From: Mayamaea pseudoterrestris
Lineage: Eukaryota
Direction of reading: 5' to 3'
Assembly: GCA_027923505.1 (NCBI GenBank)
Contig: BROI01000008.1
Span: 372,001-436,000, forward strand
DNA: 64,000 nucleotides
The position numbers and the translations under genes are program-made. Position 1 is the stretch's first letter, and each line of letters starts with the position of its first letter. The notes beneath the pieces were generated by a model. That model saw nothing but the letters and a program-made list of their open reading frames with translations. It was not told where the DNA came from and made no database searches. Positions 1 to 64,000 of the stretch are shown here, one piece after another.

Positions 1-2405
1 GGACCAAGAACAGCAGTCCTTCGCTTTCTCTCAATCTCATCAAGTCGTGCACCACTCGACTCGTCAGGATCCAAAAGCGACTCAAAATAAAGTGTGATGT
101 CCCAAAGAGCCGCCAGTGATCCTTCTTTTCCCTGGTCTTCACAAGCAGCGACTGCACGACGAAGGAGGGCTCGAAGGTTAGTAGTATCTCCAAGCTCCAA
201 TAACAGCTGGGCATAGCGCAACACGTATGGTGCCTTTGTCAAAAAGTTGCCATGTTTCCTCAAACCTAGCTCATAGGTTCGCCCTGCAACTTCGCGTGCT
301 CCATTCATGCGATGTTCCATTGTAGCGTGGGCCGCGTAGAGATGCCACGTAACTACGCCTCTATATGACGCCATGGAAGTTGCCTCGCCCCTACCCATAA
401 CTTCCAAAAACTGCACTGACTTTGCGAGTCCTTCCTTTCCAATACTAGAATCGAGCCGATTGGTAATTGCCCATTTTTGCTTTTCGGAAACTTCATTGTG
501 AGATTGATTAGCCACACCATCCCCTCCCTCCTGGGCGGCGTCGTCCTTAAATGTCGCCGCTTCTTCCACGTTGCCTTTAGCGTTAGACGCAACATTAAGC
601 GCTAGTACTCGTCTCGCTCTCGCAAACACTGCCCGCGCCTCCTCGGCGCCTTTGTATCGTCGCACCAACTGTTGACATATGACGAACCCAAGCGTACTCG
701 GACATCTTGCTAGCAATCGCTCCATAACATCAATACATTCCATAGAGTCGCAGGCCGACAACTCTACGATCTGCGCCTCTGCATACGCAAGCAAAGTTGA
801 ATCTGGTATATGACCCTGGGCAAGCTGTAGAACTGCAATCGCTCGTTCTGGACTCTTGCTTTCAGCACCGGACAACTCCCACATGCCCCATTGATACCAG
901 CATTCGGGATGCCGCGTCATTACGCAAATCATTTCCTTGTATGCATGCCGTATGCGTTGCGCCGATTCGGAGCTTGAAAGTCTCTCCGGATTCGTTCGTT
1001 GGTAGGAAGTCCGAATTTTCCAAATGCGGAGCAGCTTATACTCATCTTCCATCTTTGCGGCGTAATCGTCTTCATTGTCGATTACTGGATCCGTCGCGAG
1101 TCGATCAAGATGTAAGTCTCCAGATCCACCGTAAACCCGATTCCTTTCCAAGTAAACGTTCCGCGCATGCTGATACTTTGGCGCAAAATCTTGCGTCAGT
1201 GCCTGGGCCAAAGCCTCGCTCTGAGTGCGCTCAAACGCTTCGTACTCGTTCCAAAACAGGTCCAGCCCCACCATGGGCAACACAACGGCGCGCTGGTAGA
1301 CGGATCGCAGTTGGACCATTTGCTGCTGCGCCAAAACGTGCTGCATGCCGGAATTCTGATCCACCGTCAATGTCCACGACCGGACAAACGCCAGGTATTG
1401 TTTCCACAAAACGTGATTATTGTGCGCAAATCCCGCATTTTGGACGGCCAAGTCAAATGCCCTTGTCGTCGCTTCTCTCACAGCTATGCGTTGGGCATCG
1501 ACATCATCCGTCGACGCCAGACACTGTCTTCGCGCTTGGCGCGATACGGCGAATATGTATACAAGCCAAAGTTCAACACTCCAAACACAAACCCCTCCTA
1601 GCGGCGAAGGCTTATCATCTTCGGCACCACCATCATCCATTTCGACGGCATGTGATTCATTAGCATTTTCTGCAGCCACTTCTCCATCCAAGTTATATCC
1701 CAGCGAATGGCGTAGCAAGTGTAAAAGTTTCAGTTCACATTGCGCGGCGCGTTGCGGCGACACCAACGATGGAACATGTTTGTGTTCGACCGTCAAGCTT
1801 CGTCGCGCCCATGACTGTTCGTCATCCATAAGTACATGCAAATCGTAGTCATCATCACCAGGCCTTGCCGTCTGCGTCCAAAGAAGCTGTGCAACGCGTA
1901 CTTGATACTGAGCCGCGTAGGGAAACGTTTGGAGCAAATATCCATAGCAGCTTTCAATCCAATCAAGCTGGATCTCGCGTTGGTGAGCGTCATGCGAAGA
2001 TAGTGTTGCTGCTGCTGACTCTAGAATCGTTCGGTAGCATGACTGCGCCTCAGTTAGTAGTGCCTGCCATGCTTCTACATCGCGCCTAGGTTGCAGAGTG
2101 ATGCGATTCAGGGCATTCTTGTATCGCGTCGACGTCGGACCAGAATTATGTTGTGGGTACGGAGATGGCGTTTTAATTGGAGTTATCAAATTAACAATCT
2201 TCTGCTCCTGATGAAGACTGATATTGTTATCGAATGCAGCCGACGCCAAAGGAGCAGCAGCAGGAAGAAGAGGCAAGGCTTCATCAATGTCCATGGGCTC
2301 GTCATCTCCGCTCAGCAGTATTGATGCCGTTGTTGCAGCAGTCGCAGTAGCACCCATAGCATCGTCGCCTTGCTTTTTCTTTGTTCGTGGATCAACGCGA
2401 CTCAT
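1..2405 (-). CDS. CSTF3: Cleavage stimulation factor 77 kDa subunit / RNA14 / Suppressor-of-forked HAT-repeat protein (3' end runs off window)
   Basis: Not in the ORF track because no stop falls in the window. Manual translation of both ends: ATG at 2405 (MSRVDPRT...) is in frame with ...TWHLYAAHATMEHRMNGAREVAGRTYELGLRKHGNFLTKAPYVLRYAQLLLELGDTTNLRALLRRA, typical of the CstF77 C-terminal HAT repeats. Confidence 0.8.
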   Translation of the reverse strand, partial: MSRVDPRTKKKQGDDAMGATATAATTASILLSGDDEPMDIDEALPLLPAAAPLASAAFDNNISLHQEQKIVNLITPIKTPSPYPQHNSGPTSTRYKNALNRITLQPRRDVEAWQALLTEAQSCYRTILESAAATLSSHDAHQREIQLDWIESCYGYLLQTFPYAAQYQVRVAQLLWTQTARPGDDDYDLHVLMDDEQSWARRSLTVEHKHVPSLVSPQRAAQCELKLLHLLRHSLGYNLDGEVAAENANESHAVEMDDGGAEDDKPSPLGGVCVWSVELWLVYIFAVSRQARRQCLASTDDVDAQRIAVREATTRAFDLAVQNAGFAHNNHVLWKQYLAFVRSWTLTVDQNSGMQHVLAQQQMVQLRSVYQRAVVLPMVGLDLFWNEYEAFERTQSEALAQALTQDFAPKYQHARNVYLERNRVYGGSGDLHLDRLATDPVIDNEDDYAAKMEDEYKLLRIWKIRTSYQRTNPERLSSSESAQRIRHAYKEMICVMTRHPECWYQWGMWELSGAESKSPERAIAVLQLAQGHIPDSTLLAYAEAQIVELSACDSMECIDVMERLLARCPSTLGFVICQQLVRRYKGAEEARAVFARARRVLALNVASNAKGNVEEAATFKDDAAQEGGDGVANQSHNEVSEKQKWAITNRLDSSIGKEGLAKSVQFLEVMGRGEATSMASYRGVVTWHLYAAHATMEHRMNGAREVAGRTYELGLRKHGNFLTKAPYVLRYAQLLLELGDTTNLRALLRRAVAACEDQGKEGSLAALWDITLYFESLLDPDESSGARLDEIERKRRTAVLG

Positions 2406-2709
2406 TGTTTCCAGCGGTTGCGGTTTTGCCTAGCGCAATGAATTGAATTGCCAAATTAAAGTTGTGGAAGTCAAACAGTACGGATCGCGGCTTTCATGGT
2501 GGATGGCCGCGATGCGATGCCACGATAAGTACCGGAGTGACAACTTTTATAAGCATATCATCTTAAGGCTGGAGCTTTCAAATTCGTGCCGCGTCGTCGC
2601 GCGCTGCCGTCATTCGTCGAATGATCGAGCGGCTTGAAGAATTGACAAACACCATTGCATTCGTCCTTCGGAGAAAGACAGATAAATACATACAGAGTTC
2701 TTGTTAACC

Positions 2710-5486
2710 ATGATCAATCTTCTTCTTTGGCCGCTCAAGGTGATCTTGATCGCCATTGACTTAGCGGTAAGTGAGGCGGTGAGGAAAGCTGGCCTTTCTC
2801 GATGCAACTATTGCCTCCCACGGTCGTGGCAAAAGATCTTAGCCGTATGCCCTTTACTCTTCTGACCATTCATCGTTTATCTATCTACAGATCACTATTG
2901 CTACATTTGGATGGCTCAAGGCTTTTACCCAATTCTTTGCGCGGACGCCATTGCGCACCCTGCCTGCCGGCGACGATCCCTCGCACCGTGTGCACGCCGA
3001 CTACAAGGATCACCTGGTCAAGACGCCTCGCGACGGAGTAGAGACGCTCTACGATTTAGCCAAGGATGCATTTGAACGATACGGAGACAGAAACTGCATG
3101 GCCAAGAGAGATTTCCTGGGATGGAAGGTGCCCAACAAGGTCAAGGAGTTTGACACAACCATACTGTGGAGGACCTATCAGCAAGTGGGAGATGAAGCGC
3201 ACAAATTTGGAGCGGCACTTCGGGCAGCAGGCGTGCAGCCGGCTCCGCCAAAAACTGATTTACTCAAGGTCAATAAGCCATGGTGAGCAGTATTCTGCTT
3301 GTGTGATTATGGCTGCTCCTGGCTATCAGCAGGACAGTTTTTCGACTCACTTTCTCCTCACTCTTCCCCTCACGCTTCCCTTCCGTTTTATTACAGTCGC
3401 ATGGCTATCTTTGAGAACACTTGCCCTGAGTGGATGATTGCAGCCATTGGGGCCGTCAGCCAGAGCGTCAGTGTCGTGTAAGTTGGATGCATTGTATTTA
3501 CATGACTTTTTGGTTCCGGTCCACGCGTCATGCACTCACGCGCCACCTCATGTTCCATGTTTCACTACCAGAACTGTCTATGCGACGCTTGGAATTGATG
3601 CTGTCGTTGAAGTTGTCAATGACAATCTTATTCCCGTTCTTGTCTGTAACAAAAAGGATGTTTCCAAGCTTGTTTCCAAGCTTGGAAAGATGAAGTGTTT
3701 GACTCACCTCGTTTACACCAATGACTTGGTCGCCCGCGACGATGTCGACGACAAAATCCCCGAACAAAAGAACATTAAAATTATGTCGTTCGATGACTTT
3801 GTCGCATCTGGAGATACTTCTGCTTACCCACCAACGCCTCCCAAGCCCGAAACAGTGGCAGTGGTCATGTACACGTCTGGGTCGACGGGCAAACCAAAGG
3901 GCGTCATTATCAACCATGCGCAAATTGTCGCAGTTTGCGGAGCCGCCGATATTGCTTTGGGAATTGAAAAGGGCAAGGACGTTTACATTGCATGTATGTA
4001 TTTACTTTGCTGAAAATGAATGCAAACATGTTTGCGCGTACGTTGTGCTAACCTTTATGACCGTCTTGACCTTGCTTTCAAAGATTTGCCGCTTGCGCAC
4101 ATCATGGAGCTCATGGCCGAGTTTGTCATGGTATGTGATTACTGTGAAGCTATTTTTGCTGAAAATGAATGCAAATATGTTTGCACGTACGTAGTGCTGA
4201 CCTTTATGACCGCCTTGACCTTGCTTTCAGATTACCATGGGCTGCACCTTGTGTTACGCAGATCCCAAGAGCTTGACGGCGACGGGTTCATACCCAATGG
4301 GAGCTCTTGAAGTTTACTCGCCAACGCTAATGGTTGCTGTGCCGTAAGTATTGTAATTTGTGAGAGTTCTCACAATCATTTGTTGAAAAATCAGCATTCT
4401 TACGGTCCCTCATTTTCTCACGGCAGCAAAATCTGGGACACAATCAAGAAAGGAATTCAGGCCAAGGTGCATGCCGGCTCGGCAGTCGCCCAGTTTCTCG
4501 TCAAGACTGCCTTTGAGTGGAGGACATTCGCCTTGAAGCATGGTTTTGACACGCCGCTGTTCAAGGCACTAGTGTTTAAGAAGTTTTCCAAAATCACGGG
4601 CGGACGGCTGCGTTTAGGAGTCAGTGGAGGCGGTCCGATCAACGGATCTGTCCAAGAGTTTTGTCGAACGGCCTTTGGGTTCCATTTCGTCCAAGGCTAT
4701 GGTTTGACCGAGACATGCGCAGGCATCGCCATCCAGGCTACCGACGATTTCCGAGGTGGCATTGCTGGTGTCGTCATACCATCCATCGAGTGCAAGCTTT
4801 TGTCGACTCCTGACATAGGCGACAAGGCGGCCCAGCCATACATGTCCACAGATCGATACGACGTTGAAGGCAATCCGATCTTTGGCCGAGGTGAAATCAT
4901 TGTGCGAGGCTTCAATGTCTCCGCGGGATATTATATGGAACCGGAGAAGACAAAGGAGGAATACGGAGAGGACGGCTGGTTCCACACTGGAGACATTGGC
5001 CAATTTATGGATGACGGCTCGCTTCGCATCGTCGACCGCAAGAAGAACTTGGTCAAGTTAAAGGGTGGCGAATACATAGCGCTGGAAAAGATGGAGATGA
5101 CATATGGGAATTCTGATTTTGTTGACGCGGTTCATGGAGGCATCTGCTGCTATGGAGACGGTGAGCTGGATCGACCTGTGGCTTTGATGCAGCTTTCGGA
5201 GCCTGCGGCCATGAAGTGGGCGAAACGCCATGGTGTCGACGGCGATTTTTCGAAGGTCAAGGAATCCAAAGAACTTTACGATGCTGTCATGGCAGACATG
5301 ACACAGCAACACAAGAGCAGCGATTTGTCTCATCTTGAGAAGCTTGTCGCTGTCGCATTTTTGACCGAGCCCTGGACCCCTGAGAATGGCTGTCTTACGG
5401 CTGCCAACAAGCTTCAGCGGCGTGAAGTCATTAATCAGTTCGAAAAAGAGTTTAATGAGGTCAAGGCGAAAGGAATTTTTGACTAG
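2710..5486 (+). CDS. LACS: Long-chain acyl-CoA synthetase (AMP-binding), 7 exons
   Basis: YTSGSTGKPKG P-loop, YLPLAHIME, GYGLTET, GWFHTGDIG, IVDRKKNLVKLKGGEYIALEK. GT-AG introns at 2767-2890, 3283-3396, 3478-3571, 3994-4083, 4131-4230 and ~4344-4426 restore one frame. Confidence 0.95.
3994..4230 (+). repeat. Two near-identical neighbouring introns in LACS (75-nt shared core, 4006-4080 vs 4155-4229)
   Basis: Direct alignment gives 5 mismatches in 75 nt; the 47-nt exon between them is not duplicated. Confidence 0.9.
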
Positions 5487-5561
5487 TTTATGTTGCAATT
5501 GTTTGGGAAAAAACAATGTGGAGAATGTACACTTGGCTAGTAATTATCGCGTACAAGATCC

Positions 5562-6998
5562 TTATTTAATCCTCTTCTTTGTCATCTTCTTTGCCTTGCC
5601 AACTCCAGCTCTTCCTTTCTTCTTCCGGAACGACGATCCCCCCAGCCCATCATCGTAGTCATAGTCGTAACCAGTTTCTCCATGTGCGAGTTGACCTTTT
5701 CTGCGCGCCTTTTCCTTCGCAACACCTCCTCCTTCGACCACTGATTTCAGTACTTTCATGCTTCTCTCAGATTCGGTGGAGAGTACCTTCTTATCACTAT
5801 CGCTCTCATATTTGCGCTTATTTGCACTCGCCAACGCCTTTTTTCGTGCTGGTTCACCCTCCAACATTTTATCAAACCGTCCTAGACTTGCCGTTGATTT
5901 TTGAGTTGCCAACAAAGCAGCTAACGTCGAAGCCTTGCCACGCTTTGCCAACGTACCATCCTTTGATGCCTTGAGGTCAACTGGAACACCCGCCGGAGGA
6001 ACAGTGTCCCGATCCTTGTTACCTCCAATCTTTCCGACTTCTCGCGCTGACGTGCGCTGTTTGACAACGCTCTTGGCAGTCCCCTTGGGAAGTGCACCTG
6101 CACGCTCCATGTTTTTCATGCGACTCTCTTGATTGTGTTCGCGTCTCGATTTCTTCTCGTCACGAGCACGCTCCCAAGGATCCTCAAACGGATCTTGGTT
6201 AGCCTTGACCTCCATGATGGGCCACTCCTTAGTGTCATCATTGGCCTTTTCGTACCCATGTCTGTACTTCCACGAGTTTGTCGCTTCGTCCCATACCTTT
6301 TGTGATCGCTTGGACTTGTTAAGTGGAAGGCCCTTTTCTTTGGCAAACTTCTCCCATTTGGTCAGTTGTTTTAGAGCCGGCGGTGCAAGTGAACGAGGCA
6401 AGGGGAGCTCATCATACTTGGGAAGCGTTCCCAGTGGACCTGCGTCACTTCGTTCAACCGGCAATTGCCAGAGGACACTCAAGAGTTGGCTGCATCCGTC
6501 CGTCGCCTTCTGGAGCAAGTAGTCTTCATCGACCGTCATGTGAAAATTTTCGGCTTCAATGGTAAACCGTCTGTCATCATTTTTGACCGACTTTGACTTA
6601 TACAATTTGCCTTCATTGACACCATGCGAGTTCATTGCTAACAGATTTCGAACGTCAAAGGTGCAGGGTTCCGTCGACTTGACGTCCGATCGACTGACTG
6701 CCTTTTCTGTAATTCCTTCATCCTCGACGTCGTCTTCGCCAGAAGATGCAAACTCTTCATCGCTCTCAGCAATGTCATCTTGCACAGGTTCATCGCCAAC
6801 ATCTTCTTCTTCCTCGTTGCTAGAGCCATCATGCTCTTCCTGGGCTGCATCGTCGTCGTCGTAACTATCACCTGCTTGACCATCGTCACTTTCGGCATCG
6901 GATTGGCGTTCCTGTTCATCAGCGGCTAACTTGTCGGCCACATCTCCGTAATCAAGCTCCTTATCGTATTTCGAGCGCTTCCTGTTCACCATGGTCAT
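5562..6998 (-). CDS. RRS1: Ribosome biogenesis regulatory protein RRS1
   Basis: LPKYDELPLPR...TKWEKFAKEKG...VWDEATNSWKYRHGY...WPIMEV and STASLGRFD motifs; acidic N-terminus. Confidence 0.85.
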   Translation of the reverse strand: MTMVNRKRSKYDKELDYGDVADKLAADEQERQSDAESDDGQAGDSYDDDDAAQEEHDGSSNEEEEDVGDEPVQDDIAESDEEFASSGEDDVEDEGITEKAVSRSDVKSTEPCTFDVRNLLAMNSHGVNEGKLYKSKSVKNDDRRFTIEAENFHMTVDEDYLLQKATDGCSQLLSVLWQLPVERSDAGPLGTLPKYDELPLPRSLAPPALKQLTKWEKFAKEKGLPLNKSKRSQKVWDEATNSWKYRHGYEKANDDTKEWPIMEVKANQDPFEDPWERARDEKKSRREHNQESRMKNMERAGALPKGTAKSVVKQRTSAREVGKIGGNKDRDTVPPAGVPVDLKASKDGTLAKRGKASTLAALLATQKSTASLGRFDKMLEGEPARKKALASANKRKYESDSDKKVLSTESERSMKVLKSVVEGGGVAKEKARRKGQLAHGETGYDYDYDDGLGGSSFRKKKGRAGVGKAKKMTKKRIK

Positions 6999-7306
6999 GG
7001 CTCGCGTTTTAGAAATGCTGAAGAAAAATGAAAGAAAACTGCGGTTGGTCACGAAGCTAATCGGGTTATGAGGTAAGAAACAGCTCTGGTAGCTAAATAA
7101 CCTCAGTTATGATATTGACGCCAAGGCAAAGGATGACCCGAGGCCGCACTATTTAAACGAGAATACACAGATTGCACAAACCAATCTATTGTCAACACGC
7201 AAAATGTCATACTGAATTGATTGACTACAATACCATTCGATGCTAGGACAAGCTCATCCAAAATGTGTCAAGCCAAACGCAAAGGCGACGATAGAAACAC
7301 ATATAA

Positions 7307-8944
7307 TTAGTATTGCATGTGATAATCTACCGTCAGCTGCGACAGCTGCGTCGCACACTCTAAAGAAACGACTGGATCTCCGTGTTTGGATGGATAGTCG
7401 CCCTGGATGCACGTGTACTTTGGTTCGCCTTCCTTGCCAGCAATCCACGGATGATTCTGCGCCTCGCGCACAGTCATGCGATCCTCAGGAGATTTCTGCG
7501 TCATGGCTTTTATTAGCAAAGCCGCCTCCTTTGGTAGCTTGGCGGGGTCGCGAATTACAATATCGGGTGGGGCGACAGCGCCGACGCAGCAGCAACCTCC
7601 ACCTTGAATTTCCTCCACTTCGTCCTCGACAACGACATTATCACGTTCCCGCATGTACTCGGACATGGTGAAATTAGGAGGAATACCAGTGATCGTCACA
7701 CGAAGCGTCCATCCAACCGAATAGGCATCGACTATCATGCCGTAGTCAGCGACACATTCAGTCATGGCAGCATTCTGCTTGGCAAAATCTTCTGGCGTCT
7801 TGTGACGAAGCTTTCTACGAATTTCCGGAGCAGCATACGCCTTTGTACCAAGAGCCGACATGGAGCGAACATGCTGGCGTGCCGTTGATCCGCGACGCTC
7901 GGCATAGTCGGGAAGCGACATGCTGATACCTGACATGCGTCGGCGCTGCTTGCCACCACCCATGATCGCATGCTCTACCTCATTAGTCGCTTCAAATACC
8001 GAATGGCGAATGCTCTCGGCAACGTGTTCATCCACATGTTCTTCCTCCGCAGCAGCAGTAGCTGCTTCCGGTGCCTCCTTGGTGCCTCCCGTCTTGCTTT
8101 GGCTTCCCTCATAGACAATGGAATTTTTCAAATGCTTGTTCGAGTTAATTTCCTGATTCTCCAGCGCACGCGCAAACCCAAAATCAACTAACATCAGCTT
8201 CCATTTTCCGTGCGCGACTGCTTCCATAGCGTCCTCTCCGTTGCTCCAAATGGCGTCATCTAAAAACCAGTCATAGTCTTCAGTAGGGGGAATCTGCGTA
8301 CACGCCAAGATGCAGTTGGAAGGCTTAATATCGCGATGAATGCATGCGCGGCCATGCAAGTAGCTAACGGCTCCAATGAGTTCACGACTGACAAGTCTCG
8401 ATAATGGTACACCCAAGGCTCCGCGTTTAATGACAAGCTGATGAAGGTTTGGCCCACGAGCAAGCTGCATGATGACGACTCGGGTACCAGCTTCTAGTGG
8501 GAAAGCTCGGATGAGTCGAATGACGCTTGCATGGCGGAGTTCCTCGAGAATGAGAATTTCTCGTTCGGCATAAACCTTTCCCTTGTCATCTTTAATATTG
8601 ATGTTTTTTATAGCAACGTATTCGTCGTCAAACTCGTCCGATTGAGGGACGACGCGCTTGGCCATCCAAACCATTCCGAACGATCCTTTGCCTGGCGAGT
8701 ACAAGCAATCAACCAGGTGTAAGATTACCATTGCTCTGGCTTGCAAGCCTCGTGAGCCGTATCACAGAGATAACGAAGAACCGAAATTGGACTTACCCAA
8801 GACCTCCAGCCTTTCATAGCGCTCTGCCACCTCCTTGGGCCAATCAGGACTTGGAGTCTTTCGCACCATTGCCAAAGCCTCGTCATTATCCATTCTTCTC
8901 CTTCTTTTGTCCCAAAGGTGGTACTGGGTACAGACTATGCCCAA
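7307..8944 (-). CDS. Ser/Thr protein kinase (2 exons, intron 8692-8796)
   Basis: LG|KGSFGMVW, VAIK, HRDIKPSN, DFG, GTKAYAAPE; the intron joins ORF 8762-8944 to ORF 7307-8746. Confidence 0.9.
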
Positions 8945-9185
8945 CCTACCACGGTCGCTTGATCGGATAGCAGCTAAAGTGTGCTTATGTCGCTAGCGCC
9001 TAGCGCTGGATTCGGAAAATCATCACCGTCGCGAGTCCGTGTGCCTGCCAGCGCGCTTGACTTGAGATCCGTTTCATTCGGAGTGATGAAGCGGCACTGA
9101 AAACGACGCGTTTCGTCCGAATGCAACGCGCGAAAATGACCATGATCTAAATTCGGTCGGCCATGCCGCATGCAGAAACGCCAAC

Positions 9186-10325
9186 ATGCAGACGAATGTG
9201 GTCTTGTCGGTTACGCAGATCGCAACATTTTTGCATGACGGAGTACTGATGGTGGATGATATACTCACCCCTGCGGAACTTGACAATGCACACAATGGTC
9301 TGCGAACATCACTGCTTCGCCATGGGGTTGACACGAACAACTTGCTCATCACTGGCTCTAATCTAGCCAAGCTCAGCTCTACGAATGGAAGCGGAGGCGT
9401 AATTGACCTTGTTTACGAGGAATGGAAAATGGATATTGCTTTGAACGAAAAGTTGTTTCAAGTTACGACGGAACTATGGAAGGAAGCGTTCCGTCATAAT
9501 GGAGAGAGTCAAAATGACATAGCAAATGAACAGGAGCACTATAAATGGCATCCATATGGAAGCTTCGACTACAGCCAAGGATACGCTTACATGGATCGGG
9601 TTGGTTATCGCCTTCCGACGCCACTGGCAGAACATTTGGGCGAAAAATGTCAAAGTAATTGTACCAAGTCAAATGGGAAGAAGCGTTCATTACAAAGGTG
9701 TCTGACGCCTCATCTGGACTGCTGTCCAGAAACGTTTCATGCAAAAAATAAGACAAAGTGGAGACCAATCCAATGTATGGTCGCCTTGACGGATTGTTTA
9801 GAGCCAAACACTGGAGGATTTGAAGTTGCTAAGGGCTTTCATCGTGAGTTCGACCAATGGGCCAAGAGCAGATCACCTTCGCGCGTCGTTAAAAAGAACA
9901 GGGATGGCAGGAAGGAAATAGTTAGTATCCCCGCCCCATGCGTTGGCGAGTACACTCATGTTCGTCCACTTGAAGACGCTGCCATTATGAAACGCATACA
10001 ACATGTATCCGTAAAGGCTGGGAGCGCCGTCTTTTGGGACAATCGACTCCCACACGCCAATGCATACCGACACAACGGTTCATCGCCTCGATGCGTTGTA
10101 TACTGTTCTTTTCTTCCCGATGTTCTAGTCAATCGCATTTTTGTTAAACGGCAATTGAGTCTCTGGAGGAATGGACTAGCTCCCATTGACACTAAATGGA
10201 TGGAAGCAAATGAAAATAATGGTGCAATGTTTTCGTCGACTGACAACTTGGAATGCTATTTGAAGAGGTTGTCGACGAGGCAACGCCGTATGCTGGGTGT
10301 TGAAGAATGGAGTGATGACAATTGA
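9186..10325 (+). CDS. Phytanoyl-CoA dioxygenase-like 2OG-Fe(II) oxygenase
   Basis: QIATFLHDGVL N-terminus, PHLD (HxD), PIQCMVALTD, AGSAVFWDNRLPHAN distal His. Confidence 0.75.
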   Translation: MQTNVVLSVTQIATFLHDGVLMVDDILTPAELDNAHNGLRTSLLRHGVDTNNLLITGSNLAKLSSTNGSGGVIDLVYEEWKMDIALNEKLFQVTTELWKEAFRHNGESQNDIANEQEHYKWHPYGSFDYSQGYAYMDRVGYRLPTPLAEHLGEKCQSNCTKSNGKKRSLQRCLTPHLDCCPETFHAKNKTKWRPIQCMVALTDCLEPNTGGFEVAKGFHREFDQWAKSRSPSRVVKKNRDGRKEIVSIPAPCVGEYTHVRPLEDAAIMKRIQHVSVKAGSAVFWDNRLPHANAYRHNGSSPRCVVYCSFLPDVLVNRIFVKRQLSLWRNGLAPIDTKWMEANENNGAMFSSTDNLECYLKRLSTRQRRMLGVEEWSDDN

Positions 10326-10790
10326 CTGTGAACATACATCCTATTGCGCCCTTTTTGCACTCGACTCTTTCCTTAGCAAAGTAATGCCAGGAGGCTTGTG
10401 CATCCGCACTGCATGATATGAAGGATTTGTAAATCCATATTCTATTAACTGTAATGAGTCTGCTATGTCGTTTGTTAGCGATTGTCCGCACTCATTGGAA
10501 TGGGTATTGGTGCGACATGTAAGTATTCATTCGCGGATTACTCTCGGTGCGTCACATCGGTTCGACATCCAACAGAACACGCGAAACGCGCACTCCCTTT
10601 TGCCGATCGCGGGAACAAGTCTGTCAACACTGTTGATTCTATCGCTGAGATTCGCATACATCTGTAAAGGCATTGTGACTAAATTTAAGTTTTCGCAGCA
10701 ATCTCCGCTTTCTTTAATTCCTTATCGCCACGTTGTCATCGAAGAGGTTCCGTCTGCCTGCTGACGACCAAACTTGAGTGCAATTTCAGA

Positions 10791-13700
10791 ATGAAGCAAC
10801 GAGTCTTCGCATTTTTGCTCCGACGATTGCTCGGGCCTCTTTTAGACGAAAAATCATTGGAGAAGCTTCGCCAATCTCTTGACGTATCACTGCAGGATGG
10901 CAGATTGATTCTGACAAACGTTTGCCTCAACGCGCACTCAATCAATCGACGCTTCGAAAAGCATACGAGTTCACCAATACAGCTTCGTTCAGCAACTTTA
11001 AAGCGTCTGGAGATCCAACTCTCGATTTTAGAGACGGATGAGTCAGCCGCGGGTAGTAGTTTGACTTGGCGGGCGATGAAAATGGTTAATGTGGCGTCGT
11101 CAATAAACGCATCAAGCGAAACAAAACCGTCCGTTCAACTCTTTTGCGAGGTCCAAATGGATGGATTGCACATAGAAGTAGAACCGGCACAAAACAGTGC
11201 TCAAGACGAGCCAACAGACGCAGTAGCAAGCGAGGCAGCTGGCGGATTTTGGTCGCGATACGTTGACGCAGTCATGTCGTCGCTCCGTCTTTCGCTCCAG
11301 CTGAGCAACGTTTCAATGCGGTTGACATGCCCTTATACCGACAAGAGAGACGTCTGGATAGAGTGCTCAGCGATTAAATTGTGCTATCATGACATGTTGG
11401 GACAGATGTCGAGGAAGACCAAACACAAGTCTGCGCGTGACCATGGGGACCGAACAATCTTTCACAAAGCACTAGACGTGGTTAAGTTTTCCATCGCCAT
11501 TGGAGAGTCATCATGGGATTCGCCTGAAGGACCGATAGAGAATGAAAGTTCAAGTATTCAGCAATCCATTGGTTATGTAAGCGATCTGCGAATGCCTCTT
11601 GCCATGTTGGAGGATGTGCAGTTGAAGGTTTTGGCGACGCAACATCGACACGAGGATCAGGTAATTGAAATTCGGAACGATGTTCGATTGAATATGGCGC
11701 AACGAATGCATGTTACGCTAAATGCAGATGTGGTTCGACGTGTGCATCAAGTGCTGGAGCTTTTGGCGGAAAAAACGGAACACGTGCGTGAGCATTTGAA
11801 TCAGCAATCTCCCTCCGTCGATGTTCTGGAGGAGTACTGTGAGGATGAGGCAGCTATTAGTGTGGTCGCGTCGTTTGCAAAGCAGTACAATGAAGCGCGC
11901 ATGCTTGTGGACCAAAATTTTTTCCGCGGAGGTATACTTTTGCCAGCGGATGAGATCAATGGCGATGCCCTTTCATTTGATGCATTTTTTGATGCTAATG
12001 AATCGGGCCTTGGCCACTTTTCTAGCGTCTTGATGGAATCTATTGCGCCTGCTGGGGACAGAAACCAAGATACCCGTGACCGCCTAATGACAAAATTTCG
12101 ACTGGACGTGCCCGACTTGAGTTTGAAGCTTCTCTTTAATGGACCCGACGATTTTGGATACGTAAGGCACTCTGAAGAATACCTACTGATGACTATTTCG
12201 GATCTGAATGTAATTGCCTCGATGGCAACGAGCACGTGTGATGTTTGTTTGACGATTGTGCACATTGACGCGGAGCATTCGCAAGCTTTCGTTGCCCAAC
12301 AATCAACGAACGAGTATTTGTCGCGAGCGAGTGTCAGAAGGGTTGAAATAAGTGAGATCCTACGGTTTAAACGTGGTCATGCGGACGTTATTGTTCAGCC
12401 TCCATGTTTGTCAGTATCATTGTCGATCGATACGCTTTCCATCGTTGAAATAGAATGCATGGCCGAGCCAATTGAACTGACGTATGAACCAGAAACTGTA
12501 AGTGCCCTTGTTCACTTCTTTGGGTCCATCTCGGCAAGTCAGCTAAGCCGCCCGCAGACAATGTCGTCGCAAGCGACCGAGAGTATTCTTTCGCGAAACT
12601 TGACTATCTCCGCCGCATGTCCATCGATAACTCTCATTCAGCCGATACCAGACGACAGAGACTGGTCCACCTTGTTTCGGCGATGCAGTTACGTCAACTA
12701 CATATCGCTCCAGCGCCATGGGGCGATTGGTCTTTCCATCTATAGCGCCGTTTTTAAACTGAATAGCGATGATGGGCAGCCCTTTTGCTGTGTTACTTTG
12801 AATCAAATAAATGCACATGTTTTAGCGCGAAGGTCGGCAGACGATGATGCAGCTCTTTGTTTCGATGTCTTCTCTCTGTCAAGTCACGATGAGTTGGATT
12901 TAAATCCGCTTTGTATCAAAGTCTGGCAAAACGACAAACGCCAGGACAGCAATCGATGCTCTGAGTTGTTTCCGCGTACCCCAGCGGTGTCATCGTTTAA
13001 GGCCCGACAGCAAGACGACGACGAGGACAATAGAATTGATCGAGTACTATTTTCAGAAACGAAAGGGGTCCCTCTTGCGACAAGGAGAGATCTGAGAGGA
13101 AGGGATGTGCAATCCGACATGATTGCAGCCACGTCTAGAAGCGACATTCTGATAGAGATTGACATACCTAACTGCGCGGGGGACTTAACAACTACCGAAC
13201 TAATGGTTTTGAAATCGATTCTTGATTCTGTTATTGCTGTTGGTCAAACGAAATGTCATGCCGAGGTTAAGACAGATACTGATCCAGCTTACGCAGACAA
13301 GGTCAGCTTTTGCGTGTCAATTCATTGCGACAATGCTTCCTTCGCCCTGCACGCTTCGCACCCGCAATCTAAATGCGATGACTACCTGCTGGACTCTATT
13401 CTTGTTAATTTTTGCATCGTCAAAATCCATAGCTTGCATCAAGCTGAAAGATTTATTCATGCGCGAGTACTTGCTGAAGAAATTGACTGGTTTGATTCGA
13501 CGAACTCCCGATCATCAAGCCAGGGAGAATTCTTGGGTTTGAGAAGTCCGTCACCGCTTGCTCGAAGCTTGTCTTATGGCCATTGCTTGTCGAAGGCTAG
13601 TGTGAATCCGGTATTCCATCGGTCACATCTTTTTCAGCCTATTTCTCGACAAAGTCCCGCAATTGCAATTGACATTGTGAACAATTCAAAAAAATGTCGT

Positions 13701-16455
13701 CGACAACACAATCTTAACATAACAATATACGACAGTACGATTCGATATGCGCAGGATGAAGTCTTTGCGGAACGCCTGCTTAACATTATAAATGGCATAG
13801 CGGAAGTGACGAAGCAAGGAAGCTTCACTACGCCTAAGTCTGATCGAGTAACGCGCGCCTTCCTGTCATTTGCGGACTGCAACATCGATTACTCTTCGTC
13901 GTCTAAATTGAAAACAAAGTCCCGCATGATAGTGCGCATCGGCGACCTCCGAATTTCCAGCAATATGGTGTCGCCACGACCCGCGAAGCAAGCTTTCAGT
14001 TTGACTCTTGGCGACGTAGCCTTGTATCTGTGCAAACAGCGCCACTCATACAATTTTGAAAACGCACAAATTCCACGCAACGCGATATATCTCCAGCGAA
14101 ACCAGCTAGACTGCGAAGCTGGACTTACATCTGTCAGGGCTTTGGACCTCCTGGGCTGTATCAATGTCGCAACGATCGATTCATTTGATGCTGTTGTCAC
14201 TTTTGCGCGCGATGAGCCCATACGCGCGATAGACGCATACATGCAAGCAAACTTGACTATTGGTGAGCTAAGTGTATATGTGTGCAAAGATTCATTCGAT
14301 AGACTGTTTGCGACATTGTCGGAGCTTACGACCGAGCTATCTGCACTTAATGCGAAAGCGCTTGATGATTTGAGAGAGTGCTCGTATCCCGAATGTGCTG
14401 GAACGGGCCGAATCAAACCGCTGAGCAAAAGCAGTTCTTCTTCAAAACAAATCGTCGGCGCATTGGACAAGACGAATTTAGACGGGAGCAGCGTTGTCCG
14501 AGATTTTTTTCTTGACGGGTATGATTGGACAACAGTCGACCAAGCTGAATCGGGGCTTGACATGAGTGCTGGTGAGGAACAGTCTTCTCGATGGTACGAC
14601 GAAATCAGGAGCGACAGTACGTCTGCCAGCCCAAATAATTCTTTGACTCGAGCGTTCAATACGAGTGATTCACGCGCTCCTCCTATGCAACAAAGTCCTC
14701 GCATAATGACGGACCATTTTCCACCTCAAACTGCTTCCGATCCGCCGCATGATGCAGTAGACTTTGGGATCGGGGCGCTGATTGATACGGCCACAACAAA
14801 AGCGCAGCTTAATCACCGCATTATAATTCATGATTTTACATTAAGGGTTCGGATGTTTGATGGGTTCGATTGGCCAGATTTGGTGGACAAAAGACAGCGA
14901 CGATCAGGCACGAAAGGAAAATTTATAATCGACGACACCGCGCGGCTCAGCCCCGAGGAGAATTTTGAAATTGACGACGAGCTTGCTCTGCCGTCGAAGA
15001 CGACAGCGATGGATTTGAAACATAAGCTTGTGGGAGATCTTTTGCTAGGCGCACCGGATACTCAGTCTGGATTATTTAAAGGCACCCTTTTGCCCGACGA
15101 AAAAAGCCAGGTCTTGATTCAGCAAGCGGAAAAACGACGTCTAGGCAGGAAATCTGCTAACTTTTTTCAATTTGCTTTGTCTGGAGTAAGTGGTAGGTTT
15201 GAGTCGCTATGTAAGTCCAAAGTGCATCGACTAGCGTCATGCGTCAATGTTACGGTCCAAGACTTCTTTGCGGCAGAGACGATCAGTGGCTGCCGGCCGG
15301 TCAAAATGGTTGGAGAGTGGCTGAGCGATGCTGACCATCCCCGAGAAACTGCCGAAGGCTTGTTTACGATGAAGGTAAGGTCGTGAAATCTGTTGTCGTC
15401 CGTCAACTAATCTACTCTCCTGATCCATGCACGTCAACTTTTATTCTTTACAGCTTATAACATGGCACCCGAAAGCCCGTGTCATGCTTAACAATAAAAT
15501 AGCCAATGATGAATGTGAAGCTGTCATTAAGATTCTTCCATTGAGATGTACGCTTGACCAGCGTGCGATTCGATTCGTACGCATTTTTGTTCGGCAGGAT
15601 TCTGACGATAACGACTACAGTACGAATGCAGAAGAGGAACAGTACTGGCTGCCGCCTTCAATGTTTACTTCATTTCGCTTTGAACCATTTAAGTTGAAAA
15701 TTGACTACCGACCCGAAAAATTTGATACGGATGCAATTCGGAACGGTGCAATTGTCGAGCTCATCAACCTGTCTCCGATAGATTCCATGGTTTTAACGCT
15801 TCAAATGGTAAATATTTCAGATACTATAGGGTTTGGCAACGTCTTGTCGTCGGCTGCTCGGTCATGGATCGATGATGTATGTTCGACGCAGCTTGTCAAG
15901 TTCTTGACCAACTCGCGGCCGCTCGAACCATTCAAGACGGTCGGCTTAGGTGTAAGCGACCTCATTGTCCTTCCATTGGAAGCTTTCCAAAACGGCGAGA
16001 GCGTGAAAAAGGCACTTCGCGCTGGTGCCAAGTCTTTATCTAAAGCGGTCATTTACGAAGCATTCACTGTCACTTCCCGTGCGACTGAATTCATTGCCGA
16101 CCAGATTTCCAGGCTCTCAGTGAGCTCCATTGGAAGCAATACGTTACCATCACGGCCACTGATGGCTCCGCGCGGGGTCTTGGACACTACTCCTCATGTG
16201 GTGGAAAGCATTACTCGGGGCCTACAAGCGGCCAACTACAAAATTCTGGTGGTGCCTTATCGCGAATATAGACGTAGTGGAACGAAGGGAGCCGTCACGA
16301 GTGTTATAAGAGGCATTCTAGTGGCTATTGCGGCTCCAGCGAGCGGCGCGGTGGAAGCCCTATCTTATGGAATGATTGGCGCTCGCAACCAGCTCGCTCC
16401 CGAGATCCGCAAGGAGGAGGAAGCAAACCAACGCGGGTTGCACTGGGAAAGATGA
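10791..16455 (+). CDS. ATG2: Autophagy-related protein 2 (intron 15375-15453)
   Basis: Chorein-N-like start (FAFLLRRLLGPLL), RMFDGFDW, C-terminal LPLRCTLDQRAIRF and KIDYRPEK plus ATG_C-like helical tail; ~1860 aa after splicing. Confidence 0.85.
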
Positions 16456-16531
16456 ATGCGTCTAGCGCCAATCTTCGTGTCTTTTGAGTAATTCTCGCAT
16501 AATGAATATCATTGCATAACTATAAACGACT

Positions 16532-17407
16532 TTATAACTTAAATTTGCTAGCTTTGAGTATTTTCGCCGCCTCTTTTTCCGCCTTCTCTGGGTTCACTTT
16601 GTTCGTCCACTTGATCATGGCTTCAATCCCTTTCTCGGTGGATGTACCAGAGCCTTCCACTTCGACAAGCTGTTTCTTTTGTTCCTGCAGAGCCACCTGT
16701 AGCAACGATTGTAGTTCAGAGGCATGCTTCTTCGCGAAGTTTTGAAAACTTGGACATTCGTCCATGTTGCGCGTATCGAGTAAATGTCCAGGATTAGATG
16801 CGGTGGTGCAAACGTAGACACCGGGAAAGCCATCAAGCGGCTCATAGTCAACTGGAACTGTTTTACTGGCATGTTTCTTGGGCCAATCAATGGCATACCA
16901 CCAACGACACAATAATCGCTGCACGAGGAGTCCCTTGACGCATTCCGTCCCGTAAAATGCTTCGGAAGCGAACTCGTATTTCTTGTTACAAGAGCTGGAC
17001 GATGAAGCAGTCGACGACTTCGTCGTTTCTGGCTTCGCTTTCTTTGCTTTTGGCGCGTCGGATGTTGTCTTTTTCTTTTTTTGTGCAGCGCTTCCATTAC
17101 TGGCATTGCTCGCCGCAGACAAAGACCTTTTTGGTTCCTTCTTCTTGATGAGATTCGCAAGGGGAACATCATCGTCGTCGTCGTCACTTTCTTCATCGTA
17201 CTTGATGGACGCTTTTGAATTGTTTCGTCGGGGACTAGATCGCGAATTGTCGGTGTTTAAACCTGGCGTCTTGAGCGAGGCAATCGGTTCATCGTCATCA
17301 TCTCGATCGTCGTCAGAGCTTTGTGCGGCGGCGGAAGACGAGGCCTTGATATTGTCATCTTCACTGCCTCGAAATTCTTCCTCCTCGCTGCTGCTTTCGT
17401 CGCTCAT
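16532..17407 (-). CDS. Conserved hypothetical protein (acidic/Lys-rich N-terminus, QRLLCRWWYAIDWP domain)
   Basis: 291-aa ATG-initiated ORF with a globular-looking C-terminal half; no function recognised. Confidence 0.7.
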   Translation of the reverse strand: MSDESSSEEEEFRGSEDDNIKASSSAAAQSSDDDRDDDDEPIASLKTPGLNTDNSRSSPRRNNSKASIKYDEESDDDDDDVPLANLIKKKEPKRSLSAASNASNGSAAQKKKKTTSDAPKAKKAKPETTKSSTASSSSSCNKKYEFASEAFYGTECVKGLLVQRLLCRWWYAIDWPKKHASKTVPVDYEPLDGFPGVYVCTTASNPGHLLDTRNMDECPSFQNFAKKHASELQSLLQVALQEQKKQLVEVEGSGTSTEKGIEAMIKWTNKVNPEKAEKEAAKILKASKFKL

Positions 17408-17701
17408 GCTCGTTCCGTATGCTGTGTTACGGTAGTGAGATGAAGTAAATCATGTACTCTTTTGTGCAGCGCTCGACTCTGCGGACTTGGTCGAAAATGA
17501 AAGGCAAGGCGATGAGGTTGGAAAAGCTCAACTCTTTCTGACTGATCAATTTGCGTCACGCACCTCTCGATTCTCGATTCGTTCCACTCTCTTGACGCGC
17601 ACTTTTGATCACGGCGCACCGTTATCTACCTAGCGGCTTGATCAACCACAAGCTCTTATATATGAATAGTGAAATCCTTATCGTATTTTATCGAGCGCCT
17701 T

Positions 17702-18550
17702 ATGTTCCAAGCAATACGGAAGTGTGCACCGACGGCAGGCTGTCCACTCCGACGATGGCATGCCGACAACAACCGAAAGGACATCGCTCGCTTTACAGTG
17801 AAACGATGTTATCCGTCTTTTTCCAACATAATCGACAGTAAACACAAAAACCGAAATTTCTCGACGACCTCCAGTACAACTAGTAGTACCGAGACTGTAC
17901 TTTTCCAACGACCTTCCTCAAGGAACGATTTGATATTGAAATCCGCCATATTCACTGGGACCTTCCACACTACCTACTGGATGTGGTACATATATGATTT
18001 CATACCACTTGTCAACAACTCAAGCATGCCAGAGCTACACATTGATCCAGTGTTGGGATGGACAGGGCTTGTCTTTGCGGTTGCCATTCAAGCCATGGTT
18101 GTTGTGTATCCAAAGAGACTCGTGTCAAAACTTTCACTGCTTGAAACAACTAGCAAAGCAAGCAATACAACATCATCACCAATGCTTCATCTCTACACGT
18201 ACTCTCTACTAGTGCGACCAACCAAAGTCCCAATCAAGTTCAAAGTTGGAGAGCTGACGCTTGACTCCATGTCACCCGAGGCGCAGCAAATTCTGTACGA
18301 GTATCGAGGGAACCTCCAGCTCTTTCGCGGCCGACTGGGCCTCAAGGCCAAAAAATCATCCATTCCGTTTCTGCTCGATATACGACATGACTCGGACGTA
18401 TTGGAACCACGACTGTTGCTCCAAGCTGTGCTAGCTGACAAGGATTTACCCAAACAGCACCGAGCGACTGACAATCAGCCGCTGCGGGCAGCCTCGCTCT
18501 CGGGCAAAGTACGACGGCGGAAAGGAGGACTGCAACAGCGAAGAAGGTAG
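17702..18550 (+). CDS. Hypothetical two-TM membrane protein, probable mitochondrial presequence (TMEM223/186-like)
   Basis: Arg/Ser-rich N-terminus and two hydrophobic segments; family assignment is tentative. Confidence 0.55.
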   Translation: MFQAIRKCAPTAGCPLRRWHADNNRKDIARFTVKRCYPSFSNIIDSKHKNRNFSTTSSTTSSTETVLFQRPSSRNDLILKSAIFTGTFHTTYWMWYIYDFIPLVNNSSMPELHIDPVLGWTGLVFAVAIQAMVVVYPKRLVSKLSLLETTSKASNTTSSPMLHLYTYSLLVRPTKVPIKFKVGELTLDSMSPEAQQILYEYRGNLQLFRGRLGLKAKKSSIPFLLDIRHDSDVLEPRLLLQAVLADKDLPKQHRATDNQPLRAASLSGKVRRRKGGLQQRRR

Positions 18551-18608
18551 ATTAATAGTTACTTGATGCATAGATATGGTTAAACTTGAAATGGGCGATT
18601 TGCCGCAG

Positions 18609-19127
18609 CTATAAAGGACTACACTTTTGGCATGCCGCCGGACATTTCTCCTTCATGAACTTGGCATTCGCCTCACATTCTCCTTTTGATGCCCAAACAG
18701 TGCAAAAAGGATCATAATTTCTACAGGACTTCAAGTAACGCGGATTAATTGCGATTCGTTCCTGCATGTATTCGTGTGTCTTGACGAACTGCGCAAAGAA
18801 TTTGCCATGGTCATTGTCGTCTGAGTGTTTTATTTGGACACACTCAATATGCGGACTCATGCAAGAGTCACAGCTTTTGGGACAATGTACAAGCATGAAG
18901 CGAGGATTACGTGAGCATTCATTTTTATCCGACCATTCACTGCACTTGTCGACCGTGTCCTCGCAAAAAAGTGTCTTGTCATGGCTACTTGGCGAGTAGC
19001 AGTAAAAATGATTCTCGTCCTTGGGCGATGGAAGACACTCGCCTGTCGAATCTTTGGAGTAGGTGATTGGAAGGACGATGCAAGACGCTACTAGTGCCAG
19101 GAGCCGTCGAAGGTCCATGGTGATCAC
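18609..19127 (-). CDS. Secreted ShKT-domain protein (two ShK domains)
   Basis: Signal peptide; CEDTVDKCSEWSDKNECSRNPRFMLVHCPKSCDSC and CRNYDPFCTVWASKGECEANAKFMKEKCPAACQKC. Confidence 0.9.
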   Translation of the reverse strand: MITMDLRRLLALVASCIVLPITYSKDSTGECLPSPKDENHFYCYSPSSHDKTLFCEDTVDKCSEWSDKNECSRNPRFMLVHCPKSCDSCMSPHIECVQIKHSDDNDHGKFFAQFVKTHEYMQERIAINPRYLKSCRNYDPFCTVWASKGECEANAKFMKEKCPAACQKCSPL

Positions 19128-19379
19128 TGATCATGGATCATGGTGGTCGAAAAGATGTGAAGTCCGCGAGCGATGCGAGGCGAACGAGCATGACTGCAAG
19201 AATGACCATAAATGTCGGATCGGTTCTTGCGCATTGGCGGTTGACGGACGATGGCTGGACGATCGTGGGCGGCGGTGACCATGATGCGAACAAGCCAGAT
19301 TTCACCTTGAGCTACAAGTAGTAGTAAGCATCAACGCTTTATCTAGACGACTGCAAAAAGGGCAAATATTACAAGAAAC

Positions 19380-21337
19380 ATGTCAAGCAACGAAATGAAA
19401 GAAAGCGGCAAGTCTCTGAACGTTTTTATGTCATCAAAGGGGCCAGTATTTGACGACGTTGACGCAGCCTTTGACGCAGCAGCAACGACGGCGTCTCCAG
19501 CAGCAAGCATCGCTAATGAAAGTACAAAACCATTGACGAATGACAAGGGAAAGTCTCGCAAGGATGTTCGATTTTCATTGGAGAGCAAGTCTGTCACGGT
19601 TGGAACGGAAACGCTTGCAAGTCTTGGAGTTACTACAGTGACTTCTCGTTCACGCTCATTGATCGACACGGATCGCCTCTCATTGAGCCCTTCAGATATA
19701 AGTCGCGCCTCCACTGCGCCTCCAAAGCCTCTCGAGAAGGATACGTTGGAGGAAGAGGCAGAAGAGTTGGAAGACGAGAAGGAAGCTGAAGATGAAGAGC
19801 CCATTGTTGCGGATCCTTCAAATGACGAGCAAGCTGCACCCTTGCGAACGAACCAGCCGGACGACGAAGACAAGTATGGTGGAGACTTTCTAGATAACCA
19901 GGACGACGACGACGACGACGACGACGAAGACGATGAACTGCTTCCGCCTCCGCCGCCCGACTCACCAGAACCCCAAAGGCCCGATGAAGACGACGCAGCC
20001 ATCGTAGCGTCCTCATCCCCTACTGATTTTCCAAACGCGGACGACGACGAGGACGGAGAAGAAGATCAGGATGGCTTTGGATACGAAATGGCGAACAACG
20101 AGGAAGGTGCAGTCACTCCTGCTCAAAAGTCAGCCAAAGCAAACAACAAGGACAAGCGCTCTAAGAAGCGTGATCCTTCCGACGGCTCCGAAGACGAAAA
20201 CAGCGAGGATGGCACGCGACAGTTTACGGTAGACGCCAAGAATAAGAAGAAAAAGAAGTCAAAAAAGCGCGAGGTGGATGAGTCAGAGGAGAAAACGCCA
20301 ATGCCTCGAAAGAAGGCTAAACGCCTAAAGGCAGCAGCATATGTCCCTGGAACGGTGTTTCCAAAAGGCATTGCCATGCCGTACGAGTACACGTCAGTCC
20401 CCGTTTCCAATTTCAAGGACTACGATCATGATGGAAAAGCTGTCCGTCGCTCCCAGCGAGCCCGTATTCCCCCGCTTGAGTTTTGGAAGGGCGAGAAAGT
20501 CACGTGGGGACCATGTGAGGAGTTTGATGATCCCCTTTTCGATTCTGTAGCCAACATGCCAGTTCCCATTGCCATCGAACAGGCGCAGCCAACACCCTAT
20601 AAGCAGCGCAAGGTCCCTACGACGAAGAAGAAACATCCTGAGAAGGGAATGGATTCGTCGAAGAAGAGTCACAAGAATGGTCACGGCGTGGTTGAGATGG
20701 AGCCTTTTGACAACACCAAGATTCGCAAAAAGTACCCGGGTATGGTATTTGACAGCGACGAGGCTTACCTGTGGGACGAAGCTACGGAGGAATCGACGGA
20801 TTTGAGTAAGAATTTTAGATTAATGACGTCGCTTGCTCTACTTGCCGGTCTCCATCGTTGCTCACTGACACTATTGCGTTCTTTCTGTTTCAAACAGAGG
20901 TGCTTGGATACAAGGATTCCCTTCCCGCGCGAGCACTCCCGATGGGAAGTGGCCGACAAGCTTCCGAAGGGAAGGTCGTCTGCCGAGCGGCGCAAGCATT
21001 TAACATTTCAAACGCTGATTCTCCTAGTCCTGGATATCTCATGGGCAATCTAATTTTACCTCCGCGAGGAATCAAGGACGCGGAGTCTGTCGGAACGTGC
21101 GCCCAGACCTTCACTTGTGTCTACGGCCAGCCAGGAGCTATTGAAGTCGCCTTTGGTGACCCTGATGTTCGCGATGGAACTCTCGATCCACGAAACGCCT
21201 CGCGGTACTTTGTCAAGCAAGGCGACATGTTCCGTATTCCACCTGGCAATTGTTACCGCCTCGAGAACCATTCTCGTGAGGCGGAGGCTTACTTGACCTG
21301 GACGATTATTCGCCCAAGTCTCAATGATAGCGACTAA
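19380..21337 (+). CDS. CENPC: Kinetochore protein CENP-C/Mif2 (intron 20806-20897)
   Basis: CENP-C motif RRSQRARIPPLEFWKGE; C-terminal cupin (GNLILPPRGIKDAESV...GDMFRIPPGNCYRLEN). Confidence 0.85.
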
Positions 21338-22143
21338 CTGCACAGCTTTATTCGCACTCGATCTTTGAGTTGCACTGGATGGCTAAGTTTGCAATATGAT
21401 CTCTGTATACAATTCTAAAATTACATCCACAAAAAATATAAAATGTTACGTGTATTAGTTCAAATCATGTCTCTATATGGCTAACAATATGAAACTATGC
21501 AATGGTTCCAGTGCGTTAGCAAAGTGATGAAGCGAAAGTGGGATGAAGAATCTGTGGGCTGCACCTCATGGGAATGCAGCCTTTTGCAACACCATGCCAC
21601 CAACAGCTGAGTGTAATAATGAACGTTGTTGCTATAGGTCGAAACACTTGTTACAAGCGCTTCGCTATCACACCGGTAGAAATATACGGTAGTCAAGAAG
21701 GTCCTTCGGCGATGCGAATCTGGCTACCGTAGATCCATGACGTGTCATTCCTTTTTCAATCGCGCTTGATTAGGTGACGGGTCGCTTTGGCTGAAGTGCA
21801 TGACGCGCTCACGATTTGGCTCGTTGGTGTGTTCTTCAGACGGCCGTTCTTTGCCAGCGCTGCTCCTCCTTTCGAGTATATACGAAAGACTCGAGCAAAA
21901 GACCGTGGAGAACTGGTTGTTGATTAGCATTCACCCAATATTTTGTGCGAGATACCTGTCGAGGGAAGAAGGAAGATACACCAAGTGGAGACGAGTCGGT
22001 TCTGTTCCATTGCTCGTCGAATATTGGAAGCAAGGACAGAACGAAGCAGCGAGAACTCTATCGATTGACGTGTGGAGTTTTTAACGTCTATCAACTACTT
22101 TGCTTGAACAAGACATTGAATTGTTCACTAGTTATAGAACAAC

Positions 22144-23781
22144 ATGTCGGGACCTCCGTTATATGCACAGCAACGACCAAGCACAGCTTCTCCTGCCGAA
22201 GATTGCCGAGATTACCTACGCACTGGACGCTGTAAATACGGGGGACAGTGCAAGTACCATCATCCAGCGAATGTACAGAGCGGAGGAGGTTTGCGAGGCC
22301 CCATTGACCCAAATGAACCGCTCTTTCCAGTTCGGCCGAATGAACCCACGTGCCAATATTACTTGAAACATGGCACTTGCAAGTTTGGCCAAGCGTGCAA
22401 GTTTAATCATCCTCCGCACGGTCAACAACCTTTGAAGGCGGTCATAAACGGAAACAACTCAGCGGCTGTTTTGGTTAATGTCACTCGCAATGAAGGACAG
22501 CATCAAGTCTTGTTTGATCAAGTTGCGACGGATGCGAATGGTAATCTCATGATGCTCCAGTTCCTTCCACAACGACCCGACGAACCAGATTGCATCTATT
22601 TTCTTAAAAATGGTCGCTGCAAGTATGGAGGCACCTGTCGATACCACCATCCCATTAACTTGAATCAACGTCGATTTAACTCTGGGGGAGGAGGAGCAGC
22701 AGACGACCAGCGGCGCAACCGATCGAATGCGCAGGACCAGTATCGAGTGGCGCCAAATGTTCAGTATGTCAGCCAGCTTGTACCTGCCTTTGCGCATAAC
22801 AACGTTTCGGATGGACAACCAGTCACTTATTACAAAATAGACAGCACTTCAGTTTCACAAGGGTTTAAGCCGGTGCAGATTGTTTCAGCAGCAGCAACAG
22901 CCACAGCAGCAGATGGGACAGCAACCTCGTTCGCAGTTCCATTGAATGATGCCGTCGCAGGCTCATCGTCAACGTCTTTGGCTTCATCGTTTGAGACAGC
23001 AGGTTCCACTATGGATCATTTAGGAGACGCTTCGGGCAACATCTGGAATCGAGCAAGGCGACATGGAAGTGGCGGCAGCCTTAACACAAGCATCGCCGAA
23101 GCGAGTCAGACTCGCATGCACAATGTTGCTAGCGAAGGAAACATTCGCCAACGGCTGCGTGCGGCCTCGTATGGAAGCGACTGCAATGGATCTCAATATG
23201 ACACTTCCACCATGACCTCAGCGACAAGCGTGCAAAGTATGAGTCGAAACACATCGGCCGGTTCCTGGCGAAACGATCGTCCATCAGAGGCCTCGCGCCG
23301 ACCACCTCAAAATAGTCAGTACGCTCTGCAGGTACCAAGCGGTCAGTCACAGCATATTTCGAGTAAGCGCTCGCCTCAAATTCGCGATCAAGCTACGATC
23401 CGCCGCAGCTCTCGAGCACGTGGCCAGCAGTCAGAGGAAAATGATGAAGGACTGACAATGATGACATCGGCCCTTTTGACCATGCTTGACACGACGGAAG
23501 AAGCTGGCGTAGGAATTAACGGTGATGAAGACGAAAGGTACCCTTCAGCCTCGTATCATATGGAGCCGACGGTTTTTGAGGAGCAGTTTGAGAGAATGGC
23601 GATGCAACAACCTCCTCCAGGTCTGGGCCCTGGCAACAACTCGGCTCGGTCCTCGTGGGCAGCGACTTTACAGGGTTCATCAAATCTTTATGGGGCATCC
23701 CGCAACCATCCTAACGGCCAAATGGAATCATTGGTCGACCAGTCATCTCAAGATGCCGATCTCGGCTTGTACTTTCCGTAA
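22144..23781 (+). CDS. Tandem CCCH zinc-finger RNA-binding protein
   Basis: Three C-x8-C-x5-C-x3-H fingers, two of them led by RPNEP/RPDEP. Confidence 0.9.
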   Translation: MSGPPLYAQQRPSTASPAEDCRDYLRTGRCKYGGQCKYHHPANVQSGGGLRGPIDPNEPLFPVRPNEPTCQYYLKHGTCKFGQACKFNHPPHGQQPLKAVINGNNSAAVLVNVTRNEGQHQVLFDQVATDANGNLMMLQFLPQRPDEPDCIYFLKNGRCKYGGTCRYHHPINLNQRRFNSGGGGAADDQRRNRSNAQDQYRVAPNVQYVSQLVPAFAHNNVSDGQPVTYYKIDSTSVSQGFKPVQIVSAAATATAADGTATSFAVPLNDAVAGSSSTSLASSFETAGSTMDHLGDASGNIWNRARRHGSGGSLNTSIAEASQTRMHNVASEGNIRQRLRAASYGSDCNGSQYDTSTMTSATSVQSMSRNTSAGSWRNDRPSEASRRPPQNSQYALQVPSGQSQHISSKRSPQIRDQATIRRSSRARGQQSEENDEGLTMMTSALLTMLDTTEEAGVGINGDEDERYPSASYHMEPTVFEEQFERMAMQQPPPGLGPGNNSARSSWAATLQGSSNLYGASRNHPNGQMESLVDQSSQDADLGLYFP

Positions 23782-24015
23782 AAAGTTTTAATGAGCTGCC
23801 ATTTGGAGTCCTTGTTTATATGCAGCTATAACGCTAACATTGGCACTTGTTGAATGGATATTTTGATTTTCTGTTTGTTGTTTGTGACAGTCGATAGAAT
23901 ATGGGCTGGCCGCTGTTGGCCTTTACCCAGAGACATAAAGAAACATATATTTTTCATCATTTCAAGCGACGAAGGCGTTGGAGAATAACGTCAAAAAAAT
24001 AAACAACGCCAAATT

Positions 24016-25755
24016 TTAGCTTGCTTGCTTGTCGTCGACAATAGTAGCACCTGCTGCGACTACCAGACTCTTCATGGAGTAAATGATTGTAGCCCCGTCA
24101 GCCCATTGTACGCCATAGCCGTAACGGCCACGTCTCTGCACGATTGTAGGGATGATTGCCGGATTCTTCTTCGTAGTTTTGATAACCATTACTTGATCAG
24201 ACTGTGTCTCCTCCATTCTTTTAAATGGACTTTCATCAAGGATTACTCCCGATTTTGGATCTCTGGCGCGAAGACTCACAGCTTTAATTTTCCGCTGTAC
24301 AGCTCCGAATTCGCCATAAAGGCGGACGTTGAAATTTTCGCTGACCTTGTCCAAAGAAAAATGAGTTGTCGCGACGTCAAAGACTGCATCTGACTCTGGA
24401 AACGTGGCTGTGACCTGGCTGTCAAGCTTGTTAAATTGCATCTTCAAGAGCTCACCCGTCAAAGCGTTTGCCAAAGTTCGGAAAGCCCCAAGCTCGCGAC
24501 CATATATTTCGCTTCGGACGAGGCAAAAGGGCTTTCCATCGTCATTTGCTGCATTCGTGTCTTCCGAAATGGGCAGCTGGACAGTCGCTGCGACATTTTT
24601 AAATTCATGGTTACTTTTGTCGCCAAGGCCACGACCGAATGGATAGTGCTTCCGTCCGCCTTCACATTCAAAATATGCCATGTTCTCTACAACAGCGACA
24701 GTCGGAACACCAAGCGAAGTAAACATTTCAATCCCTTTCATCGTATCCAGCGCCGCGAGCTTGGAAGGCGTCGTGACTGCGATTGACCCACTAATCTGTA
24801 GATCCTGCAAAACCTGAAGCTGTACATCGCCAGTGCCCGGAGGAAGATCCAAGACAAGAACATCAAGTTCTCCCCAATCAGTTCTTTTCATCAATTGCGA
24901 AACGACTTTACCCGCCATCGGACCTCTCATGACACTGGCACCATTTCCTTGTCCACTTCCCGGGACTCCGCTGTTAGCATTGACAAAACCAAGACTAAGT
25001 AATTTGACCTTTTCATGCTCAATTGGATAAACAAAGCCATTGCCAAGAGAACTCGACCGAATTGTAACATCCATTGGCCGTACCAGCATTGGCAGTGACG
25101 GACCGTAGATGTCAAGATCGACGAGTCCAACTCTACCTCCCATTGCCGCAAGTTCATATGCCAGATTGACGGCAACCGTGCTCTTTCCCACTCCACCCTT
25201 ACAGCTATAGACGGCAACAAAGTGAGCGACGTTCGTCAATCCAGGTCCCAAACTTGTAAACAGTTCGTCCGTGTCATCAACCAGTTGCGCCATCATTGGC
25301 CAAGGCGTCGAGGCAACCGCTTCGACATTCACAGTCGGGAGCTGCTGCACTAGCAAGCCTTGTGAGTCGATCCATTCCATTATCGATTTTTCAGCCTCTC
25401 TTTTGACTTGGTCTCTCAGTCGCGTCAGCTCGGGATGCAGCAGTGTCGGGAGTCGAAGCAATAAGTGCCAAGTCATTCCATCGTCCGAAACGGCAAATTT
25501 ACGATGTAGCCAATCTAGTGACGCCAAGTCTCGATCCAAAATAGGATCCTTGACTGCCAACGCCACTGATAAATGCAGATGGTCCTCCAACCGTGCTAAT
25601 TGTCGCTTGGAGAGAGTTTGAAGAAACCGATTCGCTGGTGCGTTTCGCGCTGAGCCGGTGAGTTGCGAACAACGCTTGCATTCCTGATAGCGTAGACTCT
25701 TTAACTGCGACGACGATGGGCGAAGCACCTTCAACATGGCGTTGACTACGACCAT
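24016..25755 (-). CDS. HCF101: HCF101/Mrp/NBP35-family Fe-S cluster carrier P-loop ATPase
   Basis: SCKGGVGKST, DLDIYGPSLP, VMRGP, DLPPGTGD, VVENM; DUF59-like N-terminus and DUF971-like C-terminus (GRYGYGVQWADG). Confidence 0.8.
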   Translation of the reverse strand: MVVVNAMLKVLRPSSSQLKSLRYQECKRCSQLTGSARNAPANRFLQTLSKRQLARLEDHLHLSVALAVKDPILDRDLASLDWLHRKFAVSDDGMTWHLLLRLPTLLHPELTRLRDQVKREAEKSIMEWIDSQGLLVQQLPTVNVEAVASTPWPMMAQLVDDTDELFTSLGPGLTNVAHFVAVYSCKGGVGKSTVAVNLAYELAAMGGRVGLVDLDIYGPSLPMLVRPMDVTIRSSSLGNGFVYPIEHEKVKLLSLGFVNANSGVPGSGQGNGASVMRGPMAGKVVSQLMKRTDWGELDVLVLDLPPGTGDVQLQVLQDLQISGSIAVTTPSKLAALDTMKGIEMFTSLGVPTVAVVENMAYFECEGGRKHYPFGRGLGDKSNHEFKNVAATVQLPISEDTNAANDDGKPFCLVRSEIYGRELGAFRTLANALTGELLKMQFNKLDSQVTATFPESDAVFDVATTHFSLDKVSENFNVRLYGEFGAVQRKIKAVSLRARDPKSGVILDESPFKRMEETQSDQVMVIKTTKKNPAIIPTIVQRRGRYGYGVQWADGATIIYSMKSLVVAAGATIVDDKQAS

Positions 25756-26136
25756 ACGTCCTGCAGGAACGCTCTATGAGTATATACTTTGATGGTTTTC
25801 CATCACCAACTTGCGTTTTGACGTTGATGGATCCAAAATCTTGGAGAACTGACGTACTGACATGAAGCGGCACTAAAATCTCAGTTATGTCGCTGCGACA
25901 TCATCGCGTTGTCCGAGGTTTATCTCGCTAGTACAGAGGTATGGAGGAAGTCCTGGCAGAAGCATTGAAAATTTCGATTTTTAATAAAGCCCTAGGCAAT
26001 ATTGGATGTAAATGTCATAAAGAATCCTGCCCCTAACATTGTTTTTTCTACGCGTGAAGCTACCGATCTTTTGTGTAGACATTCATTGCGTTTTGATTGG
26101 GTTTAGGTAAAAACGTGCGCTGCGATTGGCTCTATT

Positions 26137-26172
26137 GTTCGCTTGTATCGTTCGCCTAAGGAACAAGCGAAC
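26137..26172. other. Perfect 10-bp inverted repeat (hairpin), 16-nt loop
   Basis: GTTCGCTTGT (26137-26146) and ACAAGCGAAC (26163-26172). Confidence 0.8.
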
Positions 26173-26255
26173 CTAACCGAACCATGAATACTCGATATTA
26201 TTGCCTTCATATTTCTTGATCGTGGAAAACACTCTGATTGGCGTTTTCTGAACAT

Positions 26256-26370
26256 ACATTGTACAGTGTGTGGCAGTGTTGTAATGCATGTTATGTCGCT
26301 TGTGCTGTATTTAACTCACATTGTACTATATGCGGCAGTGTTTTAATGCAACTTGTGTCGCTTGTGCTGT
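26256..26370 (+). repeat. Imperfect tandem repeat, 62-bp period, ~2 copies
   Basis: ACATTGTAC..GGCAGTGTT.TAATGCA..T.TGTCGCTTGTGCTGT starting at 26256 and 26318. Confidence 0.85.
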
Positions 26371-26444
26371 GCTTCCATCGTGTCCCTCATTGAGTACGTT
26401 CTTTTTCTGGCAGTGTCGTTTGATCCATCATTGTATTTCCTCTT

Positions 26445-26721
26445 TTAGTTTTGCAGTGTCTTTTGGCCCATGCTGGTATCTCTTGATTGATGAGTTTTAG
26501 TATCGCGTGTTTCCGTATGTTGTCAAGAACGTTGGAATGGCTAATATAGAACGCGATGCACGCGTTGCCCGCATCAGAAGACCTCCGTTAGTTTTGCGGT
26601 GCCTTTTGGCCCATGCTGGTTTCTCCTTGATGAGTTTTAGTATCGCGTGTTTCCGCATGTTGTCGAAAACGTTGGAATGGCTAACATAGAACGCGATGCA
26701 CGCGTTGCCCGCATCAGAAGA
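26445..26721 (+). repeat. Tandem duplication of ~135 bp (26445-26581 and 26588-26721) covering the upstream region and start of the small DAR-family ORF
   Basis: Both copies read TTAGTTTTGC.GTG.CTTTTGGCCCATGCTGGT...GAACGCGATGCACGCGTTGCCCGCATCAGAAGA. Confidence 0.9.
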
Positions 26722-26829
26722 TTGCAGGAGGCCTGCGAAGAAGCGGAGGATGAGATTGTGTGGAACGCTGGAAACTTCTACAATGACAATTTGACGAATG
26801 AACTGATTTTGATTGACATTCGGCTATAG
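26677..26829 (+). pseudogene. Truncated copy of the island orphan 'DAR' family (MANIERDARVARIRRLQEACEEAEDEIVWNAGNFYND)
   Basis: Near-identical to the 5' part of ORF 32363-32824 on the opposite strand, then diverges and stops. Confidence 0.7.
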
Positions 26830-26839
26830 TACATGTTAT

Positions 26840-27499
26840 CTACATATTATTTCGAGCAACAGTTTCGGGTTCGTTGCCAACTCTTGACTGTGCTTCTTCA
26901 ACTCTTGCCGAAAACGCTTTGACTTCGACAATGGAACGGAATTTATATCCAAACTTTGGAGAATAGTAGAACCTGTCATATTGACGTTTCTTGCCATACT
27001 TTGCACGTCGTCGTTTGCATATTTGTATCCAACCGATTGCCCAATTCATCGATCGATTATTAACGGGACAGGAATATTGTACTTTATCCCAGTTTTTCGT
27101 TGACTCTAACGACCGAAGTAGAGTTCCATAGTGTTTCACTCTTGTTCCGTCTTCTTGCATATGAGTCCGAAACAACACGTATTCGTTGTTAGCCAACTCC
27201 ATGCCAAAACCCATTTGCACATGTACCTCCACGCGCGCGCATACCTCCTTGAAGTACTTGTGAAGGTTGTCGTGTACGCCATCCATCACTGCTTGAGTTA
27301 CGTATTCTGCGTTGAAGTTAGTTCGTGAGGGAATCATGTTGTGCAGACTTTGCGATCCGTGTCTTGTAACTGCTTGGAGCAGCGACATGTTATAAACTTT
27401 GGACACTGCGAGACAGAACATGTAATTAATTGCAAAGTTGGGTAAGTGTCCGTGGACACAACATTTAGTAGCAGGCACTTGCGCGACTCGTAACAGCAT
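26840..27499 (-). CDS. MBD-like family protein, copy A
   Basis: WAIGWIQICKRRRAKYGKKRQYDRFYYSPKFGYKFRSIVEVKAF matches the MBD consensus GW..R..G..D.YY.SP.G.KFRS..E. Shares upstream C.A.S...N..L and V(Q/R)MGF blocks with paralogues. First ATG at 27499 (the ORF-track start is TTG). Confidence 0.75.
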   Translation of the reverse strand: MLLRVAQVPATKCCVHGHLPNFAINYMFCLAVSKVYNMSLLQAVTRHGSQSLHNMIPSRTNFNAEYVTQAVMDGVHDNLHKYFKEVCARVEVHVQMGFGMELANNEYVLFRTHMQEDGTRVKHYGTLLRSLESTKNWDKVQYSCPVNNRSMNWAIGWIQICKRRRAKYGKKRQYDRFYYSPKFGYKFRSIVEVKAFSARVEEAQSRVGNEPETVARNNM

Positions 27500-27513
27500 C
27501 TTTACTTTGACAG

Positions 27514-27846
27514 TCAATGCAGGTGGTTGACTTGCGAAGGTAGTGAAAGGTTGAATTCGTCAACTCGTTTATATTGAAATGTGATTTTCCTTGGTCGAGA
27601 AAAACTCAACGCATAATCGTAGACATTGATATTTTTGTGGCGCTGGTTATCTAAGAGTTCTTTTCCTGTTAGCGTTGCGTTGTTCGCGAGATTGATATAT
27701 GTCACCATCTGGTATATATCCGATATCGAGCGTTGGGTGTTGCTCGTTGCCAATATTGGCAATATTGTTTGACGTGCTTCCGTTTTGGTGAAGCTGTGAG
27801 CGACCACCCGGCGCGCGATCCCGGCCGGATTCGCTAACGGATTCAT
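27514..27846 (-). CDS. Hypothetical protein (110 aa), island orphan
   Basis: ATG-initiated ORF abutting MBD copy A; may be its frameshifted N-terminus. Confidence 0.4.
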   Translation of the reverse strand: MNPLANPAGIARRVVAHSFTKTEARQTILPILATSNTQRSISDIYQMVTYINLANNATLTGKELLDNQRHKNINVYDYALSFSRPRKITFQYKRVDEFNLSLPSQVNHLH

Positions 27847-27926
27847 TTACAGTTGGGTCGTTTTTTGTTGGCGAACCGTGATGCGATCTTCACATCTCCG
27901 TGTAAAGTCCATTTGGCTCGTCTTGT

Positions 27927-28706
27927 TTGAATGAATCGTCTCTGATGCTTCTTGGAAGAGATCACTCATGGGACAGCACTTCGGTTTCGGCTGAAGAGTG
28001 TGAAGAGCTGCCTCTTCTGTTGGAATGGTTTATAGTGCTGTTGGCTGAATCTAAAGTATTGAATCACAATCTCGTCGAAGTAATTCGATCATCGGGTGTA
28101 AACAATGTGGTGACGCTTGCGAATGACAATGAATCAGTCTTCCAGGAAGGAGGTGATGCATTGACCGACTTCATATTCTGTATTGTTGATAACAGGTTTC
28201 GAAGTCGGTTTGACGCTGTGTATGAGCGAGCACACGAACTCCTGCGCATGGGGTATACGGTCGATAAGGAATTCGAAAAGCCGTATATCTCTCGATTCTT
28301 TCGTTATCTTCCCGATGGTGAGTGTAAAGAGAGATATCGCACGCTGCGAGTAATTATGGGAAGCCGGTTGCAAGAATCGTGTGGAAGTAAGTTCTTCGCT
28401 CCGGTCGACTGCAGGAAAATGACTTGGGAAAGAGGATGGATACAGTCTCGTGTTCAGCGCGTCTCGCGAAATGGCGAAAGGCAAGCTCGTTTCGATACTT
28501 ACTATTACACGTATCATTATGGTTTCAAGTTTCGATCCATTCCGGAGGTGAAGAGATTTTTGAGGTTGTACCATCGGTACGGCGGGGAACGTAATCCTGA
28601 AAGGTCGGAGTTCGAGGCACGCAGACATATTGCGATATCGCGCCGTCAAGAAAAGGATGCTAAGGCTCGACGTAAGAGATACCAATGGGTCGACGTAGTT
28701 AAGTAA
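27927..28706 (+). CDS. MBD-like family protein, copy B
   Basis: WERGWIQSRVQRVSRNGERQARFDTYYYTYHYGFKFRSIPEVKRFL; upstream LAESKVLNHNLVEVIRSSG and LRMGY blocks. Confidence 0.75.
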   Translation: MNESSLMLLGRDHSWDSTSVSAEECEELPLLLEWFIVLLAESKVLNHNLVEVIRSSGVNNVVTLANDNESVFQEGGDALTDFIFCIVDNRFRSRFDAVYERAHELLRMGYTVDKEFEKPYISRFFRYLPDGECKERYRTLRVIMGSRLQESCGSKFFAPVDCRKMTWERGWIQSRVQRVSRNGERQARFDTYYYTYHYGFKFRSIPEVKRFLRLYHRYGGERNPERSEFEARRHIAISRRQEKDAKARRKRYQWVDVVK

Positions 28707-29014
28707 TCTGCAACATAGAATGTGTTTCTATTGTTATTTATCTTGTAGACGGTCGCTTGTGGTTTCGCCATTCGTGTATCGTGTTGCACCTGTGGCCGTA
28801 CTGTGCCGACCGTGCGCGGGACAACGCTTTTGTTAAGCGTGTGAACTGAAAAGGACTTGTTGTTTGACACGTTAAGGGGTTTGACGGTTTCGAGAAAGAT
28901 AAATTCCGCTATGCAGCGATTTTCAAACGTCAGCACGCTCGCGTCGCATAACGAGAAGGAGTCGTTTTGCTGGTACGTGATGGCGAAATTTGAAATTTTG
29001 CCTCAACGCTCGAT

Positions 29015-31366
29015 ATGTTTACTTGTAGACGGCTATGTATTCTTACTACATATGTGTTTGTCTCTGTCATGCATATCATATTTGTTTTACGTCTATTTGC
29101 GATAATGCGTCTCGCAATACCATCGTTGGAAACCAAACGCGAACTTTTATCCCGAGCTTCTCAGGAGCTTGAGAGTTATGTCATTAAGGAGCCCCAGACT
29201 AAAACTCTTCATGCAGCTTTCTGCTGTGTTTGTGATGGTACTCCAGATGAGGCATATTGGCATAAAATGGTTTCTGTTACCAGAGTTGCGTCGCTGTGTT
29301 CGACTGCCAATATGCGAAAGGTTGATCTCTCCGACGTTTATCCGATGGACTTATTGAACGAATACACCGCTAAGCATCAAGCATTGAAGGATTATGTGTT
29401 ATCACCCGATGCCTACGTGAACAAAAGGAACGAGATATGCGTATGCCGTAAATGTCTTGTTGACCTAGAGACAAACGCAGAAGAGAGGAAAGCAAGGCGG
29501 CGGCCGCCGCGTCAATCAATCGCTAATGGGTATGTTATTGGCCATGAGCCTGAAGAGCTCAAGTGTCTCAATGAAGTCGAATTGGCTTTAATAAGTAAGG
29601 CGAAGCTCCATTGTCAGACATGGGTGTTTTTTGGAGGCTGTCACAAACAAATAAAGGGATGGACGACGCTTTTGAAGAACCATCCTGAAACTAACGTTGC
29701 TAATATGATGCAGATTCGGGATTCTGGCCTACACGGAAGACTCCTTGTGGTTCTATGTGGACCCTTCACTTCAACGCAGAAAGCCAAAGTGTTGCAGAAG
29801 ACCCGTGTTGATCCGGAAAAGGTTTTAAATGCCTGGAATTGGTTAAAGGTTAACAATTTTCGCTACCGTGACCTTCATATTCCCGACCCTGACAGCCTTC
29901 CGGTACCAAGAATTGTGGAAGATAAAGTAGAATGGCAAAGGAGTGTAAGCGTCGATGTTGAGAACGAAATGAGCATCACCCATGTCTTCCCGGATGTTAC
30001 TCTTCCTGGACGCATGAATGGAACGTTTCAGACTCAGGATGAATTCCGCAAGTATATTTTGGAGCATAACGGAGGGAATTACGAGGCGCAGATGCATGCT
30101 CGGCCTTCTGCTGACCGTTTCATGGATTTTGCGGGAGACACCATTGCAGATGCCTTTGTTTTACAGTTTCCTTACGGATTTACCGGTCTAGCCGATGACC
30201 CAGCTGTGCTGAAGTTGAAGAAGAGAAAAAGCAACACGCGATACTGCGGTCGAAAACGTATCGATGTTTACAAGAAGTATCTTCGGCATCGCAAATCTGT
30301 CTTTCATGGTCCAATGTTTGTCTTGGTAATAGAGAATCTTATTCTCAAGGAAGCCATCTTCAAAAGTGTTGTGATCCAGTGTAATATAAAACAAACGGAT
30401 GGTCGTTCCATTGCGGACAAATTCGGTACCATGTCCACCAGCCAGTTTGAAAAGGCGATTACAGATTGTCAGCAACAACACGGGGTTAACAAGCGAAACA
30501 CTACAGAGCATCGTTTTCTGCGCAGTATAACAGCGGTGTGTGAGAATCTGCCGCATACAAACGAAGCATCCCAGGATGCTCGCAAGGTATACTTTTCTTT
30601 CCTCATGAAATTCGGGATGCCCGCAATCTTTCTAACCGTTTCACCGGACGATCAGCGTAACTATCGCATTGTTGTTTACGCTCTCGGCAAAGAAAACTAT
30701 AATCCAGACAGTACAGTTAACGTGGCGAGCCTTACTGACCGACAGATTATCGACAATTTTCGGATGCGTCAGGATATTCGTTACGAGCATCCCGGGTTGT
30801 GCGCGGAGGAATATGAACGCGTTGTGAAAGCTGTTGTTAGTCATTTGTTCAATTGGGATATAGACAATCAGTGCAGTAAGGGAATCGGAATTTATTCTAA
30901 TCAGAGTATCGATGAAGTAATTGACAGAGTTTGTAATTTCCGCAGCCCATGGTTTCGTATTGCTGTCGCACGGCAATTCCGCTACATGACGACCCATGTC
31001 AGAATGGGCTTTGAAATGATACACGATGCTACTTCCGACTCATACTTTTTAGTTCGACGTTATAAGGTTCCTGTTGTCGAGTTACGCTGGCCGAGACTAG
31101 CTACAATCGAAAAGTCTCCACTAGGTGGGTCGATTACATTTCCACTTAGATTGCTTGGCTGTCGCAAAGAATGGGGTATTGGTTGGACGCGTTTGCAGAT
31201 ACCGGGTAATGATAAGACGCCGCGACGCGATTGCTTCTTTTCGCCCAAATTTGGATTCATGTTCATATCGATTGATCAGGTTAACTTCTTTGTAAGCCTT
31301 CTCGATCGATTCGAAGGGAGTGACTGGGAGATGGAGGAGTATGCTTTGTCAAAAGTCTGTGAATAG
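29015..31366 (+). CDS. Helitron Rep N-terminal region (DUF6570-like + Helitron_like_N) truncated and fused in frame to MBD-like copy C
   Basis: CCVCD...CRKC..L...P..SIANG..IG..PEEL..L..VE..LIS; KVLNAWNWLKVNN..Y; QFPYG..G; LPHT.EA....R; GMPAIFLTVSPDD (Rep motif 1). After KGIGI (~30893) it switches to VRMGF...WGIGW...FFSPKFGFMFISIDQV. No HUH motif, catalytic Tyr or PIF1 helicase. Confidence 0.8.
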   Translation: MFTCRRLCILTTYVFVSVMHIIFVLRLFAIMRLAIPSLETKRELLSRASQELESYVIKEPQTKTLHAAFCCVCDGTPDEAYWHKMVSVTRVASLCSTANMRKVDLSDVYPMDLLNEYTAKHQALKDYVLSPDAYVNKRNEICVCRKCLVDLETNAEERKARRRPPRQSIANGYVIGHEPEELKCLNEVELALISKAKLHCQTWVFFGGCHKQIKGWTTLLKNHPETNVANMMQIRDSGLHGRLLVVLCGPFTSTQKAKVLQKTRVDPEKVLNAWNWLKVNNFRYRDLHIPDPDSLPVPRIVEDKVEWQRSVSVDVENEMSITHVFPDVTLPGRMNGTFQTQDEFRKYILEHNGGNYEAQMHARPSADRFMDFAGDTIADAFVLQFPYGFTGLADDPAVLKLKKRKSNTRYCGRKRIDVYKKYLRHRKSVFHGPMFVLVIENLILKEAIFKSVVIQCNIKQTDGRSIADKFGTMSTSQFEKAITDCQQQHGVNKRNTTEHRFLRSITAVCENLPHTNEASQDARKVYFSFLMKFGMPAIFLTVSPDDQRNYRIVVYALGKENYNPDSTVNVASLTDRQIIDNFRMRQDIRYEHPGLCAEEYERVVKAVVSHLFNWDIDNQCSKGIGIYSNQSIDEVIDRVCNFRSPWFRIAVARQFRYMTTHVRMGFEMIHDATSDSYFLVRRYKVPVVELRWPRLATIEKSPLGGSITFPLRLLGCRKEWGIGWTRLQIPGNDKTPRRDCFFSPKFGFMFISIDQVNFFVSLLDRFEGSDWEMEEYALSKVCE

Positions 31367-31629
31367 ATATATAGACTCAGCTGCTATGTACGCGGTTTTA
31401 CTAGGATACTAATATACGTCCTCATTTTCTTGGACTTGGTTTTATTACATACGCAAATTTTGGGCCGTTGGAGCATGACTGACCGAAAATTTGCCGTTGG
31501 GTGTTAGCCAAATATTGGTGTGAAGGCCTTTGTGTTGATGTTATGGTCGTTCGAACGACTGAGTGCGTTGAAGGTGGACAGAGCTGACATGCTCATTAAC
31601 TGGCTGTTTGTACATACCCCAATGCTACT

Positions 31630-32307
31630 ATGAGAGTTAAACTTATAAAGGCGGATCCGCAAGTGTGCGATTTTAGATTCGAGGGCTATGTAAATAGTTT
31701 GATGTATTGCCAAGCTCTCTCAGATACAACCAATGAAGGACTCTTTGAAACGATTGAAAGATGCGGAGTGCGTTCTTTGAAACAGAAGATGCAATGTTTG
31801 CCTGCCAGGATGGATCCGTCTAACATTATTGACTATTTGCTTGGGGATAAATACCTGACTCGTCGTACGGAATACGATATACACTACCGTGAAGTCTTGT
31901 GTTGTGTTCGGATGGGTTTCGTGGTAGAGATAAAAGGGAAAAAACACACATTTATTCGAAGGTACGATAATCCTATTGGAGGCGCTAATGCTCCTCATAT
32001 AAAGGCGATCAAGTATCTGCAAGCAAATGCGAAGACATATCAGATACCATCATCAAGAACCAATTATCGTCTGCGTCACTGGGGACCAGGATGGATACAG
32101 TTCAATGTCCCTCGCGCCAACGCACCAAGAAAAGTCGACAAGTACTATATCTCACCAAGATGCGGGTTCAAGTTCCGTTCTGCGGTCGAAGTGACAAGAT
32201 TCGTTCAGGAAATGGGGAAGATAGATTTTCACGATCGCAGTCGCGCTGAGATGACTGCACGAAATCGTATCAAGTCGGTTACAAGTGCATCTACACGATA
32301 CGCATGA
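31630..32307 (+). CDS. MBD-like family protein, copy D
   Basis: WGPGWIQFNVPRANAPRKVDKYYISPRCGFKFRSAVEVTRFV; upstream YCQALSDTTNEGLFETIERCG and VRMGF blocks. Confidence 0.8.
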   Translation: MRVKLIKADPQVCDFRFEGYVNSLMYCQALSDTTNEGLFETIERCGVRSLKQKMQCLPARMDPSNIIDYLLGDKYLTRRTEYDIHYREVLCCVRMGFVVEIKGKKHTFIRRYDNPIGGANAPHIKAIKYLQANAKTYQIPSSRTNYRLRHWGPGWIQFNVPRANAPRKVDKYYISPRCGFKFRSAVEVTRFVQEMGKIDFHDRSRAEMTARNRIKSVTSASTRYA

Positions 32308-32362
32308 TTCTATACGTCGTGTTTTATATTTACGCGCTAAAACGGCAAAGTTAATAGTGCAT

Positions 32363-32824
32363 TTAACGTTTCCATTCCGTGTCGTATTTAAGCAAGCGAC
32401 CCTCGTCTCCATCCCACGTGTACTCTCTACTGATGTCATCGTTGTCCATAAGCGGGAGTAAATACCAATGACTGCCTTGGCTTCCTTCACATACGATGCG
32501 ACGATACAATTCCGGTTCCGTTTTGTCTAGCATTTCGTTCACGGCTGCAATGAAATCATCTCCTGTTCCAGGCATCTCGTGACGGATGAAGTTGTATAGC
32601 GTCACGAGCTTGGCGGCAGATCCACCGTTCTGCATCCAATCATTGCAGGCCCCCAGCATAATGTCCAAATTATGCTCATCCTCATACAGCATGTACTGGG
32701 TCTCATCATTGTAGAAGTTTCCAGCGTTCCAAACAATCTCATCCTCAGCTTCTTCGCAGGCCTCCTCAAATCTTCTGATGCGGGCATCGCGTGCATCGCG
32801 TGCATCGCGTTCCGTGTTAGCCAT
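32363..32824 (-). CDS. Island orphan 'DAR' family protein, apparently full-length copy (153 aa, acidic)
   Basis: MANTERDARDARDARIRRFEEACEEAEDEIVWNAGNFYNDETQY...; the 9-nt unit GCATCGCGT occurs three times. Confidence 0.65.
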   Translation of the reverse strand: MANTERDARDARDARIRRFEEACEEAEDEIVWNAGNFYNDETQYMLYEDEHNLDIMLGACNDWMQNGGSAAKLVTLYNFIRHEMPGTGDDFIAAVNEMLDKTEPELYRRIVCEGSQGSHWYLLPLMDNDDISREYTWDGDEGRLLKYDTEWKR

Positions 32825-33074
32825 TGCAACGTTTTCGATACGAGTGAAGTTGTGCACGCTTGTGTGATCTTATAACCCTTCCCTTCCTTCCCGTATACGT
32901 ATTTTTGAACGTTTGCATGGATATAATATCGTCGACGAATTCCCTTAACGCTCAGCAATATTGGCGATTAAGTGCGTATCTGCATGATTCGCTGCAGTAT
33001 GTGCTTTGATGTTTTGATATTCTATCGGCGGTTATCAAGTCAAAGGACGAACGCTTTACCGCACGATGTTATAT

Positions 33075-33238
33075 TCAATCGAAATAGTTAATAACGACAA
33101 CAAGCTGTACGCATGCATCTCGTTTCCGCATGTTTCCAGCGTTTCGAACTATATCCTCCACTGCTCCTTCCCATGCCTTTACGAGTTTTCTGTTGCGCGT
33201 ACGTTGCGTGCATTGCGTGCGTTTCGCGTTAAGTCCAT
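33075..33238 (-). pseudogene. Frameshifted diverged copy of the 'DAR' family
   Basis: MDLTRNARNARNVR in one frame and RNRKLVKAWEGAVEDIVRNAGN in another align to MANTERDARDARDAR and RIRRFEEACEEAEDEIVWNAGN. Confidence 0.6.
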
Positions 33239-33312
33239 TGGCTTGTTTCGTAAGGTGGTACGTCAATATAATATAAGCTATCAGCAAGGTAATAGTAACA
33301 ACAACATGCGTT

Positions 33313-33654
33313 TTATTCTGTATTTGCCAATGGTTGTTCTACGAAAACTCTTATTGTGAACAATTCGCAGTTCGACAATTCCTTGCACTTGATTATGATT
33401 GTGTAACATTTCCGGCATAACGGGCAACGAGGACATCGTCTTTTCGTCGTCTCTGTTTCGCTCCATTTTCTAATGCAGCGAATGCAAAATTTGTGTTCAC
33501 ATGAGTTTACCATTGAACGCTGTCTCTCTGTCATCGAGCCGTGACAAATTCCACAGTCATTCATTGCTGGATTTGTAGCGATAATGAAGCGACAACACAG
33601 CAAAGATTTGAAGATAATGCGAGTGGCATGACACTGGGATGCGATTGAGCACAT
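33313..33654 (-). CDS. Small C3HC4 RING-finger protein (likely start 33564)
   Basis: CGIC-x11-CEHKFCIRC-...-CPRCPLC. Confidence 0.75.
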   Translation of the reverse strand: MCSIASQCHATRIIFKSLLCCRFIIATNPAMNDCGICHGSMTERQRSMVNSCEHKFCIRCIRKWSETETTKRRCPRCPLCRKCYTIIIKCKELSNCELFTIRVFVEQPLANTE

Positions 33655-33669
33655 CTCGAATTCCAGTTT

Positions 33670-33711
33670 GCCGAAAAAGGGCTATTGTTGTTCTGGATAG
33701 CCTTTTTCGGC
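33670..33711. other. Strong hairpin, 15-bp stem with one bulge
   Basis: GCCGAAAAAGG(G)CTAT...ATAGCCTTTTTCGGC. Confidence 0.85.
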
Positions 33712-33837
33712 GACGACGGAAAATGTCACTCAACGGTAGGCTCCATCCAGCTTCATCCCTGACGTTCTATCTTTGATGATGAATGCCTTATTATTGTAGA
33801 GTTGTTGGACGACAAGCAGTCACAAGCATTATTCTGA

Positions 33838-34101
33838 ATGTCGCCAGTTGAAATGAGAGTAGACGAGCCATCTCACATCCCACGAACGGTGACTGGGGTA
33901 CAAGGAGGAACTCGTTCTGCTTTTGTCGTGGATCAAGTTGCTGTCATGTCGCCTTTTCTGGATGTACCTTCCAACAACACTGGGACGCGAAGTACACAGA
34001 GTCGGGAGCAAGGTGGTTACTGGAATGGCGATCATTGGGACATGAGACTGCTGACAAAGTCTCCGTGTTCTGTTCTTATTCATTTTGAAGGGTTCAAATA
34101 G
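33838..34101 (+). CDS. Hypothetical protein (87 aa), island orphan
   Basis: ATG-initiated ORF filling the gap between the hairpin and the MazG-like gene; no motif recognised. Confidence 0.3.
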   Translation: MSPVEMRVDEPSHIPRTVTGVQGGTRSAFVVDQVAVMSPFLDVPSNNTGTRSTQSREQGGYWNGDHWDMRLLTKSPCSVLIHFEGFK

Positions 34102-34138
34102 ACTGCAGTTGTAAAGTTAGCATTTATGATTAGTAAAT

Positions 34139-34801
34139 TCATCTGTTTAGCAGGCGTACAGCAAGTAATAGAATATCGGCCAATTCGTATCCTGCTTTGA
34201 TAATGTGGTCGACAGAGTATATCCTGGACGATTCGTTCTCGGGTAACCAGTTGAAACAGTCTGCAAATTCTGCAACTTCGTTGTCGATCGCGGTGACTAG
34301 ATTCGCAACTGTATCGAACTTGGTAAAGTCTCGTTCCTTGGCGAATGTTGTTGATATTTCAGTCAATTCGCTCACGATGCTATCGACGTGTTTTGTGTTA
34401 CTTGAGAAAGGTTGACGAGTATAACTTTGATGCACTCCATCAGGACGTGTGTCCACTGTGACTCCTGTTCTGCATGAAAGCATCGTGTACTTATCAATCC
34501 GATGCGGTGTGGTGTGAGTCATTACTGGATACTTTTTGGAATTCAATATCGACTTATCTTTCGCCAAGATTGAAAGGTTAACTTCAAGCAAATCTGCGGC
34601 GATGCATGTCTGGTGAATGATAACATCCGTGAACCTGTTCAGCAATGTGGTATTCATGTGAATCGCGTTCCGATTTGTAATCATATATTCGAAAATGCCC
34701 TTGGACGCAACTTTCATGCGAAAGTAGATGTCTCGAATGCATGCGTCGTCTACCGTCCTAGTGATGCATCCTTGCAATGTATGAGGGTTCATGTCTATCA
34801 A
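34139..34801 (-). CDS. MazG-like / DCTPP1 (RS21-C6)-type dCTP pyrophosphatase domain protein with unknown N-terminal half
   Basis: FAKERDFTKFDTVANLVTAIDNEVAEFADCFNW...GYELADILLLAVRL matches F..ERDW..F..P.NL..A...EV.EL...F.W...ELAD.L.Y..RL; the ExxE...ExxD metal ligands are retained. Confidence 0.75.
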   Translation of the reverse strand: MIDMNPHTLQGCITRTVDDACIRDIYFRMKVASKGIFEYMITNRNAIHMNTTLLNRFTDVIIHQTCIAADLLEVNLSILAKDKSILNSKKYPVMTHTTPHRIDKYTMLSCRTGVTVDTRPDGVHQSYTRQPFSSNTKHVDSIVSELTEISTTFAKERDFTKFDTVANLVTAIDNEVAEFADCFNWLPENESSRIYSVDHIIKAGYELADILLLAVRLLNR

Positions 34802-35167
34802 GTAATCGTGTTTGACCGTGATGTTGTGAGGCTTCTGTGCGAAAGCTAACTCGGGATAATTCGCGCCGGGAAACCGTTGAAATAAATTTTTCGCAGTCGT
34901 TGAATTCTCCTTGGCCGAAATCGTCTGAGTCGTTTTCCCAGACGAAAAAATCGTAGATCCGTTGAGTGTTGTAGAACGTTGTTTTGGTCTTATATTTCTG
35001 AGTCGGTTAGTAAACGGATGTACGATTACCGAACAGGTCGACGAAAGTTAAGATCCGTATATGTTGTCGAGTCTTGCACTGAATATTTGGAGGCCAAATA
35101 TTGATTAAATTGGTGATGTAAGTACAGCAAGTTGCGAGGAAACATCTCATAAAATCAATCCTGAAAC

Positions 35168-35925
35168 ATGACCAAGACGACCCCTGCCAAGAGTAAAGAG
35201 GAGACCAAAAGCCCTACCAAGGCGAATTCGTCCCCAGTGGTCCGGGCTTCTCCACCCCGCAGCAGCAACGTCAAACAAGGAAAAGGAACGGAAGCCAGAC
35301 TTGTAACGCACCCTGTCCATCCGGATCTTGCGTTGCAGATTATAACCTACGAAGATAGCACGGAACGAAAGGACGCGTATAACTTTCCATTGAAGGATGG
35401 CATCAAGAATCCGCACAAGCTGTCGGCCCGCGCGAAAGAAATCGATCTCAAGGTTTTCAACCGTCGTGTTCCGGGAACGAGCGAGAGTATGTTGCAGTTG
35501 AACACCACGTCTGGGGAGGCATACCCAAGAGCTGTGTTTGTTCGTAAATTTCCGGCACCTCCGACACCAGCGGAGCGAATGGAGACGATGGCGATCATGG
35601 AAGAAGTCCTGCGTGGCGATAAGACGAGCAAGTACCCACCTCCCAATATTCGCAAGATGGACTACAATCCCACAGATCGGGTTCGACCACTTGATGATTG
35701 TAAGCTTTCTTACTTGTTCAATGTTTGGTATGGTTATCATGTACTTACAAATATCCATTTATAGTTTTCCAGGATAACACCATCGAGGCCTTGATCAAAT
35801 CCATGTACGACTTTGAGGTCCTCAACCATGACTTCGCCACCTCCTATCCTGAATTGTTGGGTGGCATATTTGGTCGTCCTACTGAGCATCGTTTTGCCAG
35901 AGACCTTGGACGTAGCGATGACTAA
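35168..35925 (+). CDS. Spliced island orphan protein (intron 35700-35764)
   Basis: A GTAAGC...TTTATAG 65-nt intron joins ORFs 35168-35764 and 35725-35925 in frame (LDD|FFQDNTIE); Ser/Pro/Lys-rich N-terminus. Confidence 0.7.
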
Positions 35926-36061
35926 GTGTCTACTATAGTATATAGAGAGTGGAGATATAAGATAACGACGATTATAAATTATCACTTTCTTTCAAACATA
36001 GACTAAAGGATTGTCACTCGCTCCTCTTGTTCGCTCTGGTAACGTAACAGCCATCGAATGA

Positions 36062-38818
36062 TTACCCGCATTTTTCCAGACCAACGACAACGAATTCTTT
36101 AAACATTCGATAGACCGGATCCTCGTCGGTGAAAAAAACATGATGCAACTTGGGTACCTTCACCGCATTTGTAAACGAATTATCGTCGTTTGTTGTGCAT
36201 TCCTTCAAGCATGCCATAGTAGCATTCAGGAGTTGTTGGTATGCTGCAATGATCGGTTTCTCCACCCGTTGGTCACTATTGAGCGCATCGAATGCAATCT
36301 TGAAGAGCAGCTCAGCTGTCATGCTCGGACTCATAGTTTCATGCTGATCGAAGGCTGCCGTGAACAAGTTCTGGAACATAAGAAATACTCCACTTTCTGG
36401 GAAAGTGGCAATGTCGTTCGTCATTATCGCGATGTTGAATACAAACCAATTTCTCATGCTTTCGAGGTCTTTGGTAGTCGCGAAAAGTTTGTTTGCCGAC
36501 CGTTCAAATCCACCCTCTTCTAGTTGCGCAATTTCGTCATCGGAGCACACGGACGCAAGTGCCTTGAATGCCGCCTTGGAAATTACTTGCATGGGTGTTT
36601 CACCAGCTTTAAGTTTTGCGTCCTCATGATTTAACTTGACACTTTTCGCAGGTACTGGAGAGGATGCCGATTCGTGCACGGAAAGTGTTTCGTCGTGTGT
36701 TCGCTTTCCATTTGATTGGTCTTTCAGCGACTGACAGTATGTACTGTCCGGAGGCACACCCGCTTGGCGTAAAAGCAATGAAACAATAAAATCGGTACCA
36801 AACTCCTTTGCGATTGTGTCGCCAACTTCGTCTCCCACAGGAAACACTTTTTGCAACACTTCGAATAGTCCGAGGATCTGTTCCTGACGAGACATATCAA
36901 TCTTCTTCTCCACGATAGTGTCAAGCTTTGCCTCTGTAAATTGTAAACCTTTGCCTCCATCGGCAACGATTATAAGTTCGTTGCGCTGATCAGAAAAGGA
37001 CGAACCCATGACGTGAATTATAATATTCGCACATAAAGAAGAGGCCGTCATCATCTGAGCTGTCGACTTGGTGATCACATTACAAAACCCAAGCTTATTG
37101 TTACAATGGCTTTCCAAGTTGCTGTATTGATTGGCAAATAATGGCTGAGAAGAAATGGGTTAGTTATTACGAACGGGACATGATTAGCACCGCAAGAGCT
37201 GCTTTCCACTTACATCTTGGACGATTGGAGCATATGCCAAGTGGCACAGCGCACGAGCCGAAGAACGACGTTTGAGATAGTACCATGCGTTTTTGTTGAT
37301 GTTGGTGCATTTAGGATCAAATGCTGCACTTATGAAGTTACGAACGATGCATTTTGCGTTCCTGGTGTTGTCATAAAAACGTTCTCCAGCTCCACCGTTC
37401 CCAAGGAGTACGATAGTGGCGATCGACAAAAATAATGCCATTATGTTCCCGTAGGAATCCAAACGTAAGAGAACATCAGCCTTTGAGTCCAGGATGTTCA
37501 CTTTCTGCTTGTATTCATATGCGTCCGGAATGATACTAGTGGCGTACGGAATTGCCAATCCTTCTTTAATTGCTGAAGTTGTCCAAAACTCAATCATGCA
37601 GACCAAGTTGTCGCAATCATTAATCAGATTTGCTGCGGCTGACGAGCAGATAGACAATGAGCAATAGTTGATGGAAGAATACAAGATGAACAGCTGTGCA
37701 ACGAGCTGCTTACCAATAACTCTTAGTGTATACTTCATCAATATATCACTTCCTTTGTCGAATCCAAGAAGCGGCACATCAAGGTCGATGCATGACGCAA
37801 CATACGCCACAAACAGACCAGAAATTGCTTTGTAGAATTTCTTGTGCTTGATCATTTCGTCTTGCCAATACATAGGCTCCTTCGATTTATTGATGAAATC
37901 AGGGGATGTCGCGGCGGATCTTAATTCCTTGAAGTCGAGTTTAGCCTTTTCAATATGTTGCGAGTAGGATTTGTAGGTTTCCAGCTCGGGAAGTGCCAGG
38001 AAGGATTCCATGTTCTTCGAAGCAAGATGAGTCTCAATCTCCTCGATCTTTTCGGATACTCTCATGTGCATCTGCTCTTCTTCATCTTTAAGGTCAAGGT
38101 ATAAATAATTGTCTGACAACTTGTTTTCCAGCTCGTAAAACGGATTGCTACTTTCGGTTGTTGTTCGTTTTGATTTATTCAAGCCTCGCGTGTTTATAGA
38201 CTTGGTAGAAGGCAGGACACGATACAATTGCGTAGACGGACGAGTCACTCGAGACGATTGCGTTCGAGTCGATACCTGGTGCACATGCCGAGTACGGGCG
38301 GTGGATTGATGTGTGGCTTCGTCTTCATCGGTATCGGGCTTGTCGTCGATGTCGTTATCGTCGGAATTTGACGAACTGATTGGATCGGAATCAAGATTGT
38401 TGGAATCTGAAGCACTGCTATCTTCATGAGCAGAATGCGTTGAATCAGATGTTGCGTCCGTTGCATTCGATGGAGTGCGTGACGCCGCTCCATTCCCCAT
38501 GTCTGTCGTCTCGGCCGCATGGATACTGGAGTCTTCTTCTTCGTTGCTTGGAGGCACTGGAGCGTTTCGGAAACCGGCTACCACTTTGTTGAAGATAGAA
38601 TTAATCATGGGGTCTGCTGTGGGATTCTCCGCGACGAGCAATTGGTTTGACACTTGTACGATACGTTTTGCCTTCTTACTCTTGTTTTTTGTTGCAGTAA
38701 TTCGTTTTGGCATTATATGATGGTTATAGCGAAAACGACGAGCGTGGAGAGCGTTGTCTATCGTAACGAACGTTCGAGATTTGTCACCTCTCCCAGTCCG
38801 CTCGTTCCATCTTGGCAC
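36062..38818 (-). CDS. Large spliced island orphan protein (~850 aa; intron 37145-37213, probable in-frame intron 37639-37713)
   Basis: A GTAAGT...CTAAC...TTCTCAG intron joins ORFs 37184-38818 and 36062-37117 in phase 0. NLS-like KNKSKKAKR, acidic disordered tract, helical-looking remainder. Start may be MPKRIT near 38713. Confidence 0.7.
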
Positions 38819-39115
38819 GATTTTTCAGCGAAAGTTTTCGTGGGCGACTGCGGTCATCCAACGGATGTTTCTGACGTCATCGAACATTTTTGTTTAACGA
38901 CAATACCATTTCAAATTAACTGTCAACCCATGTGTAGCCTAGAATTAAAATTTACTGTAATCCTATGAGTAGTAAAATCAAGTATTCAATTACATCCACA
39001 ACCATAAACCGAGCCCCCAAGACAGAATTCCGGCGTTTCGACCATTGCGGCCGATCTGTCGCACCATTTGTTTTGTCTTTGTGAACGACCAAAGTAAAGC
39101 ATCGGTCGAATTAGT

Positions 39116-40127
39116 ATGAACAGCACGGAAGAAAGATGTCTATGGAAGAGAACGATGAGTCCTGAAACTCTAAGACGAAATGATTCGGCGGAGACTCTTG
39201 CATCGATGCAAGCAAGATTCGCCTCGACGCCGCCAAAACTTTCCTTCTGGCAGTTATGTTCGAGATCGCATGTTGTTGTCCAAGAAATATCAATAACAGC
39301 TTACTTGTTAACGAGACATAGGTTATTGATAGAAATGAAAGAGCGGCAATTTACAATTGACTCCAGGAGGAACAGTGCATCATCTTGCTTCATTGTCGTG
39401 GCGTTGCTTGTTGTTTTATTCTTTGGATCGCGAGGCGAATCAGCGCAAGACCGAAGGGCAAAGGTCACACAGAGAGCCACGGACGGTCTTTTATCGGCTA
39501 CACTTCTACGCCTCATGGCCAGCTTTCTGCAGAGTCTGACTGCATCCTACGCTTCTGATACGCTATACACTTTGGCTGTCGCTGGACTTGCCTTGCATAT
39601 CCTAGCTTGCGACTATTCGTACGCTAATGGCCGCAATCACAATTCTTCAAAAAAGAACCATGTCATGAACGCACTGGGTCGACCTTTGTTTCACGGCGGA
39701 ACAGTGTCTTTAAACTCGGCCTTGTTCAGTACGATGCTATTGGTGTCCAGGCTCGACACGTCCGAAGCTTACTTCTTCATATACTTTGCAATTGTCCTCT
39801 TTGCATTCTATCCTGTGTCCAGGAACTCTATTACAGCTAGCTTTCCAGCCCATGACAATGGTGAGAAAGAACGGTAGTCATCGAGAACCTGTGTGCCGAT
39901 ATCATGCCGCTTACTTTGTGGAATTTTGTTTCGCAGTGGCTCTCTGGCTCGTTACGCTCCTTGTATGTCTTGCAACTGGAGTTCTGCTTAAATCCTGGCA
40001 CGAGTGTGTATTATTCGTGATTGGCGCTATGCTGTTTGGGCTATTCATGCCACTTTGGAGGTTTGTTGCACAGAAAAACAAGGTTTTTCTTCTTGGACCA
40101 TGGGATATACCAACGAAAATTGTATGA
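39116..40127 (+). CDS. PIGC: Phosphatidylinositol N-acetylglucosaminyltransferase subunit C (GPI2/PIG-C), intron 39861-39936
   Basis: LQSLTASYASDTL, HILACDY, VSLNSALFSTMLLVSRL, C-terminal QKNKVFLLGPWD. Confidence 0.85.
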
Positions 40128-40169
40128 AAAGTACGAGTACTGTACATAAACTAAATAAAGGAACCAATA

Positions 40170-42509
40170 CTATTTATTATAAAGCTTGTACATGCCGTCG
40201 GGACCACACTCTAGCTTTTCTGCTCGAACCAAGCTCAGCAGAAACTGGTGAAGCTGCTGTGGTGTCTTGTCATAGCGAATGTCGGACCCAGAGACAAACA
40301 GCTTGAGCATGCCATGGATACGGTCAAGTGGCAACTGCTGCATATTTGTAAGCATCCCGACAATGTATGACTCGTATGCTTCCATTTCTTCCTCCTCCTG
40401 CGCCGATGCGGACACTGCTTGGCCACGGCCTCCATAATCTTCATCCATCATGGATGAGGGAGTCGACGCTCCCTCTTCACCAAGATGCGACGCAGAAGAA
40501 ATTTCATACGTAGTCGTATGTTTCCAACACGTGACGATACTGAGCACGCGATGATTGACCCAGAACATTAAACGTTTCTCAAGCACGTGCTGAGAGATCC
40601 CAGTTTCGTCCGATAACTCCTCTGCCGTCCATTGAAGCTTGTCCTCAAAGTGAGTAATGAGCGAAGCCATGAGAGGGGAGCAATTGAACTCTTTTGTCAC
40701 TACAATTGAAGCGCCATCGCCATTGACTTCAATCACGTCCAATTCTAGATCCACCGATCCCAATTGGTCAAACCAAATAAGCTTCCGTGGATTCTTTAAG
40801 CGCTCGAATTCGTGCGCGTAAGCGTCTAACTCGCTTTGTCTGCGCGGATGGTGCTTGACAGGTTCATGCTGCAAAGACGGCCAAAAAGTGTGCGAAATTG
40901 TTGCGACGTCGACAACATTCCCCAATAAGCCGTTTGCACTCATGTGCTGAGCGTTTAGCGTCCTAGATATAAGAGTGTTGGTACGCTTGCTGTCATCCAA
41001 GTCCTTAAGCATGACCTCGCAGCTTCTCATACTCGACTCTCCAAAGCGCAGCTTAAGCAACTCGAGTGTGTGCACGTCTTGATCCGTGTCATAAGTAAGG
41101 TTCGCCAATAACTTGTCAGCCAACATAATACGGTATTCGTTGACGAATAGCTCCTTGCTCCCGTAAATGCTCACAAGCATGGCTAAGATATCAACGTCTC
41201 CACGCCCTCCACTGCATTCAAAAAAAGTGCCTCGGGTCTGATATACTGACGGCTGCGGCTGCCAGTTAAAATCTGGGCACTCTTCCTCGTCGTCCGAATC
41301 GACAGTCACATTCTCCAAAGGCTTGGCATCCTGTCGTCGTAGCTCTTGGTATAAATCGCCTCCGGCTTCGGCGTCAGTCAATGATGAAATAATGCACCGG
41401 ACTGTATCTACGCGGTTGCGCAAGTACGATCGTACAGGCTCTGCGACAACCTCCAAAAGTCGGTCAGACGGGTCAATGACGCGCATAACTTTGATGGTAG
41501 CAATGTATACATCAATGATTTGAGAGGTGTTTGCGCCAGGATGGTTCAACCGCTTTACCAGCTCCTTGCCCAGTACTTCAGCAATTTGCTTGTGCATTTG
41601 TGTAGTCTCCAAAACCTTTTCAAGCTCTTCGACGGCCGGATGACTGTCCGAGTAATCGGCGACAATGTCGAAAATTTCCTCCATTCGTGCCTCGCAAAAG
41701 CACTGAGCAGTCAGACTTTCTAGTTCCTGCTTCCATGCGGCAATTTTGACATTTTCCATGTCGCCTGTACCTTCTGGCCACAAAACAGCTTGCACCCACG
41801 TGGAAACAACTTCATCTCGCCAGTTGCACACCGTTTGGTACAACCCTTGCTCATCAAATTGGCCTTGGATAGTTGTTTTTATATGTTGGAAAACAGTTTT
41901 GCGAATGGCCGATTGCAGTACCTTTAACAGAAATCCAGAAGATCGTGTCTCCGTTTGCGGCCGAATCCAGCCGAGCGTATGTAGATCCGAAATGATGCGG
42001 CATGACGGCTTACTCATGCTCTGCTCATAATCGTCCCAGTCATGCAGTAAACTTCGGAAGAGTGATTCAAAAGCATTCAGAAACATTGCAGGCCGAAGTC
42101 CTCGAGCATCTACCGCCACCAAGACAGAGGCTGTCATGGCAATGCGTCGAGCTTCATTTGGATCGTCTGAAAAGCGATATGGAAGTTCTGGGCGATTCTC
42201 TGCGGTCTGGATAGGATGAGCCGACTATTTGTCAGTAGCAGAATTTTATATCACAACACGTCTCGATCAATCATCATAGTATACTATGAGTTTCTCAGAG
42301 TTAATTAATAAAAGAAACACAGTGATGAGATAACTTACCCAAACACGGAGTTGATCAGCCAATGATGCAATTCGATTTGGAAGAGATTTCCAATCAAACT
42401 TGCCATCGACAAAATCATCTGCAGCCTTTCGAGATCTTCGGTTGGCAATGACGGCTAAAGTGTGTTCTGTACTCTCGTCAAGCTCTCTTGAGTTACCAGT
42501 GGCAAACAT
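40170..42509 (-). CDS. ANAPC2: Anaphase-promoting complex subunit 2 (cullin domain), probable intron ~42225-42338
   Basis: IFDIVADY.DSHPA, RLNHPGANTSQI, LVSIYGSKELFVNEYR, LELLKLRFGE, CEVMLKD, C-terminal YIVGMLTN...LDRIHGMLK winged helix. Confidence 0.92.
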
Positions 42510-42726
42510 GATCAGCAATCCTCCTCGCAAAGAAATGGCCGTGCGATTTGATGCAATTGTCTGTTAGGTCATACCGTTACTCAATGTGTCGTAGCGGTTC
42601 TTAGGTGTGACGCGGACGAAAGATCGTGCACAATCATCCGCATTTCCATCCGAAGTCCACAGCACGAAAGAGCAAAGCGAGAGCTTCGAAAAAGCCAACA
42701 ATTTTCAAAAGTATCGTTTTACCGTT

Positions 42727-44331
42727 ATGTCGGACTCTGATGAATACGAGTACGATGACGACGAGATGGAGGAAGAGCAGTTTCAGTACACTGACGACGA
42801 AGAACAGGCGGACGATGGGCAGGTGGCTCTCGAAAATCAGTACTACAACAGCAAGGGTCTTCGCGACAATGTTGCAGAGGCGGCGACTTCTTTTGAAAAA
42901 GTAATTCAAATGGAGACGGAAAGCGGACAGTCGAACGGATCATGGACTTTCAAGGCCCTGAAGCAACTCGTCAAATTACACCTACGACACGGGGATTCTG
43001 CACTCATGATGCACTATTATCGTCGTTTGCTCGATTGCATTGCACAGCCAAACTCAACACTCTCACCAAACGCCATTGAAAAGGGAGTCAACGCCATGTT
43101 AGAACGAATAGCTTCACTCTACCAGAGCTCGGGTGCAGTGACAGTGTCGTCGAACACTCAATCAGATTTGCAACGATTGGCACTCCAAATTTATGATGCT
43201 ACGCTCCATGTCTTTCACCCGAGCCGCGGTTCATGCCAAAACGAACGTCTTTGGTTCAAGACAAATCTCAAGTACGGCCAGCTTCTATACGAACAAAATG
43301 ATACAGTCAAGCTCGCGCAGGTTTTGCGTGACTTGCAGGCGGTACAGACGGTCACACCCACAGAACATCACGGCGAATACGACGCCAACGTAACGGCGTC
43401 TGGTTCAACACAAACGCTAGAAATTTACGCACTCCAAATGCAGCTCTATAGTCGCCAAAAGGATTCCAAGCGACTTCGTGAGACTTATTACAAGGCAATG
43501 GCAGTCCGTGGTGGTATCCCTCATCCACGCACGCTGGCCATGATTCAAGAGCTTGGCGGCAAAAATTTTATGGCATCCAAGGAATATGAAGCGGCGGAAA
43601 AGACATTTTTTCAAGCGTTCAAAGCATACGATGAAGCGGGTGATGCAAATCGCTTACGCTGCCTCAAGTATCTGGTGTTGGCGGCCATGTTGCACGCGTC
43701 AGTCATTAACCCATTTGACTCGCAGGAAGCTCGACCGTATCGCGATGACCCAGAAATTGTCGCAATGACGAACTTAGTTCAGGCTTTTCATAACAATGAC
43801 ATTAATACTTTTGAGCGCGTTATTCGTCAAGGGCGGGTCATGAATGATGAGTTTATCCGTGAGTATGAATGTCGAATTTATGGCGACACTCAATCAAGTC
43901 TTCTCACGTTTATTTCATTTACCGCTGTCATGTCAGGCGAGCACATTGAAGACCTTCTTCGTACGATTCGCAAGCAGGTTCTACGTCGAGCGGTCCGTCC
44001 ATACACTCGCATTTCGTTGCAAGCCATTGCCAAGGCGTTAAACGATATTCCTATTGCCGATGTGGAAAGTTTATTGATTGGTATGCTGCTCGATGGCGAA
44101 TTGGAAGGACACATTGATCGCGTGGACGGCGTTTTGTACAAGGAAAAGGATGGTCGGGCTTCTGATGCAAATGCCGCCATGATCAATGCCGATGATAGTA
44201 CGAATGCGTTGATTGCGAAGTGTCACGCCATGACTGACCTCGTGGAAATGATGAATCTTTTGCACAGCACGACGAATTCACGAATTAAGGAGGAGAGTGG
44301 AAACACTGGTGCACGGGGACGTGTTCATTAG
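42727..44331 (+). CDS. CSN2: COP9 signalosome subunit 2 (in-frame intron 43859-43936)
   Basis: LENQYYNSKG, W.FKALKQ, NERLWFKTNLK, INPFDSQEARPY, FIR|EHIEDLLRTIR, PCI domain. Confidence 0.92.
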   Translation: MSDSDEYEYDDDEMEEEQFQYTDDEEQADDGQVALENQYYNSKGLRDNVAEAATSFEKVIQMETESGQSNGSWTFKALKQLVKLHLRHGDSALMMHYYRRLLDCIAQPNSTLSPNAIEKGVNAMLERIASLYQSSGAVTVSSNTQSDLQRLALQIYDATLHVFHPSRGSCQNERLWFKTNLKYGQLLYEQNDTVKLAQVLRDLQAVQTVTPTEHHGEYDANVTASGSTQTLEIYALQMQLYSRQKDSKRLRETYYKAMAVRGGIPHPRTLAMIQELGGKNFMASKEYEAAEKTFFQAFKAYDEAGDANRLRCLKYLVLAAMLHASVINPFDSQEARPYRDDPEIVAMTNLVQAFHNNDINTFERVIRQGRVMNDEFIREYECRIYGDTQSSLLTFISFTAVMSGEHIEDLLRTIRKQVLRRAVRPYTRISLQAIAKALNDIPIADVESLLIGMLLDGELEGHIDRVDGVLYKEKDGRASDANAAMINADDSTNALIAKCHAMTDLVEMMNLLHSTTNSRIKEESGNTGARGRVH

Positions 44332-44636
44332 CCAATTTATATGGATTAGACATAGGCCGTCGACGTCTCTAGAGCAATTATGGCATTTATATTTGTACAT
44401 GAAATTGCTTGACGGGTTTAGGCATCGCTTGTGTTACCTCCAATAAGTAGCTTTGACTACGGTAGTAGGGTGTTTGAACAAGTACTTGTACCGGTATATG
44501 TACAAGTAGTAAACATCGTATTCCATAGCGCCACAAGTAGCACATGCGCCAGACCCAATGGAGCGGCGGACAACACAAAAAATCTGATGGACCATGGTCG
44601 AGCCCATCACCTCACAGAACACAGTTCACAGTCACC

Positions 44637-47342
44637 ATGGCGCCTATCGCTCCCATTAATAAAAAGTACTTGTGCGCAGCACCGCGTCCCGAGCAGTGGA
44701 ACGGCTATGCGACAAATACGCTTCGTAATTTAGGCTCTAGCAAGGAGGAGCGCGAAGAAAAATTACGCAAAACGATTGAAGCCGCTCGAACGATGCACGC
44801 GGATTCCATCAAAGCGCATATTGGACCTGGTCGCAAGAGCAATGCGGAACATGCAATTGCCTTTTACGAATATCTGTTAGATCTAGTTATGCAGGGCTGG
44901 AGCGAGGAAGACTTCGCTGAAATTCCGTTAACTGAACCGAAAACGAAAGAGTGGACGCCACCTGCTGCGGCGGAAGCAGAGATCGACGAAGAACAAGCTC
45001 ACTCGTCTCAGCAAACACGACAGCTCGTTCACAATAACAGATGCGAAGTTTGCGACAAAGTAAGGAATGATAAAGCGATAATTGTCGAATGCTCGACATG
45101 CCCTCGCATCTTTCATGCAGCCTGTCATCGGCCTCTAAAGGAACACGCAGTGGACGGTGAATGGCGGTGTGCCTACTGCATTTTGGCGTCCGAACCAAAA
45201 TCTACAAAAACCAGGCGCTCATCTGCTGCTGGAGTCAGACTCATGGCGCGAATGCGTAATCAGCATTTGCGTCAACACAACAAGGAGACCAAGGGAGCGT
45301 CTAAAAGGGGAGCTGCTTCTGAAACAAGCGAAACAGACTACATAGATACAGCCGAAGCGGACGAAGTCTTGGATGCTAAACTTGAAGCTGAAGTGGAAAA
45401 TATTGGACGAGGAGATACTGAGGGGAAAGACGAGTGTGACACAAAAGGTGGCGCCAAAAATGTGCATCTAGTACAAGGTGCACTTATTCTCTCGGACAAT
45501 GCTTTTACAAAGGTGGCAGACACCATTGAAGTGTCTAGTGAGCCATTCGAAGACAATATAGGTGGTACTGTTTCTAAAGTTTCTGGCTGTCTACCCGGTG
45601 CCAGGCTTGATGAGAGTGCGAGGGAGGCCAGCACGACTATTGACGTTCCACATGCCGAGAATATTGCCGCAACCACCAGCGACAACGAAGATGGTAAACG
45701 AGCAGGCATTGAATCGTTAACCCAAAATGAAGGATATGCCACGCCTGGCACGAGACGATTAAAGGCTGAATTGCAGCAACTTATGAATCCTGCAAAGTCG
45801 GGTGATGCGGATTCAGGTGGTCGAGCCAAACGCGCACGAAAGCAGCCTGCACTTTTTGACCCTCAGATTGTTCCAGCACGATCATGGGTATCAGACGAAG
45901 TCCAATATTTGTCTAGCAAGGAAGGTTTGCCTCCTAGTCAGCGAACCGAAGCAATTGAACCATCACCGGAGAATGGGAATGAGGTGGACTTGAGTCCTGA
46001 AGCGATTGCTGAGATTCAGCGCAAGCGCCGAGCGAAGGCTAAGAGAGAAGGGGGCGGTGACGCCATTTGGTGCAATTTCTGCCTGGACTCGCCTGACATC
46101 CCACTGTGTTGCTTTTGTGGCTGCCGATATTGCTTGCTGAAACATGGCCAAACAAAAATGTTGCTTTGCGACACGTGCAACGATGAGTATCATTCGTTTT
46201 GTTTGCATCCACCAGCTGTCCGTGTTGCGTCATCGGTGGCTTGGTTTTGTCCACAATGCAAAGCTTTGCGAGACAGGCGAATGCCTCGGACAACCTCAAA
46301 GCGCACCGTTGTTATGACGAAAGGTAGCGACGATGCCATCACCGTCCATCCACGTCGTAGCGCTTCTTTGCGACGTAACACCGGATCCGCAGGTTCGAAT
46401 GATAGCTTGCCCGAGAAGCGTCGGCCCGGTCGTCCGAGGAAGCACCCAATGATATTACAATGTACGCCTGCTACGAATGCGGGTAAACGGATTGGTCGCC
46501 CATTCAAGAAAAAGTTGGAATCACATCAGAAGCGCAACCGCATAGCGCAAGGCGAAAATGATCTGCCGAGAATGGGAGTCTCCGAGACTGACCCCGTTCC
46601 AGCTGGTGACCTGGGCACGTCCATTGTTGACGACGCAATTGGTATTGATGTGGATGCTATAACTACCAGCAGAAGCGGAAGGACAGTTAGAAGGAGTAGC
46701 TTTCATGATGAATCGGAGCTCGGTGAACAGCACCTACGCTCTTTTCGCGACCAACAGAGACGCGCAAGTACTGGAATCAAGGAAACAGGAAACGTCGGCG
46801 CGGTAAGGTGGGAATCGATCACACCGACAAGTGTTGGAGCGGAAGCCATCAATTATCATGAATCGACAGTTGTTACAGTCGCGTTGGGTGGGGGAGCGCA
46901 AACACCTGCAGATACTCCTATGCAGTTAAACAAAATGGATAAGGTTGCGGGTGATATGACCGTCTCCGACACGTTGATTGCAGCACCGTACTCCCGTTCT
47001 TCTTCATTTGACGGCCATGGCGTGGCGATTGACGCAGTTCAGCATGACAGAGAGCGTGCCCCCAGGCGCAAACCTGGCGCCAGGGAATGCATGCAGATGA
47101 GCCGCCGCTTTGGCGCACGGATTATTGACGAGGCTCATATGGAAACGTTGCTGGATTATTGCCAACGTGGTAAAGTGGAGCATCTAATTCGAATGAGGGA
47201 GCGCTTGGACGATCACGCACGTTTTCTAGAGACGCAACTGGCGGGTCTAGAGTCAGCGGTACAGGAAAAGGGCGAATCAAACATTGTTGTACCGGCAGCT
47301 CCTGTATCGGAAGAGACCACCGGTAGAACCTTCTTGGGATAG
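44637..47342 (+). CDS. PHD-finger chromatin protein (two PHD fingers, AT-hook-like motifs)
   Basis: CEVC...CSTCPRIFHAAC...WRCAYC; LLCDTCNDEYHSFCL...WFCPQC; RRPGRPRK. Confidence 0.85.
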   Translation: MAPIAPINKKYLCAAPRPEQWNGYATNTLRNLGSSKEEREEKLRKTIEAARTMHADSIKAHIGPGRKSNAEHAIAFYEYLLDLVMQGWSEEDFAEIPLTEPKTKEWTPPAAAEAEIDEEQAHSSQQTRQLVHNNRCEVCDKVRNDKAIIVECSTCPRIFHAACHRPLKEHAVDGEWRCAYCILASEPKSTKTRRSSAAGVRLMARMRNQHLRQHNKETKGASKRGAASETSETDYIDTAEADEVLDAKLEAEVENIGRGDTEGKDECDTKGGAKNVHLVQGALILSDNAFTKVADTIEVSSEPFEDNIGGTVSKVSGCLPGARLDESAREASTTIDVPHAENIAATTSDNEDGKRAGIESLTQNEGYATPGTRRLKAELQQLMNPAKSGDADSGGRAKRARKQPALFDPQIVPARSWVSDEVQYLSSKEGLPPSQRTEAIEPSPENGNEVDLSPEAIAEIQRKRRAKAKREGGGDAIWCNFCLDSPDIPLCCFCGCRYCLLKHGQTKMLLCDTCNDEYHSFCLHPPAVRVASSVAWFCPQCKALRDRRMPRTTSKRTVVMTKGSDDAITVHPRRSASLRRNTGSAGSNDSLPEKRRPGRPRKHPMILQCTPATNAGKRIGRPFKKKLESHQKRNRIAQGENDLPRMGVSETDPVPAGDLGTSIVDDAIGIDVDAITTSRSGRTVRRSSFHDESELGEQHLRSFRDQQRRASTGIKETGNVGAVRWESITPTSVGAEAINYHESTVVTVALGGGAQTPADTPMQLNKMDKVAGDMTVSDTLIAAPYSRSSSFDGHGVAIDAVQHDRERAPRRKPGARECMQMSRRFGARIIDEAHMETLLDYCQRGKVEHLIRMRERLDDHARFLETQLAGLESAVQEKGESNIVVPAAPVSEETTGRTFLG

Positions 47343-47643
47343 TTTCTGACTTTCAGCTCGCGGGTTCTTCGCAGTGTTCCTCGTATGCAGCACTACGAAG
47401 CAACGACACTCAGCACAAATTTGACCAGGTAGATATATCGAGTGTACTTTACAACTGAGCCAGTCCGTTATAATATAAGGTAATATACTGCCTTTCGATT
47501 AAGTGGTTTTTTTATGGTCAAATAATATCATACTGAAAGTAAGAGAGCTACCAGTAGTCCTACCGGTACTTGTGCGATCGGTAGCTCGGCGCAGCCACGC
47601 AGCGGCCACCACAAGCGCCGACCTTGGTGCATTGCTGCCCATC

Positions 47644-48870
47644 ATGACAACCGTCGAGCCGCTTCAAATACATTCTTCAGATCATGACGCCTTTCGAATC
47701 GGCCTCTATTACTGCTATTTGACCGTTGTTGACGTTGATGCTCACGTAAAATTTCATGAAAATGTGTGCAGGAGTCGAAAACTAAACGGTCGAGTCCGCG
47801 TTTCGTCGGAAGGCATTAACGGCGTCCTTAGCGGTCACCTCGAGCTGCTGCATGAATACGAGCTGGTGATGAAAGAGTCACTGTCAAATGAAGCAGGAAA
47901 GTATATTGAGTTGGACATTAAGTATTGTCATCTGCGACAGGATTTAAGTGTCGATTCTCAGCTCTTCCAAGATCTGATCGTTCAAAAAACGAAGCAAGTC
48001 ATTAGCTTGGTGGAGCCACAACACGACTACGCGACGAAGAAAAGCAAGCGGAAACAGAAACTACATAGTGCACGATCAGATGAACCGATGGGGGACTTTA
48101 AACGAGTGCAGTCGATTTGGTCAAAAGCCGTGGAGGATATGCACTCCGGCAAGCATGACGCAACAGCAGAATATCTATCACCAAGCGAATGGAACAATCA
48201 CCTCGCACATGTCTCTAATGACGATGATGTGGTTATAATTGACTGCCGAAACTTTTACGAATCCAATATTGGACATTTCGTTTGTCCAAACGCTAGTACG
48301 ATACTCACAAACACACGCAAATATCAAGAGCTACCACAAACACTGATTCAAGAGAAGGAACGACTTGTCTCCAGTAAGCAAATTCTTATGTACTGCACCG
48401 GAGGTGTTCGATGTGAGCGAGCTAGTGTGTTTTTAAGGACGCTTTTGGAAGAAGAAGGTGTTTCGCGAACCAAAATCTACCAGCTTCACGGCGGTATACA
48501 GCGTTATTTACAGCAATCACAAGCGAATGAGGACGGCGAAAATTACTTTCGAGGAAAAAACTTTGTATTTGATCCACGTAGGACCGATCCAGTTCATTGT
48601 GCCGACGATGTCATTGGCGTATGCCTTGTATGCCGGACAAAGCACGACGACTACGACAATGGACACGCCCCGAGCGACAACAAGGAAGCGCGGTGCTGCA
48701 ACTGCCGCATTCTCATATTGGTGTGTAACGCTTGCCGGCCCATTATAGCTTGCTGGGGAGACAACGCAAGAGATAAGCATCAGATGTTTTGCGGCTACAC
48801 GAGATGCCTATACAAGCCTGAACCACGGGTGGTGAAATATAATGACGGATTGCTTCCTAATATACACTAG
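47644..48870 (+). CDS. Rhodanese-domain protein, TrhO/TSTD2 (UPF0176) family
   Basis: GRVRVSSEGINGVLSG, IDCRNFYESNIGHF, MYCTGGVRCERAS, QLHGGIQRYL, GKNFVFD.R, Cys-rich tail. Confidence 0.88.
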   Translation: MTTVEPLQIHSSDHDAFRIGLYYCYLTVVDVDAHVKFHENVCRSRKLNGRVRVSSEGINGVLSGHLELLHEYELVMKESLSNEAGKYIELDIKYCHLRQDLSVDSQLFQDLIVQKTKQVISLVEPQHDYATKKSKRKQKLHSARSDEPMGDFKRVQSIWSKAVEDMHSGKHDATAEYLSPSEWNNHLAHVSNDDDVVIIDCRNFYESNIGHFVCPNASTILTNTRKYQELPQTLIQEKERLVSSKQILMYCTGGVRCERASVFLRTLLEEEGVSRTKIYQLHGGIQRYLQQSQANEDGENYFRGKNFVFDPRRTDPVHCADDVIGVCLVCRTKHDDYDNGHAPSDNKEARCCNCRILILVCNACRPIIACWGDNARDKHQMFCGYTRCLYKPEPRVVKYNDGLLPNIH

Positions 48871-48884
48871 CGGGTTAAAGTTTG

Positions 48885-51633
48885 TTAGCCTCTATCACTA
48901 GCTGCACCGTCGACAAGTTTTGTATTCGATTCCATTTGGCGACGAACCAGCAAGGAATATTGTCCGTCTCGATGCTTAATAAGCTCTTTGTGGTTTCCTT
49001 CCTCAACAATCTTTCCTTCCTTAATAACGTAGATCCAATCAGCATTTCTGACAGTCGAGAGTCGATGAGCGACAATTATGACGGTCATTGTATTGTTGTT
49101 CTTCCCACAAGCGAGCATATTGTCAATAGCCTGCTGCACCAGGAACTCCGATTCGGACTGAACACAAAAACGGTAATGATGTTAGATATAGACAGCAACG
49201 AAAAGTGATCATACATTACAGAAATCAATGACATACGTCAAGGGATGCGGTCGCTTCGTCCATGCACAAAATTCTCGGTTTGCGAACAAGAGCCCTTGCA
49301 ATGGCAATACGTTGACACTGACCGCCGCTCAGCTGTACGCCTCGTTCACCAACTTCAGTGTCATATTTATCAGGCATTTGCTGAATAAAATCATGAGCAT
49401 TGGCAAGCGTTGCTGCCTCCTCAATTTCTTCTTGAGTTGGCTCATTATCTGTTCCTTCAAGACCATACATAATGTTCTTCCTTATCGATCGAGCAAAAAG
49501 CGTTGGCTGTTGACTGACCACAGTCACATGCTTGCTGAGCCACGATGGTGACAGCTGGTAAATTTCTTGGCCGTCAAGCATCACCTTTCCAGATGTAGGC
49601 TCGTATAGATGCTCGATGAGATTCACAACTGAAGATTTCCCTCCACCCGACGCACCGACGAGGGCTACAACTGTTCCCGGTGCAATTTTGAGTGATACGC
49701 CGTCCAGTACGCGCCGCTGCGGGCGAGATGGATAGCACAGCACAACATTGTCCAGCTCAATCTCGCCACGGCAAGAGCTGGGGACGATGCCACGCAACCG
49801 TTGCTCACTAACTTTTTCAGCTCGAATACCCATAATACCACGGGCGGCATGCTCATCTACTGCTGCAGGGCATCGGTCAGGTGGCGTGATTCGTGGTTTA
49901 CGGTGGATGAGTTCAAACACCTTGTCAGCAGCGCCAACTGCTTGCGTCAAGCTACTAAACACATATCCAATAGAAGCAAAAGCATCCGACAAAGATGACA
50001 AGTACAGCAGGAAACTGACGAGCTCGCCACTTGACATCTCGCCATTGCGCACAAGGAGGCCACCGTAGAATACAACCAATGCAAATACCAGCTGTGGAAG
50101 TGCGACTGTGAAAGTGGCAAAACCGCAATATGCGGTAGCGGCCCTCGACGTAAATGCCAAATACTTCGTCATCTTGTCTTCAAATGCTTCTAATTCCGCC
50201 TCGGCAGCATCAAAGGTACGGACCGTGGCGATCGCTGCGAAAGCAGCTTCTGACACTGAATTTCCATCCGCCAAAATCTTTTGCATAAGCTTTGTTAAAG
50301 ATCGAACGTAGTTGCCGTACCACTTCGACAAGATTGTTATAAGAGGCACTGAGATGAAAGCCAGGATCGTTAATTGCCAGCTGACGACGAACATGAATGC
50401 TAGAACACCGATAGCTTGCACAATGGATCGAAGAAAAACGTTCACATTTAACGAAACTTGATCACCCACCAGAGTCGTATCAGAACTCAACCGCGAAGAA
50501 ATGTCGCCCGTCTTGGTCATATCGAAGAAACCAATATCTTGATGTAGTAGCGAATCCATGAGCTGTACGCGGAGTCGAACATTAGCTCGAGCACCGACAA
50601 TGGTAAAAATGCTGCCCCTAATTCCGGAAAAAACGCCAGCGAAAAGTGAAGCAACAATCAAGCGCTTGACATTATCCAAGAAGCCAGGAATTTCCGTAAT
50701 AGACTTATGCCTACGCTGATCATCTGAATCATCGGCGAATGCTGCTGTCAAAGCATCCAGAATCATTCCAAGAAAGCGAGGAATATAAACCTGGGCGACG
50801 GCTGCCAGCAGCAAAAACGCAAACGCTACCCCTATCATATGCGCATCTGGCTGACAAATCTTGGAAAGATCAGACCAAGTTGCTTTATAGGTCGTGTCTG
50901 CTGTTATGTCACTGGTGCCTCTGACGTCCTCATCTCTAGCTGGAAAAGCTTCTTCATCCGATAAAGCAAGCAATGGAACGCGTAATGTTGACGAGCCACT
51001 GCGTCGCAGTGCAACTGATGAATCACCAAGCCAAACCTTGCCGAATTCAGCCGCATATGCACACGCTTGCTCTAAATGGGTGACCTCCGCCAAGGAGAAG
51101 AGCGCGACGAGAGAAACTGCGATCCAAAACAGCGGATGAGACGGCTCAGCATCTGCCTTGATCCCAACTTCAACATTCAGTCGAGCCAAACACTTTATGA
51201 TGCAGACTACTTGCGTGATGATACCTAGCAACTCTCCCCATAAAGCCGGTCGTGAAATCCACCGACAAATCCATGGTTTAAAAGGCTCTTCCAAAGCTTC
51301 ATTTTCGAGCTCCTCGCGCGTTTTCTTTTCGCCATTGGGATGATTCAGCTGAAACGGCCATTCAGGCGGCACTTCAGCGCGAATGAGTGATACCAGTAGG
51401 GCTCCAAACCCAAGAGTCAAACGCAAAATAGCCAAAACGAGAAGATCCTTGAGTGAATTGCAAAAGGAAAATTGCGACGTTTCATCCTCCGCCACGGCGA
51501 CTCCAGGAACAATGTTTGTTAAAAGGAGGATAGAGAAAGTCGCATCAATGACAAGGACTGCAACGAACGCTCCTATTTTCCATCGAGACGTAATAGTTGG
51601 ACTTTCCACAGGGTTTGGTGCCGGTGAAGACAT
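48885..51633 (-). CDS. ABCB-family half transporter (TAP/ABCB9/10-like), intron 49158-49236
   Basis: TM domain with [64 protein letters not shown]. Confidence 0.92.
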
Positions 51634-52018
51634 ATCTGCTTAGCGATACGGATGGAGCGCAAATGCCATGGCGGCGTGATGGTTTGCCATTCGATTCGTC
51701 ATCCCCTTAATCGGTCGCACTGGCTTTCAGTTAGTCCAACATAGCGTACCTCGTAATATTACTATATACACCAGCCGTAATTCTTTATTCTTTAAACCTG
51801 CCCATACATCTGTACTGTGCCTGTATATACTTGTAGTACTTCATAGACTAACTGTAAAGCGAAGCACTATGTACGTCTGAATGTACACGTACGCAAGAGC
51901 GTCTGCACAAACTAATTCGTCGAGCATCTTTGAATTGTTTTGCCGAAGCAATGAGTTCTTATTGTGTGATGTGTACGCCATGCTCATCTCATTTCTGATC
52001 TTACACCAGCCATAAAAG

Positions 52019-52456
52019 CTAACTAATCTTGACCAGCTCTGCTTCAGCAAAATGATGCTCCAAAGCATCGCCGCCATCTTTGCCAGAGCTTTCCAACATA
52101 ACCCTCACCGCCATGTTGATATCCACTTGCTCAGCACAGCAACAAGTCGGATCGACATCACACTTTTCCCAGGTTTCACGGACGATACCGACGCGACCCT
52201 TTAAGTTGTGTTCCGCCTTGAACACGTCCTCAACCACACGAACACTGTCACCCACTTGAAACCAATAACTTGCGGATATATCGCGCATTATCATCGCGGA
52301 TCGCCCAACCGGTAGATAAGGCAACGTTCGCTTGTTTGTATTACCGCAGACAATAGAGGCTCCTGTAAAAGTCGACCGAGATGGAGTGAACGTCAACGCC
52401 AACGCCGTGTATAGAGTGTATGCCATTGCAAAAGCAACTGCTAGATTCAAGCTCAT
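52019..52456 (-). CDS. Probable plastid-targeted SH3-like protein resembling the ferredoxin-thioredoxin reductase variable chain, with a Cys-rich insert
   Basis: Signal peptide plus Ser/Thr/Arg transit-like region; FQVGDSVRVVEDV...LKGRVG.V...HFAEAEL; CDVDPTCCC. Confidence 0.55.
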   Translation of the reverse strand: MSLNLAVAFAMAYTLYTALALTFTPSRSTFTGASIVCGNTNKRTLPYLPVGRSAMIMRDISASYWFQVGDSVRVVEDVFKAEHNLKGRVGIVRETWEKCDVDPTCCCAEQVDINMAVRVMLESSGKDGGDALEHHFAEAELVKIS

Positions 52457-52784
52457 ATTCTGTGCTGCAATCAGTTGTTGTTGACACTTCTATCTGCTGC
52501 TAAAGAGTGTCGTTATAATGCCTAATTCTACTTCGACGGCTGCACTGCACAATCATCCAAGCAGCAGGTTGGTCGTGCAAGCCAAAGTTCCGCACCTTTT
52601 CGCGTGATCCGCCTATTTATGACTCATTGACATTATTCCGAAGAACCCATCTGTGATTCGATGGAAGAGTATTCAAGATGCGTAGGGCCGATATGCTTTC
52701 GAACGATCGGTCGTGATGGGTGATGTTGATGGCTCATGGCTCGGCTACAAACTGTATATTACAATCACCCCGTCTTATGCGAAC

Positions 52785-53589
52785 ATGATGATTCACAGCT
52801 GCCTGCGGTCCAGCAGATTGCCTTTCCGATGCATGGTGGCACATGCTCGATCAGCTTCCTTAACTTATTCGGTTCCCGTCTTGGCACCAGCCGATATGAT
52901 GTTCAAGCGCAGCAGTGGATGTGGCGTACCTCCTCGGCAGTCTAGCACTCATGAAATGTTGTTGACGGTATGTCTTTAGCATACTTGCGTCATGAGTATG
53001 GAATCGCTCGCTCACGGCTGTCGCTCACTCCGTCGCCCCATTCCAGGATGCAGGCGCTTGCTCGGATCTTGCGTATTGTTTGTCTTTCGCCAATGATGAA
53101 AGTGACTTCAACAGTAATTTGTCGAGACTTTTCGACGTAACAATGCGCGACCAGCTAGATTATAGAAAAAAGATCTCTCTCTACAGGCAACAAAATGTGC
53201 TACCGGCAGACATTCGGCCGCTCCCCAGGACGTTGCAGGAAGCCCAAAGCCAAGCGAGCCGAGCCATTGTCATTACAGAAGTCGACAAGCCATTTCGAGT
53301 CGTTGACGTCAACCAGACTTGGGAAGGTTTGTGTGGATACTCATTCATCGAAGCAAAAGGCAAAACTCTGGGCTCACTCTTGCGAGGTGATGAGACGGAT
53401 CAACTTGCCGCCACGGCTCTCGTTTCACGACTTATACACGGAGAGGAAGCTGGCGCGACGCTAACCAACTACACAAAGGCTAGACGACGATTTCGGAATC
53501 GTCTCCGCGTCGGTCCGATTGTTGACGAGACTACTGGTCGGGTAACGCATTTCGTTGGCGTACTGCAAGAAATTCATGATGAATTGTAG
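52785..53589 (+). CDS. PAS/LOV-like domain protein lacking the photoactive Cys (intron 52968-53046)
   Basis: AIVITE..KPF..VDVN..WEGLCGYS..EA.GKTLGSLLRG.ETD...LTNYTK..R.F.N.L.VGP......THFVGV; the N-terminal exon is inferred. Confidence 0.75.
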
Positions 53590-54018
53590 TTTTACTGGCA
53601 TCCTGCGGCGTGCAATTGTTATCAGTTAATCAAGTCATGGTTTATTGCACCAGCATAATTTACTTTACACTGTTATGGTGACTAGATTGTGCAAATACCG
53701 GCATTCCTTAAAGAAGTGCTGCATATTCTTGGATGCATAGCCAATATAGAGTTTGTATGTTTTCAGAGACTTCTCGCGGTGAAGAAGGTAAAAGGGCAAG
53801 CACATCCTGGGAGCAGGTAGATCCATGGTGCCCAATCAGCATCATACGTGTAGCATAATATGATATGCTCATCGTACGAATGCCGTTGCTATAATATGCG
53901 GCGATTGTTGTATGTAGTACCGCTGTGACCAGAGGTAACGACGGAAGGGCGACAAGGATTGTTTTTTGGCAAAGGCAGCCATAGTACACCATAAAGATGT
54001 TCACATTCGTTCATTGCC

Positions 54019-54720
54019 ATGAAAGAGGAACTTTATAAGAAACTCAATTCATTTTTGTCAATTGATGATCAGCGGCTAATTGTCGACGAGATATTGACGC
54101 GGCATCGACAGTGTTGTTCCTCCGACAAAGCCAATGGATTGGATATCAACTTGGATGGAACGAATTCATTTCGACTGGAACTTGGAATAGGTTGTGGTGA
54201 AAATCTCTGTCAGATTTTGGCGGTATCGACGGACCGTTGTCGACAAGCTTTTAAGCAAGGTGCAACACGGTTGAAAAATCCATCACCTTCACTCATTTCG
54301 CTGCACAAGCCAGATACACCGTTGACAGGATTGTCGCTACTGTACGGCCCAAATTCTTTTATGTCACCACATTACGACTCGCCGACACAACCTGGCCAGA
54401 AGGAGGAATGGCTGTGCATGTTTACATTTGGCCTACCCTGCTTGTTCCGCCTAGACGACCTCTGCGTCGAGATGAGATCAGGCGATGCTTTAATTATGGA
54501 CTCCATGTCTGTTTTACATGGGGTAGAAAAGATCCTGGTCGACTCAGGTGCAGATGGCCTACACTCTTGTTCAAGAATAGGGCTGCCGATTGCTAGCCGA
54601 CTCGGTCTGCTTTTTTGGCAGGGTAGGCTTGTCGCCATCGATGCGCTTTCGCCAGATGATATTGGCATGTTTGATGGGTTATCGACATTGTACGGAAATG
54701 TCGAGAACGAGAGTGATTAG
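54019..54720 (+). CDS. AlkB-like 2OG-Fe(II) dioxygenase
   Basis: Y...S.MSPHYD (HxD), FTFGLPCLF, SGDALIM, HGVEKI, terminal R; the 5' end may be incomplete. Confidence 0.7.
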   Translation: MKEELYKKLNSFLSIDDQRLIVDEILTRHRQCCSSDKANGLDINLDGTNSFRLELGIGCGENLCQILAVSTDRCRQAFKQGATRLKNPSPSLISLHKPDTPLTGLSLLYGPNSFMSPHYDSPTQPGQKEEWLCMFTFGLPCLFRLDDLCVEMRSGDALIMDSMSVLHGVEKILVDSGADGLHSCSRIGLPIASRLGLLFWQGRLVAIDALSPDDIGMFDGLSTLYGNVENESD

Positions 54721-55114
54721 CGCTTGGACGTGGGAACGAATCTCTGCTGGCTCATGCCTCAGGCGCTCGCTCGTTTACCATTATGCACTATATTCTTCTT
54801 TAGCCGCAGTGTTTGTGACCTGCTCATCAGCAGCACCTTTTTAGTAATATACAACTTACTCGTATTTGAAAGCTATAAAGCCATGTTTCCATGGGGGTAT
54901 CTTCAAGAGTATATTAAACTACTGTCCTGATAGCAGAGTGAAGCAACGGTTGGGCTTGTCGCACGGGTATACAGTTCTACATCGATGTTCCGCGAAAACT
55001 GCGGCGTTTCTCGTCGCATTGTCATCGCATCATAATATGAACGCTGCAGCAGCGTGCCTATTACAATTGACTTATCCAAATTCAACACTATTAGTCGATT
55101 GATGATTCAAATTC

Positions 55115-56095
55115 GTGATGGGCCAACGCTTTGCCAGTGATCGCAGTGCACTCGATGACCGCATGCAACACTCGATCGTGCAGCTGACACTTACGAACAA
55201 AGCTCATACACCGCATTTGATGTTGCTCGATTTCGTTAATTGGATGTGTGGCCATGGAATCTATCAAATGCACTTCAATCTACCGCTATGCTGGGACGAA
55301 TTGTTAGACTGGACCGAGCAGGTCACTTTTCTCAGCTCCCTTCTTGACAATGACAAGCTCCTGCCACCCCATTTCGTCGGCGATGATCGAATCCTTCTAG
55401 CTGGAAGAGAGTTGCCTCGCTTTATTCCCTTGGTGCTCCGATCAGCAAAGGAACAGTTGTCGGAAGTCAAATCTATGAGCTGGGTCTCTCGAGCACGATT
55501 CTTTGCAGACTCTGTGATTGTATCTGTCGCTCGCTCCGACGAAATTGAAACGGTCAATTACATACAGTTGCGTCAATTCTGCAGGTACCACTCGCTATTA
55601 CATCGGCTGTCCGATTTGTATGCGTTGAGATTCAATTGCGTCATTCGAGCGGAAACTGTCGATGCGCGTTCAAAGAAAGATGAATGCATGTTATGTTGTC
55701 ATGAAACGGAAAATGCTGTTCTATCGTGCGGCCACGCAATGTGCACAAGTTGCGTAAAGCGGTGGGTTAAAAAGCAACTCGTCTGTCCGTTTTGTCGACA
55801 GAAGTTCCGCAGCGCGACGGATATTAGCCGAAACGGGACGTGGAATCTGATGGACTGGGCGGATGATGCGGGTCTTGACGACGACATCCAGGCACTCGAG
55901 TCAAAGATCGAGGAGTTTTGGAGCATCGAACTTATTGATATCAGCACACCTGCGAGTAGCACAAATCAAGATACTTTGCGACGTGACCTTTATACGGAGA
56001 TTCCTCGATTGCTTGCGGTCATCAACAACGATCCTGACGATTATCTCATGATTGAAGAGCAAGAAGGCATCGACTCCCTGGCATTGACGTTATAA
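55115..56095 (+). CDS. C3HC4 RING-finger protein
   Basis: CMLC...LSCGHAMCTSC..RW......CPFCR; start uncertain. Confidence 0.75.
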   Translation: MMGQRFASDRSALDDRMQHSIVQLTLTNKAHTPHLMLLDFVNWMCGHGIYQMHFNLPLCWDELLDWTEQVTFLSSLLDNDKLLPPHFVGDDRILLAGRELPRFIPLVLRSAKEQLSEVKSMSWVSRARFFADSVIVSVARSDEIETVNYIQLRQFCRYHSLLHRLSDLYALRFNCVIRAETVDARSKKDECMLCCHETENAVLSCGHAMCTSCVKRWVKKQLVCPFCRQKFRSATDISRNGTWNLMDWADDAGLDDDIQALESKIEEFWSIELIDISTPASSTNQDTLRRDLYTEIPRLLAVINNDPDDYLMIEEQEGIDSLALTL

Positions 56096-56234
56096 TAAAG
56101 TACAAGCTTACATTCTTATGGCTCCAAACACGTCGTTCACGCAGCGAGCCACTACCAACTCTCTTTTTAAATATAACCTTCGTTCAATCACATATTTTGT
56201 TTAAAATCTCATGGTTAAAAAGGCTTTTAAAATT

Positions 56235-56819
56235 TTACAAGCTGCCAAGCAACGCATTGACAGCCGCGCTCTCGTCCCAATCATGCTTTTCCAATGCTTG
56301 GCGGGCACTATCACGATCAAAGCCCATTTCACAAACTCGCGAAATAATGTCTTCCGTATCTTTTGGCTTGGCATAGGTCTGCGTCCAGTATCGTGCGGTC
56401 TCATCATATTTCGGGCGATCCTTCAAGTACATCTTTGCGACTTGTGCATCCTGCGGATCGCCTGGCTCTGCACTGCACATCAAGGCCTGTAAGCTGAGAA
56501 GCGCAGTTTTAATCGTCAGTGCTGGACTCCATTGGTCTTTTAGTATGTCGAGGCAGATGGCTCCCGTCTGCGAACTAATATTCGGATGCCAAATCTTGGT
56601 GATAAACTTCATCTTCGGAGGTTCGAACGGGTAGTTGGGTGGAATGACTATATCAATCTCGAAGAGACCACCCTCGTAAACAGTACCGGATGGCCCAAGA
56701 ACTTCTCCCTTGAGATGCCGCAAATCATCGGGATTGATGGGACGAGCCTTCACTCCCGAAGTGTCATCCTTCTTTACGGCTTCCAGCTCCTTCACTAATC
56801 TTCCCTGCTTGTTGGCCAT
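56235..56819 (-). CDS. UBE2K: Ubiquitin-conjugating enzyme E2-25K/UBC1 with UBA domain
   Basis: YPFEPPKMKFITKIWHPNISSQTGAICLDILKDQWSPAL; UBA EMGFDRDSARQAL. Confidence 0.95.
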   Translation of the reverse strand: MANKQGRLVKELEAVKKDDTSGVKARPINPDDLRHLKGEVLGPSGTVYEGGLFEIDIVIPPNYPFEPPKMKFITKIWHPNISSQTGAICLDILKDQWSPALTIKTALLSLQALMCSAEPGDPQDAQVAKMYLKDRPKYDETARYWTQTYAKPKDTEDIISRVCEMGFDRDSARQALEKHDWDESAAVNALLGSL

Positions 56820-57179
56820 GCTTATTTCAATGTGTATGGTTTCAGCAATTACGTTTGTCAATGATTAGTTGGAACTCGTCGACGACCCGAAAGAGTTTCA
56901 TATGTCAACCTGCTGGTTTCGATTAACAGAGACCGCTCGTGTGAGTTTCTTGGTTGCCATGAATGGCGCGGCGGGCATCGCCGTCGAGTCCCTCTTGCGT
57001 GTCGCACCAGGATTGCCTTCGCCTTTAAGCGATAGATTGGCGTAGCGAGAAGCGATCTCCCTCCAACCGCTCACAACTTCGTTCGACGAATCTCGACGGC
57101 TCGCAACCAAGCTTCCAACAACAACAATCACAATCATATTAGTTATTGTAATCTTGTCGAATTCGTCACACTGTCGACA

Positions 57180-57812
57180 ATGAGCCAAAGCCCAGAATTG
57201 ATCCCGATTATGAACGCCCATTCTCCAAGCAACAATGTCAAGACGACGACGCTTTCGCAAGACTCCACCACTGACATGTTTATGGAAAGTAACAGTACGG
57301 AGGCTGGTCGAATGTCGCGAGAGGAGGAGGAATCAATTGAACTGGCTCGCCAGCTCATGGCGGAGGAAGCCATGGCGTCATACCATCAGCACGTCAACAG
57401 TTTGCGATTGGCTTCGGACAGTGGTCAAATGTCACCAGAGGAAGCTGCCATTTGGCAAATTGCCATGCAGGAGGAAGAGCGCGATCTGGTGGTAGCGGAG
57501 GAAGCTGCCAACGAGCTCTCGTACGATGCATTGCTGCAATTGTCGGAGCGGATCGGCGATGTTCGCACAGAACGATGGACTATGATTTCTACCAAAGAAA
57601 TTGAAAAGCTGACCATCTGCACATTTGATTCAACCACCTGCACTGCAGCAGATGACTCTCAGCACAAGTGTCTCGTCTGCCAAAGCGAGTATGCAGAAGG
57701 CGAAAAGCTTCGTCGACTGCCGTGCTCGCATACTTTTCATCAAGGTTGCGTTGACGTCTGGTTGTCCAGTAAAGACGTTTGTCCCTACTGCCGAATGTCG
57801 ATTGTCTCATAG
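57180..57812 (+). CDS. RING-H2 E3 ligase (BIG BROTHER-like) with UIM-like helix
   Basis: EESIELARQLMAEE; LSYDALLQLSERIGDV; CLVCQSEY...LPCSHTFHQGCVDVWL....CPYCR. Confidence 0.88.
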   Translation: MSQSPELIPIMNAHSPSNNVKTTTLSQDSTTDMFMESNSTEAGRMSREEEESIELARQLMAEEAMASYHQHVNSLRLASDSGQMSPEEAAIWQIAMQEEERDLVVAEEAANELSYDALLQLSERIGDVRTERWTMISTKEIEKLTICTFDSTTCTAADDSQHKCLVCQSEYAEGEKLRRLPCSHTFHQGCVDVWLSSKDVCPYCRMSIVS

Positions 57813-57944
57813 GGTATACCTGCTTGGCTGTCTTAATCTCTTTTCTTGAGATGATCAATCTAAAAAAGTTGTATAGTCTTAGATCATTTGACTTTTAGCC
57901 ATGCGCCAGCTTAGCAAACTAATGCAAACCGTCCAGCCAATTTC

Positions 57945-58776
57945 TTGTCTTCTTCGTATGCTACGTCCTACGAACCACATTTGCGAACGGGAGTTGCAGC
58001 GACGACCATTCAAGGAAGAACGGCCACTAACGCAATCTTTGCACGGCAAGGAGGACCGGAGGGCCTACCGGAGCGAACTGATAGGATTGTACCAGGCTAT
58101 TGTCATTGTGCTCCTTCTAGTGCCCTCATTACAATGCTACCAAGAATTTCCTTGGAGTTAGATGCGATGGCCGCTCTGCGCTCAAGCAGGCCACCGAAGC
58201 CAGGGCAGCCACAGCCACACTTCTGCGCCAGTCGCACTTTGACATCAGTTTGGCCTGCAAGCACCTTATGCGTAACATGTTCTGGGCCAGGTACCCAGTT
58301 AGCCGATCTAATAGGCCGCTGGGGAAATCGATGACGACATGGACGCGGCCGCAAATCTCCACCTCCTGTGGTACGCTGACTACGCTACCGCTGCAATGCC
58401 TCAATTCCTGAATGGCAAAATATGTCGAATCTGCATTAAGTGTGTAAAACTATGCAGCGATATGCTGTCAGCCATATGCAAACAAGTGAATGATCCTCCT
58501 CTTATGGCGTACTGGTATAACAAGGACAAAGTAGTTGGCATCGCATGGAATAGGGAACCGCTCCCAGGAGGACACCTTCCCTGCATGCCTTGCCCAGCCA
58601 ACAAAACTAACCGTTTGTACCTAATGCCCCAGCAAGACCAATTTCTGGAACGAGCGCCAGGAGGGCTTGACAAGCACCTCATCCAACTAAGCACACTATA
58701 TGCGCCGTTCGCATTGCTATTGTTGGGAGGCCATGGGCATGGTGGTCCAACTCCTCCCCGCCAGGTCATACCATAG
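57945..58776 (+). mobile_element. Decayed fragment of an RNase H-containing non-LTR retrotransposon (diatom Ambal-like)
   Basis: Motifs spread over shifting frames in the expected order: SYEPHLRTGVAATTIQG, AYRSELIGLY, CDGRSAL, SHFDIS, KLCSDM...LMAYWYNK..VGIAW; several frameshifts and stops. Confidence 0.6.
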
Positions 58777-59042
58777 CTGTTGTTCAAGCATTTGTTACAG
58801 TTCAGACCGTAGCTAAAACGTCTACACTTTTGGACGCTCTACCGGTAGTCATTTGGTATATTGCGCCACGCAGTCAGGTCAGACCCGGTCACTTCGAGCA
58901 AATGTCAGATTTCATTCGCTTGGGCGTCTGCGAAGACGCGGAGGAGCGGAGGCGCAGACCGCCAATCGTTGCTCTATTACTACTTGGCCTCGTTTCATTA
59001 CACTTCTTATTGTACCACTCTCATTTTCCAGAGTCAGTTGCC

Positions 59043-59756
59043 ATGACCAAGCCGGGAAGACGTGAACGATTGAATTCGAGAGATGATGGCAACAAAATTC
59101 ATAACAGGCGACTTAAGCGACGGCGTAGCTCTGATTCTGACTTGGAAGACAATGTGCTTGTCTCTATGGTGACAACCTGGGTAAACGACGACGCCGATGA
59201 GGTGGAAGAAGAAACTCTGCATGCTAGTCCAAAAAGAACAAGACGACCAGAATCATACGCGGACAATGACTACATTACTTCTACATCGACATCGACACCG
59301 ACACCGACACCGACACCAACAACTGAGATTGTCTTCTCGGTTCATGTGACCCAAATCGCCTACTCTGCCACCGATATCGAAATTCGGCAACATTTTGCAA
59401 GCAAGGCCATTTCCATTCAGTCGCTGAGAATGGTTTATGATCGTGGAGTCGATGGAAGACGACAATTTCGCGGAGTTGCTTTTATCGACCTTGCTGACGA
59501 GCAATCGCACAAGATGATACTGACCCTTCACAAGAGCTCCTTCAAGGGACGCAAGATTAATGTTCGACCGACGAAATCAAAGGATGAGCTCTCAGGTATT
59601 GTTGCCGCGACCAGCCAAAAGGTGGCGGAAAAGATTAGGAAACACAAGAACGAAAAGGATACTGAGGAAGGCCGAGATGCAAAAAAACCATCGCCAAGAA
59701 ATCGCGACGCGGCGAACCGGCGCATCTTAAGGAAGCAGCAGAAGAGTCGAAAATAG
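59043..59756 (+). CDS. RRM-domain nucleolar-type protein (Nop6-like)
   Basis: VHVTQIAY (RNP2), FRGVAFIDL (RNP1), LHKSSFKGRKINVRPT; basic tail. Confidence 0.8.
   Translation: MTKPGRRERLNSRDDGNKIHNRRLKRRRSSDSDLEDNVLVSMVTTWVNDDADEVEEETLHASPKRTRRPESYADNDYITSTSTSTPTPTPTPTTEIVFSVHVTQIAYSATDIEIRQHFASKAISIQSLRMVYDRGVDGRRQFRGVAFIDLADEQSHKMILTLHKSSFKGRKINVRPTKSKDELSGIVAATSQKVAEKIRKHKNEKDTEEGRDAKKPSPRNRDAANRRILRKQQKSRK
59283..59320 (+). repeat. Coding hexamer microsatellite (ACATCG/ACACCG)n encoding TSTSTPTPTPTP
   Basis: Directly visible in the sequence. Confidence 0.8.
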
Positions 59757-60260
59757 TTCTACTGATAGCAATCTAACTTTATAGAACAGGAAAAGATACG
59801 GAACAGCTTGTACCGTTTTTCACTCTCCAATCTTTGAAACTGCCTAGTCCAAGGCTTTTTCTCGAGTCAAATATATCAACGCTAGAACATCTTATGCATA
59901 ATCTCCATCTTCGTCTCAAATATTAAACAGTTTTTTGACTGACAAAGAATGAATACCTTAAAAGATCTACTGCTCACTGATGAGCTTGTTACCAATCCCA
60001 TGTGAAATGTGATCACTGATGACTCTCCAAATCTGGCTGCATCAGCTATGATCAGCGACTACACTCACGTATTCAAGATTATGAAAGGATGTAAACGTAT
60101 CTATATTTGCTGCTTCTTATTGTAATTCGCGATGTTTACTGTTAATAGCTGCAGTTGATCAACATTGCCCAACCCGTAGCGACGTACAGACAGAGTACCG
60201 CGGTACTGATAACAAAAGTGGTGCGACACAAAAGATCGCCGCGGCGCTGCGCGATTACAG

Positions 60261-61580
60261 ATGTTGTGCATAAATTTCGCTGCTTCACTTGCATATCCAT
60301 CCATACCTGCCATTATGAGCCTCATAGCTGTGTTCCTTACCCTGTTTCTATTCATGTTGACGCAGCTTGGCTGCGCCAGTCGGCCGGTGCTGTCAAGGTT
60401 GGAGGATGGATATTCGTTTGACAAATACGTTGACGATTTCGGCAAGATCTACGCTTCCGATGAAGAATTTCAACGACGCAAAGCCATATTTGACAATAAC
60501 CTGCAATTCATACTCGATCATAATGCTCAGTCGCTGAATAAACTAGGTGGCTACTTGCTTGGCATTAATTATTTTGCTGATTTACACTTGGCAGAGCTTC
60601 CTCTAGGCTACGACAAGAAGCCTTCGCGAATGTTAAAGAATTCACAGCAAAATTCTTCCACGAGCGCACAACGCATTTTAAAGAGGCCTTCACTCCCTAT
60701 GGTTGTTGAGCCAGTCTCCCGTCTCCCTGATCAAGTGGATTGGCGGACGAAAGGAGTAACTACTCCCGTCAAGAATCAAGGAATGTGCGGTTCGTGTTGG
60801 GCATTCGCGTCAACAGCCGTCTTGGAGTCGCACATTGCTATACAAACCGACATACTCTTTGAGTTGTCCGAGCAGCAAATAGTGTCTTGCGCTTCCAACC
60901 CCATGCACTGCGGAGGCTTGGGAGGTTGCACCGGCGCCACGGCAGAAATTGCTTTTGACCATGTCTTGCAGAATGGCATTGTGAGCGAATACTCATTTGG
61001 TTATCAATCCGGTCATGGCGAGAATGTTACTTGCTCCTTGCCGAAAAGACAGGCTTCCATTCGATCAGCACCCAACCAACCGAAAAAGGCAGTATACGCT
61101 GATTCAGTCGCGATGATATCCGGCTATGTTTCACTCGAGTCTAATAATTATGAGGTGCTCATGAACGCCGTCGCCAAGTTGGGACCCGTTGCTGTGAGTG
61201 TCGCAGCGCATCCTTGGATGTTTTATCAAAGTGGTGTTATGAGCGTTCCGATAAATTCTACTGGAGCTACGGATATCAACCACTTGGTCGTTCTCGAGGG
61301 ATATGGAACTGACACTGAGTCTGGAGAGGACTACTGGCTGATTCGGAACTCTTGGTCACCACTTTGGGGGGAACGAGGGTACATTCGGCTCCAACGGACA
61401 GACCCAAAGATGCTTCAGGACCCAGATTCGGCATGTGGTATGGACGTTACTCCCAGCCACGGGGATGCTTGCACCATTGACACGAATGGCAGGGAAATTG
61501 AGCCGCCTGCGGTTCGTGTGTGTGGTGCATCGGGTATACTCTACGCGGCTGCAGTTCCTATCGGCGGTTACTTGCTCTAA
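60261..61580 (+). CDS. Papain-family (C1A) cysteine protease with I29 propeptide
   Basis: ERFNIN-like prodomain, VDWR, KNQGMCGSCWAF, NHLV, YWLIRNSWSPLWGERGY; start may be 60315. Confidence 0.95.
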   Translation: MLCINFAASLAYPSIPAIMSLIAVFLTLFLFMLTQLGCASRPVLSRLEDGYSFDKYVDDFGKIYASDEEFQRRKAIFDNNLQFILDHNAQSLNKLGGYLLGINYFADLHLAELPLGYDKKPSRMLKNSQQNSSTSAQRILKRPSLPMVVEPVSRLPDQVDWRTKGVTTPVKNQGMCGSCWAFASTAVLESHIAIQTDILFELSEQQIVSCASNPMHCGGLGGCTGATAEIAFDHVLQNGIVSEYSFGYQSGHGENVTCSLPKRQASIRSAPNQPKKAVYADSVAMISGYVSLESNNYEVLMNAVAKLGPVAVSVAAHPWMFYQSGVMSVPINSTGATDINHLVVLEGYGTDTESGEDYWLIRNSWSPLWGERGYIRLQRTDPKMLQDPDSACGMDVTPSHGDACTIDTNGREIEPPAVRVCGASGILYAAAVPIGGYLL

Positions 61581-61613
61581 AGATGTCATTCATACTGATA
61601 GCTCTAATTGAAT

Positions 61614-63091
61614 TTAAAAATACTGAGATTTAGTGACATACACGCGATCTGCAAATGTTTCAGTCATCGATCGTCGGTAAGCGGACCTTGATGACTGGCG
61701 TCCCTCTCCCTGGAGTTGCACGTCGGCTACTCTCACCTTCTTGGCCAAACCATACGCATCCAGCCTCTCTCGCAAGTAAGTTTTCGTTGCATCAGAACAG
61801 AAGGCTGCCTCTATACCATTGACAATGGACCGAAACAAGTCTTCGCGCGACATGCCCATCTTGGCAATGGCAACCCGATATTGCCATGCCAAACTTGTAT
61901 GAAACACTGCTGGATCGTCCGAGCTAAACGAAAAGGATATACCTCGCTGCTTCATCGTCATGGCAGGATGCGTTGGCCATTCGGAATCTGGATCATCACA
62001 CTCCCACCCACCAGTTTCGACGGATGACGTAGGACAAACTAACATATACACGAGTAAAGAAGCCGTAAGCATCAGTCCTTTGCATGAGTAGTCACACATC
62101 GTGCCATTTCTGACCTACCTTCCATGTGTATCTTATCGTGTCGGACAAGCTCGATAATTTCCTCGCTTTTAACGATGCGATACCCATGTCCAATTCGTTT
62201 AGCTCCGTATTCCTTTACAGCTCGGCGAACATTTTCAGTTGCATTTTCGGAAGCTTCTCCAGCATGAATGGTGATCGACACGTTCTCGTCTTTAGCGCGT
62301 TGAATCATTTCATAATGTGGACGAAAAAGTTCTGGGTACCCATCTTCATCGAAATGCTCCTCACCAGCGGCAATGTCAATCCCCACCACCGGGCAGATCT
62401 CATCTTTTCGATGCTCCAATGCCATGTCTAGTGTAGGCATGGCCCAATCTGGTCTCCACGTCAAGGCGCAAAAGATTTGATTCACAGTAATCGTAAACTT
62501 TTGACAGCCCCGCACCAAACCGCGCGTGACGGCCTCGTAGATTTGTTCGGCAGAGATTGGGTTGTTCGGGTCCGATGCATCACCTTGAAAGCTGTCTGCA
62601 AACAAAAATGGAGAGTATCGGACCTCCGTGTAGACTGTATTCTGCTCCCATTGACGCTGGACGAAATCATGCGCAAGTTGCTCCAGTAGATGCAAATCGC
62701 GTCTTACAAGCGGCAAAAAGATCTCAAAGCAGTTAAGCATGGCCTTCAATGAGCGATTTCCTCGACAGGTGCACAAATTATGGAACTTGCGTTGCGTGCT
62801 ACAATCTTCAACGAGCTTTCTAACTTCCAGTGACTGGCCCGGCTCCCACGGCAAGTCGGCTTTAACAGGAAGACAGTACAGCTTGTCGGGATTCTCGTTT
62901 AGATACTTCCACAAGAAATCAGGATCAAACGACCCATCCAAGTGGACGTGGAGTTCCACTTTAGGGCATTCGCGAATGAACTCTTCATCGCTTTCGTTGT
63001 AAGATTGCCAGCCCGGTCGCTCGCTGAGGTAACGTATCAGTCGTTTCACTTCGTGCGAGCCTTCGTGGTCTTTCGAAGCTTCCTTTGCCAT
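61614..63091 (-). CDS. ADA: Adenosine deaminase (intron 62039-62118)
   Basis: PKVELHVHLDGS, YTEVRYSP, TIHAGE, RIGHG, E|VCPTSS, SDDPAVF. Confidence 0.93.
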
Positions 63092-63424
63092 GACATTGAT
63101 TGATCAAACAGTCGTTCCACAACAGCAATCCTTGCTCACAAAATATGCCTCATATAATAAGCACTCTACTGACAAGGTTGTCGATGGCCGTCGAAAACGG
63201 AACTGCCAACTGCCAATGATCGTCGCCGTCTTCGTGGTTTTTCGACCGTCAACAGCGGTGCGACATATACTATGTTTTGCCGAGCTCACAATTTATGCAC
63301 CGTAGGTGTATATATACACGTTAATCGTACAACTTACCAAGCTTTGACGCTAAATTTGCTTTAAGTTTATATACAAAAGGGAGTAACTGAATCAAAGAGA
63401 GAGAGACGAGAGGTTGAACCATTT

Positions 63425-64000
63425 TCATTTCTCGCTCTCGTCCGACTTGGCCACCAGCCGATCAATTACAGCAAACTGCCTGGGCCAGCTCACATTGTAC
63501 AAGAATTGACGCAAGTCAAAGCGGTTGTCATCGGGAGAGTAACCTTCCGCATGATATGCCGGTGTGATTGTGCACATTTTGTGTCGATTCACGGCGTAGT
63601 AGTAGAAGAATCGTTTTACTTTAGTCGCCACTTCGACAGGCGGCGTGTCATTCCAAATGATGCATAACTTGCGAAACCTGCAGAATGAAAAGATAGTGAG
63701 ATGCTATTTCGCAATGTGTGGGCGAAAACTATATCCATGACTTACATTGAGACGGGTCCACATCGAGAAAGCTTGCGCAAACTACCAAAAAGCCCGAGTT
63801 CGTAATACGACATGCCCATATCCTCTTCATCGAGCTGCGAATGTTCCTCATCGACTCCATTTTCTCCAGTTGATGGTCTTAACTCAGCAGTCGGGGGCGC
63901 TTCTGCGACATCGGCTAGCACATCCCAGCCATACGCCAAGGAAGCCCAAATTAGCATTTTCTTTAAATCACCCTTCGAGATCGCTCCGATCGGATTCAGA
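63425..64000 (-). CDS. NADSYN1: Glutamine-dependent NAD+ synthetase, C-terminal part (intron 63678-63745; 5' end outside window)
   Basis: [37 protein letters not shown]...[36 protein letters not shown]. Confidence 0.95.

Follow-up and report, generated by a model that had tools for sequence, protein, structure and literature searches.

We describe an island of about 13.1 kb that forms a presence/absence unit between a NUBPL/HCF101-like gene and a PIG-C gene in Mayamaea pseudoterrestris, within a window of 64,000 nucleotides (the whole stretch of DNA analyzed here). With moderate confidence, we trace it to the HLE2 group (Helitron2/Helentron) of Helitron-like elements, of which it would be a rearranged and non-autonomous form; it sits in a divergent promoter region of ~230 bp and is present on part of the chromosome copies. 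Its contents are those named in the original prediction, which placed a Helitron Rep N-terminal ORF, four MBD-like ORFs, a MazG/DCTPP1-like ORF and a RING ORF in this block, and all of them were found in place (Table 1). Overall, our verdict is a Helitron2-group-derived, non-autonomous composite island. The proposal that its cargo counteracts silencing is plausible but unsupported, being read from domain content.

Table 1. Coordinates of the island, its parts and its neighbors in the window.
Feature	Position	Strand	Basis or remark
Left flank gene, NUBPL/HCF101-like P-loop NTPase	24016..25755	-	ParA/NUBPL PF10609, E 3.2e-68
Island	25898..39027		borders from contig skipping the block
Left non-coding part, tandem repeats and fragments of ORF E 5' end	25898..26839		sequence comparison
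Inverted repeat, left arm	26663..26786		87-95% alike to right arm
MBD-like paralogue A, 219 aa	26840..27499	-	Pfam MBD 20.9 bits, just under cut-off 21
ORF A2, 110 aa	27514..27846	-	weak DUF7375 match, E 0.0046, under cut-off
MBD-like paralogue B, 253 aa	27945..28706	+	Pfam MBD 22.6 bits, over cut-off 21
Helitron ORF, Rep N-terminal part and MBD-like C-terminus	29015..31366	+	DUF6570, Helitron_like_N
Rep N-terminal part, DUF6570 and first part of Helitron_like_N	29015..30898	+	truncated before HUH motif
MBD-like module fused in frame to Rep fragment, degenerate	30899..31366	+	profile, paralogue comparison
MBD-like paralogue D, 225 aa, best-preserved copy	31630..32307	+	Pfam MBD 31.9 bits, E 1e-7
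ORF E, 153 aa	32363..32824	-	no family found
Inverted repeat, right arm (ORF E 5' end)	32706..32838		pairs with 26663-26786
RING finger ORF F, stand-alone, 113 aa	33313..33654	-	zf-RING_2, 30.6 bits, cut-off 27.3
ORF G, MazG/DCTPP1-like	34139..34792	-	matches solved DCTPP1/RS21-C6 chains
Gene H, 230 aa, Helitron-associated accessory gene	35168..35925	+	exon 1 35168-35699, exon 2 35765-35925
Gene I/J, 835 aa (public model P0209)	36062..38713	-	one annotated gene; no known family
Right terminal stretch, recurrent in other contexts	38984..39027		contigs of X2, X3, X7
Right flank gene GPI2/PIG-C, first exon ORF	39116..39877	+	PF06432, E 1.7e-24

The state without the island is seen in public runs. 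A contig in X2 and X3, two public runs from one sample, skips the block, joining 25883 to 39028 with 17 letters in between and with a shorter side of only 30 letters. Because 16 of these 17 letters are identical to window positions 25882-25897, the breakpoints fall at 25897/25898 and 39027/39028; the predicted block is therefore real, with borders somewhat outside the proposed limits of 25918-39009. Depths, all of them contig means, are additive: in X2 the joint stands at 18.8 and the island contigs at 34.7 and 35.4, so that 35 + 19 compares with 51-55 at the flanks (51.4 and 54.9), and in X3 8.1 plus 7.8 compares with 11.4-14.9. The skipping contig and the additive depths together make the island a presence/absence variant, hemizygous and carried by part of the chromosome copies only, and the empty HCF101/PIG-C site that the original prediction proposed looking for does exist. 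According to the genome paper, the organism is diploid, with a heterogeneity of 2.97%, and haplotigs were purged.

It is extremely improbable that the block is an assembly chimera, a contaminant or an integrated virus. The run X2 belongs to a second study, yet 98% of the island's sampled words are present in it, and its island contigs (2,866 and 3,238 nt) reach both borders with 0 differences to the window. In addition, genes H and I/J contain eukaryotic GT..AG introns, no capsid or polymerase genes were seen in the Pfam scan of the window, and Rep is without a relative in the viral contig collection, where a search with the single protein gave none and one with the alignment gave 27 pattern matches, 0 of them confirmed. 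MazG-type enzymes are common in viruses, and this, together with a GC content below that of the flanks (44.7% versus 48.8% and 47.8%), is all that speaks for such an origin.

The block would have arrived by insertion rather than having been lost from the other haplotype. In the empty allele about 230 bp separate the two divergent (head-to-head) housekeeping genes, and this compact layout looks like the simpler ancestral state. Relative to the window, that allele has an additional G at the junction and, 14 nt upstream, an indel of CA; the empty junction is therefore explained equally well by an insertion and by a deletion that left a filler base. This bears on an alternative that we consider unlikely, in which a non-mobile, fast-evolving, lineage-specific cluster (the MBD-like, I/J and E families) contains an old Helitron insertion, and the empty allele arose later through the loss of 13 kb. 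Besides the filler base, it draws on the absence of recognizable termini and of a target-site signature: the 5'-TC/3'-CTRR ends with hairpin were looked for in the island and not found, and for Helitron2-type ends there is neither a 12-16-nt terminal inverted repeat nor a T-T or clean A-T target. Internal duplications indicate local expansion. The left non-coding part has tandem repeats (62 nt x2 at 26251-26370; 143 nt x2 at 26439-26721), the MBD-like module is present four times, the first 40 codons of ORF E occur again elsewhere in the island, and the inverted repeat arms enclose the MBD/Rep block. Gene I/J, whose exons 36062-37054 and 37184-38713 had been taken for separate orphans, has a paralogue (P0210) on a different contig; with an identity of just 49%, the two go back to an old duplication that may owe nothing to transposition. 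The public record annotates I/J and the Rep/MBD ORF as ordinary genes, and for most of the ORFs no relative lies close to Rep in the related loci.

Several observations fit poorly with a non-mobile cluster. Island GC lies 3-4 points under both flanks, and the last 35-47 nt of the right end are found in other sequence contexts while the neighboring sequence is not: contigs of X2, X3 and X7 match from 38983/38984 to 39017-39030 and are unlike the window on both sides. Moreover, several segments distributed along the entire island have additional, diverged copies in the same organism. Contigs 81-91% alike to the window cover 27065-27501, 30176-30553, 32115-32778 and pieces of 35920-38884, and depths summed over exact and diverged copies reach 71.2, 56.7 and 63-67.5, compared with 51-55 at the flanks. 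Among the diverged contigs is one that matches the window to the left and to the right of the Rep/MBD junction, with a joint from 30888 to 30974. Finally, the joint presence of Rep, H and a MazG-like gene, which is also seen beside Rep elsewhere, would have to be coincidence. The expectation of a mobile, multi-copy element thus holds as to a discrete unit, diverged copies of several parts and an I/J paralogue; what the island does not have is an intact Rep-HUH-PIF1 protein.

The affiliation with the HLE2 group comes from Rep and gene H. The Helitron ORF, whose public gene model begins at 29105, matches DUF6570 above the cut-off (E 9.9e-19, 68.5 bits) and Helitron_like_N below it (E 9.2e-6, 26.4 bits; cut-off 28.9). 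Its Rep is related to 59 proteins, of which the best foreign match is 48% identical. Against 9 of 9 full-length relatives tested, homology stops at 30886-30898, and the remainder of the 64-kb window has no further match to those nine; at this point of divergence, all eight of the relatives displayed run on into the stretch with the H-x-H motif. Alignment to relatives shows no HUH motif, tyrosines or helicase in the island Rep, so the island is incapable of moving itself, and any movement would need a Rep-helicase in trans. When the two Rep copies are compared, third codon positions account for 20 of the 28 listed differences (p 4e-5), and the encoded amino acid is the same in 18 of the 23 codons that changed.

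Our comparison set consisted of 80 related metagenomic loci, all with Rep (80/80), carrying DUF6570, Helitron_like_N and, where long enough, PIF1. An H-like ORF accompanies Rep in 26 of them; if only the 39 loci are counted whose sequence extends over 1,200 nt upstream of Rep, it is present in 24. The relation to Helitrons is thus closer than could be seen when the prediction was made and 35168-35764 passed for an orphan; it is part of gene H, which has two exons and belongs to a Helitron-associated family; removal of its 65-nt phase 1 intron (35700-35764, GTAAGC..TATAG) leaves the gene intact. In 25 of the 26 loci, the H-like ORF is upstream of Rep on the opposite strand. Unlike this divergent family arrangement, H and the Rep fragment lie on the same strand in the island, 3.8 kb apart, and therefore at least one rearrangement must be assumed.

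About 8 of the island's 13 kb (the four MBD-like copies, RING, E, A2 and I/J) is without counterpart in the 80 related loci. The missing termini, the strand layout of H and Rep, and these ORFs count against an HLE2 derivation, as does the published repeat table of the genome, which lists 0 rolling-circle elements. Within the Helitron2-group derivative that we favor, the four MBD-like genes, RING, E and I/J may be lineage-private passengers or local expansions rather than standard equipment of the transposon family. Pfam assigns no family to the island ORFs besides MBD, RING, DUF6570 and Helitron_like_N.

It is tempting to see more in this cargo. The original prediction would make the whole block one mobile Helitron whose MBD proteins, 5-methyl-dCTP pyrophosphatase and RING ligase read, mask or prevent cytosine methylation, leaving the element unsilenced. 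We judge this quite improbable, although the modules themselves do suggest a part of it. The four MBD modules are mutually 22-29% identical (paralogue A, 24-29% to the others), and a profile built from them matches precisely those four ORFs across the window. The same profile recovers true MBD proteins, with PF01429 in 28 of the 29 best matches tested. Paralogue D matches the solved AtMBD6 chain 7d8k (E 0.0028), and the C-terminal part of its predicted model superposes on AtMBD6 7fef (TM by target 0.69, rmsd 2.6, 48 columns). Three of the four copies retain both arginine positions and the D/Y stretch (D-x-(x)-Y-Y in paralogue A), that is, the residues with which known MBDs contact methyl-CpG. 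The fourth copy, fused to Rep, has both arginines replaced, which argues against the proposal; it was detected solely by comparison with its paralogues (tblastn E 1.8e-5 to 4.7e-6, and the modules' own profile, of which the ORF, P0001, spans positions 23-213). The 140-residue N-terminal part of the module has no fold match (best Z 3.8). Domain matches start upstream of profile position 110 in 6 of 146 proteins (those with any domain match among 149 scanned), and in these six the N-terminal part is less complete than in the window's own protein.

ORF G gives a similarly mixed picture. Its C-terminal 75 aa are a DCTPP1-like MazG-type pyrophosphatase domain by comparison with solved DCTPP1/RS21-C6 (7mu5, E 2.5e-5; 2a3q, E 4.4e-5), with no match in Pfam or NCBIfam and no family assigned to the N-terminal 130 aa. 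Residues 141-214 align to DCTPP1 with the acidic E-x-x-E and E-x-x-D kept, so all four metal-binding residues are present. However, the ORF of G is too short to include the last helix; downstream of it, a stretch resembling a helix is encoded in a different frame. Because three MBD copies keep the methyl-CpG contact residues and G keeps its four acidic residues, these products probably act on DNA or chromatin.

A MazG-like gene stands beside Rep in 1 of the 80 related loci (L045), 2.4 kb upstream of a full Rep-helicase of 1,848 aa; it is 29% identical to G over 173 aa (E 6.9e-13) and itself matches 4qgp (6.9e-11) and DCTPP1 (6e-10). None of the 80 loci has the MBD module, RING, E or I/J next to Rep, ORF A2 has no relative there, Rep occurs in 0 of 149 MBD-profile matches, and among the 59 Rep relatives only the window's own protein carries the module. 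The original prediction held that it would fail if MBD, MazG and RING ORFs never co-occurred with Helitron Rep elsewhere; in our sample, this is so for MBD and RING and not for MazG. A catalytically dead Rep without helicase also weighs against it, and CpG observed/expected is 1.23 in the island versus 1.09-1.11 in the flanks; CpG is not depleted, hence the deamination footprint that long-standing methylation would leave is absent. On the other side, the block varies as a unit between presence and absence and has additional diverged copies, the Rep/MBD ORF differences are biased toward synonymous change, and there are precedents for anti-silencing by transposons and by MBD readers.

A parallel in concept alone is VANC, an anti-silencing protein encoded by the VANDAL transposons of Arabidopsis that opposes methylation of their own family; VANDAL elements are Mutator-type, not Helitrons. 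Closer in element type are the fungal DNA transposons, Helitrons included, that encode TET/JBP dioxygenases, for which the portion of PMC12730594 drawn on here proposes an escape from methylation-based silencing. Their cargo gene acts on 5-methylcytosine, oxidizing it in DNA, and recurs across many families, whereas the island's candidates are MBD readers and a nucleotide-pool enzyme, with MBD cargo absent from all 80 related loci. For the MBD core, the best profile matches are plant multi-MBD proteins (MBD7-, MBD13-like) and AtMBD5/6, with AtMBD6 the best solved match; plant MBD proteins share with the island only this core of ~50 residues. In the partial description used here, MBD7 is an anti-silencing reader that suppresses silencing of methylated transgenes. 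G resembles DCTPP1/RS21-C6 in its aligned segment and both acidic motifs, and differs in the additional 130-residue N-terminal part and the early end of the ORF.

Among HLE2 elements (Helitron2/Helentron/proto-Helentron), the sections of PMC11417382 considered here describe HelenPi572, a proto-Helentron of Phytophthora infestans with SET (Su(var)3-9/E(z)) and TIR domains. Like the island, it is a stramenopile HLE2 element, and its SET cargo is chromatin-related; it differs in carrying SET and TIR instead of MBD, MazG and RING, and in being autonomous with ends defined in 16 of 17 copies, neither of which holds for the island. The island also departs from HLE2 elements in having no HUH, tyrosine or helicase part and no 12-16-nt terminal inverted repeats, 3' stem-loop or T-T target, and in its gene H, to which Pfam assigns no family and which those sections do not name as a captured domain. 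According to the same sections, such elements carry extra genes at fixed positions beside RepHel, and DUF6570, in frame with RepHel, is the HLE2 marker. It is this marker that the Rep N-terminus of the island carries.

The best-supported reading of the 13.1-kb island between the HCF101/NUBPL-like and PIG-C genes is that it is a non-autonomous, rearranged derivative of the HLE2 (Helitron2/Helentron) group, present on part of the chromosome copies of this diatom, to whose nuclear DNA the window belongs. We placed contigs of four public sequencing runs (X2, X3, X4 and X7) on window positions 22000-41999. One contig each in X2 and X3 joins 25883 to 39028, with 13,144 bases skipped and 17 letters between. 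Because 16 of these 17 letters repeat window 25882-25897, the empty allele runs to 25897 and, after one extra G, resumes at 39028; a second difference, a CA indel, stands 14 nt upstream. The depths are additive: in X2, 18.8 at the joint plus 34.7 and 35.4 for two island contigs (2,866 and 3,238 nt, with 0 differences to the window) against 51.4 and 54.9 in the flanks, and in X3, 8.1 plus 7.8 against 11.4-14.9, all depths being contig means and the shorter side of the joint contig only 30 letters. X2 and X3 represent one sample and are not independent runs, and their study differs from that of the likely source run. The original prediction had proposed looking in reads for an empty HCF101/PIG-C site, and the joint contig, with its additive depths, supplies one.

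The M. pseudoterrestris genome paper describes a diploid genome with 2.97% heterogeneity from which haplotigs were purged, which fits one filled and one empty haplotype. When the block is removed, the gap between the flanking genes, which are transcribed divergently, is about 230 bp, and the block likely arose by insertion rather than deletion. In the two runs labeled as other organisms, X4 and X7, contigs over 22694-41413 are only 151-288 nt long at depth 2-5, and none covers the empty site. Most of them match the window without differences, also within the island, and a few pieces are diverged. Both runs belong to the same study as the likely source run, and these matches look like carry-over between libraries rather than shared sequence.

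Two smaller features were seen at the left side of the island. In its left non-coding part, X2 and X3 also contain a variant that skips 210 nt of 26104-26315, with 4 letters between (depth 13.2 and 4.1). At the left junction of the filled allele (25887-25901) lies a perfect stem of 6 bp closed by a 3-nt loop, half in the flank and half in the island, which the empty allele lacks; in a fold test this stem was no better than shuffles.

ORF and domain calls recovered every component that had been predicted from the sequence for this block, namely a Helitron Rep N-terminal ORF, four MBD-like paralogs, a MazG/DCTPP1-like ORF, a RING ORF and several orphans, each where it had been placed.

Features of the island and its flanking genes (window coordinates)
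Feature	Position	Strand	Remarks
NUBPL/HCF101-like gene	24016-25755	-	PF10609, E 3.2e-68
A, MBD-like	26840-27499	-	
A2	27514-27846	-	
B, MBD-like	27945-28706	+	
C, DUF6570 + Helitron_like_N, with C-terminal MBD-like module	29015-31366	+	
D, MBD-like	31630-32307	+	
E	32363-32824	-	
F, RING	33313-33654	-	
G, MazG-like	34139-34792	-	
H	35168-35764	+	ORF; two-exon gene to 35925
I	36062-37054	-	exon of I/J gene
J	37184-38713	-	exon of I/J gene
PIG-C	39116-39877	+	PF06432, E 1.7e-24

The island has a GC content of 44.7%, against 48.8% and 47.8% in the flanks, and despite this its CpG observed/expected ratio is higher (1.23 versus 1.11 and 1.09). Tandem repeats lie at its left end, and the MBD/Rep block is flanked by the arms of an inverted repeat of 124-133 nt that consists of the 5' end of E. 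The first 40 codons of E and a short leader occur at least four times (26439-26786, 32706-32838 and 33132-33230). To the left of the MBD/Rep block stand two copies in tandem and one inverted; the inverted pair is 87-95% alike and encloses 5.9 kb, and a direct copy, 74% alike, lies between E and the RING ORF.

The tie to Helitrons comes from ORF C, which, among proteins of 430-1371 residues, has 59 relatives, the best of them after the window's own public protein, P0001, being 48% identical. Over about 600 residues it is 43-48% identical to relatives with both DUF6570 and Helitron_like_N, and its own DUF6570 match scores 68.5 bits. According to the text of PMC11417382, DUF6570 marks the HLE2 group. 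The Rep N-terminus of C bears this domain and is homologous to HLE2 RepHel. Homology to nine full-length relatives ends at 30886-30898, with no other tblastn match in the window, and in the alignment C departs from all eight displayed relatives just before the conserved H-x-H stretch. The Rep HUH motif and catalytic tyrosines are absent, and the post-break parts of the nine full-length relatives match nowhere in the window. No island ORF matches a PIF1-type helicase, and four helicase-bearing relatives (P0007, P0015, P0039 and P0051) match only 29159-30898 by tblastn. Because Rep homology stops before H-x-H and nothing else matches, the island lacks both nuclease and helicase. Past the break, C runs on in frame as an MBD-like module that has other residues at both arginine positions.

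Neither the Rep protein by itself nor the Rep alignment found a confirmed relative in viral contigs. One close Rep relative with 45% identity, P0006, is publicly filed under a cyanobacterial metagenome-assembled genome on a 4.7-kb contig; misbinning of a contig from a eukaryotic transposon is the most likely explanation.

Did this derivative ever move? HLE2 elements are described as ending in terminal inverted repeats of 12-16 nt, with a 3' stem-loop, and as inserting between two T residues; such ends were not found in the island. The best end-to-end inverted match (22 of 27 nt) is at internal positions, the right-end 16-mer has no inverted partner within the island, folding of the island ends is no better than shuffles (z -0.62 to 0.61) with no significant hairpin, and the left flank ends in G or A, not T. 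Neither were the ends of the canonical group, HLE1 (5'-TC, a 3' hairpin with CTRR, A-T insertion), found in the island: the block reads from ACAT/CATC to AGAA on the plus strand and from TTCT to GATG(T) on the minus strand. The HLE2 ends may have been lost by rearrangement.

Past mobility as a unit is likely, because there are further diverged copies and a recurring right end. Contigs of X2 with 81-91% likeness lie over 27065-27501 (A), 30176-30553 (Rep) and 32115-32778 (E and the end of D), and diverged X2 pieces also lie over 35920-38884 and the right end. Summed with the exact copy, their depth exceeds that of the flanks, so the diverged copies lie elsewhere in the genome. At the right end, the island's final 35-47 nt are found again in contigs that are unlike the window on both sides. 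One diverged contig matches the window to either side of the Rep/MBD junction (30888 to 30974), which suggests that the fusion is older than the duplication. Of the 28 differences listed between the two Rep copies, 20 are in the third position of a codon (p 4e-5); 23 codons are changed, 18 of them synonymously. The small sample from B lacks this bias, with 5 of its 8 differences in third position and 1 of its 6 codon changes synonymous; all of these counts are among the differences listed, and 418 more rows fall outside them.

To place the island in a family, we used 80 related metagenomic Rep loci, 540 kb in total. Because their long ORFs carry DUF6570, Helitron_like_N and PIF1, these are true Rep-helicase elements. 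ORF H had weak tblastn matches in four of them, and an iterated profile found an H-like ORF of 230-260 residues in 26 of the 80. In 39 loci the sequence ahead of Rep exceeds 1,200 nt, and 24 of these have the ORF. Its position is upstream of Rep, in opposite orientation and 53-1,661 nt away, in 25 of the 26. Such genes stand among loci L001-L046, in a clade of DUF6570-bearing Helitron-like elements; examples are L011:1708-2388(-) and L017:1774-2532(-). The window's H first seemed cut off, and the family profile goes on in another frame; a 65-nt phase 1 intron (35700-35764, GTAAGC..TATAG) joins the two parts, and spliced H (35168-35925) has 230 residues and aligns to the end of the family. An A-run within this intron, at 35748, has one extra A in X2 and X3, which leaves the reading frame unaffected. 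A structure predicted for the family (19 sequences, L011 first) is alpha/beta with pLDDT 84 and pTM 0.77. Against solved structures its best Foldseek match is the HSP90 N-domain (E 0.013, TM 0.21) and its best VIA Z is 5.5; H has no Pfam or NCBIfam family, and the protein atlas gave nothing at 0.9 or above. In the island, H and the Rep fragment are on the same strand 3.8 kb apart, and the family's H/Rep arrangement is thus broken.

Two further conserved ORF families accompany the H-like gene in the related loci, one in nine loci (L017:3-1664, L018:4871-6820, L025:1390-2763 and six more) and one in three (L032:1584-2582, L030:1720-2676, L027:1853-2803). Both lie beyond the H-like gene on the strand of Rep, with no Pfam family and no relative in the window; the I/J gene of the island occupies the matching position adjoining H. 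About 3.6 kb upstream of the element in L006 (643-4251) is also found, at 99% identity, downstream of the element in L012 (9121-12726), and these elements may stand in tandem or in a repeated context. Similarity between copies of the metagenomic relatives merely fades past the Rep stop codon, and for this reason they define no element ends with which the island could be compared. At the nucleotide level, the non-coding parts of the island gave only short, chance-level matches to the 80 loci.

The remaining island genes are a different case, and no relative of E, A2, F or I/J occurs in the 80 loci. I, J, E and A2 also failed to match the conserved upstream ORF families (hmmsearch 0 matches; hhalign probability 0.0-0.7%), and an exact look-up found none of ten island ORFs in the protein collection. 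I and J are exons of a single public 835-residue model, P0209; the database entry for this gene (36-38.7 kb), on a contig of 1,119,184 bp, calls it a Mayamaea pseudoterrestris hypothetical protein. A paralog on another contig (1,239,468 bp), P0210, has 845 residues and is 49% identical over its full length; neither protein has a Pfam family. A candidate relation of J to DUF6532 (protein-atlas clusters at 0.91) was rejected as chance, with few shared features and Pfam blank on P0209. F has the Cys-His pattern of a C3HC4/RING-H2 finger and scores 30.6 bits with zf-RING_2 (cut-off 27.3) and 27.5 bits with zf-C3HC4 (cut-off 21). On the best-supported reading, the island unites genes of the transposon family (Rep fragment, H, perhaps also the MazG-like gene) with lineage-private ones.

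A, B, D and the C-terminal 150 residues of C are paralogs of one module of about 220 residues, 22-29% identical, and a profile of the four matched nothing else within the 64-kb window. With Pfam MBD (PF01429, cut-off 21), D (31.9 bits) and B (22.6) score above the cut-off and A (20.9) just below it; the C-fused copy has no Pfam match. Among 1.84 billion representative proteins, the joint profile matched 257 at E <= 1e-3. PF01429 was present in 28 of the 29 top matches tested, and seven of ten looked up by name are plant proteins, four of these named MBD proteins. Only a core of about 50 residues is common to the module and these matches: domain matches reach N-terminal of profile position 110 in just 6 of the 146 proteins with any domain match (149 scanned), none of them as complete as the window's own protein. 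The predicted structure of D (pLDDT 70) has no Foldseek row at E 0.001, and its C-terminal part superposes locally on AtMBD6 (7fef; TM by target 0.69, rmsd 2.6, 48 columns). Its N-terminal helical part, the N-terminal 140 residues of the module, found no fold match (best Z 3.8). A, B and D retain two arginine columns and a D..YY stretch, all of which the C-fused copy has lost; from the roles known in MeCP2 and MBD2, we take the two arginines and the Asp/Tyr of an MBD to contact methyl-CpG. With these putative contact residues, and for D a predicted MBD fold, A, B and D are candidate readers. All three seem to be absent from public gene sets, and a word-based search with D found no relative of 123-394 aa, the window's own ORF included.

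G has no Pfam or NCBIfam match, and its residues 141-214 match solved DCTPP1/RS21-C6 structures by phmmer against the PDB (E 2.5e-5 to 1e-4; best 7mu5, 2.5e-5), with both metal-binding motifs, E-x-x-E and E-x-x-D, aligned to DCTPP1. The reading frame closes behind the third helix. What resembles the last helix is found downstream in a different frame, and a search for a GT..AG intron to join the two found none. We rejected a tandem of two MazG domains (N-terminal DCTPP1 match, i-Evalue 310; hhalign of N- versus C-terminal part, probability 0.1%). Among the 80 loci, only L045 has a relative of G, 29% identical over 173 residues, which is encoded on the strand opposite to a 1,848-residue Rep-helicase and lies 2.4 kb upstream of it. 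This relative itself matches an archaeal pyrophosphatase and DCTPP1 (E 6.9e-11 to 6e-10).

It is tempting to see in this cargo a toolkit against silencing, as the original prediction did, and as a reading of the domain content the idea is consistent and has precedents. Part of it can be compared with the related elements. Co-occurrence with Rep elsewhere, the check that the original prediction itself had named, held for MazG, in 1 of 80 loci, and failed for the MBD-like module and for RING, each found in 0 of 80. Likewise, none of the 149 MBD-profile matches also matched the Rep profile, and among the 59 Rep relatives only the window's own protein carries an MBD-like module. Across the 80 loci, the MBD-like, RING and MazG-like genes therefore do not recur with the transposase as the cargo of a transposon-encoded anti-silencing system, whether VANC-like or TET/JBP-like, would.

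In its full form, which we consider improbable, the anti-silencing idea makes the locus a Helitron2-derived, hemizygous counter-silencing island built of a dead Rep-MBD protein, three MBD readers, the DCTPP1-like enzyme and RING, together with H. A diatom lineage of the Helitron2 group would have become a hemizygous gene island maintained by selection, in which a catalytically dead Rep N-terminus, fused to an MBD-like domain, would cooperate with the three free MBD-like readers. The DCTPP1-like enzyme would clear modified dCTP from the pool and the RING ligase would join in, the parts together reading or blunting CpG methylation at the element's own copies. H, with its confident model that matches no solved fold, would be a further component of the transposon family. 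If true, the island would represent a kind of transposon-borne system, counter-silencing or self-regulating, that is not known from Helitrons.

Three things make the locus useful. It offers a natural pair of filled and empty alleles inside a bidirectional housekeeping promoter, and hence a direct test of how a 13-kb transposon-derived block affects its neighbors. It holds intact MBD-like ORFs without full-length relatives elsewhere among 1.84 billion representative proteins, and it led to a conserved Helitron accessory family, H, with a confident predicted structure and no recognizable fold. Even if the cargo does not act on methylation, this is a clean example of a decayed Helitron as a nursery of new genes.

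To our knowledge, Helitron-like elements have barely been described in diatoms. Supplementary Table S3 of the M. pseudoterrestris genome paper gives 0 rolling-circle elements. In the literature searched, we found no description that joins a Helitron with DCTPP1 or MazG, nor, among the papers listed, one that joins Helitron, diatom and methyl-CpG, and the supplements or figures of PMC11417382 may hold captured domains beyond those named in its text. VANC is a precedent of transposon anti-silencing. Plant MBD7 is an anti-silencing precedent in the literature consulted, and the text of PMC12730594 describes TET/JBP genes borne by fungal transposons, Helitrons included. If the MBD and MazG cargo of the island acts on methylation, the short list of transposons that carry epigenetic countermeasures of their own would extend to the rolling-circle elements of algae.

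Follow-up and report, generated by a model that had tools for sequence, protein, structure and literature searches.

A cluster of four strongly diverged open reading frames in the 64-kb stretch of DNA that was analysed (the window), part of a compact eukaryotic genome, is best explained as a lineage-private, locally duplicated small family of DNA readers that couples an orphan N-terminal domain to an MBD, one copy having become a chimera; we put the probability of this reading at roughly 0.6. The presence of an orphan N-domain next to a true MBD, together with the fusion of one copy to the dead front half of a Helitron-type transposase, suggests on sequence grounds that these local duplicates are probable methyl-DNA readers, private to their lineage and linked to mobile DNA. 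In this proposal the MBD would most likely act by binding (methylated) CpG DNA, and the N-domain would supply a lineage-specific output, such as the recruitment of a partner or self-association. The chimera would have arisen through a break in a Rep gene of Helentron type (HLE2, with DUF6570) immediately ahead of the catalytic HUH motif, the front part being fused in frame to a family member from residue ~60 onward; the MBD of this copy presumably lost both of its Arg fingers after the fusion. The analysis itself demonstrates the kinship of the copies, the MBD assignment, the retained residues, the orphan character of the N-domain and the breakpoint of the chimera, whereas the binding of DNA or mCpG, the part played by the N-domain and the sequence of events are inferred.

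MBD proteins convert DNA methylation into chromatin states, and the literature that we searched holds little on those of protists. The locus provides three natural variants of one putative reader with an orphan partner domain, as well as a decayed fourth copy fused to a transposase fragment. Should the intact copies prove to bind methylated CpG, their orphan domain would be a candidate for a new module that gives methylation reading its output, and the chimera would in that case document an exchange of parts between rolling-circle elements and epigenetic readers, which has so far been described for Copia retrotransposons only.

Kinship of the four copies

The original prediction described four frames with ordered motif blocks, all of which are present in the window (Table 1), and both MAFFT alignment and BLASTP show their common ancestry. 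The paralogues are copies A, B and D and the last ~150 aa of copy C, which as a whole spans 29015-31366(+); the ATG of copy B, at 27945, lies in the same frame as the position 27927 of the original prediction. In the MAFFT alignment of the four copies, identity to A amounts to 21-30% and 16 columns are invariant, among them the MG of the RMGF block, W..GW, G..F.S..V..F and a late Glu. BLASTP is significant in five of the six pairs (A-D 1e-16, A-B 1.4e-15, D-C 1e-8, B-D 1.3e-8 and A-C 5.5e-7), the pair B-C giving a non-significant 0.22. A profile of the four copies, run against the 585 six-frame ORFs of at least 50 aa in the window, retrieves these four only, with the runner-up at E 0.28. The first block, (C/L)xAxSxxxNxxL, is genuine in the three free copies only, as had been noted from the outset; the look-alike in C belongs to the portion derived from a Helitron, in which Helitron relatives conserve it as well, so that the family module of C begins at about aa 630.

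Table 1. Positions of the island, the inverted repeat and the four copies within the window.
Feature	Position	Strand	Description
Low-GC island	25898..39027		GC 0.44-0.46, flanks 0.47-0.49; ~13 kb
Inverted-repeat left arm	26663..26786	+	5'-end sequence of ORF 32363-32824(-), duplicated and truncated
Copy A	26840..27499	-	219 aa; orphan N-domain, MBD, C-terminal helix
Copy A MBD, Pfam stretch	aa 156-196 = nt 26912-27034	-	PF01429 20.9 bits
Copy B	27945..28706	+	253 aa; orphan N-domain, MBD
Copy B MBD	aa 162-223 = nt 28428-28613	+	PF01429 22.6 bits; Arg/Asp/Tyr/Arg kept
Copy C, front	29015..30901	+	Helentron-type Rep; DUF6570 aa 162-290, partial Helitron_like_N aa 433-612
Copy C, tail	30902..31366	+	final two-thirds of a family member, joined in frame, with RMGF block, W..GW and MBD
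Copy C MBD	aa 723-764 = nt 31181-31306	+	from paralogue alignment and custom MBD profile
Copy D	31630..32307	+	225 aa; orphan N-domain, best-preserved MBD, C-terminal helix
Copy D MBD	aa 152-211 = nt 32083-32262	+	PF01429 31.9 bits
Inverted-repeat right arm	32706..32838	-	start of the 153-aa ORF 32363-32824(-)

An old duplication with frames kept open, also part of that prediction, agrees with the low identity between copies and with an excess of open frames over chance: region 25900-39027 holds 8 ATG ORFs of at least 200 aa, whereas 300 shuffles average 0.007 such ORFs and their longest ORF reaches 207 aa. At ~25% identity, synonymous sites are saturated between the paralogues. Searches of two protein collections yield C but not A, B or D, and the genes may therefore be uncalled or silent.

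The C-terminal MBD

The assignment of the C-terminal module as an MBD finds support in a profile check and in a fold check on a predicted structure. Copies D and B pass the Pfam PF01429 gathering score of 21 bits and A falls 0.1 bit under it; C gives no Pfam MBD match, and its domain emerges only on comparison with the paralogues and with a custom profile of MBDs (15.2 bits). All 25 matches at E<=1 in a profile search of the PDB are MBD proteins, the best at 3.6e-4. The model of full-length D, built on an alignment of 4 sequences, has a pLDDT of 72 and a pTM of 0.63, and with it Foldseek places MBD structures in 18 of its first 19 rows, including AtMBD6 (7fef_A; prob 0.98, TM 0.79, rmsd 1.7 A, 41% identity over 46 columns). 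The same chain heads the VIA search (Z 4.8, rmsd 1.5 A, 46/48 residues), and the segment of the model that superposes on it, residues 149-194, is predicted as a small alpha/beta fold, in which strands bearing the DNA-contact loop precede a single helix. With all Foldseek E-values above 0.001 and VIA Z below 5 these matches are formally weak, since the MBD core is short (45 residues).

The residues of MBD1 that read mCpG are the Arg fingers R22 and R44, together with D32 and Y34 of the methyl pocket. In a HMMER alignment to MBD1 (1d9n/1ig4), the six contact positions of D read Val, Arg, Asp, Tyr, Arg and Ser, and both D and B keep every mCpG-contact position so aligned. The expectation that A, B and D retain two Arg and the Asp holds true in the alignment; in C both Arg fingers are lost, to Gly and Ile, and the Tyr is replaced by Phe. 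Copy A keeps Arg, Asp and Arg and likewise has Phe in place of the Tyr of the mCpG pocket, a change found in mammalian MBD3. D and B keep the MBD residues for reading symmetric mCpG, and A probably does so too. The loop from the first Arg to the Asp measures 8 to 12 residues, with a different length in each copy (4 residues more in B than in D), and this variation could alter DNA contacts.

Plant MBD5/MBD6 and animal MBD1/2/4/MeCP2 (PF01429) have the same fold core and contact residues as the present family; AtMBD6 (7fef) matches it best in both structure and sequence, with 37-41% identity over 46 residues. These proteins have no counterpart of the N-terminal 145 aa of the family, whose loop length differs between copies, and of the partner domains known from them Pfam finds none in the three free copies. 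Four metagenomic proteins (P0006, P0035, P0036 and P0048) also carry an MBD at the C-terminal end, where a short acidic segment then leads into a short helix that resembles the final E..A(R) helix of the family; their N-terminal parts are unrelated, and the family profile matches them from position ~112 on.

The proteins might be real and their MBD no longer a reader of mCpG, having turned to unmethylated DNA, RNA or a protein partner. The Phe in the pocket of A, the unequal loops before the Asp and the uncharacterised state of the metagenomic MBD proteins closest to the family in sequence would fit such a change, but all six positions aligned to MBD1 are kept in D and B and, of the solved structures, a DNA-bound AtMBD6 comes nearest, which leaves it a slim chance in our view. 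Some animal members of the MBD family are reported to bind alternative targets of this kind (PMC6673714).

It is also improbable, we consider, that old duplications in an island of fast turnover left these frames behind as relics, decaying or never functional and no longer under expression or selection. This would account for the absence of A, B and D from protein collections that contain C, for the clear decay of the C MBD and for the rearranged neighbourhood, with its inverted and tandem duplications. However, three frames of 219-253 aa have stayed open despite ~25% identity, far beyond what the shuffles produce, and the invariant columns coincide with structural and DNA-contact residues of the MBD, a pattern typical of purifying selection.

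The orphan N-terminal domain

The domain upstream of the MBD, which had been put forward as one without a recognised relative, retains this status after searches of Pfam, NCBIfam, PDB folds, BFVD, the Atlas and a protein library, none of which lists a relative outside the window. In the library of 1.84 billion representatives, the N-domain is found only in the window's own C (P0001) among the 150 listed of 245 matches, the others listed covering the MBD part only; D as a query gives no match, and the C tail retrieves P0001 as its sole match. The N-domains alone give nothing below E 0.1 in Pfam, and NCBIfam returns no match. A fold search of 48,161 chains yields none at Z 5 (best over the N-domain 2ao9_A, Z 4.4), BFVD none at E<=0.001, and the first Atlas matches, at 0.79 and 0.83, lie under the lead level. 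Pattern searches give 34 matches in viral contigs, with 0 confirmed, and 134 in metagenome contigs, of which the 1 confirmed (L001) concerns the MBD only.

In the predicted structure of D the N-domain comprises five helices, a beta-hairpin that starts at the RMGF motif and one further helix. Its pLDDT is 70-86 within the full-length model and 44.2 when folded alone. Since full-length D reaches 72 and the N-domain by itself only 44, we read the latter as an integrated fold, and the model places the N-domain, the canonical MBD and the C-terminal helix that follows in one integrated body.

Two candidate origins of this domain were considered. A remnant of a Helitron Rep is rejected, as profile-profile comparison of the three free copies with ten Helitron relatives gives a probability of 0.06. 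A degenerate second MBD in the beta-beta-alpha unit at the RMGF motif is not supported either: hhalign aligns it with a set of 221 MBD segments over 13 columns at probability 1.4, and a search with the MBD profile reveals no further domain of this kind in A, C or D.

Copy C, the island and mobile DNA

The front of C scores 68.5 bits for DUF6570 in Pfam and 26.4 bits for Helitron_like_N, under the cut-off of 28.9, over profile positions 16-162 of 191. Its closest relatives are 44-52% identical over aa 150-640. Seven of them align with C to about aa 628 and then continue into an HUH-type (His-x-His) motif and a Y..Y motif, one (P0157) also having a Walker A motif beyond the breakpoint. By alignment and Pfam, C (783 aa) is without the HUH motif, the Tyr motif and a Pif1-type helicase, and family sequence follows ~aa 628 instead; phmmer with the whole of C against the PDB gives 0 matches. 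C is an in-frame chimera of a Helentron-type Rep broken just before the HUH motif and a family member; it does not work as a transposase and probably does not work as a reader either.

Transposon-captured MBDs are already known from CopiaMBD; our literature searches for a transposon-borne MBD in Helitrons or protists found none, and found the Copia case. In the arthropod CopiaMBD retrotransposons the MBD binds methylated DNA, as reported from DAP-seq (de Mendoza et al., 2019; PMC6673714), and a methyl-DNA reader domain is likewise joined to transposon protein sequence. There, however, the MBD lies inside the polyprotein of an active LTR retrotransposon, whereas at the present locus one MBD, which has lost its Arg fingers, is fused to a catalytically dead piece of a Rep of rolling-circle type and the other three copies stand free. 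With the Helentron/HLE2 elements, whose group marker is DUF6570 according to PMC11417382, C shares that domain and differs by the missing HUH motif, Tyr motif and helicase. Chromatin- or methylation-related cargo is known in Helitron-like elements: the same source describes a SET domain in an oomycete HLE2 element, and another reports TET/JBP encoded by fungal transposons, Helitrons included (PMC12730594). The main text of PMC11417382 does not mention MBD as a captured domain.

The family had further been predicted to be encoded by a mobile element. This part is supported only in part: the chimera with a dead Helentron-type Rep and the skipping of the low-GC island by one contig speak for it, but no transposon ends are found, and nothing in the analysis marks A, B and D as cargo. 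The island lies between two divergently transcribed housekeeping genes, and a contig of another sequencing run joins ~25897 to 39028, skipping it; the 13 kb of mostly orphan ORFs may thus be present or absent between haplotypes. The island ORFs follow host codon usage less closely: their RSCU correlates with that of the host set at r 0.13-0.42, compared with 0.33-0.85 when host genes are themselves omitted one by one. Among 16 further island ORFs scanned, a RING finger alone passes the Pfam cut-offs, with no helicase or Rep family match. The terminal signatures sought were short TIRs with a T-T insertion (HLE2) and TC...CTRR with a hairpin (HLE1); at this single locus, no terminal inverted repeats, T-T or A-T insertion signature or hairpin end are seen at the island edges or around C. 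An inverted repeat with arms 90-95% complementary brackets the four copies, and the neighbourhood is rearranged by inverted and tandem duplications.

Another explanation, by analogy with CopiaMBD, makes the family accessory cargo of an active Helentron-type element, whose MBD genes would steer insertion to methylated DNA or cope with it; C would then be a deletion derivative of the element, with RepHel fused to a cargo ORF that lay downstream. Rep and family sequence do share one frame in C, HLE2 elements often bear extra domains up- or downstream of RepHel (PMC11417382) and the capture of an MBD by Copia elements is documented (PMC6673714). The lower GC and less host-like codon usage of the island, its absence from one contig and the diverged copies of both the Rep part and the tail of C in run X4 (see below) point the same way. 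Against these stand the failure to find ends or insertion signatures, the absence of the HUH motif, Tyr motif and helicase from the whole island, the lack of an MBD in the precomputed Pfam lists of all 54 other Helitron-like relatives found and 0 occurrences of 'MBD' in the HELIANO main text (PMC11417382). The 21-30% identity between copies is, moreover, far older than a recent burst. We regard such cargo as unlikely, albeit with an appreciable minor share of the probability. Bolder and rather doubtful is the idea of a Helentron-type lineage equipped with its own methyl-DNA readers and their new effector N-domain, which the element would use to choose or neutralise methylated chromatin, the 13-kb island being a recent, still polymorphic composite insertion. 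If this were true, the locus would hold the first DNA-transposon counterpart of CopiaMBD together with a new protein fold.

Among the other runs, X3, X5 and X6 offer short low-depth pieces only and are uninformative; the summed depth of X4 is lower over the island and is not counted as evidence. Contigs of X4 with 85-89% identity to parts of C, including its tail (30974-31347), show further copies or a diverged haplotype, so that 'local duplication' may understate both the size and the mobility of the family. Between X4 and C at 29791-29992, third codon positions in the frame of C account for 21 of the 26 listed differences.

Paralogous frames and their C-terminal module

The original prediction held that four neighbouring open reading frames, here copies A to D, are related through ordered sequence blocks and that their frames have been kept open, and both points are borne out. 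Sixteen alignment columns are invariant across the three free copies (A, B and D) and the end of C, with identities to A of 21-30%. Five of the six pairs are significant in BLASTP (1e-16 to 5.5e-7), B and C being the exception (0.22), and a four-member profile run against all 585 six-frame ORFs of at least 50 aa within the window matches only A to D (next best E 0.28). Eight ATG-initiated ORFs of at least 200 aa are observed in 25900-39027 versus a mean of 0.007 in 300 shuffles of this stretch, the longest shuffled ORF reaching 207 aa; the length of the four frames is thus not due to chance. Weighed against these frames, and with the decayed state of C in mind, the view that A to D are relics appears improbable.

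Coding features of the cluster and the genes bordering its low-GC island
Feature	Position	Strand	Remark
Copy A, 219 aa	26840-27499	-	ORF listing, standard code
Copy B, 253 aa	27945-28706	+	ORF listing, standard code
Copy C, 783 aa	29015-31366	+	ORF listing, standard code
Copy D, 225 aa	31630-32307	+	ORF listing, standard code
NUBPL-type ATPase gene	24016-25755	-	left neighbour of island
GPI2 gene	39116-39877	+	right neighbour of island

The C-terminal module of the family is a methyl-CpG-binding domain (MBD), in line with the fold proposed earlier. The proposed check against Pfam PF01429 (cut-off 21 bits) succeeded in part: D and B score 31.9 and 22.6 bits, A falls just under with 20.9 bits and the copy in C gives no match. 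Among PDB sequences, the four-member profile finds 25 distinct chains at E<=1 (best E 3.6e-4), all 25 of them MBD-family proteins (AtMBD5/6, MBD1-4 and MeCP2 entries). The AlphaFold2 model of D, built on an input alignment of four sequences, has a pLDDT of 72.1 and a pTM of 0.63. MBD structures occupy 18 of its 19 top Foldseek rows in the PDB, though no match reaches E<=0.001; AtMBD6 (7fef_A) aligns with a probability of 0.98, TM 0.79, rmsd 1.7 Å and 41% identity over 46 columns. The same chain heads the Foldseek-independent VIA search (Z 4.8, rmsd 1.5 Å, 46/48 residues, model residues 149-194), in which none of 48,161 chains reaches Z 5. Such modest absolute scores are expected from a 45-residue core, and despite them the profile results and the two comparisons of the predicted model agree on an MBD.

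In the HMMER alignment, D shows Val, Arg, Asp, Tyr, Arg and Ser opposite six DNA-contact positions of MBD1 (1d9n/1ig4), which we take to be V20, R22, D32, Y34, R44 and S45. The other copies were read from the matching columns of the family alignment: B retains all six, its loop between the first Arg and Asp having four residues more than that of D; in A, both Arg and the Asp are kept and Phe replaces Tyr; and in C the two Arg positions hold Gly and Ile, with Phe again in place of Tyr. The Arg/Arg/Asp triad is thus kept in A, B and D, as predicted, and lost in C. We favour, with a probability of roughly 0.6, a lineage-private family of putative MBD readers, in which the MBD of D and B, and probably of A, would bind (methylated) CpG DNA, the N-terminal domain would supply the output, and recombination with a Helentron-type element would have left C as a dead by-product. 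Set beside the contact positions retained in D and B, and taking into account the Phe of A and the longer loop of B, an MBD with a changed ligand is the least probable of the readings considered.

An orphan N-terminal domain

The upstream domain, originally described as unrecognised, is an orphan. Among 1.84 billion representative proteins the family profile has 245 matches at E<=1e-3; for the 150 of these that are listed, the best stretch falls in the MBD portion of the profile; the one exception, P0001, is C of the window itself in a 753-aa version. The stretch starts earlier in P0015, P0018 and P0025, multi-MBD proteins in which the alignment covers two repeats. With D as query no match was found among proteins of 123-394 aa, and the tail of C retrieved P0001 alone. 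The N-terminal domains by themselves gave nothing below E 0.1 in Pfam, searches of NCBIfam and BFVD returned no match, and the best PDB fold rows covering residues 3-97 of the D model have a VIA Z of 4.4 or less; the top Atlas hits reached 0.79 and 0.83, short of the level that counts as a lead. Since A, B and D are missing from both protein collections while C is present, we infer that gene calling in the source annotation passed them over.

In the D model the domain comprises five helices, a beta-hairpin starting at the RMGF motif and one further helix, followed by the MBD. Its pLDDT of 70-86 within the full-length model, versus 44 when folded alone, weakly suggests that the domain and the MBD pack together into a single body. 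Two ideas on the ancestry of the domain failed for lack of detectable kinship, namely to Helitron Rep (hhalign probability 0.06) and, for the hairpin-helix unit, to a second MBD (probability 1.4).

Copy C and Helentron-type elements

The first 600 residues of C match DUF6570 in Pfam (68.5 bits), which the HELIANO paper treats as the marker of the HLE2 (Helentron) group (PMC11417382), and also part of Helitron_like_N (26.4 bits, covering profile positions 16-162 of 191). Residues 150-640 match 55 proteins, seven of which (P0151-P0157) show 44-52% identity across 95-98% of this region. Their homology to C ends at about residue 628; the relatives continue to a His-x-His (HUH-type) motif and then a Y..Y motif, with a Walker A motif in addition in P0157, whereas C passes into family sequence that corresponds to the free copies from about residue 60 on. 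Because homology stops right before the HUH-type motif and family sequence follows, C is a fusion of a Rep fragment, catalytically dead, with a decayed member of the family.

This junction also bears on whether the genes are cargo of a Helentron-type element that would use the MBD by analogy with CopiaMBD elements, which carry and use their own (PMC6673714). Apart from C, a scan of 16 other island ORFs gave no match to any helicase or Rep family, and transposon ends were recognised neither at the island edges nor around C. We consider cargo unlikely. MBDs as such are already known, as are retrotransposons that have captured them and Helitron-like elements that have captured genes; new are the orphan domain, the Rep-MBD chimera and the close grouping of paralogues of such great age. 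An MBD joined to a Helitron-type protein was not found in the literature searched, where supplementary tables could list one, and "MBD" has no occurrence in the HELIANO main text (PMC11417382).

The island and its surroundings

The island (about 25898-39027) lies between two divergently oriented housekeeping genes, for the NUBPL-type ATPase and GPI2, and the GC content of the cluster stretch is 0.44-0.46 versus 0.47-0.49 in the flanks. In codon usage its ORFs resemble the host set less closely (RSCU r 0.13-0.42) than do host genes left out in turn (0.33-0.85). The remaining ORFs match no Pfam family except for one small RING finger (33313-33654, minus strand; zf-RING_2, 30.6-32.6 bits, above cut-off).

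Contigs of four other sequencing runs were compared with window positions 22000-40000. One contig of run X4 connects 25883 to 39028, and its 17 intervening letters repeat 25884-25897 with small changes, which sets the skipped part at about 25898-39027. With an anchor of just 30 letters, this is a hint, not proof, of an empty-site allele; without the island, about 230 nt would separate the start codons of the neighbours. Other X4 pieces match stretches of C (30176-30553, plus 30974-31347 in its tail) at 85-89% identity, and in 29791-29992 third codon positions of the frame of C hold 21 of the 26 listed differences; together these sequences show that there are additional copies subject to coding constraint, or else a diverged haplotype. 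Some 40 nt within the island at its right edge (38983-39030) recur in X4 and X5 contigs with both flanks dissimilar, the behaviour expected of a short dispersed repeat or motif.

An inverted repeat of about 125 nt, 90-95% complementary, flanks A to D (26663-26786 and 32706-32838) and is the duplicated 5' end of ORF 32363-32824 (minus strand; 153 aa, no family). The first 40 or so codons of this ORF, with upstream bases, are repeated in tandem at 26487-26581 and 26627-26721 (96%); the inverted copy closes with a stop at about 26830, and a further copy lies at 33132-33197 (71-74%). Immediately upstream of A, on the same strand in a different frame, a 110-aa ORF (27514-27846, minus strand) resembles DUF7375 weakly (E 0.0046, 17.7 bits, under cut-off); it may represent either a gene of its own or an upstream exon. 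The ORFs 35147-35758 (minus) and 35168-35764 (plus), each around 200 aa long, overlap almost fully on opposite strands, both without a Pfam match. Elsewhere in the window, the adjacent plus-strand ORFs 10791-15386 and 15427-16455 match successive positions of ATG2_CAD, and 10791-16455 is probably a single ATG2 gene split by a short intron or frame change.

Follow-up and report, generated by a model that had tools for sequence, protein, structure and literature searches.

A Helitron-borne DCTPP1/MazG-like pyrophosphatase of two-part diatom build in Mayamaea pseudoterrestris, with aspartate at the position of a proposed cytosine filter

A 64,000-nucleotide stretch of the Mayamaea pseudoterrestris genome (contig BROI01000008.1, positions 372,001 to 436,000; hereafter the window) contains a gene for a genuine member of the DCTPP1/MazG-like pyrophosphatase family. 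The gene is cargo of a Helitron, and the element lineage of the enzyme is shown to be under purifying selection. At the position of DCTPP1 His51, a proposed filter for cytosine, the protein carries aspartate, and the DNA building block that such an enzyme destroys may not be the one destroyed by the host enzyme. The reading that we prefer, as the leading one but tentatively, is that of an active dNTP pyrophosphatase, carried as transposon cargo, whose pocket has been retuned to bases with a protonated N3 (dUTP/dTTP type).

The element and its recognizable parts, other than the pyrophosphatase gene itself, are the following (window positions).

25912..39027, plus strand: non-autonomous, internally deleted HLE2-type Helitron of 13.1 kb that carries the gene, delimited by shared ends with T on both sides
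25911..25949, plus strand: left end, 39 nt, 92% identical to C5 and also found at C1, with a 5-bp terminal hairpin read by eye
26840..27499, minus strand: MBD-like cargo gene (Pfam MBD, E 2.8e-4, 20.9 bits, just below the cut-off)
27945..28706, plus strand: MBD-like cargo gene (Pfam MBD, E 8.4e-5; dN/dS 0.38 against C5)
29015..31366, plus strand: truncated RepHel with DUF6570 and Helitron_like_N and no helicase (Pfam; comparison with C5)
31630..32307, plus strand: MBD-like cargo gene (Pfam MBD, E 1e-7; dN/dS 0.18 against C5)
33313..33654, minus strand: RING-finger cargo gene beside the pyrophosphatase gene (Pfam zf-RING_2, E 4e-7)
38983..39028, plus strand: right end, 46 nt, 93-94% identical at C5, C20 and C1 and 80% identical at C4

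An earlier note on this DNA, made from the letters alone, had described the gene as element-borne and adjacent to MBD genes. Comparison between loci bears out the first point: the gene lies inside a Helitron whose ends are shared at four loci. Both ends recur at C5 and at C1 and the right end only at C20, and beyond the shared ends the flanks of the loci are unrelated. The same right end is found at C8, C5 and C20 with different flanks and with the gene block ahead of each. These shared ends argue that the stretch between them is a single element. The 25.9-39.0 kb part of the window is collinear with a 34.3-kb block at C5 (402,351-436,646), which contains a 9.4-kb tandem duplication, and C20 is collinear in the right part. 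The RepHel of C5 is intact (1924 aa, with DUF6570, Helitron_like_N and PIF1). DUF6570 was recognized with E 1e-18 in the window and 1e-17 at C5, and this domain is a marker of HLE2 elements (PMC11417382). A T stands outside the left end at all three loci and outside the right end at four of the four loci read; such T-T insertion, together with DUF6570, fits HLE2. As for terminal inverted repeats and a 3' stem-loop, only a 7-nt inverted match between the ends and the 5' hairpin were noted, both by eye; a repeat search of each end (seed 6 for the hairpin) did not report the hairpin and gave nothing convincing, including no proper terminal inverted repeats of 12-16 nt.

The MBD neighbourhood is there as well, with three MBD-like genes nearby that score 20.9, 22.6 and 31.9 bits against the Pfam cut-off of 21. 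At 29015-31366, a 9.3-kb deletion has joined the front half of RepHel in frame with the end of a different cargo gene, one that is similar to the MBD genes at its C-terminus. The C5 element (L008:4214-9994 and L009:264-2086) carries at least six further cargo ORFs without a Pfam match, as well as three tandem paralogues of the window gene at 32363-32824; an inverted copy of part of this last gene, along with short direct repeats, occupies 26256-26786 in the window, inside the left end. An 8.6-kb non-autonomous element on C1 (G000:C1:1303401-1312017; L106, L109) has both family ends, the left one 98% identical to that of the window, and is without the pyrophosphatase gene; no long ORF was seen in the part of it that was read. 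The right end at C4 (G000:C4:636156-636228; L107) adjoins repeated low-complexity ORFs. No copy of the pyrophosphatase gene was found in 10 kb at each of the C1 and C4 ends.

The gene, its parts and the residues discussed below are placed as follows.

34139..34792, minus strand: intronless gene for a putatively pseudo-dimeric, two-part DCTPP1/MazG-like NTP pyrophosphatase of 217 aa (ORF, phmmer, profile matches, AlphaFold2)
34457..34759, minus strand: degenerate N-terminal DCTPP1 unit, residues 12-112, with helices 16-39, 48-68 and 73-87 and no ExxE or ExxD (model, profile)
34487..34555, minus strand: helix 4 and tail residues K80, N84, K87, Y88, K101 and Y102 (conservation in two-part proteins)
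34142..34396, minus strand: catalytic unit, residues 133-217, with DCTPP1 helices 1-3, stopping ahead of helix 4 (structure alignment)
34352..34354, minus strand: S147 at the position of DCTPP1 His38, a small residue co-occurring with Asp51 (row counts)
34313..34315, minus strand: D160 at the position of DCTPP1 His51, the proposed cytosine N3 filter (same codon in all four copies)
34268..34279, minus strand: ExxE metal motif, E172 and E175 (alignment)
34247..34249, minus strand: W182, equivalent to Trp73 (mapped residue, within the predicted interface 181-186)
34175..34186, minus strand: ExxD motif, E203 and D206, the latter equivalent to Asp98, which contacts the deoxyribose hydroxyl (alignment)

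The reading frame extends from the ATG at 34792 to the stop at 34139; the interval first given, 34139..34801, captured the right ORF and set its start too far out, adding three in-frame codons ahead of this ATG. Two sequencing runs, both consisting of contigs of one sample and so not independent support, confirm the gene sequence, with no differences in X1. The DCTPP1/RS21-C6 signature that had been read in the C-terminal part was recovered by phmmer, in which residues 139-214 match human and mouse DCTPP1/RS21-C6 (E 2.5e-5 to 1e-4), and the two motifs read there are both complete (EVAE, 172-175; ELAD, 203-206). Against solved structures, phmmer gave five matches below E 0.001, all within residues 135-214, to human DCTPP1, mouse RS21-C6 and an archaeal pyrophosphatase. 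The protein scores 59.5 bits against a profile of single-domain homologues. For the window protein Pfam reports no MazG family, PF12643 included, even at E<=10, and the catalytic exon of the host gene scores 22.2 bits against PF12643, below the cut-off of 27, because this profile covers parts that are split in these proteins. A word-index homologue search with the window protein as query returned 160 candidates, none of them at E<=0.001. The family assignment rests on sequence, and the structure agrees with it.

The N-terminal 135 residues, described in the earlier note as unknown, proved to be a second, degenerate DCTPP1 unit that retains only helix 4 and the phosphate-binding tail. Residues 50-94 align with the C-terminal third (helix 3, helix 4 and tail) of a profile of 39 single-domain homologues with 21.3 bits, a score that none of 500 shuffles reached (best reported shuffle, 5.4), and phmmer also gave a weak second alignment, of residues 49-105 on the C-terminal half of DCTPP1. 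Among 58 two-part proteins, K80, N84, K87, Y88, K101 and Y102 each occur in 90% or more, and T109 in all 58. Of these tail residues, K80, N84, K87, K101 and Y102 presumably serve the phosphates as in the DCTPP1 tail. Y88 is the equivalent of DCTPP1 Tyr129, which bonds the alpha-phosphate (PMC13291643). The helix 4 and tail that would be expected from a second unit are found here in the N-terminal unit of the same chain, and in the related enzyme MazZ it takes a second chain to complete the pocket (PMC8342488). This arrangement suggests that one chain of the window protein is a pseudo-dimer with one composite site.

The AlphaFold2 model, made with the 58-row alignment, has a pLDDT of 88 and a pTM of 0.87. 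Its residues 126-217 were placed by VIA-align on residues 22-109 of mouse DCTPP1, the top-ranked match (Z 7.9, rmsd 2.7 Å, 85 residues aligned). Foldseek found nothing in the PDB at E<=0.001, yet DCTPP1 chains occupy the top ranks, and in a wide structure search DCTPP1 scored Z 7.1 against 6.3 for unrelated helical bundles, a small margin. A homodimer is also predicted, from runs made without the 58-row two-part alignment: its model score of 0.79 (best control, 0.48) passes a threshold that 21 of 30 solved homodimers but none of 23 monomers attained (17 of 29 and none of 30, respectively, among eukaryotes), a pass that may show likeness only, because the DCTPP1 tetramer has already been solved. 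The runs agree in at least 76% of contacts, with a pLDDT of at least 73. In the predicted interface, helix 162-178 lies antiparallel on its mate, helix 16-39 lies on its mate and residues 181-186 contact residues 164-168. DCTPP1 lends its Trp73 to the pocket of the adjacent monomer (PMC13291643), and the presence of W182 in segment 181-186 is consistent with lending of this type.

The substitutions around the substrate pocket to which attention had been drawn earlier are S147, F156, D160 and L210, at the positions of DCTPP1 His38, Trp47, His51 and Tyr102. Of the Trp47/Trp73 sandwich, the second member is kept (W182) and the first is still aromatic (F156). In DCTPP1, His38 and His51 donate hydrogen bonds to the carbonyl and N3 of cytosine and are hypothesised to act as selectivity filters; U and T, whose N3 is protonated, are not preferred (PMC13291643). 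At the first of these positions, where an orthodox dCTPase has His38, the window protein has Ser147; since His38 is also absent from host-type proteins and from single-domain homologues, it does not define the wider family. At the second, Asp160 replaces the His51 of an orthodox dCTPase in four of four copies, and for this reason we do not file the window enzyme as a dCTPase. No equivalent Asp was found in the available part of PMC5608427.

The survey of position 51 covered 137 catalytic halves, taken from 134 of 151 proteins; P0004 and P0006, long repeat proteins in which one short stretch was matched many times, are excluded from all counts. Histidine occupies it in 53 of 54 single-domain homologues (the remaining one has a gap), in all four full tandems and in each of the 100 top host-type matches, which were obtained with a His-favouring profile. 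The 51 two-part halves are divided between His (28), Asp (17), Tyr (4), Glu (1) and Leu (1), and the 59 rows of the tree set between His (36), Asp or Glu (22, window and C5 included) and Tyr (1). Asp or Glu is thus present in 20 other divergent environmental two-part proteins, a count that overstates independence because the rows are related; the Asp51 set was moreover found with an Asp51 query, which favours Asp51. The residue at position 38 is small (A/S/T) in 19 of the 22 Asp/Glu51 rows versus 1 of the 36 His51 rows. The metal ligands are kept in both groups, with Glu63 in 21 of the 22 Asp/Glu51 rows. Asp51 rows are shorter and faster evolving than His51 rows, the median path to the His rows being 3.8 versus 2.5. 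A quick tree of 59 hand-picked two-part rows (LG+G4, column 51 dropped), which left out the full tandems, most fragments and the long or odd rows P0038, P0083, P0088, P0093 and P0147, has six changes at position 51, at least two of them forced by starred branches; repeated origin of Asp51 is not claimed, because a single Asp51 clade is not rejected (p-AU 0.31). In metagenomes, a 7-row Asp51 alignment recovered 80 loci, 79 with His51 and one with Asp51, and on the 2.4-kb contig of this sole Asp51 locus with context no transposase was found.

Under the reading that we prefer, metal ligands and base pocket would come from the C-terminal unit, and the phosphates would be bound by the helix-4 tail of the degenerate N-terminal unit; two chains would pair via helix 2, restoring the tetramer of DCTPP1 with two sites where DCTPP1 has four. 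In DCTPP1, His51 is a hydrogen-bond donor that selects the N3 of cytosine; with an acceptor, Asp, in its place and a small residue at 38, the pocket would most likely prefer N3-H bases, that is dUTP or 5-substituted dUTP, and perhaps dTTP as well. This preference is deduced from one filter, itself hypothesised in the source paper. Uracil would thereby be kept from entering the DNA made in rolling-circle copying, a role that dUTPases play for retroelements. Family, architecture, cargo status, purifying selection and the substitutions are shown and the fold and dimer predicted, whereas that the enzyme is active, what it acts on and how it serves the element we infer. Against a uracil-type substrate stands the host's own trimeric dUTPase, encoded on C3 (153 bits), which would make a second dUTPase redundant unless timing or place differ. 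Alternatively, the changes W47F and Y102L (DCTPP1 numbering) could have widened the pocket or weakened the activity.

The main rival is that the enzyme is still a dCTP/5-methyl-dCTP sanitiser, whose Asp160 reads cytosine N3/N4 in another way and which, together with the MBD cargo, prevents methyl-cytosine from entering new copies; we regard this as unlikely, although several lines of evidence speak for it. Such activity is the default for the family: dCTP and its 5-substituted forms are the preferred substrates of human DCTPP1, and global methylation falls when that enzyme is overexpressed (PMC4491611). Asp179 of T4 dCMP hydroxymethylase is the determinant for dCMP versus dUMP, so that Asp can select cytosine (PMC6400193). 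Three MBD-like genes ride on the same element, and the host dUTPase makes a U-specific enzyme redundant. However, host-type and bacterial homologues show essentially no variation at His51, the change at 51 is accompanied by one at 38, the other base contact, and the tie to the MBD genes consists in the common element only. Tuning of modified-cytosine pools, the role suggested in the earlier note, is less likely than first proposed because the proposed cytosine filter has been replaced and the host retains its own His51 enzyme.

Retuning to a purine or a damaged base (dITP, dGTP, 8-oxo-dGTP or 2-OH-dATP), with Asp reading N1-H/N2 in an enlarged pocket, appears improbable. S147, F156 and L210 are all smaller than the His38, Trp47 and Tyr102 of DCTPP1, and in MazZ, which has the MazG fold, the carboxylate of D60 contacts the 2-amino group of guanine, its positional equivalence being only putative (PMC8342488); most of the other Asp51 proteins, however, keep Trp47 (15/22) and Tyr102 (15/22). 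It is very unlikely that the protein is a non-catalytic modulator that pairs with the two-part enzyme of the host and alters its activity: a pure decoy would not need the four metal ligands and the tail residues that have been kept across a dS of 0.56, even though the architecture is common to host and element proteins and the helix-2 interface is predicted to be intact.

The origin of the enzyme is best explained by an old capture from the two-part DCTPP1 lineage of diatoms. A search of the genome gave five matches, the four element copies and one gene on C7 that is 30% identical over residues 103-215; a second query led to the same five places and to no further divergent copies. The host gene on C7, unlike the intronless window gene, has two exons around an 81-nt GT-AG intron; in its 273-aa product the parts follow one another as in the window protein. 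Residues 12-214 of the window protein align end to end with a profile of 29 His51 two-part proteins (97 bits). This profile had 633 matches in the protein collection, and among the best 120 of the 633, all 100 that had not been seen before have the tail ahead of the catalytic unit and not behind it; the organisms named among these best matches, Thalassiosira, Cyclotella, Seminavis, Nitzschia, Cylindrotheca and Amphora, are all diatoms. These matches indicate that the two-part build is the standard diatom form of DCTPP1. The diatom proteins (G000:C7, L005; annotated as 'dCTP pyrophosphatase 1' or 'MazG-like') share with the window protein the order of parts, the linker signature and a catalytic unit without a tail. 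Host-type two-part proteins differ from it in having His51, a bulky residue at 38 (mostly Ile), a length of 181-364 aa (mostly at least 235) and slower evolution; the branch of the window protein is very long and without a supported sister in trees.

With this origin, a viral contribution to the island, also raised in the earlier note, loses its ground: the carrier is a Helitron, the two-part order and the linker are those of the diatom host form, and the viral searches yielded no two-part protein. Arrival of a viral or bacterial MazG in a virus-derived island is accordingly regarded as highly improbable, despite the absence of introns, a GC content of 43% versus 48-49% in the flanks and atlas neighbours that are bacterial MazG-like clusters (all <0.9). 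In IMG/VR, the alignment of the Asp51 clade recovered only one locus, a single-domain His51 protein, with no two-part match, and the window protein none; BFVD, a library of viral structures, had nothing at E<=0.001 and PHROGs no MazG match. A match to a 'minor head protein' in PHROGs was rejected as weak (E 0.0046). Intronless His51 two-part genes also occur beside cellular-looking neighbours (L020, L021), and L023 is split at the position of the host intron. The absence of an intron from the element gene therefore says little, and we do not claim intron loss by retro-copying.

Selection was assessed by comparing the window copy with the C5 copy (Nei-Gojobori script). The two are aligned over 217 codons without indels or stops, with dS 0.56, dN 0.14 and dN/dS 0.25 (Fisher p 9e-12), in what is in effect one pairwise comparison, because the C5 and C20 copies are near-identical. 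By parts, dN/dS is 0.24 in the N-terminal unit, 0.69 in the linker and 0.12 in residues 158-217; the other cargo genes range from 0.14 to 0.62, and RepHel has 0.08. The positions mapped to the DCTPP1 site, which include all four altered pocket residues, are identical in 18 of 18 cases, versus 143 of 199 elsewhere (p 0.005). Neither of two possibilities raised earlier, a catalytically dead protein under neutral evolution and a recently captured fragment of host DCTPP1 without selection, agrees with this constraint, the second being contradicted also by the identity of only 30% to the host gene. A dead or neutral passenger derived from the host gene is therefore refuted for the element lineage and as a general account has almost no standing, even with a CGA-to-TGA stop at codon 154 in the second C5 copy (an in-frame stop in one copy of the four), and could still hold for today's non-autonomous window copy alone. 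Between 34894 and 35500 the window is 92-99% identical to C5, versus 71-85% in the flanks, which probably marks a tract of recent conversion or recombination that covers the gene at 35168 and the shared divergent promoter. The MBD gene at 27945 also has a low dS, 0.15.

DCTPP1/RS21-C6 (PDB 6sqw, 2oig and 7mu5; PF12643) is the best match of the window protein in both sequence and structure, with helices 1-3, ExxE and ExxD and the equivalents of F41, F50, W73 and Y129 in common. Unlike DCTPP1, the window protein is transposon-borne, appears to be a single-chain pseudo-dimer with one site per chain, and has S, F, D and L in place of the four pocket residues. By these comparisons it would share the chemistry of DCTPP1, while its place is in the diatom two-part branch. 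The same logic of duplication and loss, and possibly the same substrate, is met in the dimeric all-alpha dUTPases of trypanosomatids, Campylobacter and staphylococcal phage, which are proposed to have arisen when a MazG-like unit was duplicated and fused and one of the two catalytic centres was lost (PMC12524310). In those enzymes, however, the dead unit is C-terminal, whereas in the window protein it is N-terminal, and there is no sequence match: Pfam PF08761 (dUTPase_2, motifs I-V) does not match the window protein at E<=10. By sequence, the window protein is therefore not a member of the dimeric dUTPases, whatever its substrate. In structure, the L. major dUTPase (2yay) aligns within helical-bundle noise (Z 6.2, rmsd 5.8 Å, 104 aligned).

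As an element, the carrier resembles the HLE2 group (Helitron2/Helentron) in its RepHel with DUF6570, T-T insertion and gene capture and differs in carrying whole, selected cargo genes; full-length gene capture by Helitrons has been reviewed as exceptionally rare, and dUTPase domains are known from LTR elements and retroviruses (PMC6431247). Our literature search, mainly of open-access titles and abstracts, turned up nothing on a transposon-borne DCTPP1 or on a two-part (single-chain, one-site) DCTPP1 of diatoms. The gene amounts to a natural experiment on the cytosine filter proposed for His51, in that the swap was made by evolution and kept under selection. DCTPP1 is itself a drug target. 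Should the enzyme be specific for U or T, it would be a Helitron-borne counterpart of the replication-accessory enzymes of retroviruses and LTR elements, and this would point to the quality of the nucleotide pool as a limit on rolling-circle copying; specificity for 5m-dCTP would instead support an anti-methylation toolkit together with the MBD genes. A broader proposal, which we consider doubtful, is that diatom mobile elements have, once or several times, made the host two-part dCTPase dUTPase-like by switching His51 to Asp and position 38 to a small residue; the further 20 Asp/Glu51 proteins would be cargo of other such elements. If true, this would add a third way in which the all-alpha superfamily has come to dUTPase activity and would make a nucleotide-pool enzyme a regular Helitron cargo.

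Other eukaryotic tandem forms of DCTPP1 were also encountered (P0005, P0013, P0028, P0090, P0182 and P0183), in some of which both units are intact while in others the catalytic unit comes first, and the fusion has arisen in more than one way. The metagenomic Asp51 locus mentioned above (L019:247-678, minus strand, and 1296-1940, plus strand), on an AT-rich contig, stands head to head with an intronless, divergent histone H3 gene. This histone has an altered tail and, by eye, a longer loop 1; the locus could be cargo of another element, or the histone could be a CenH3-like variant.
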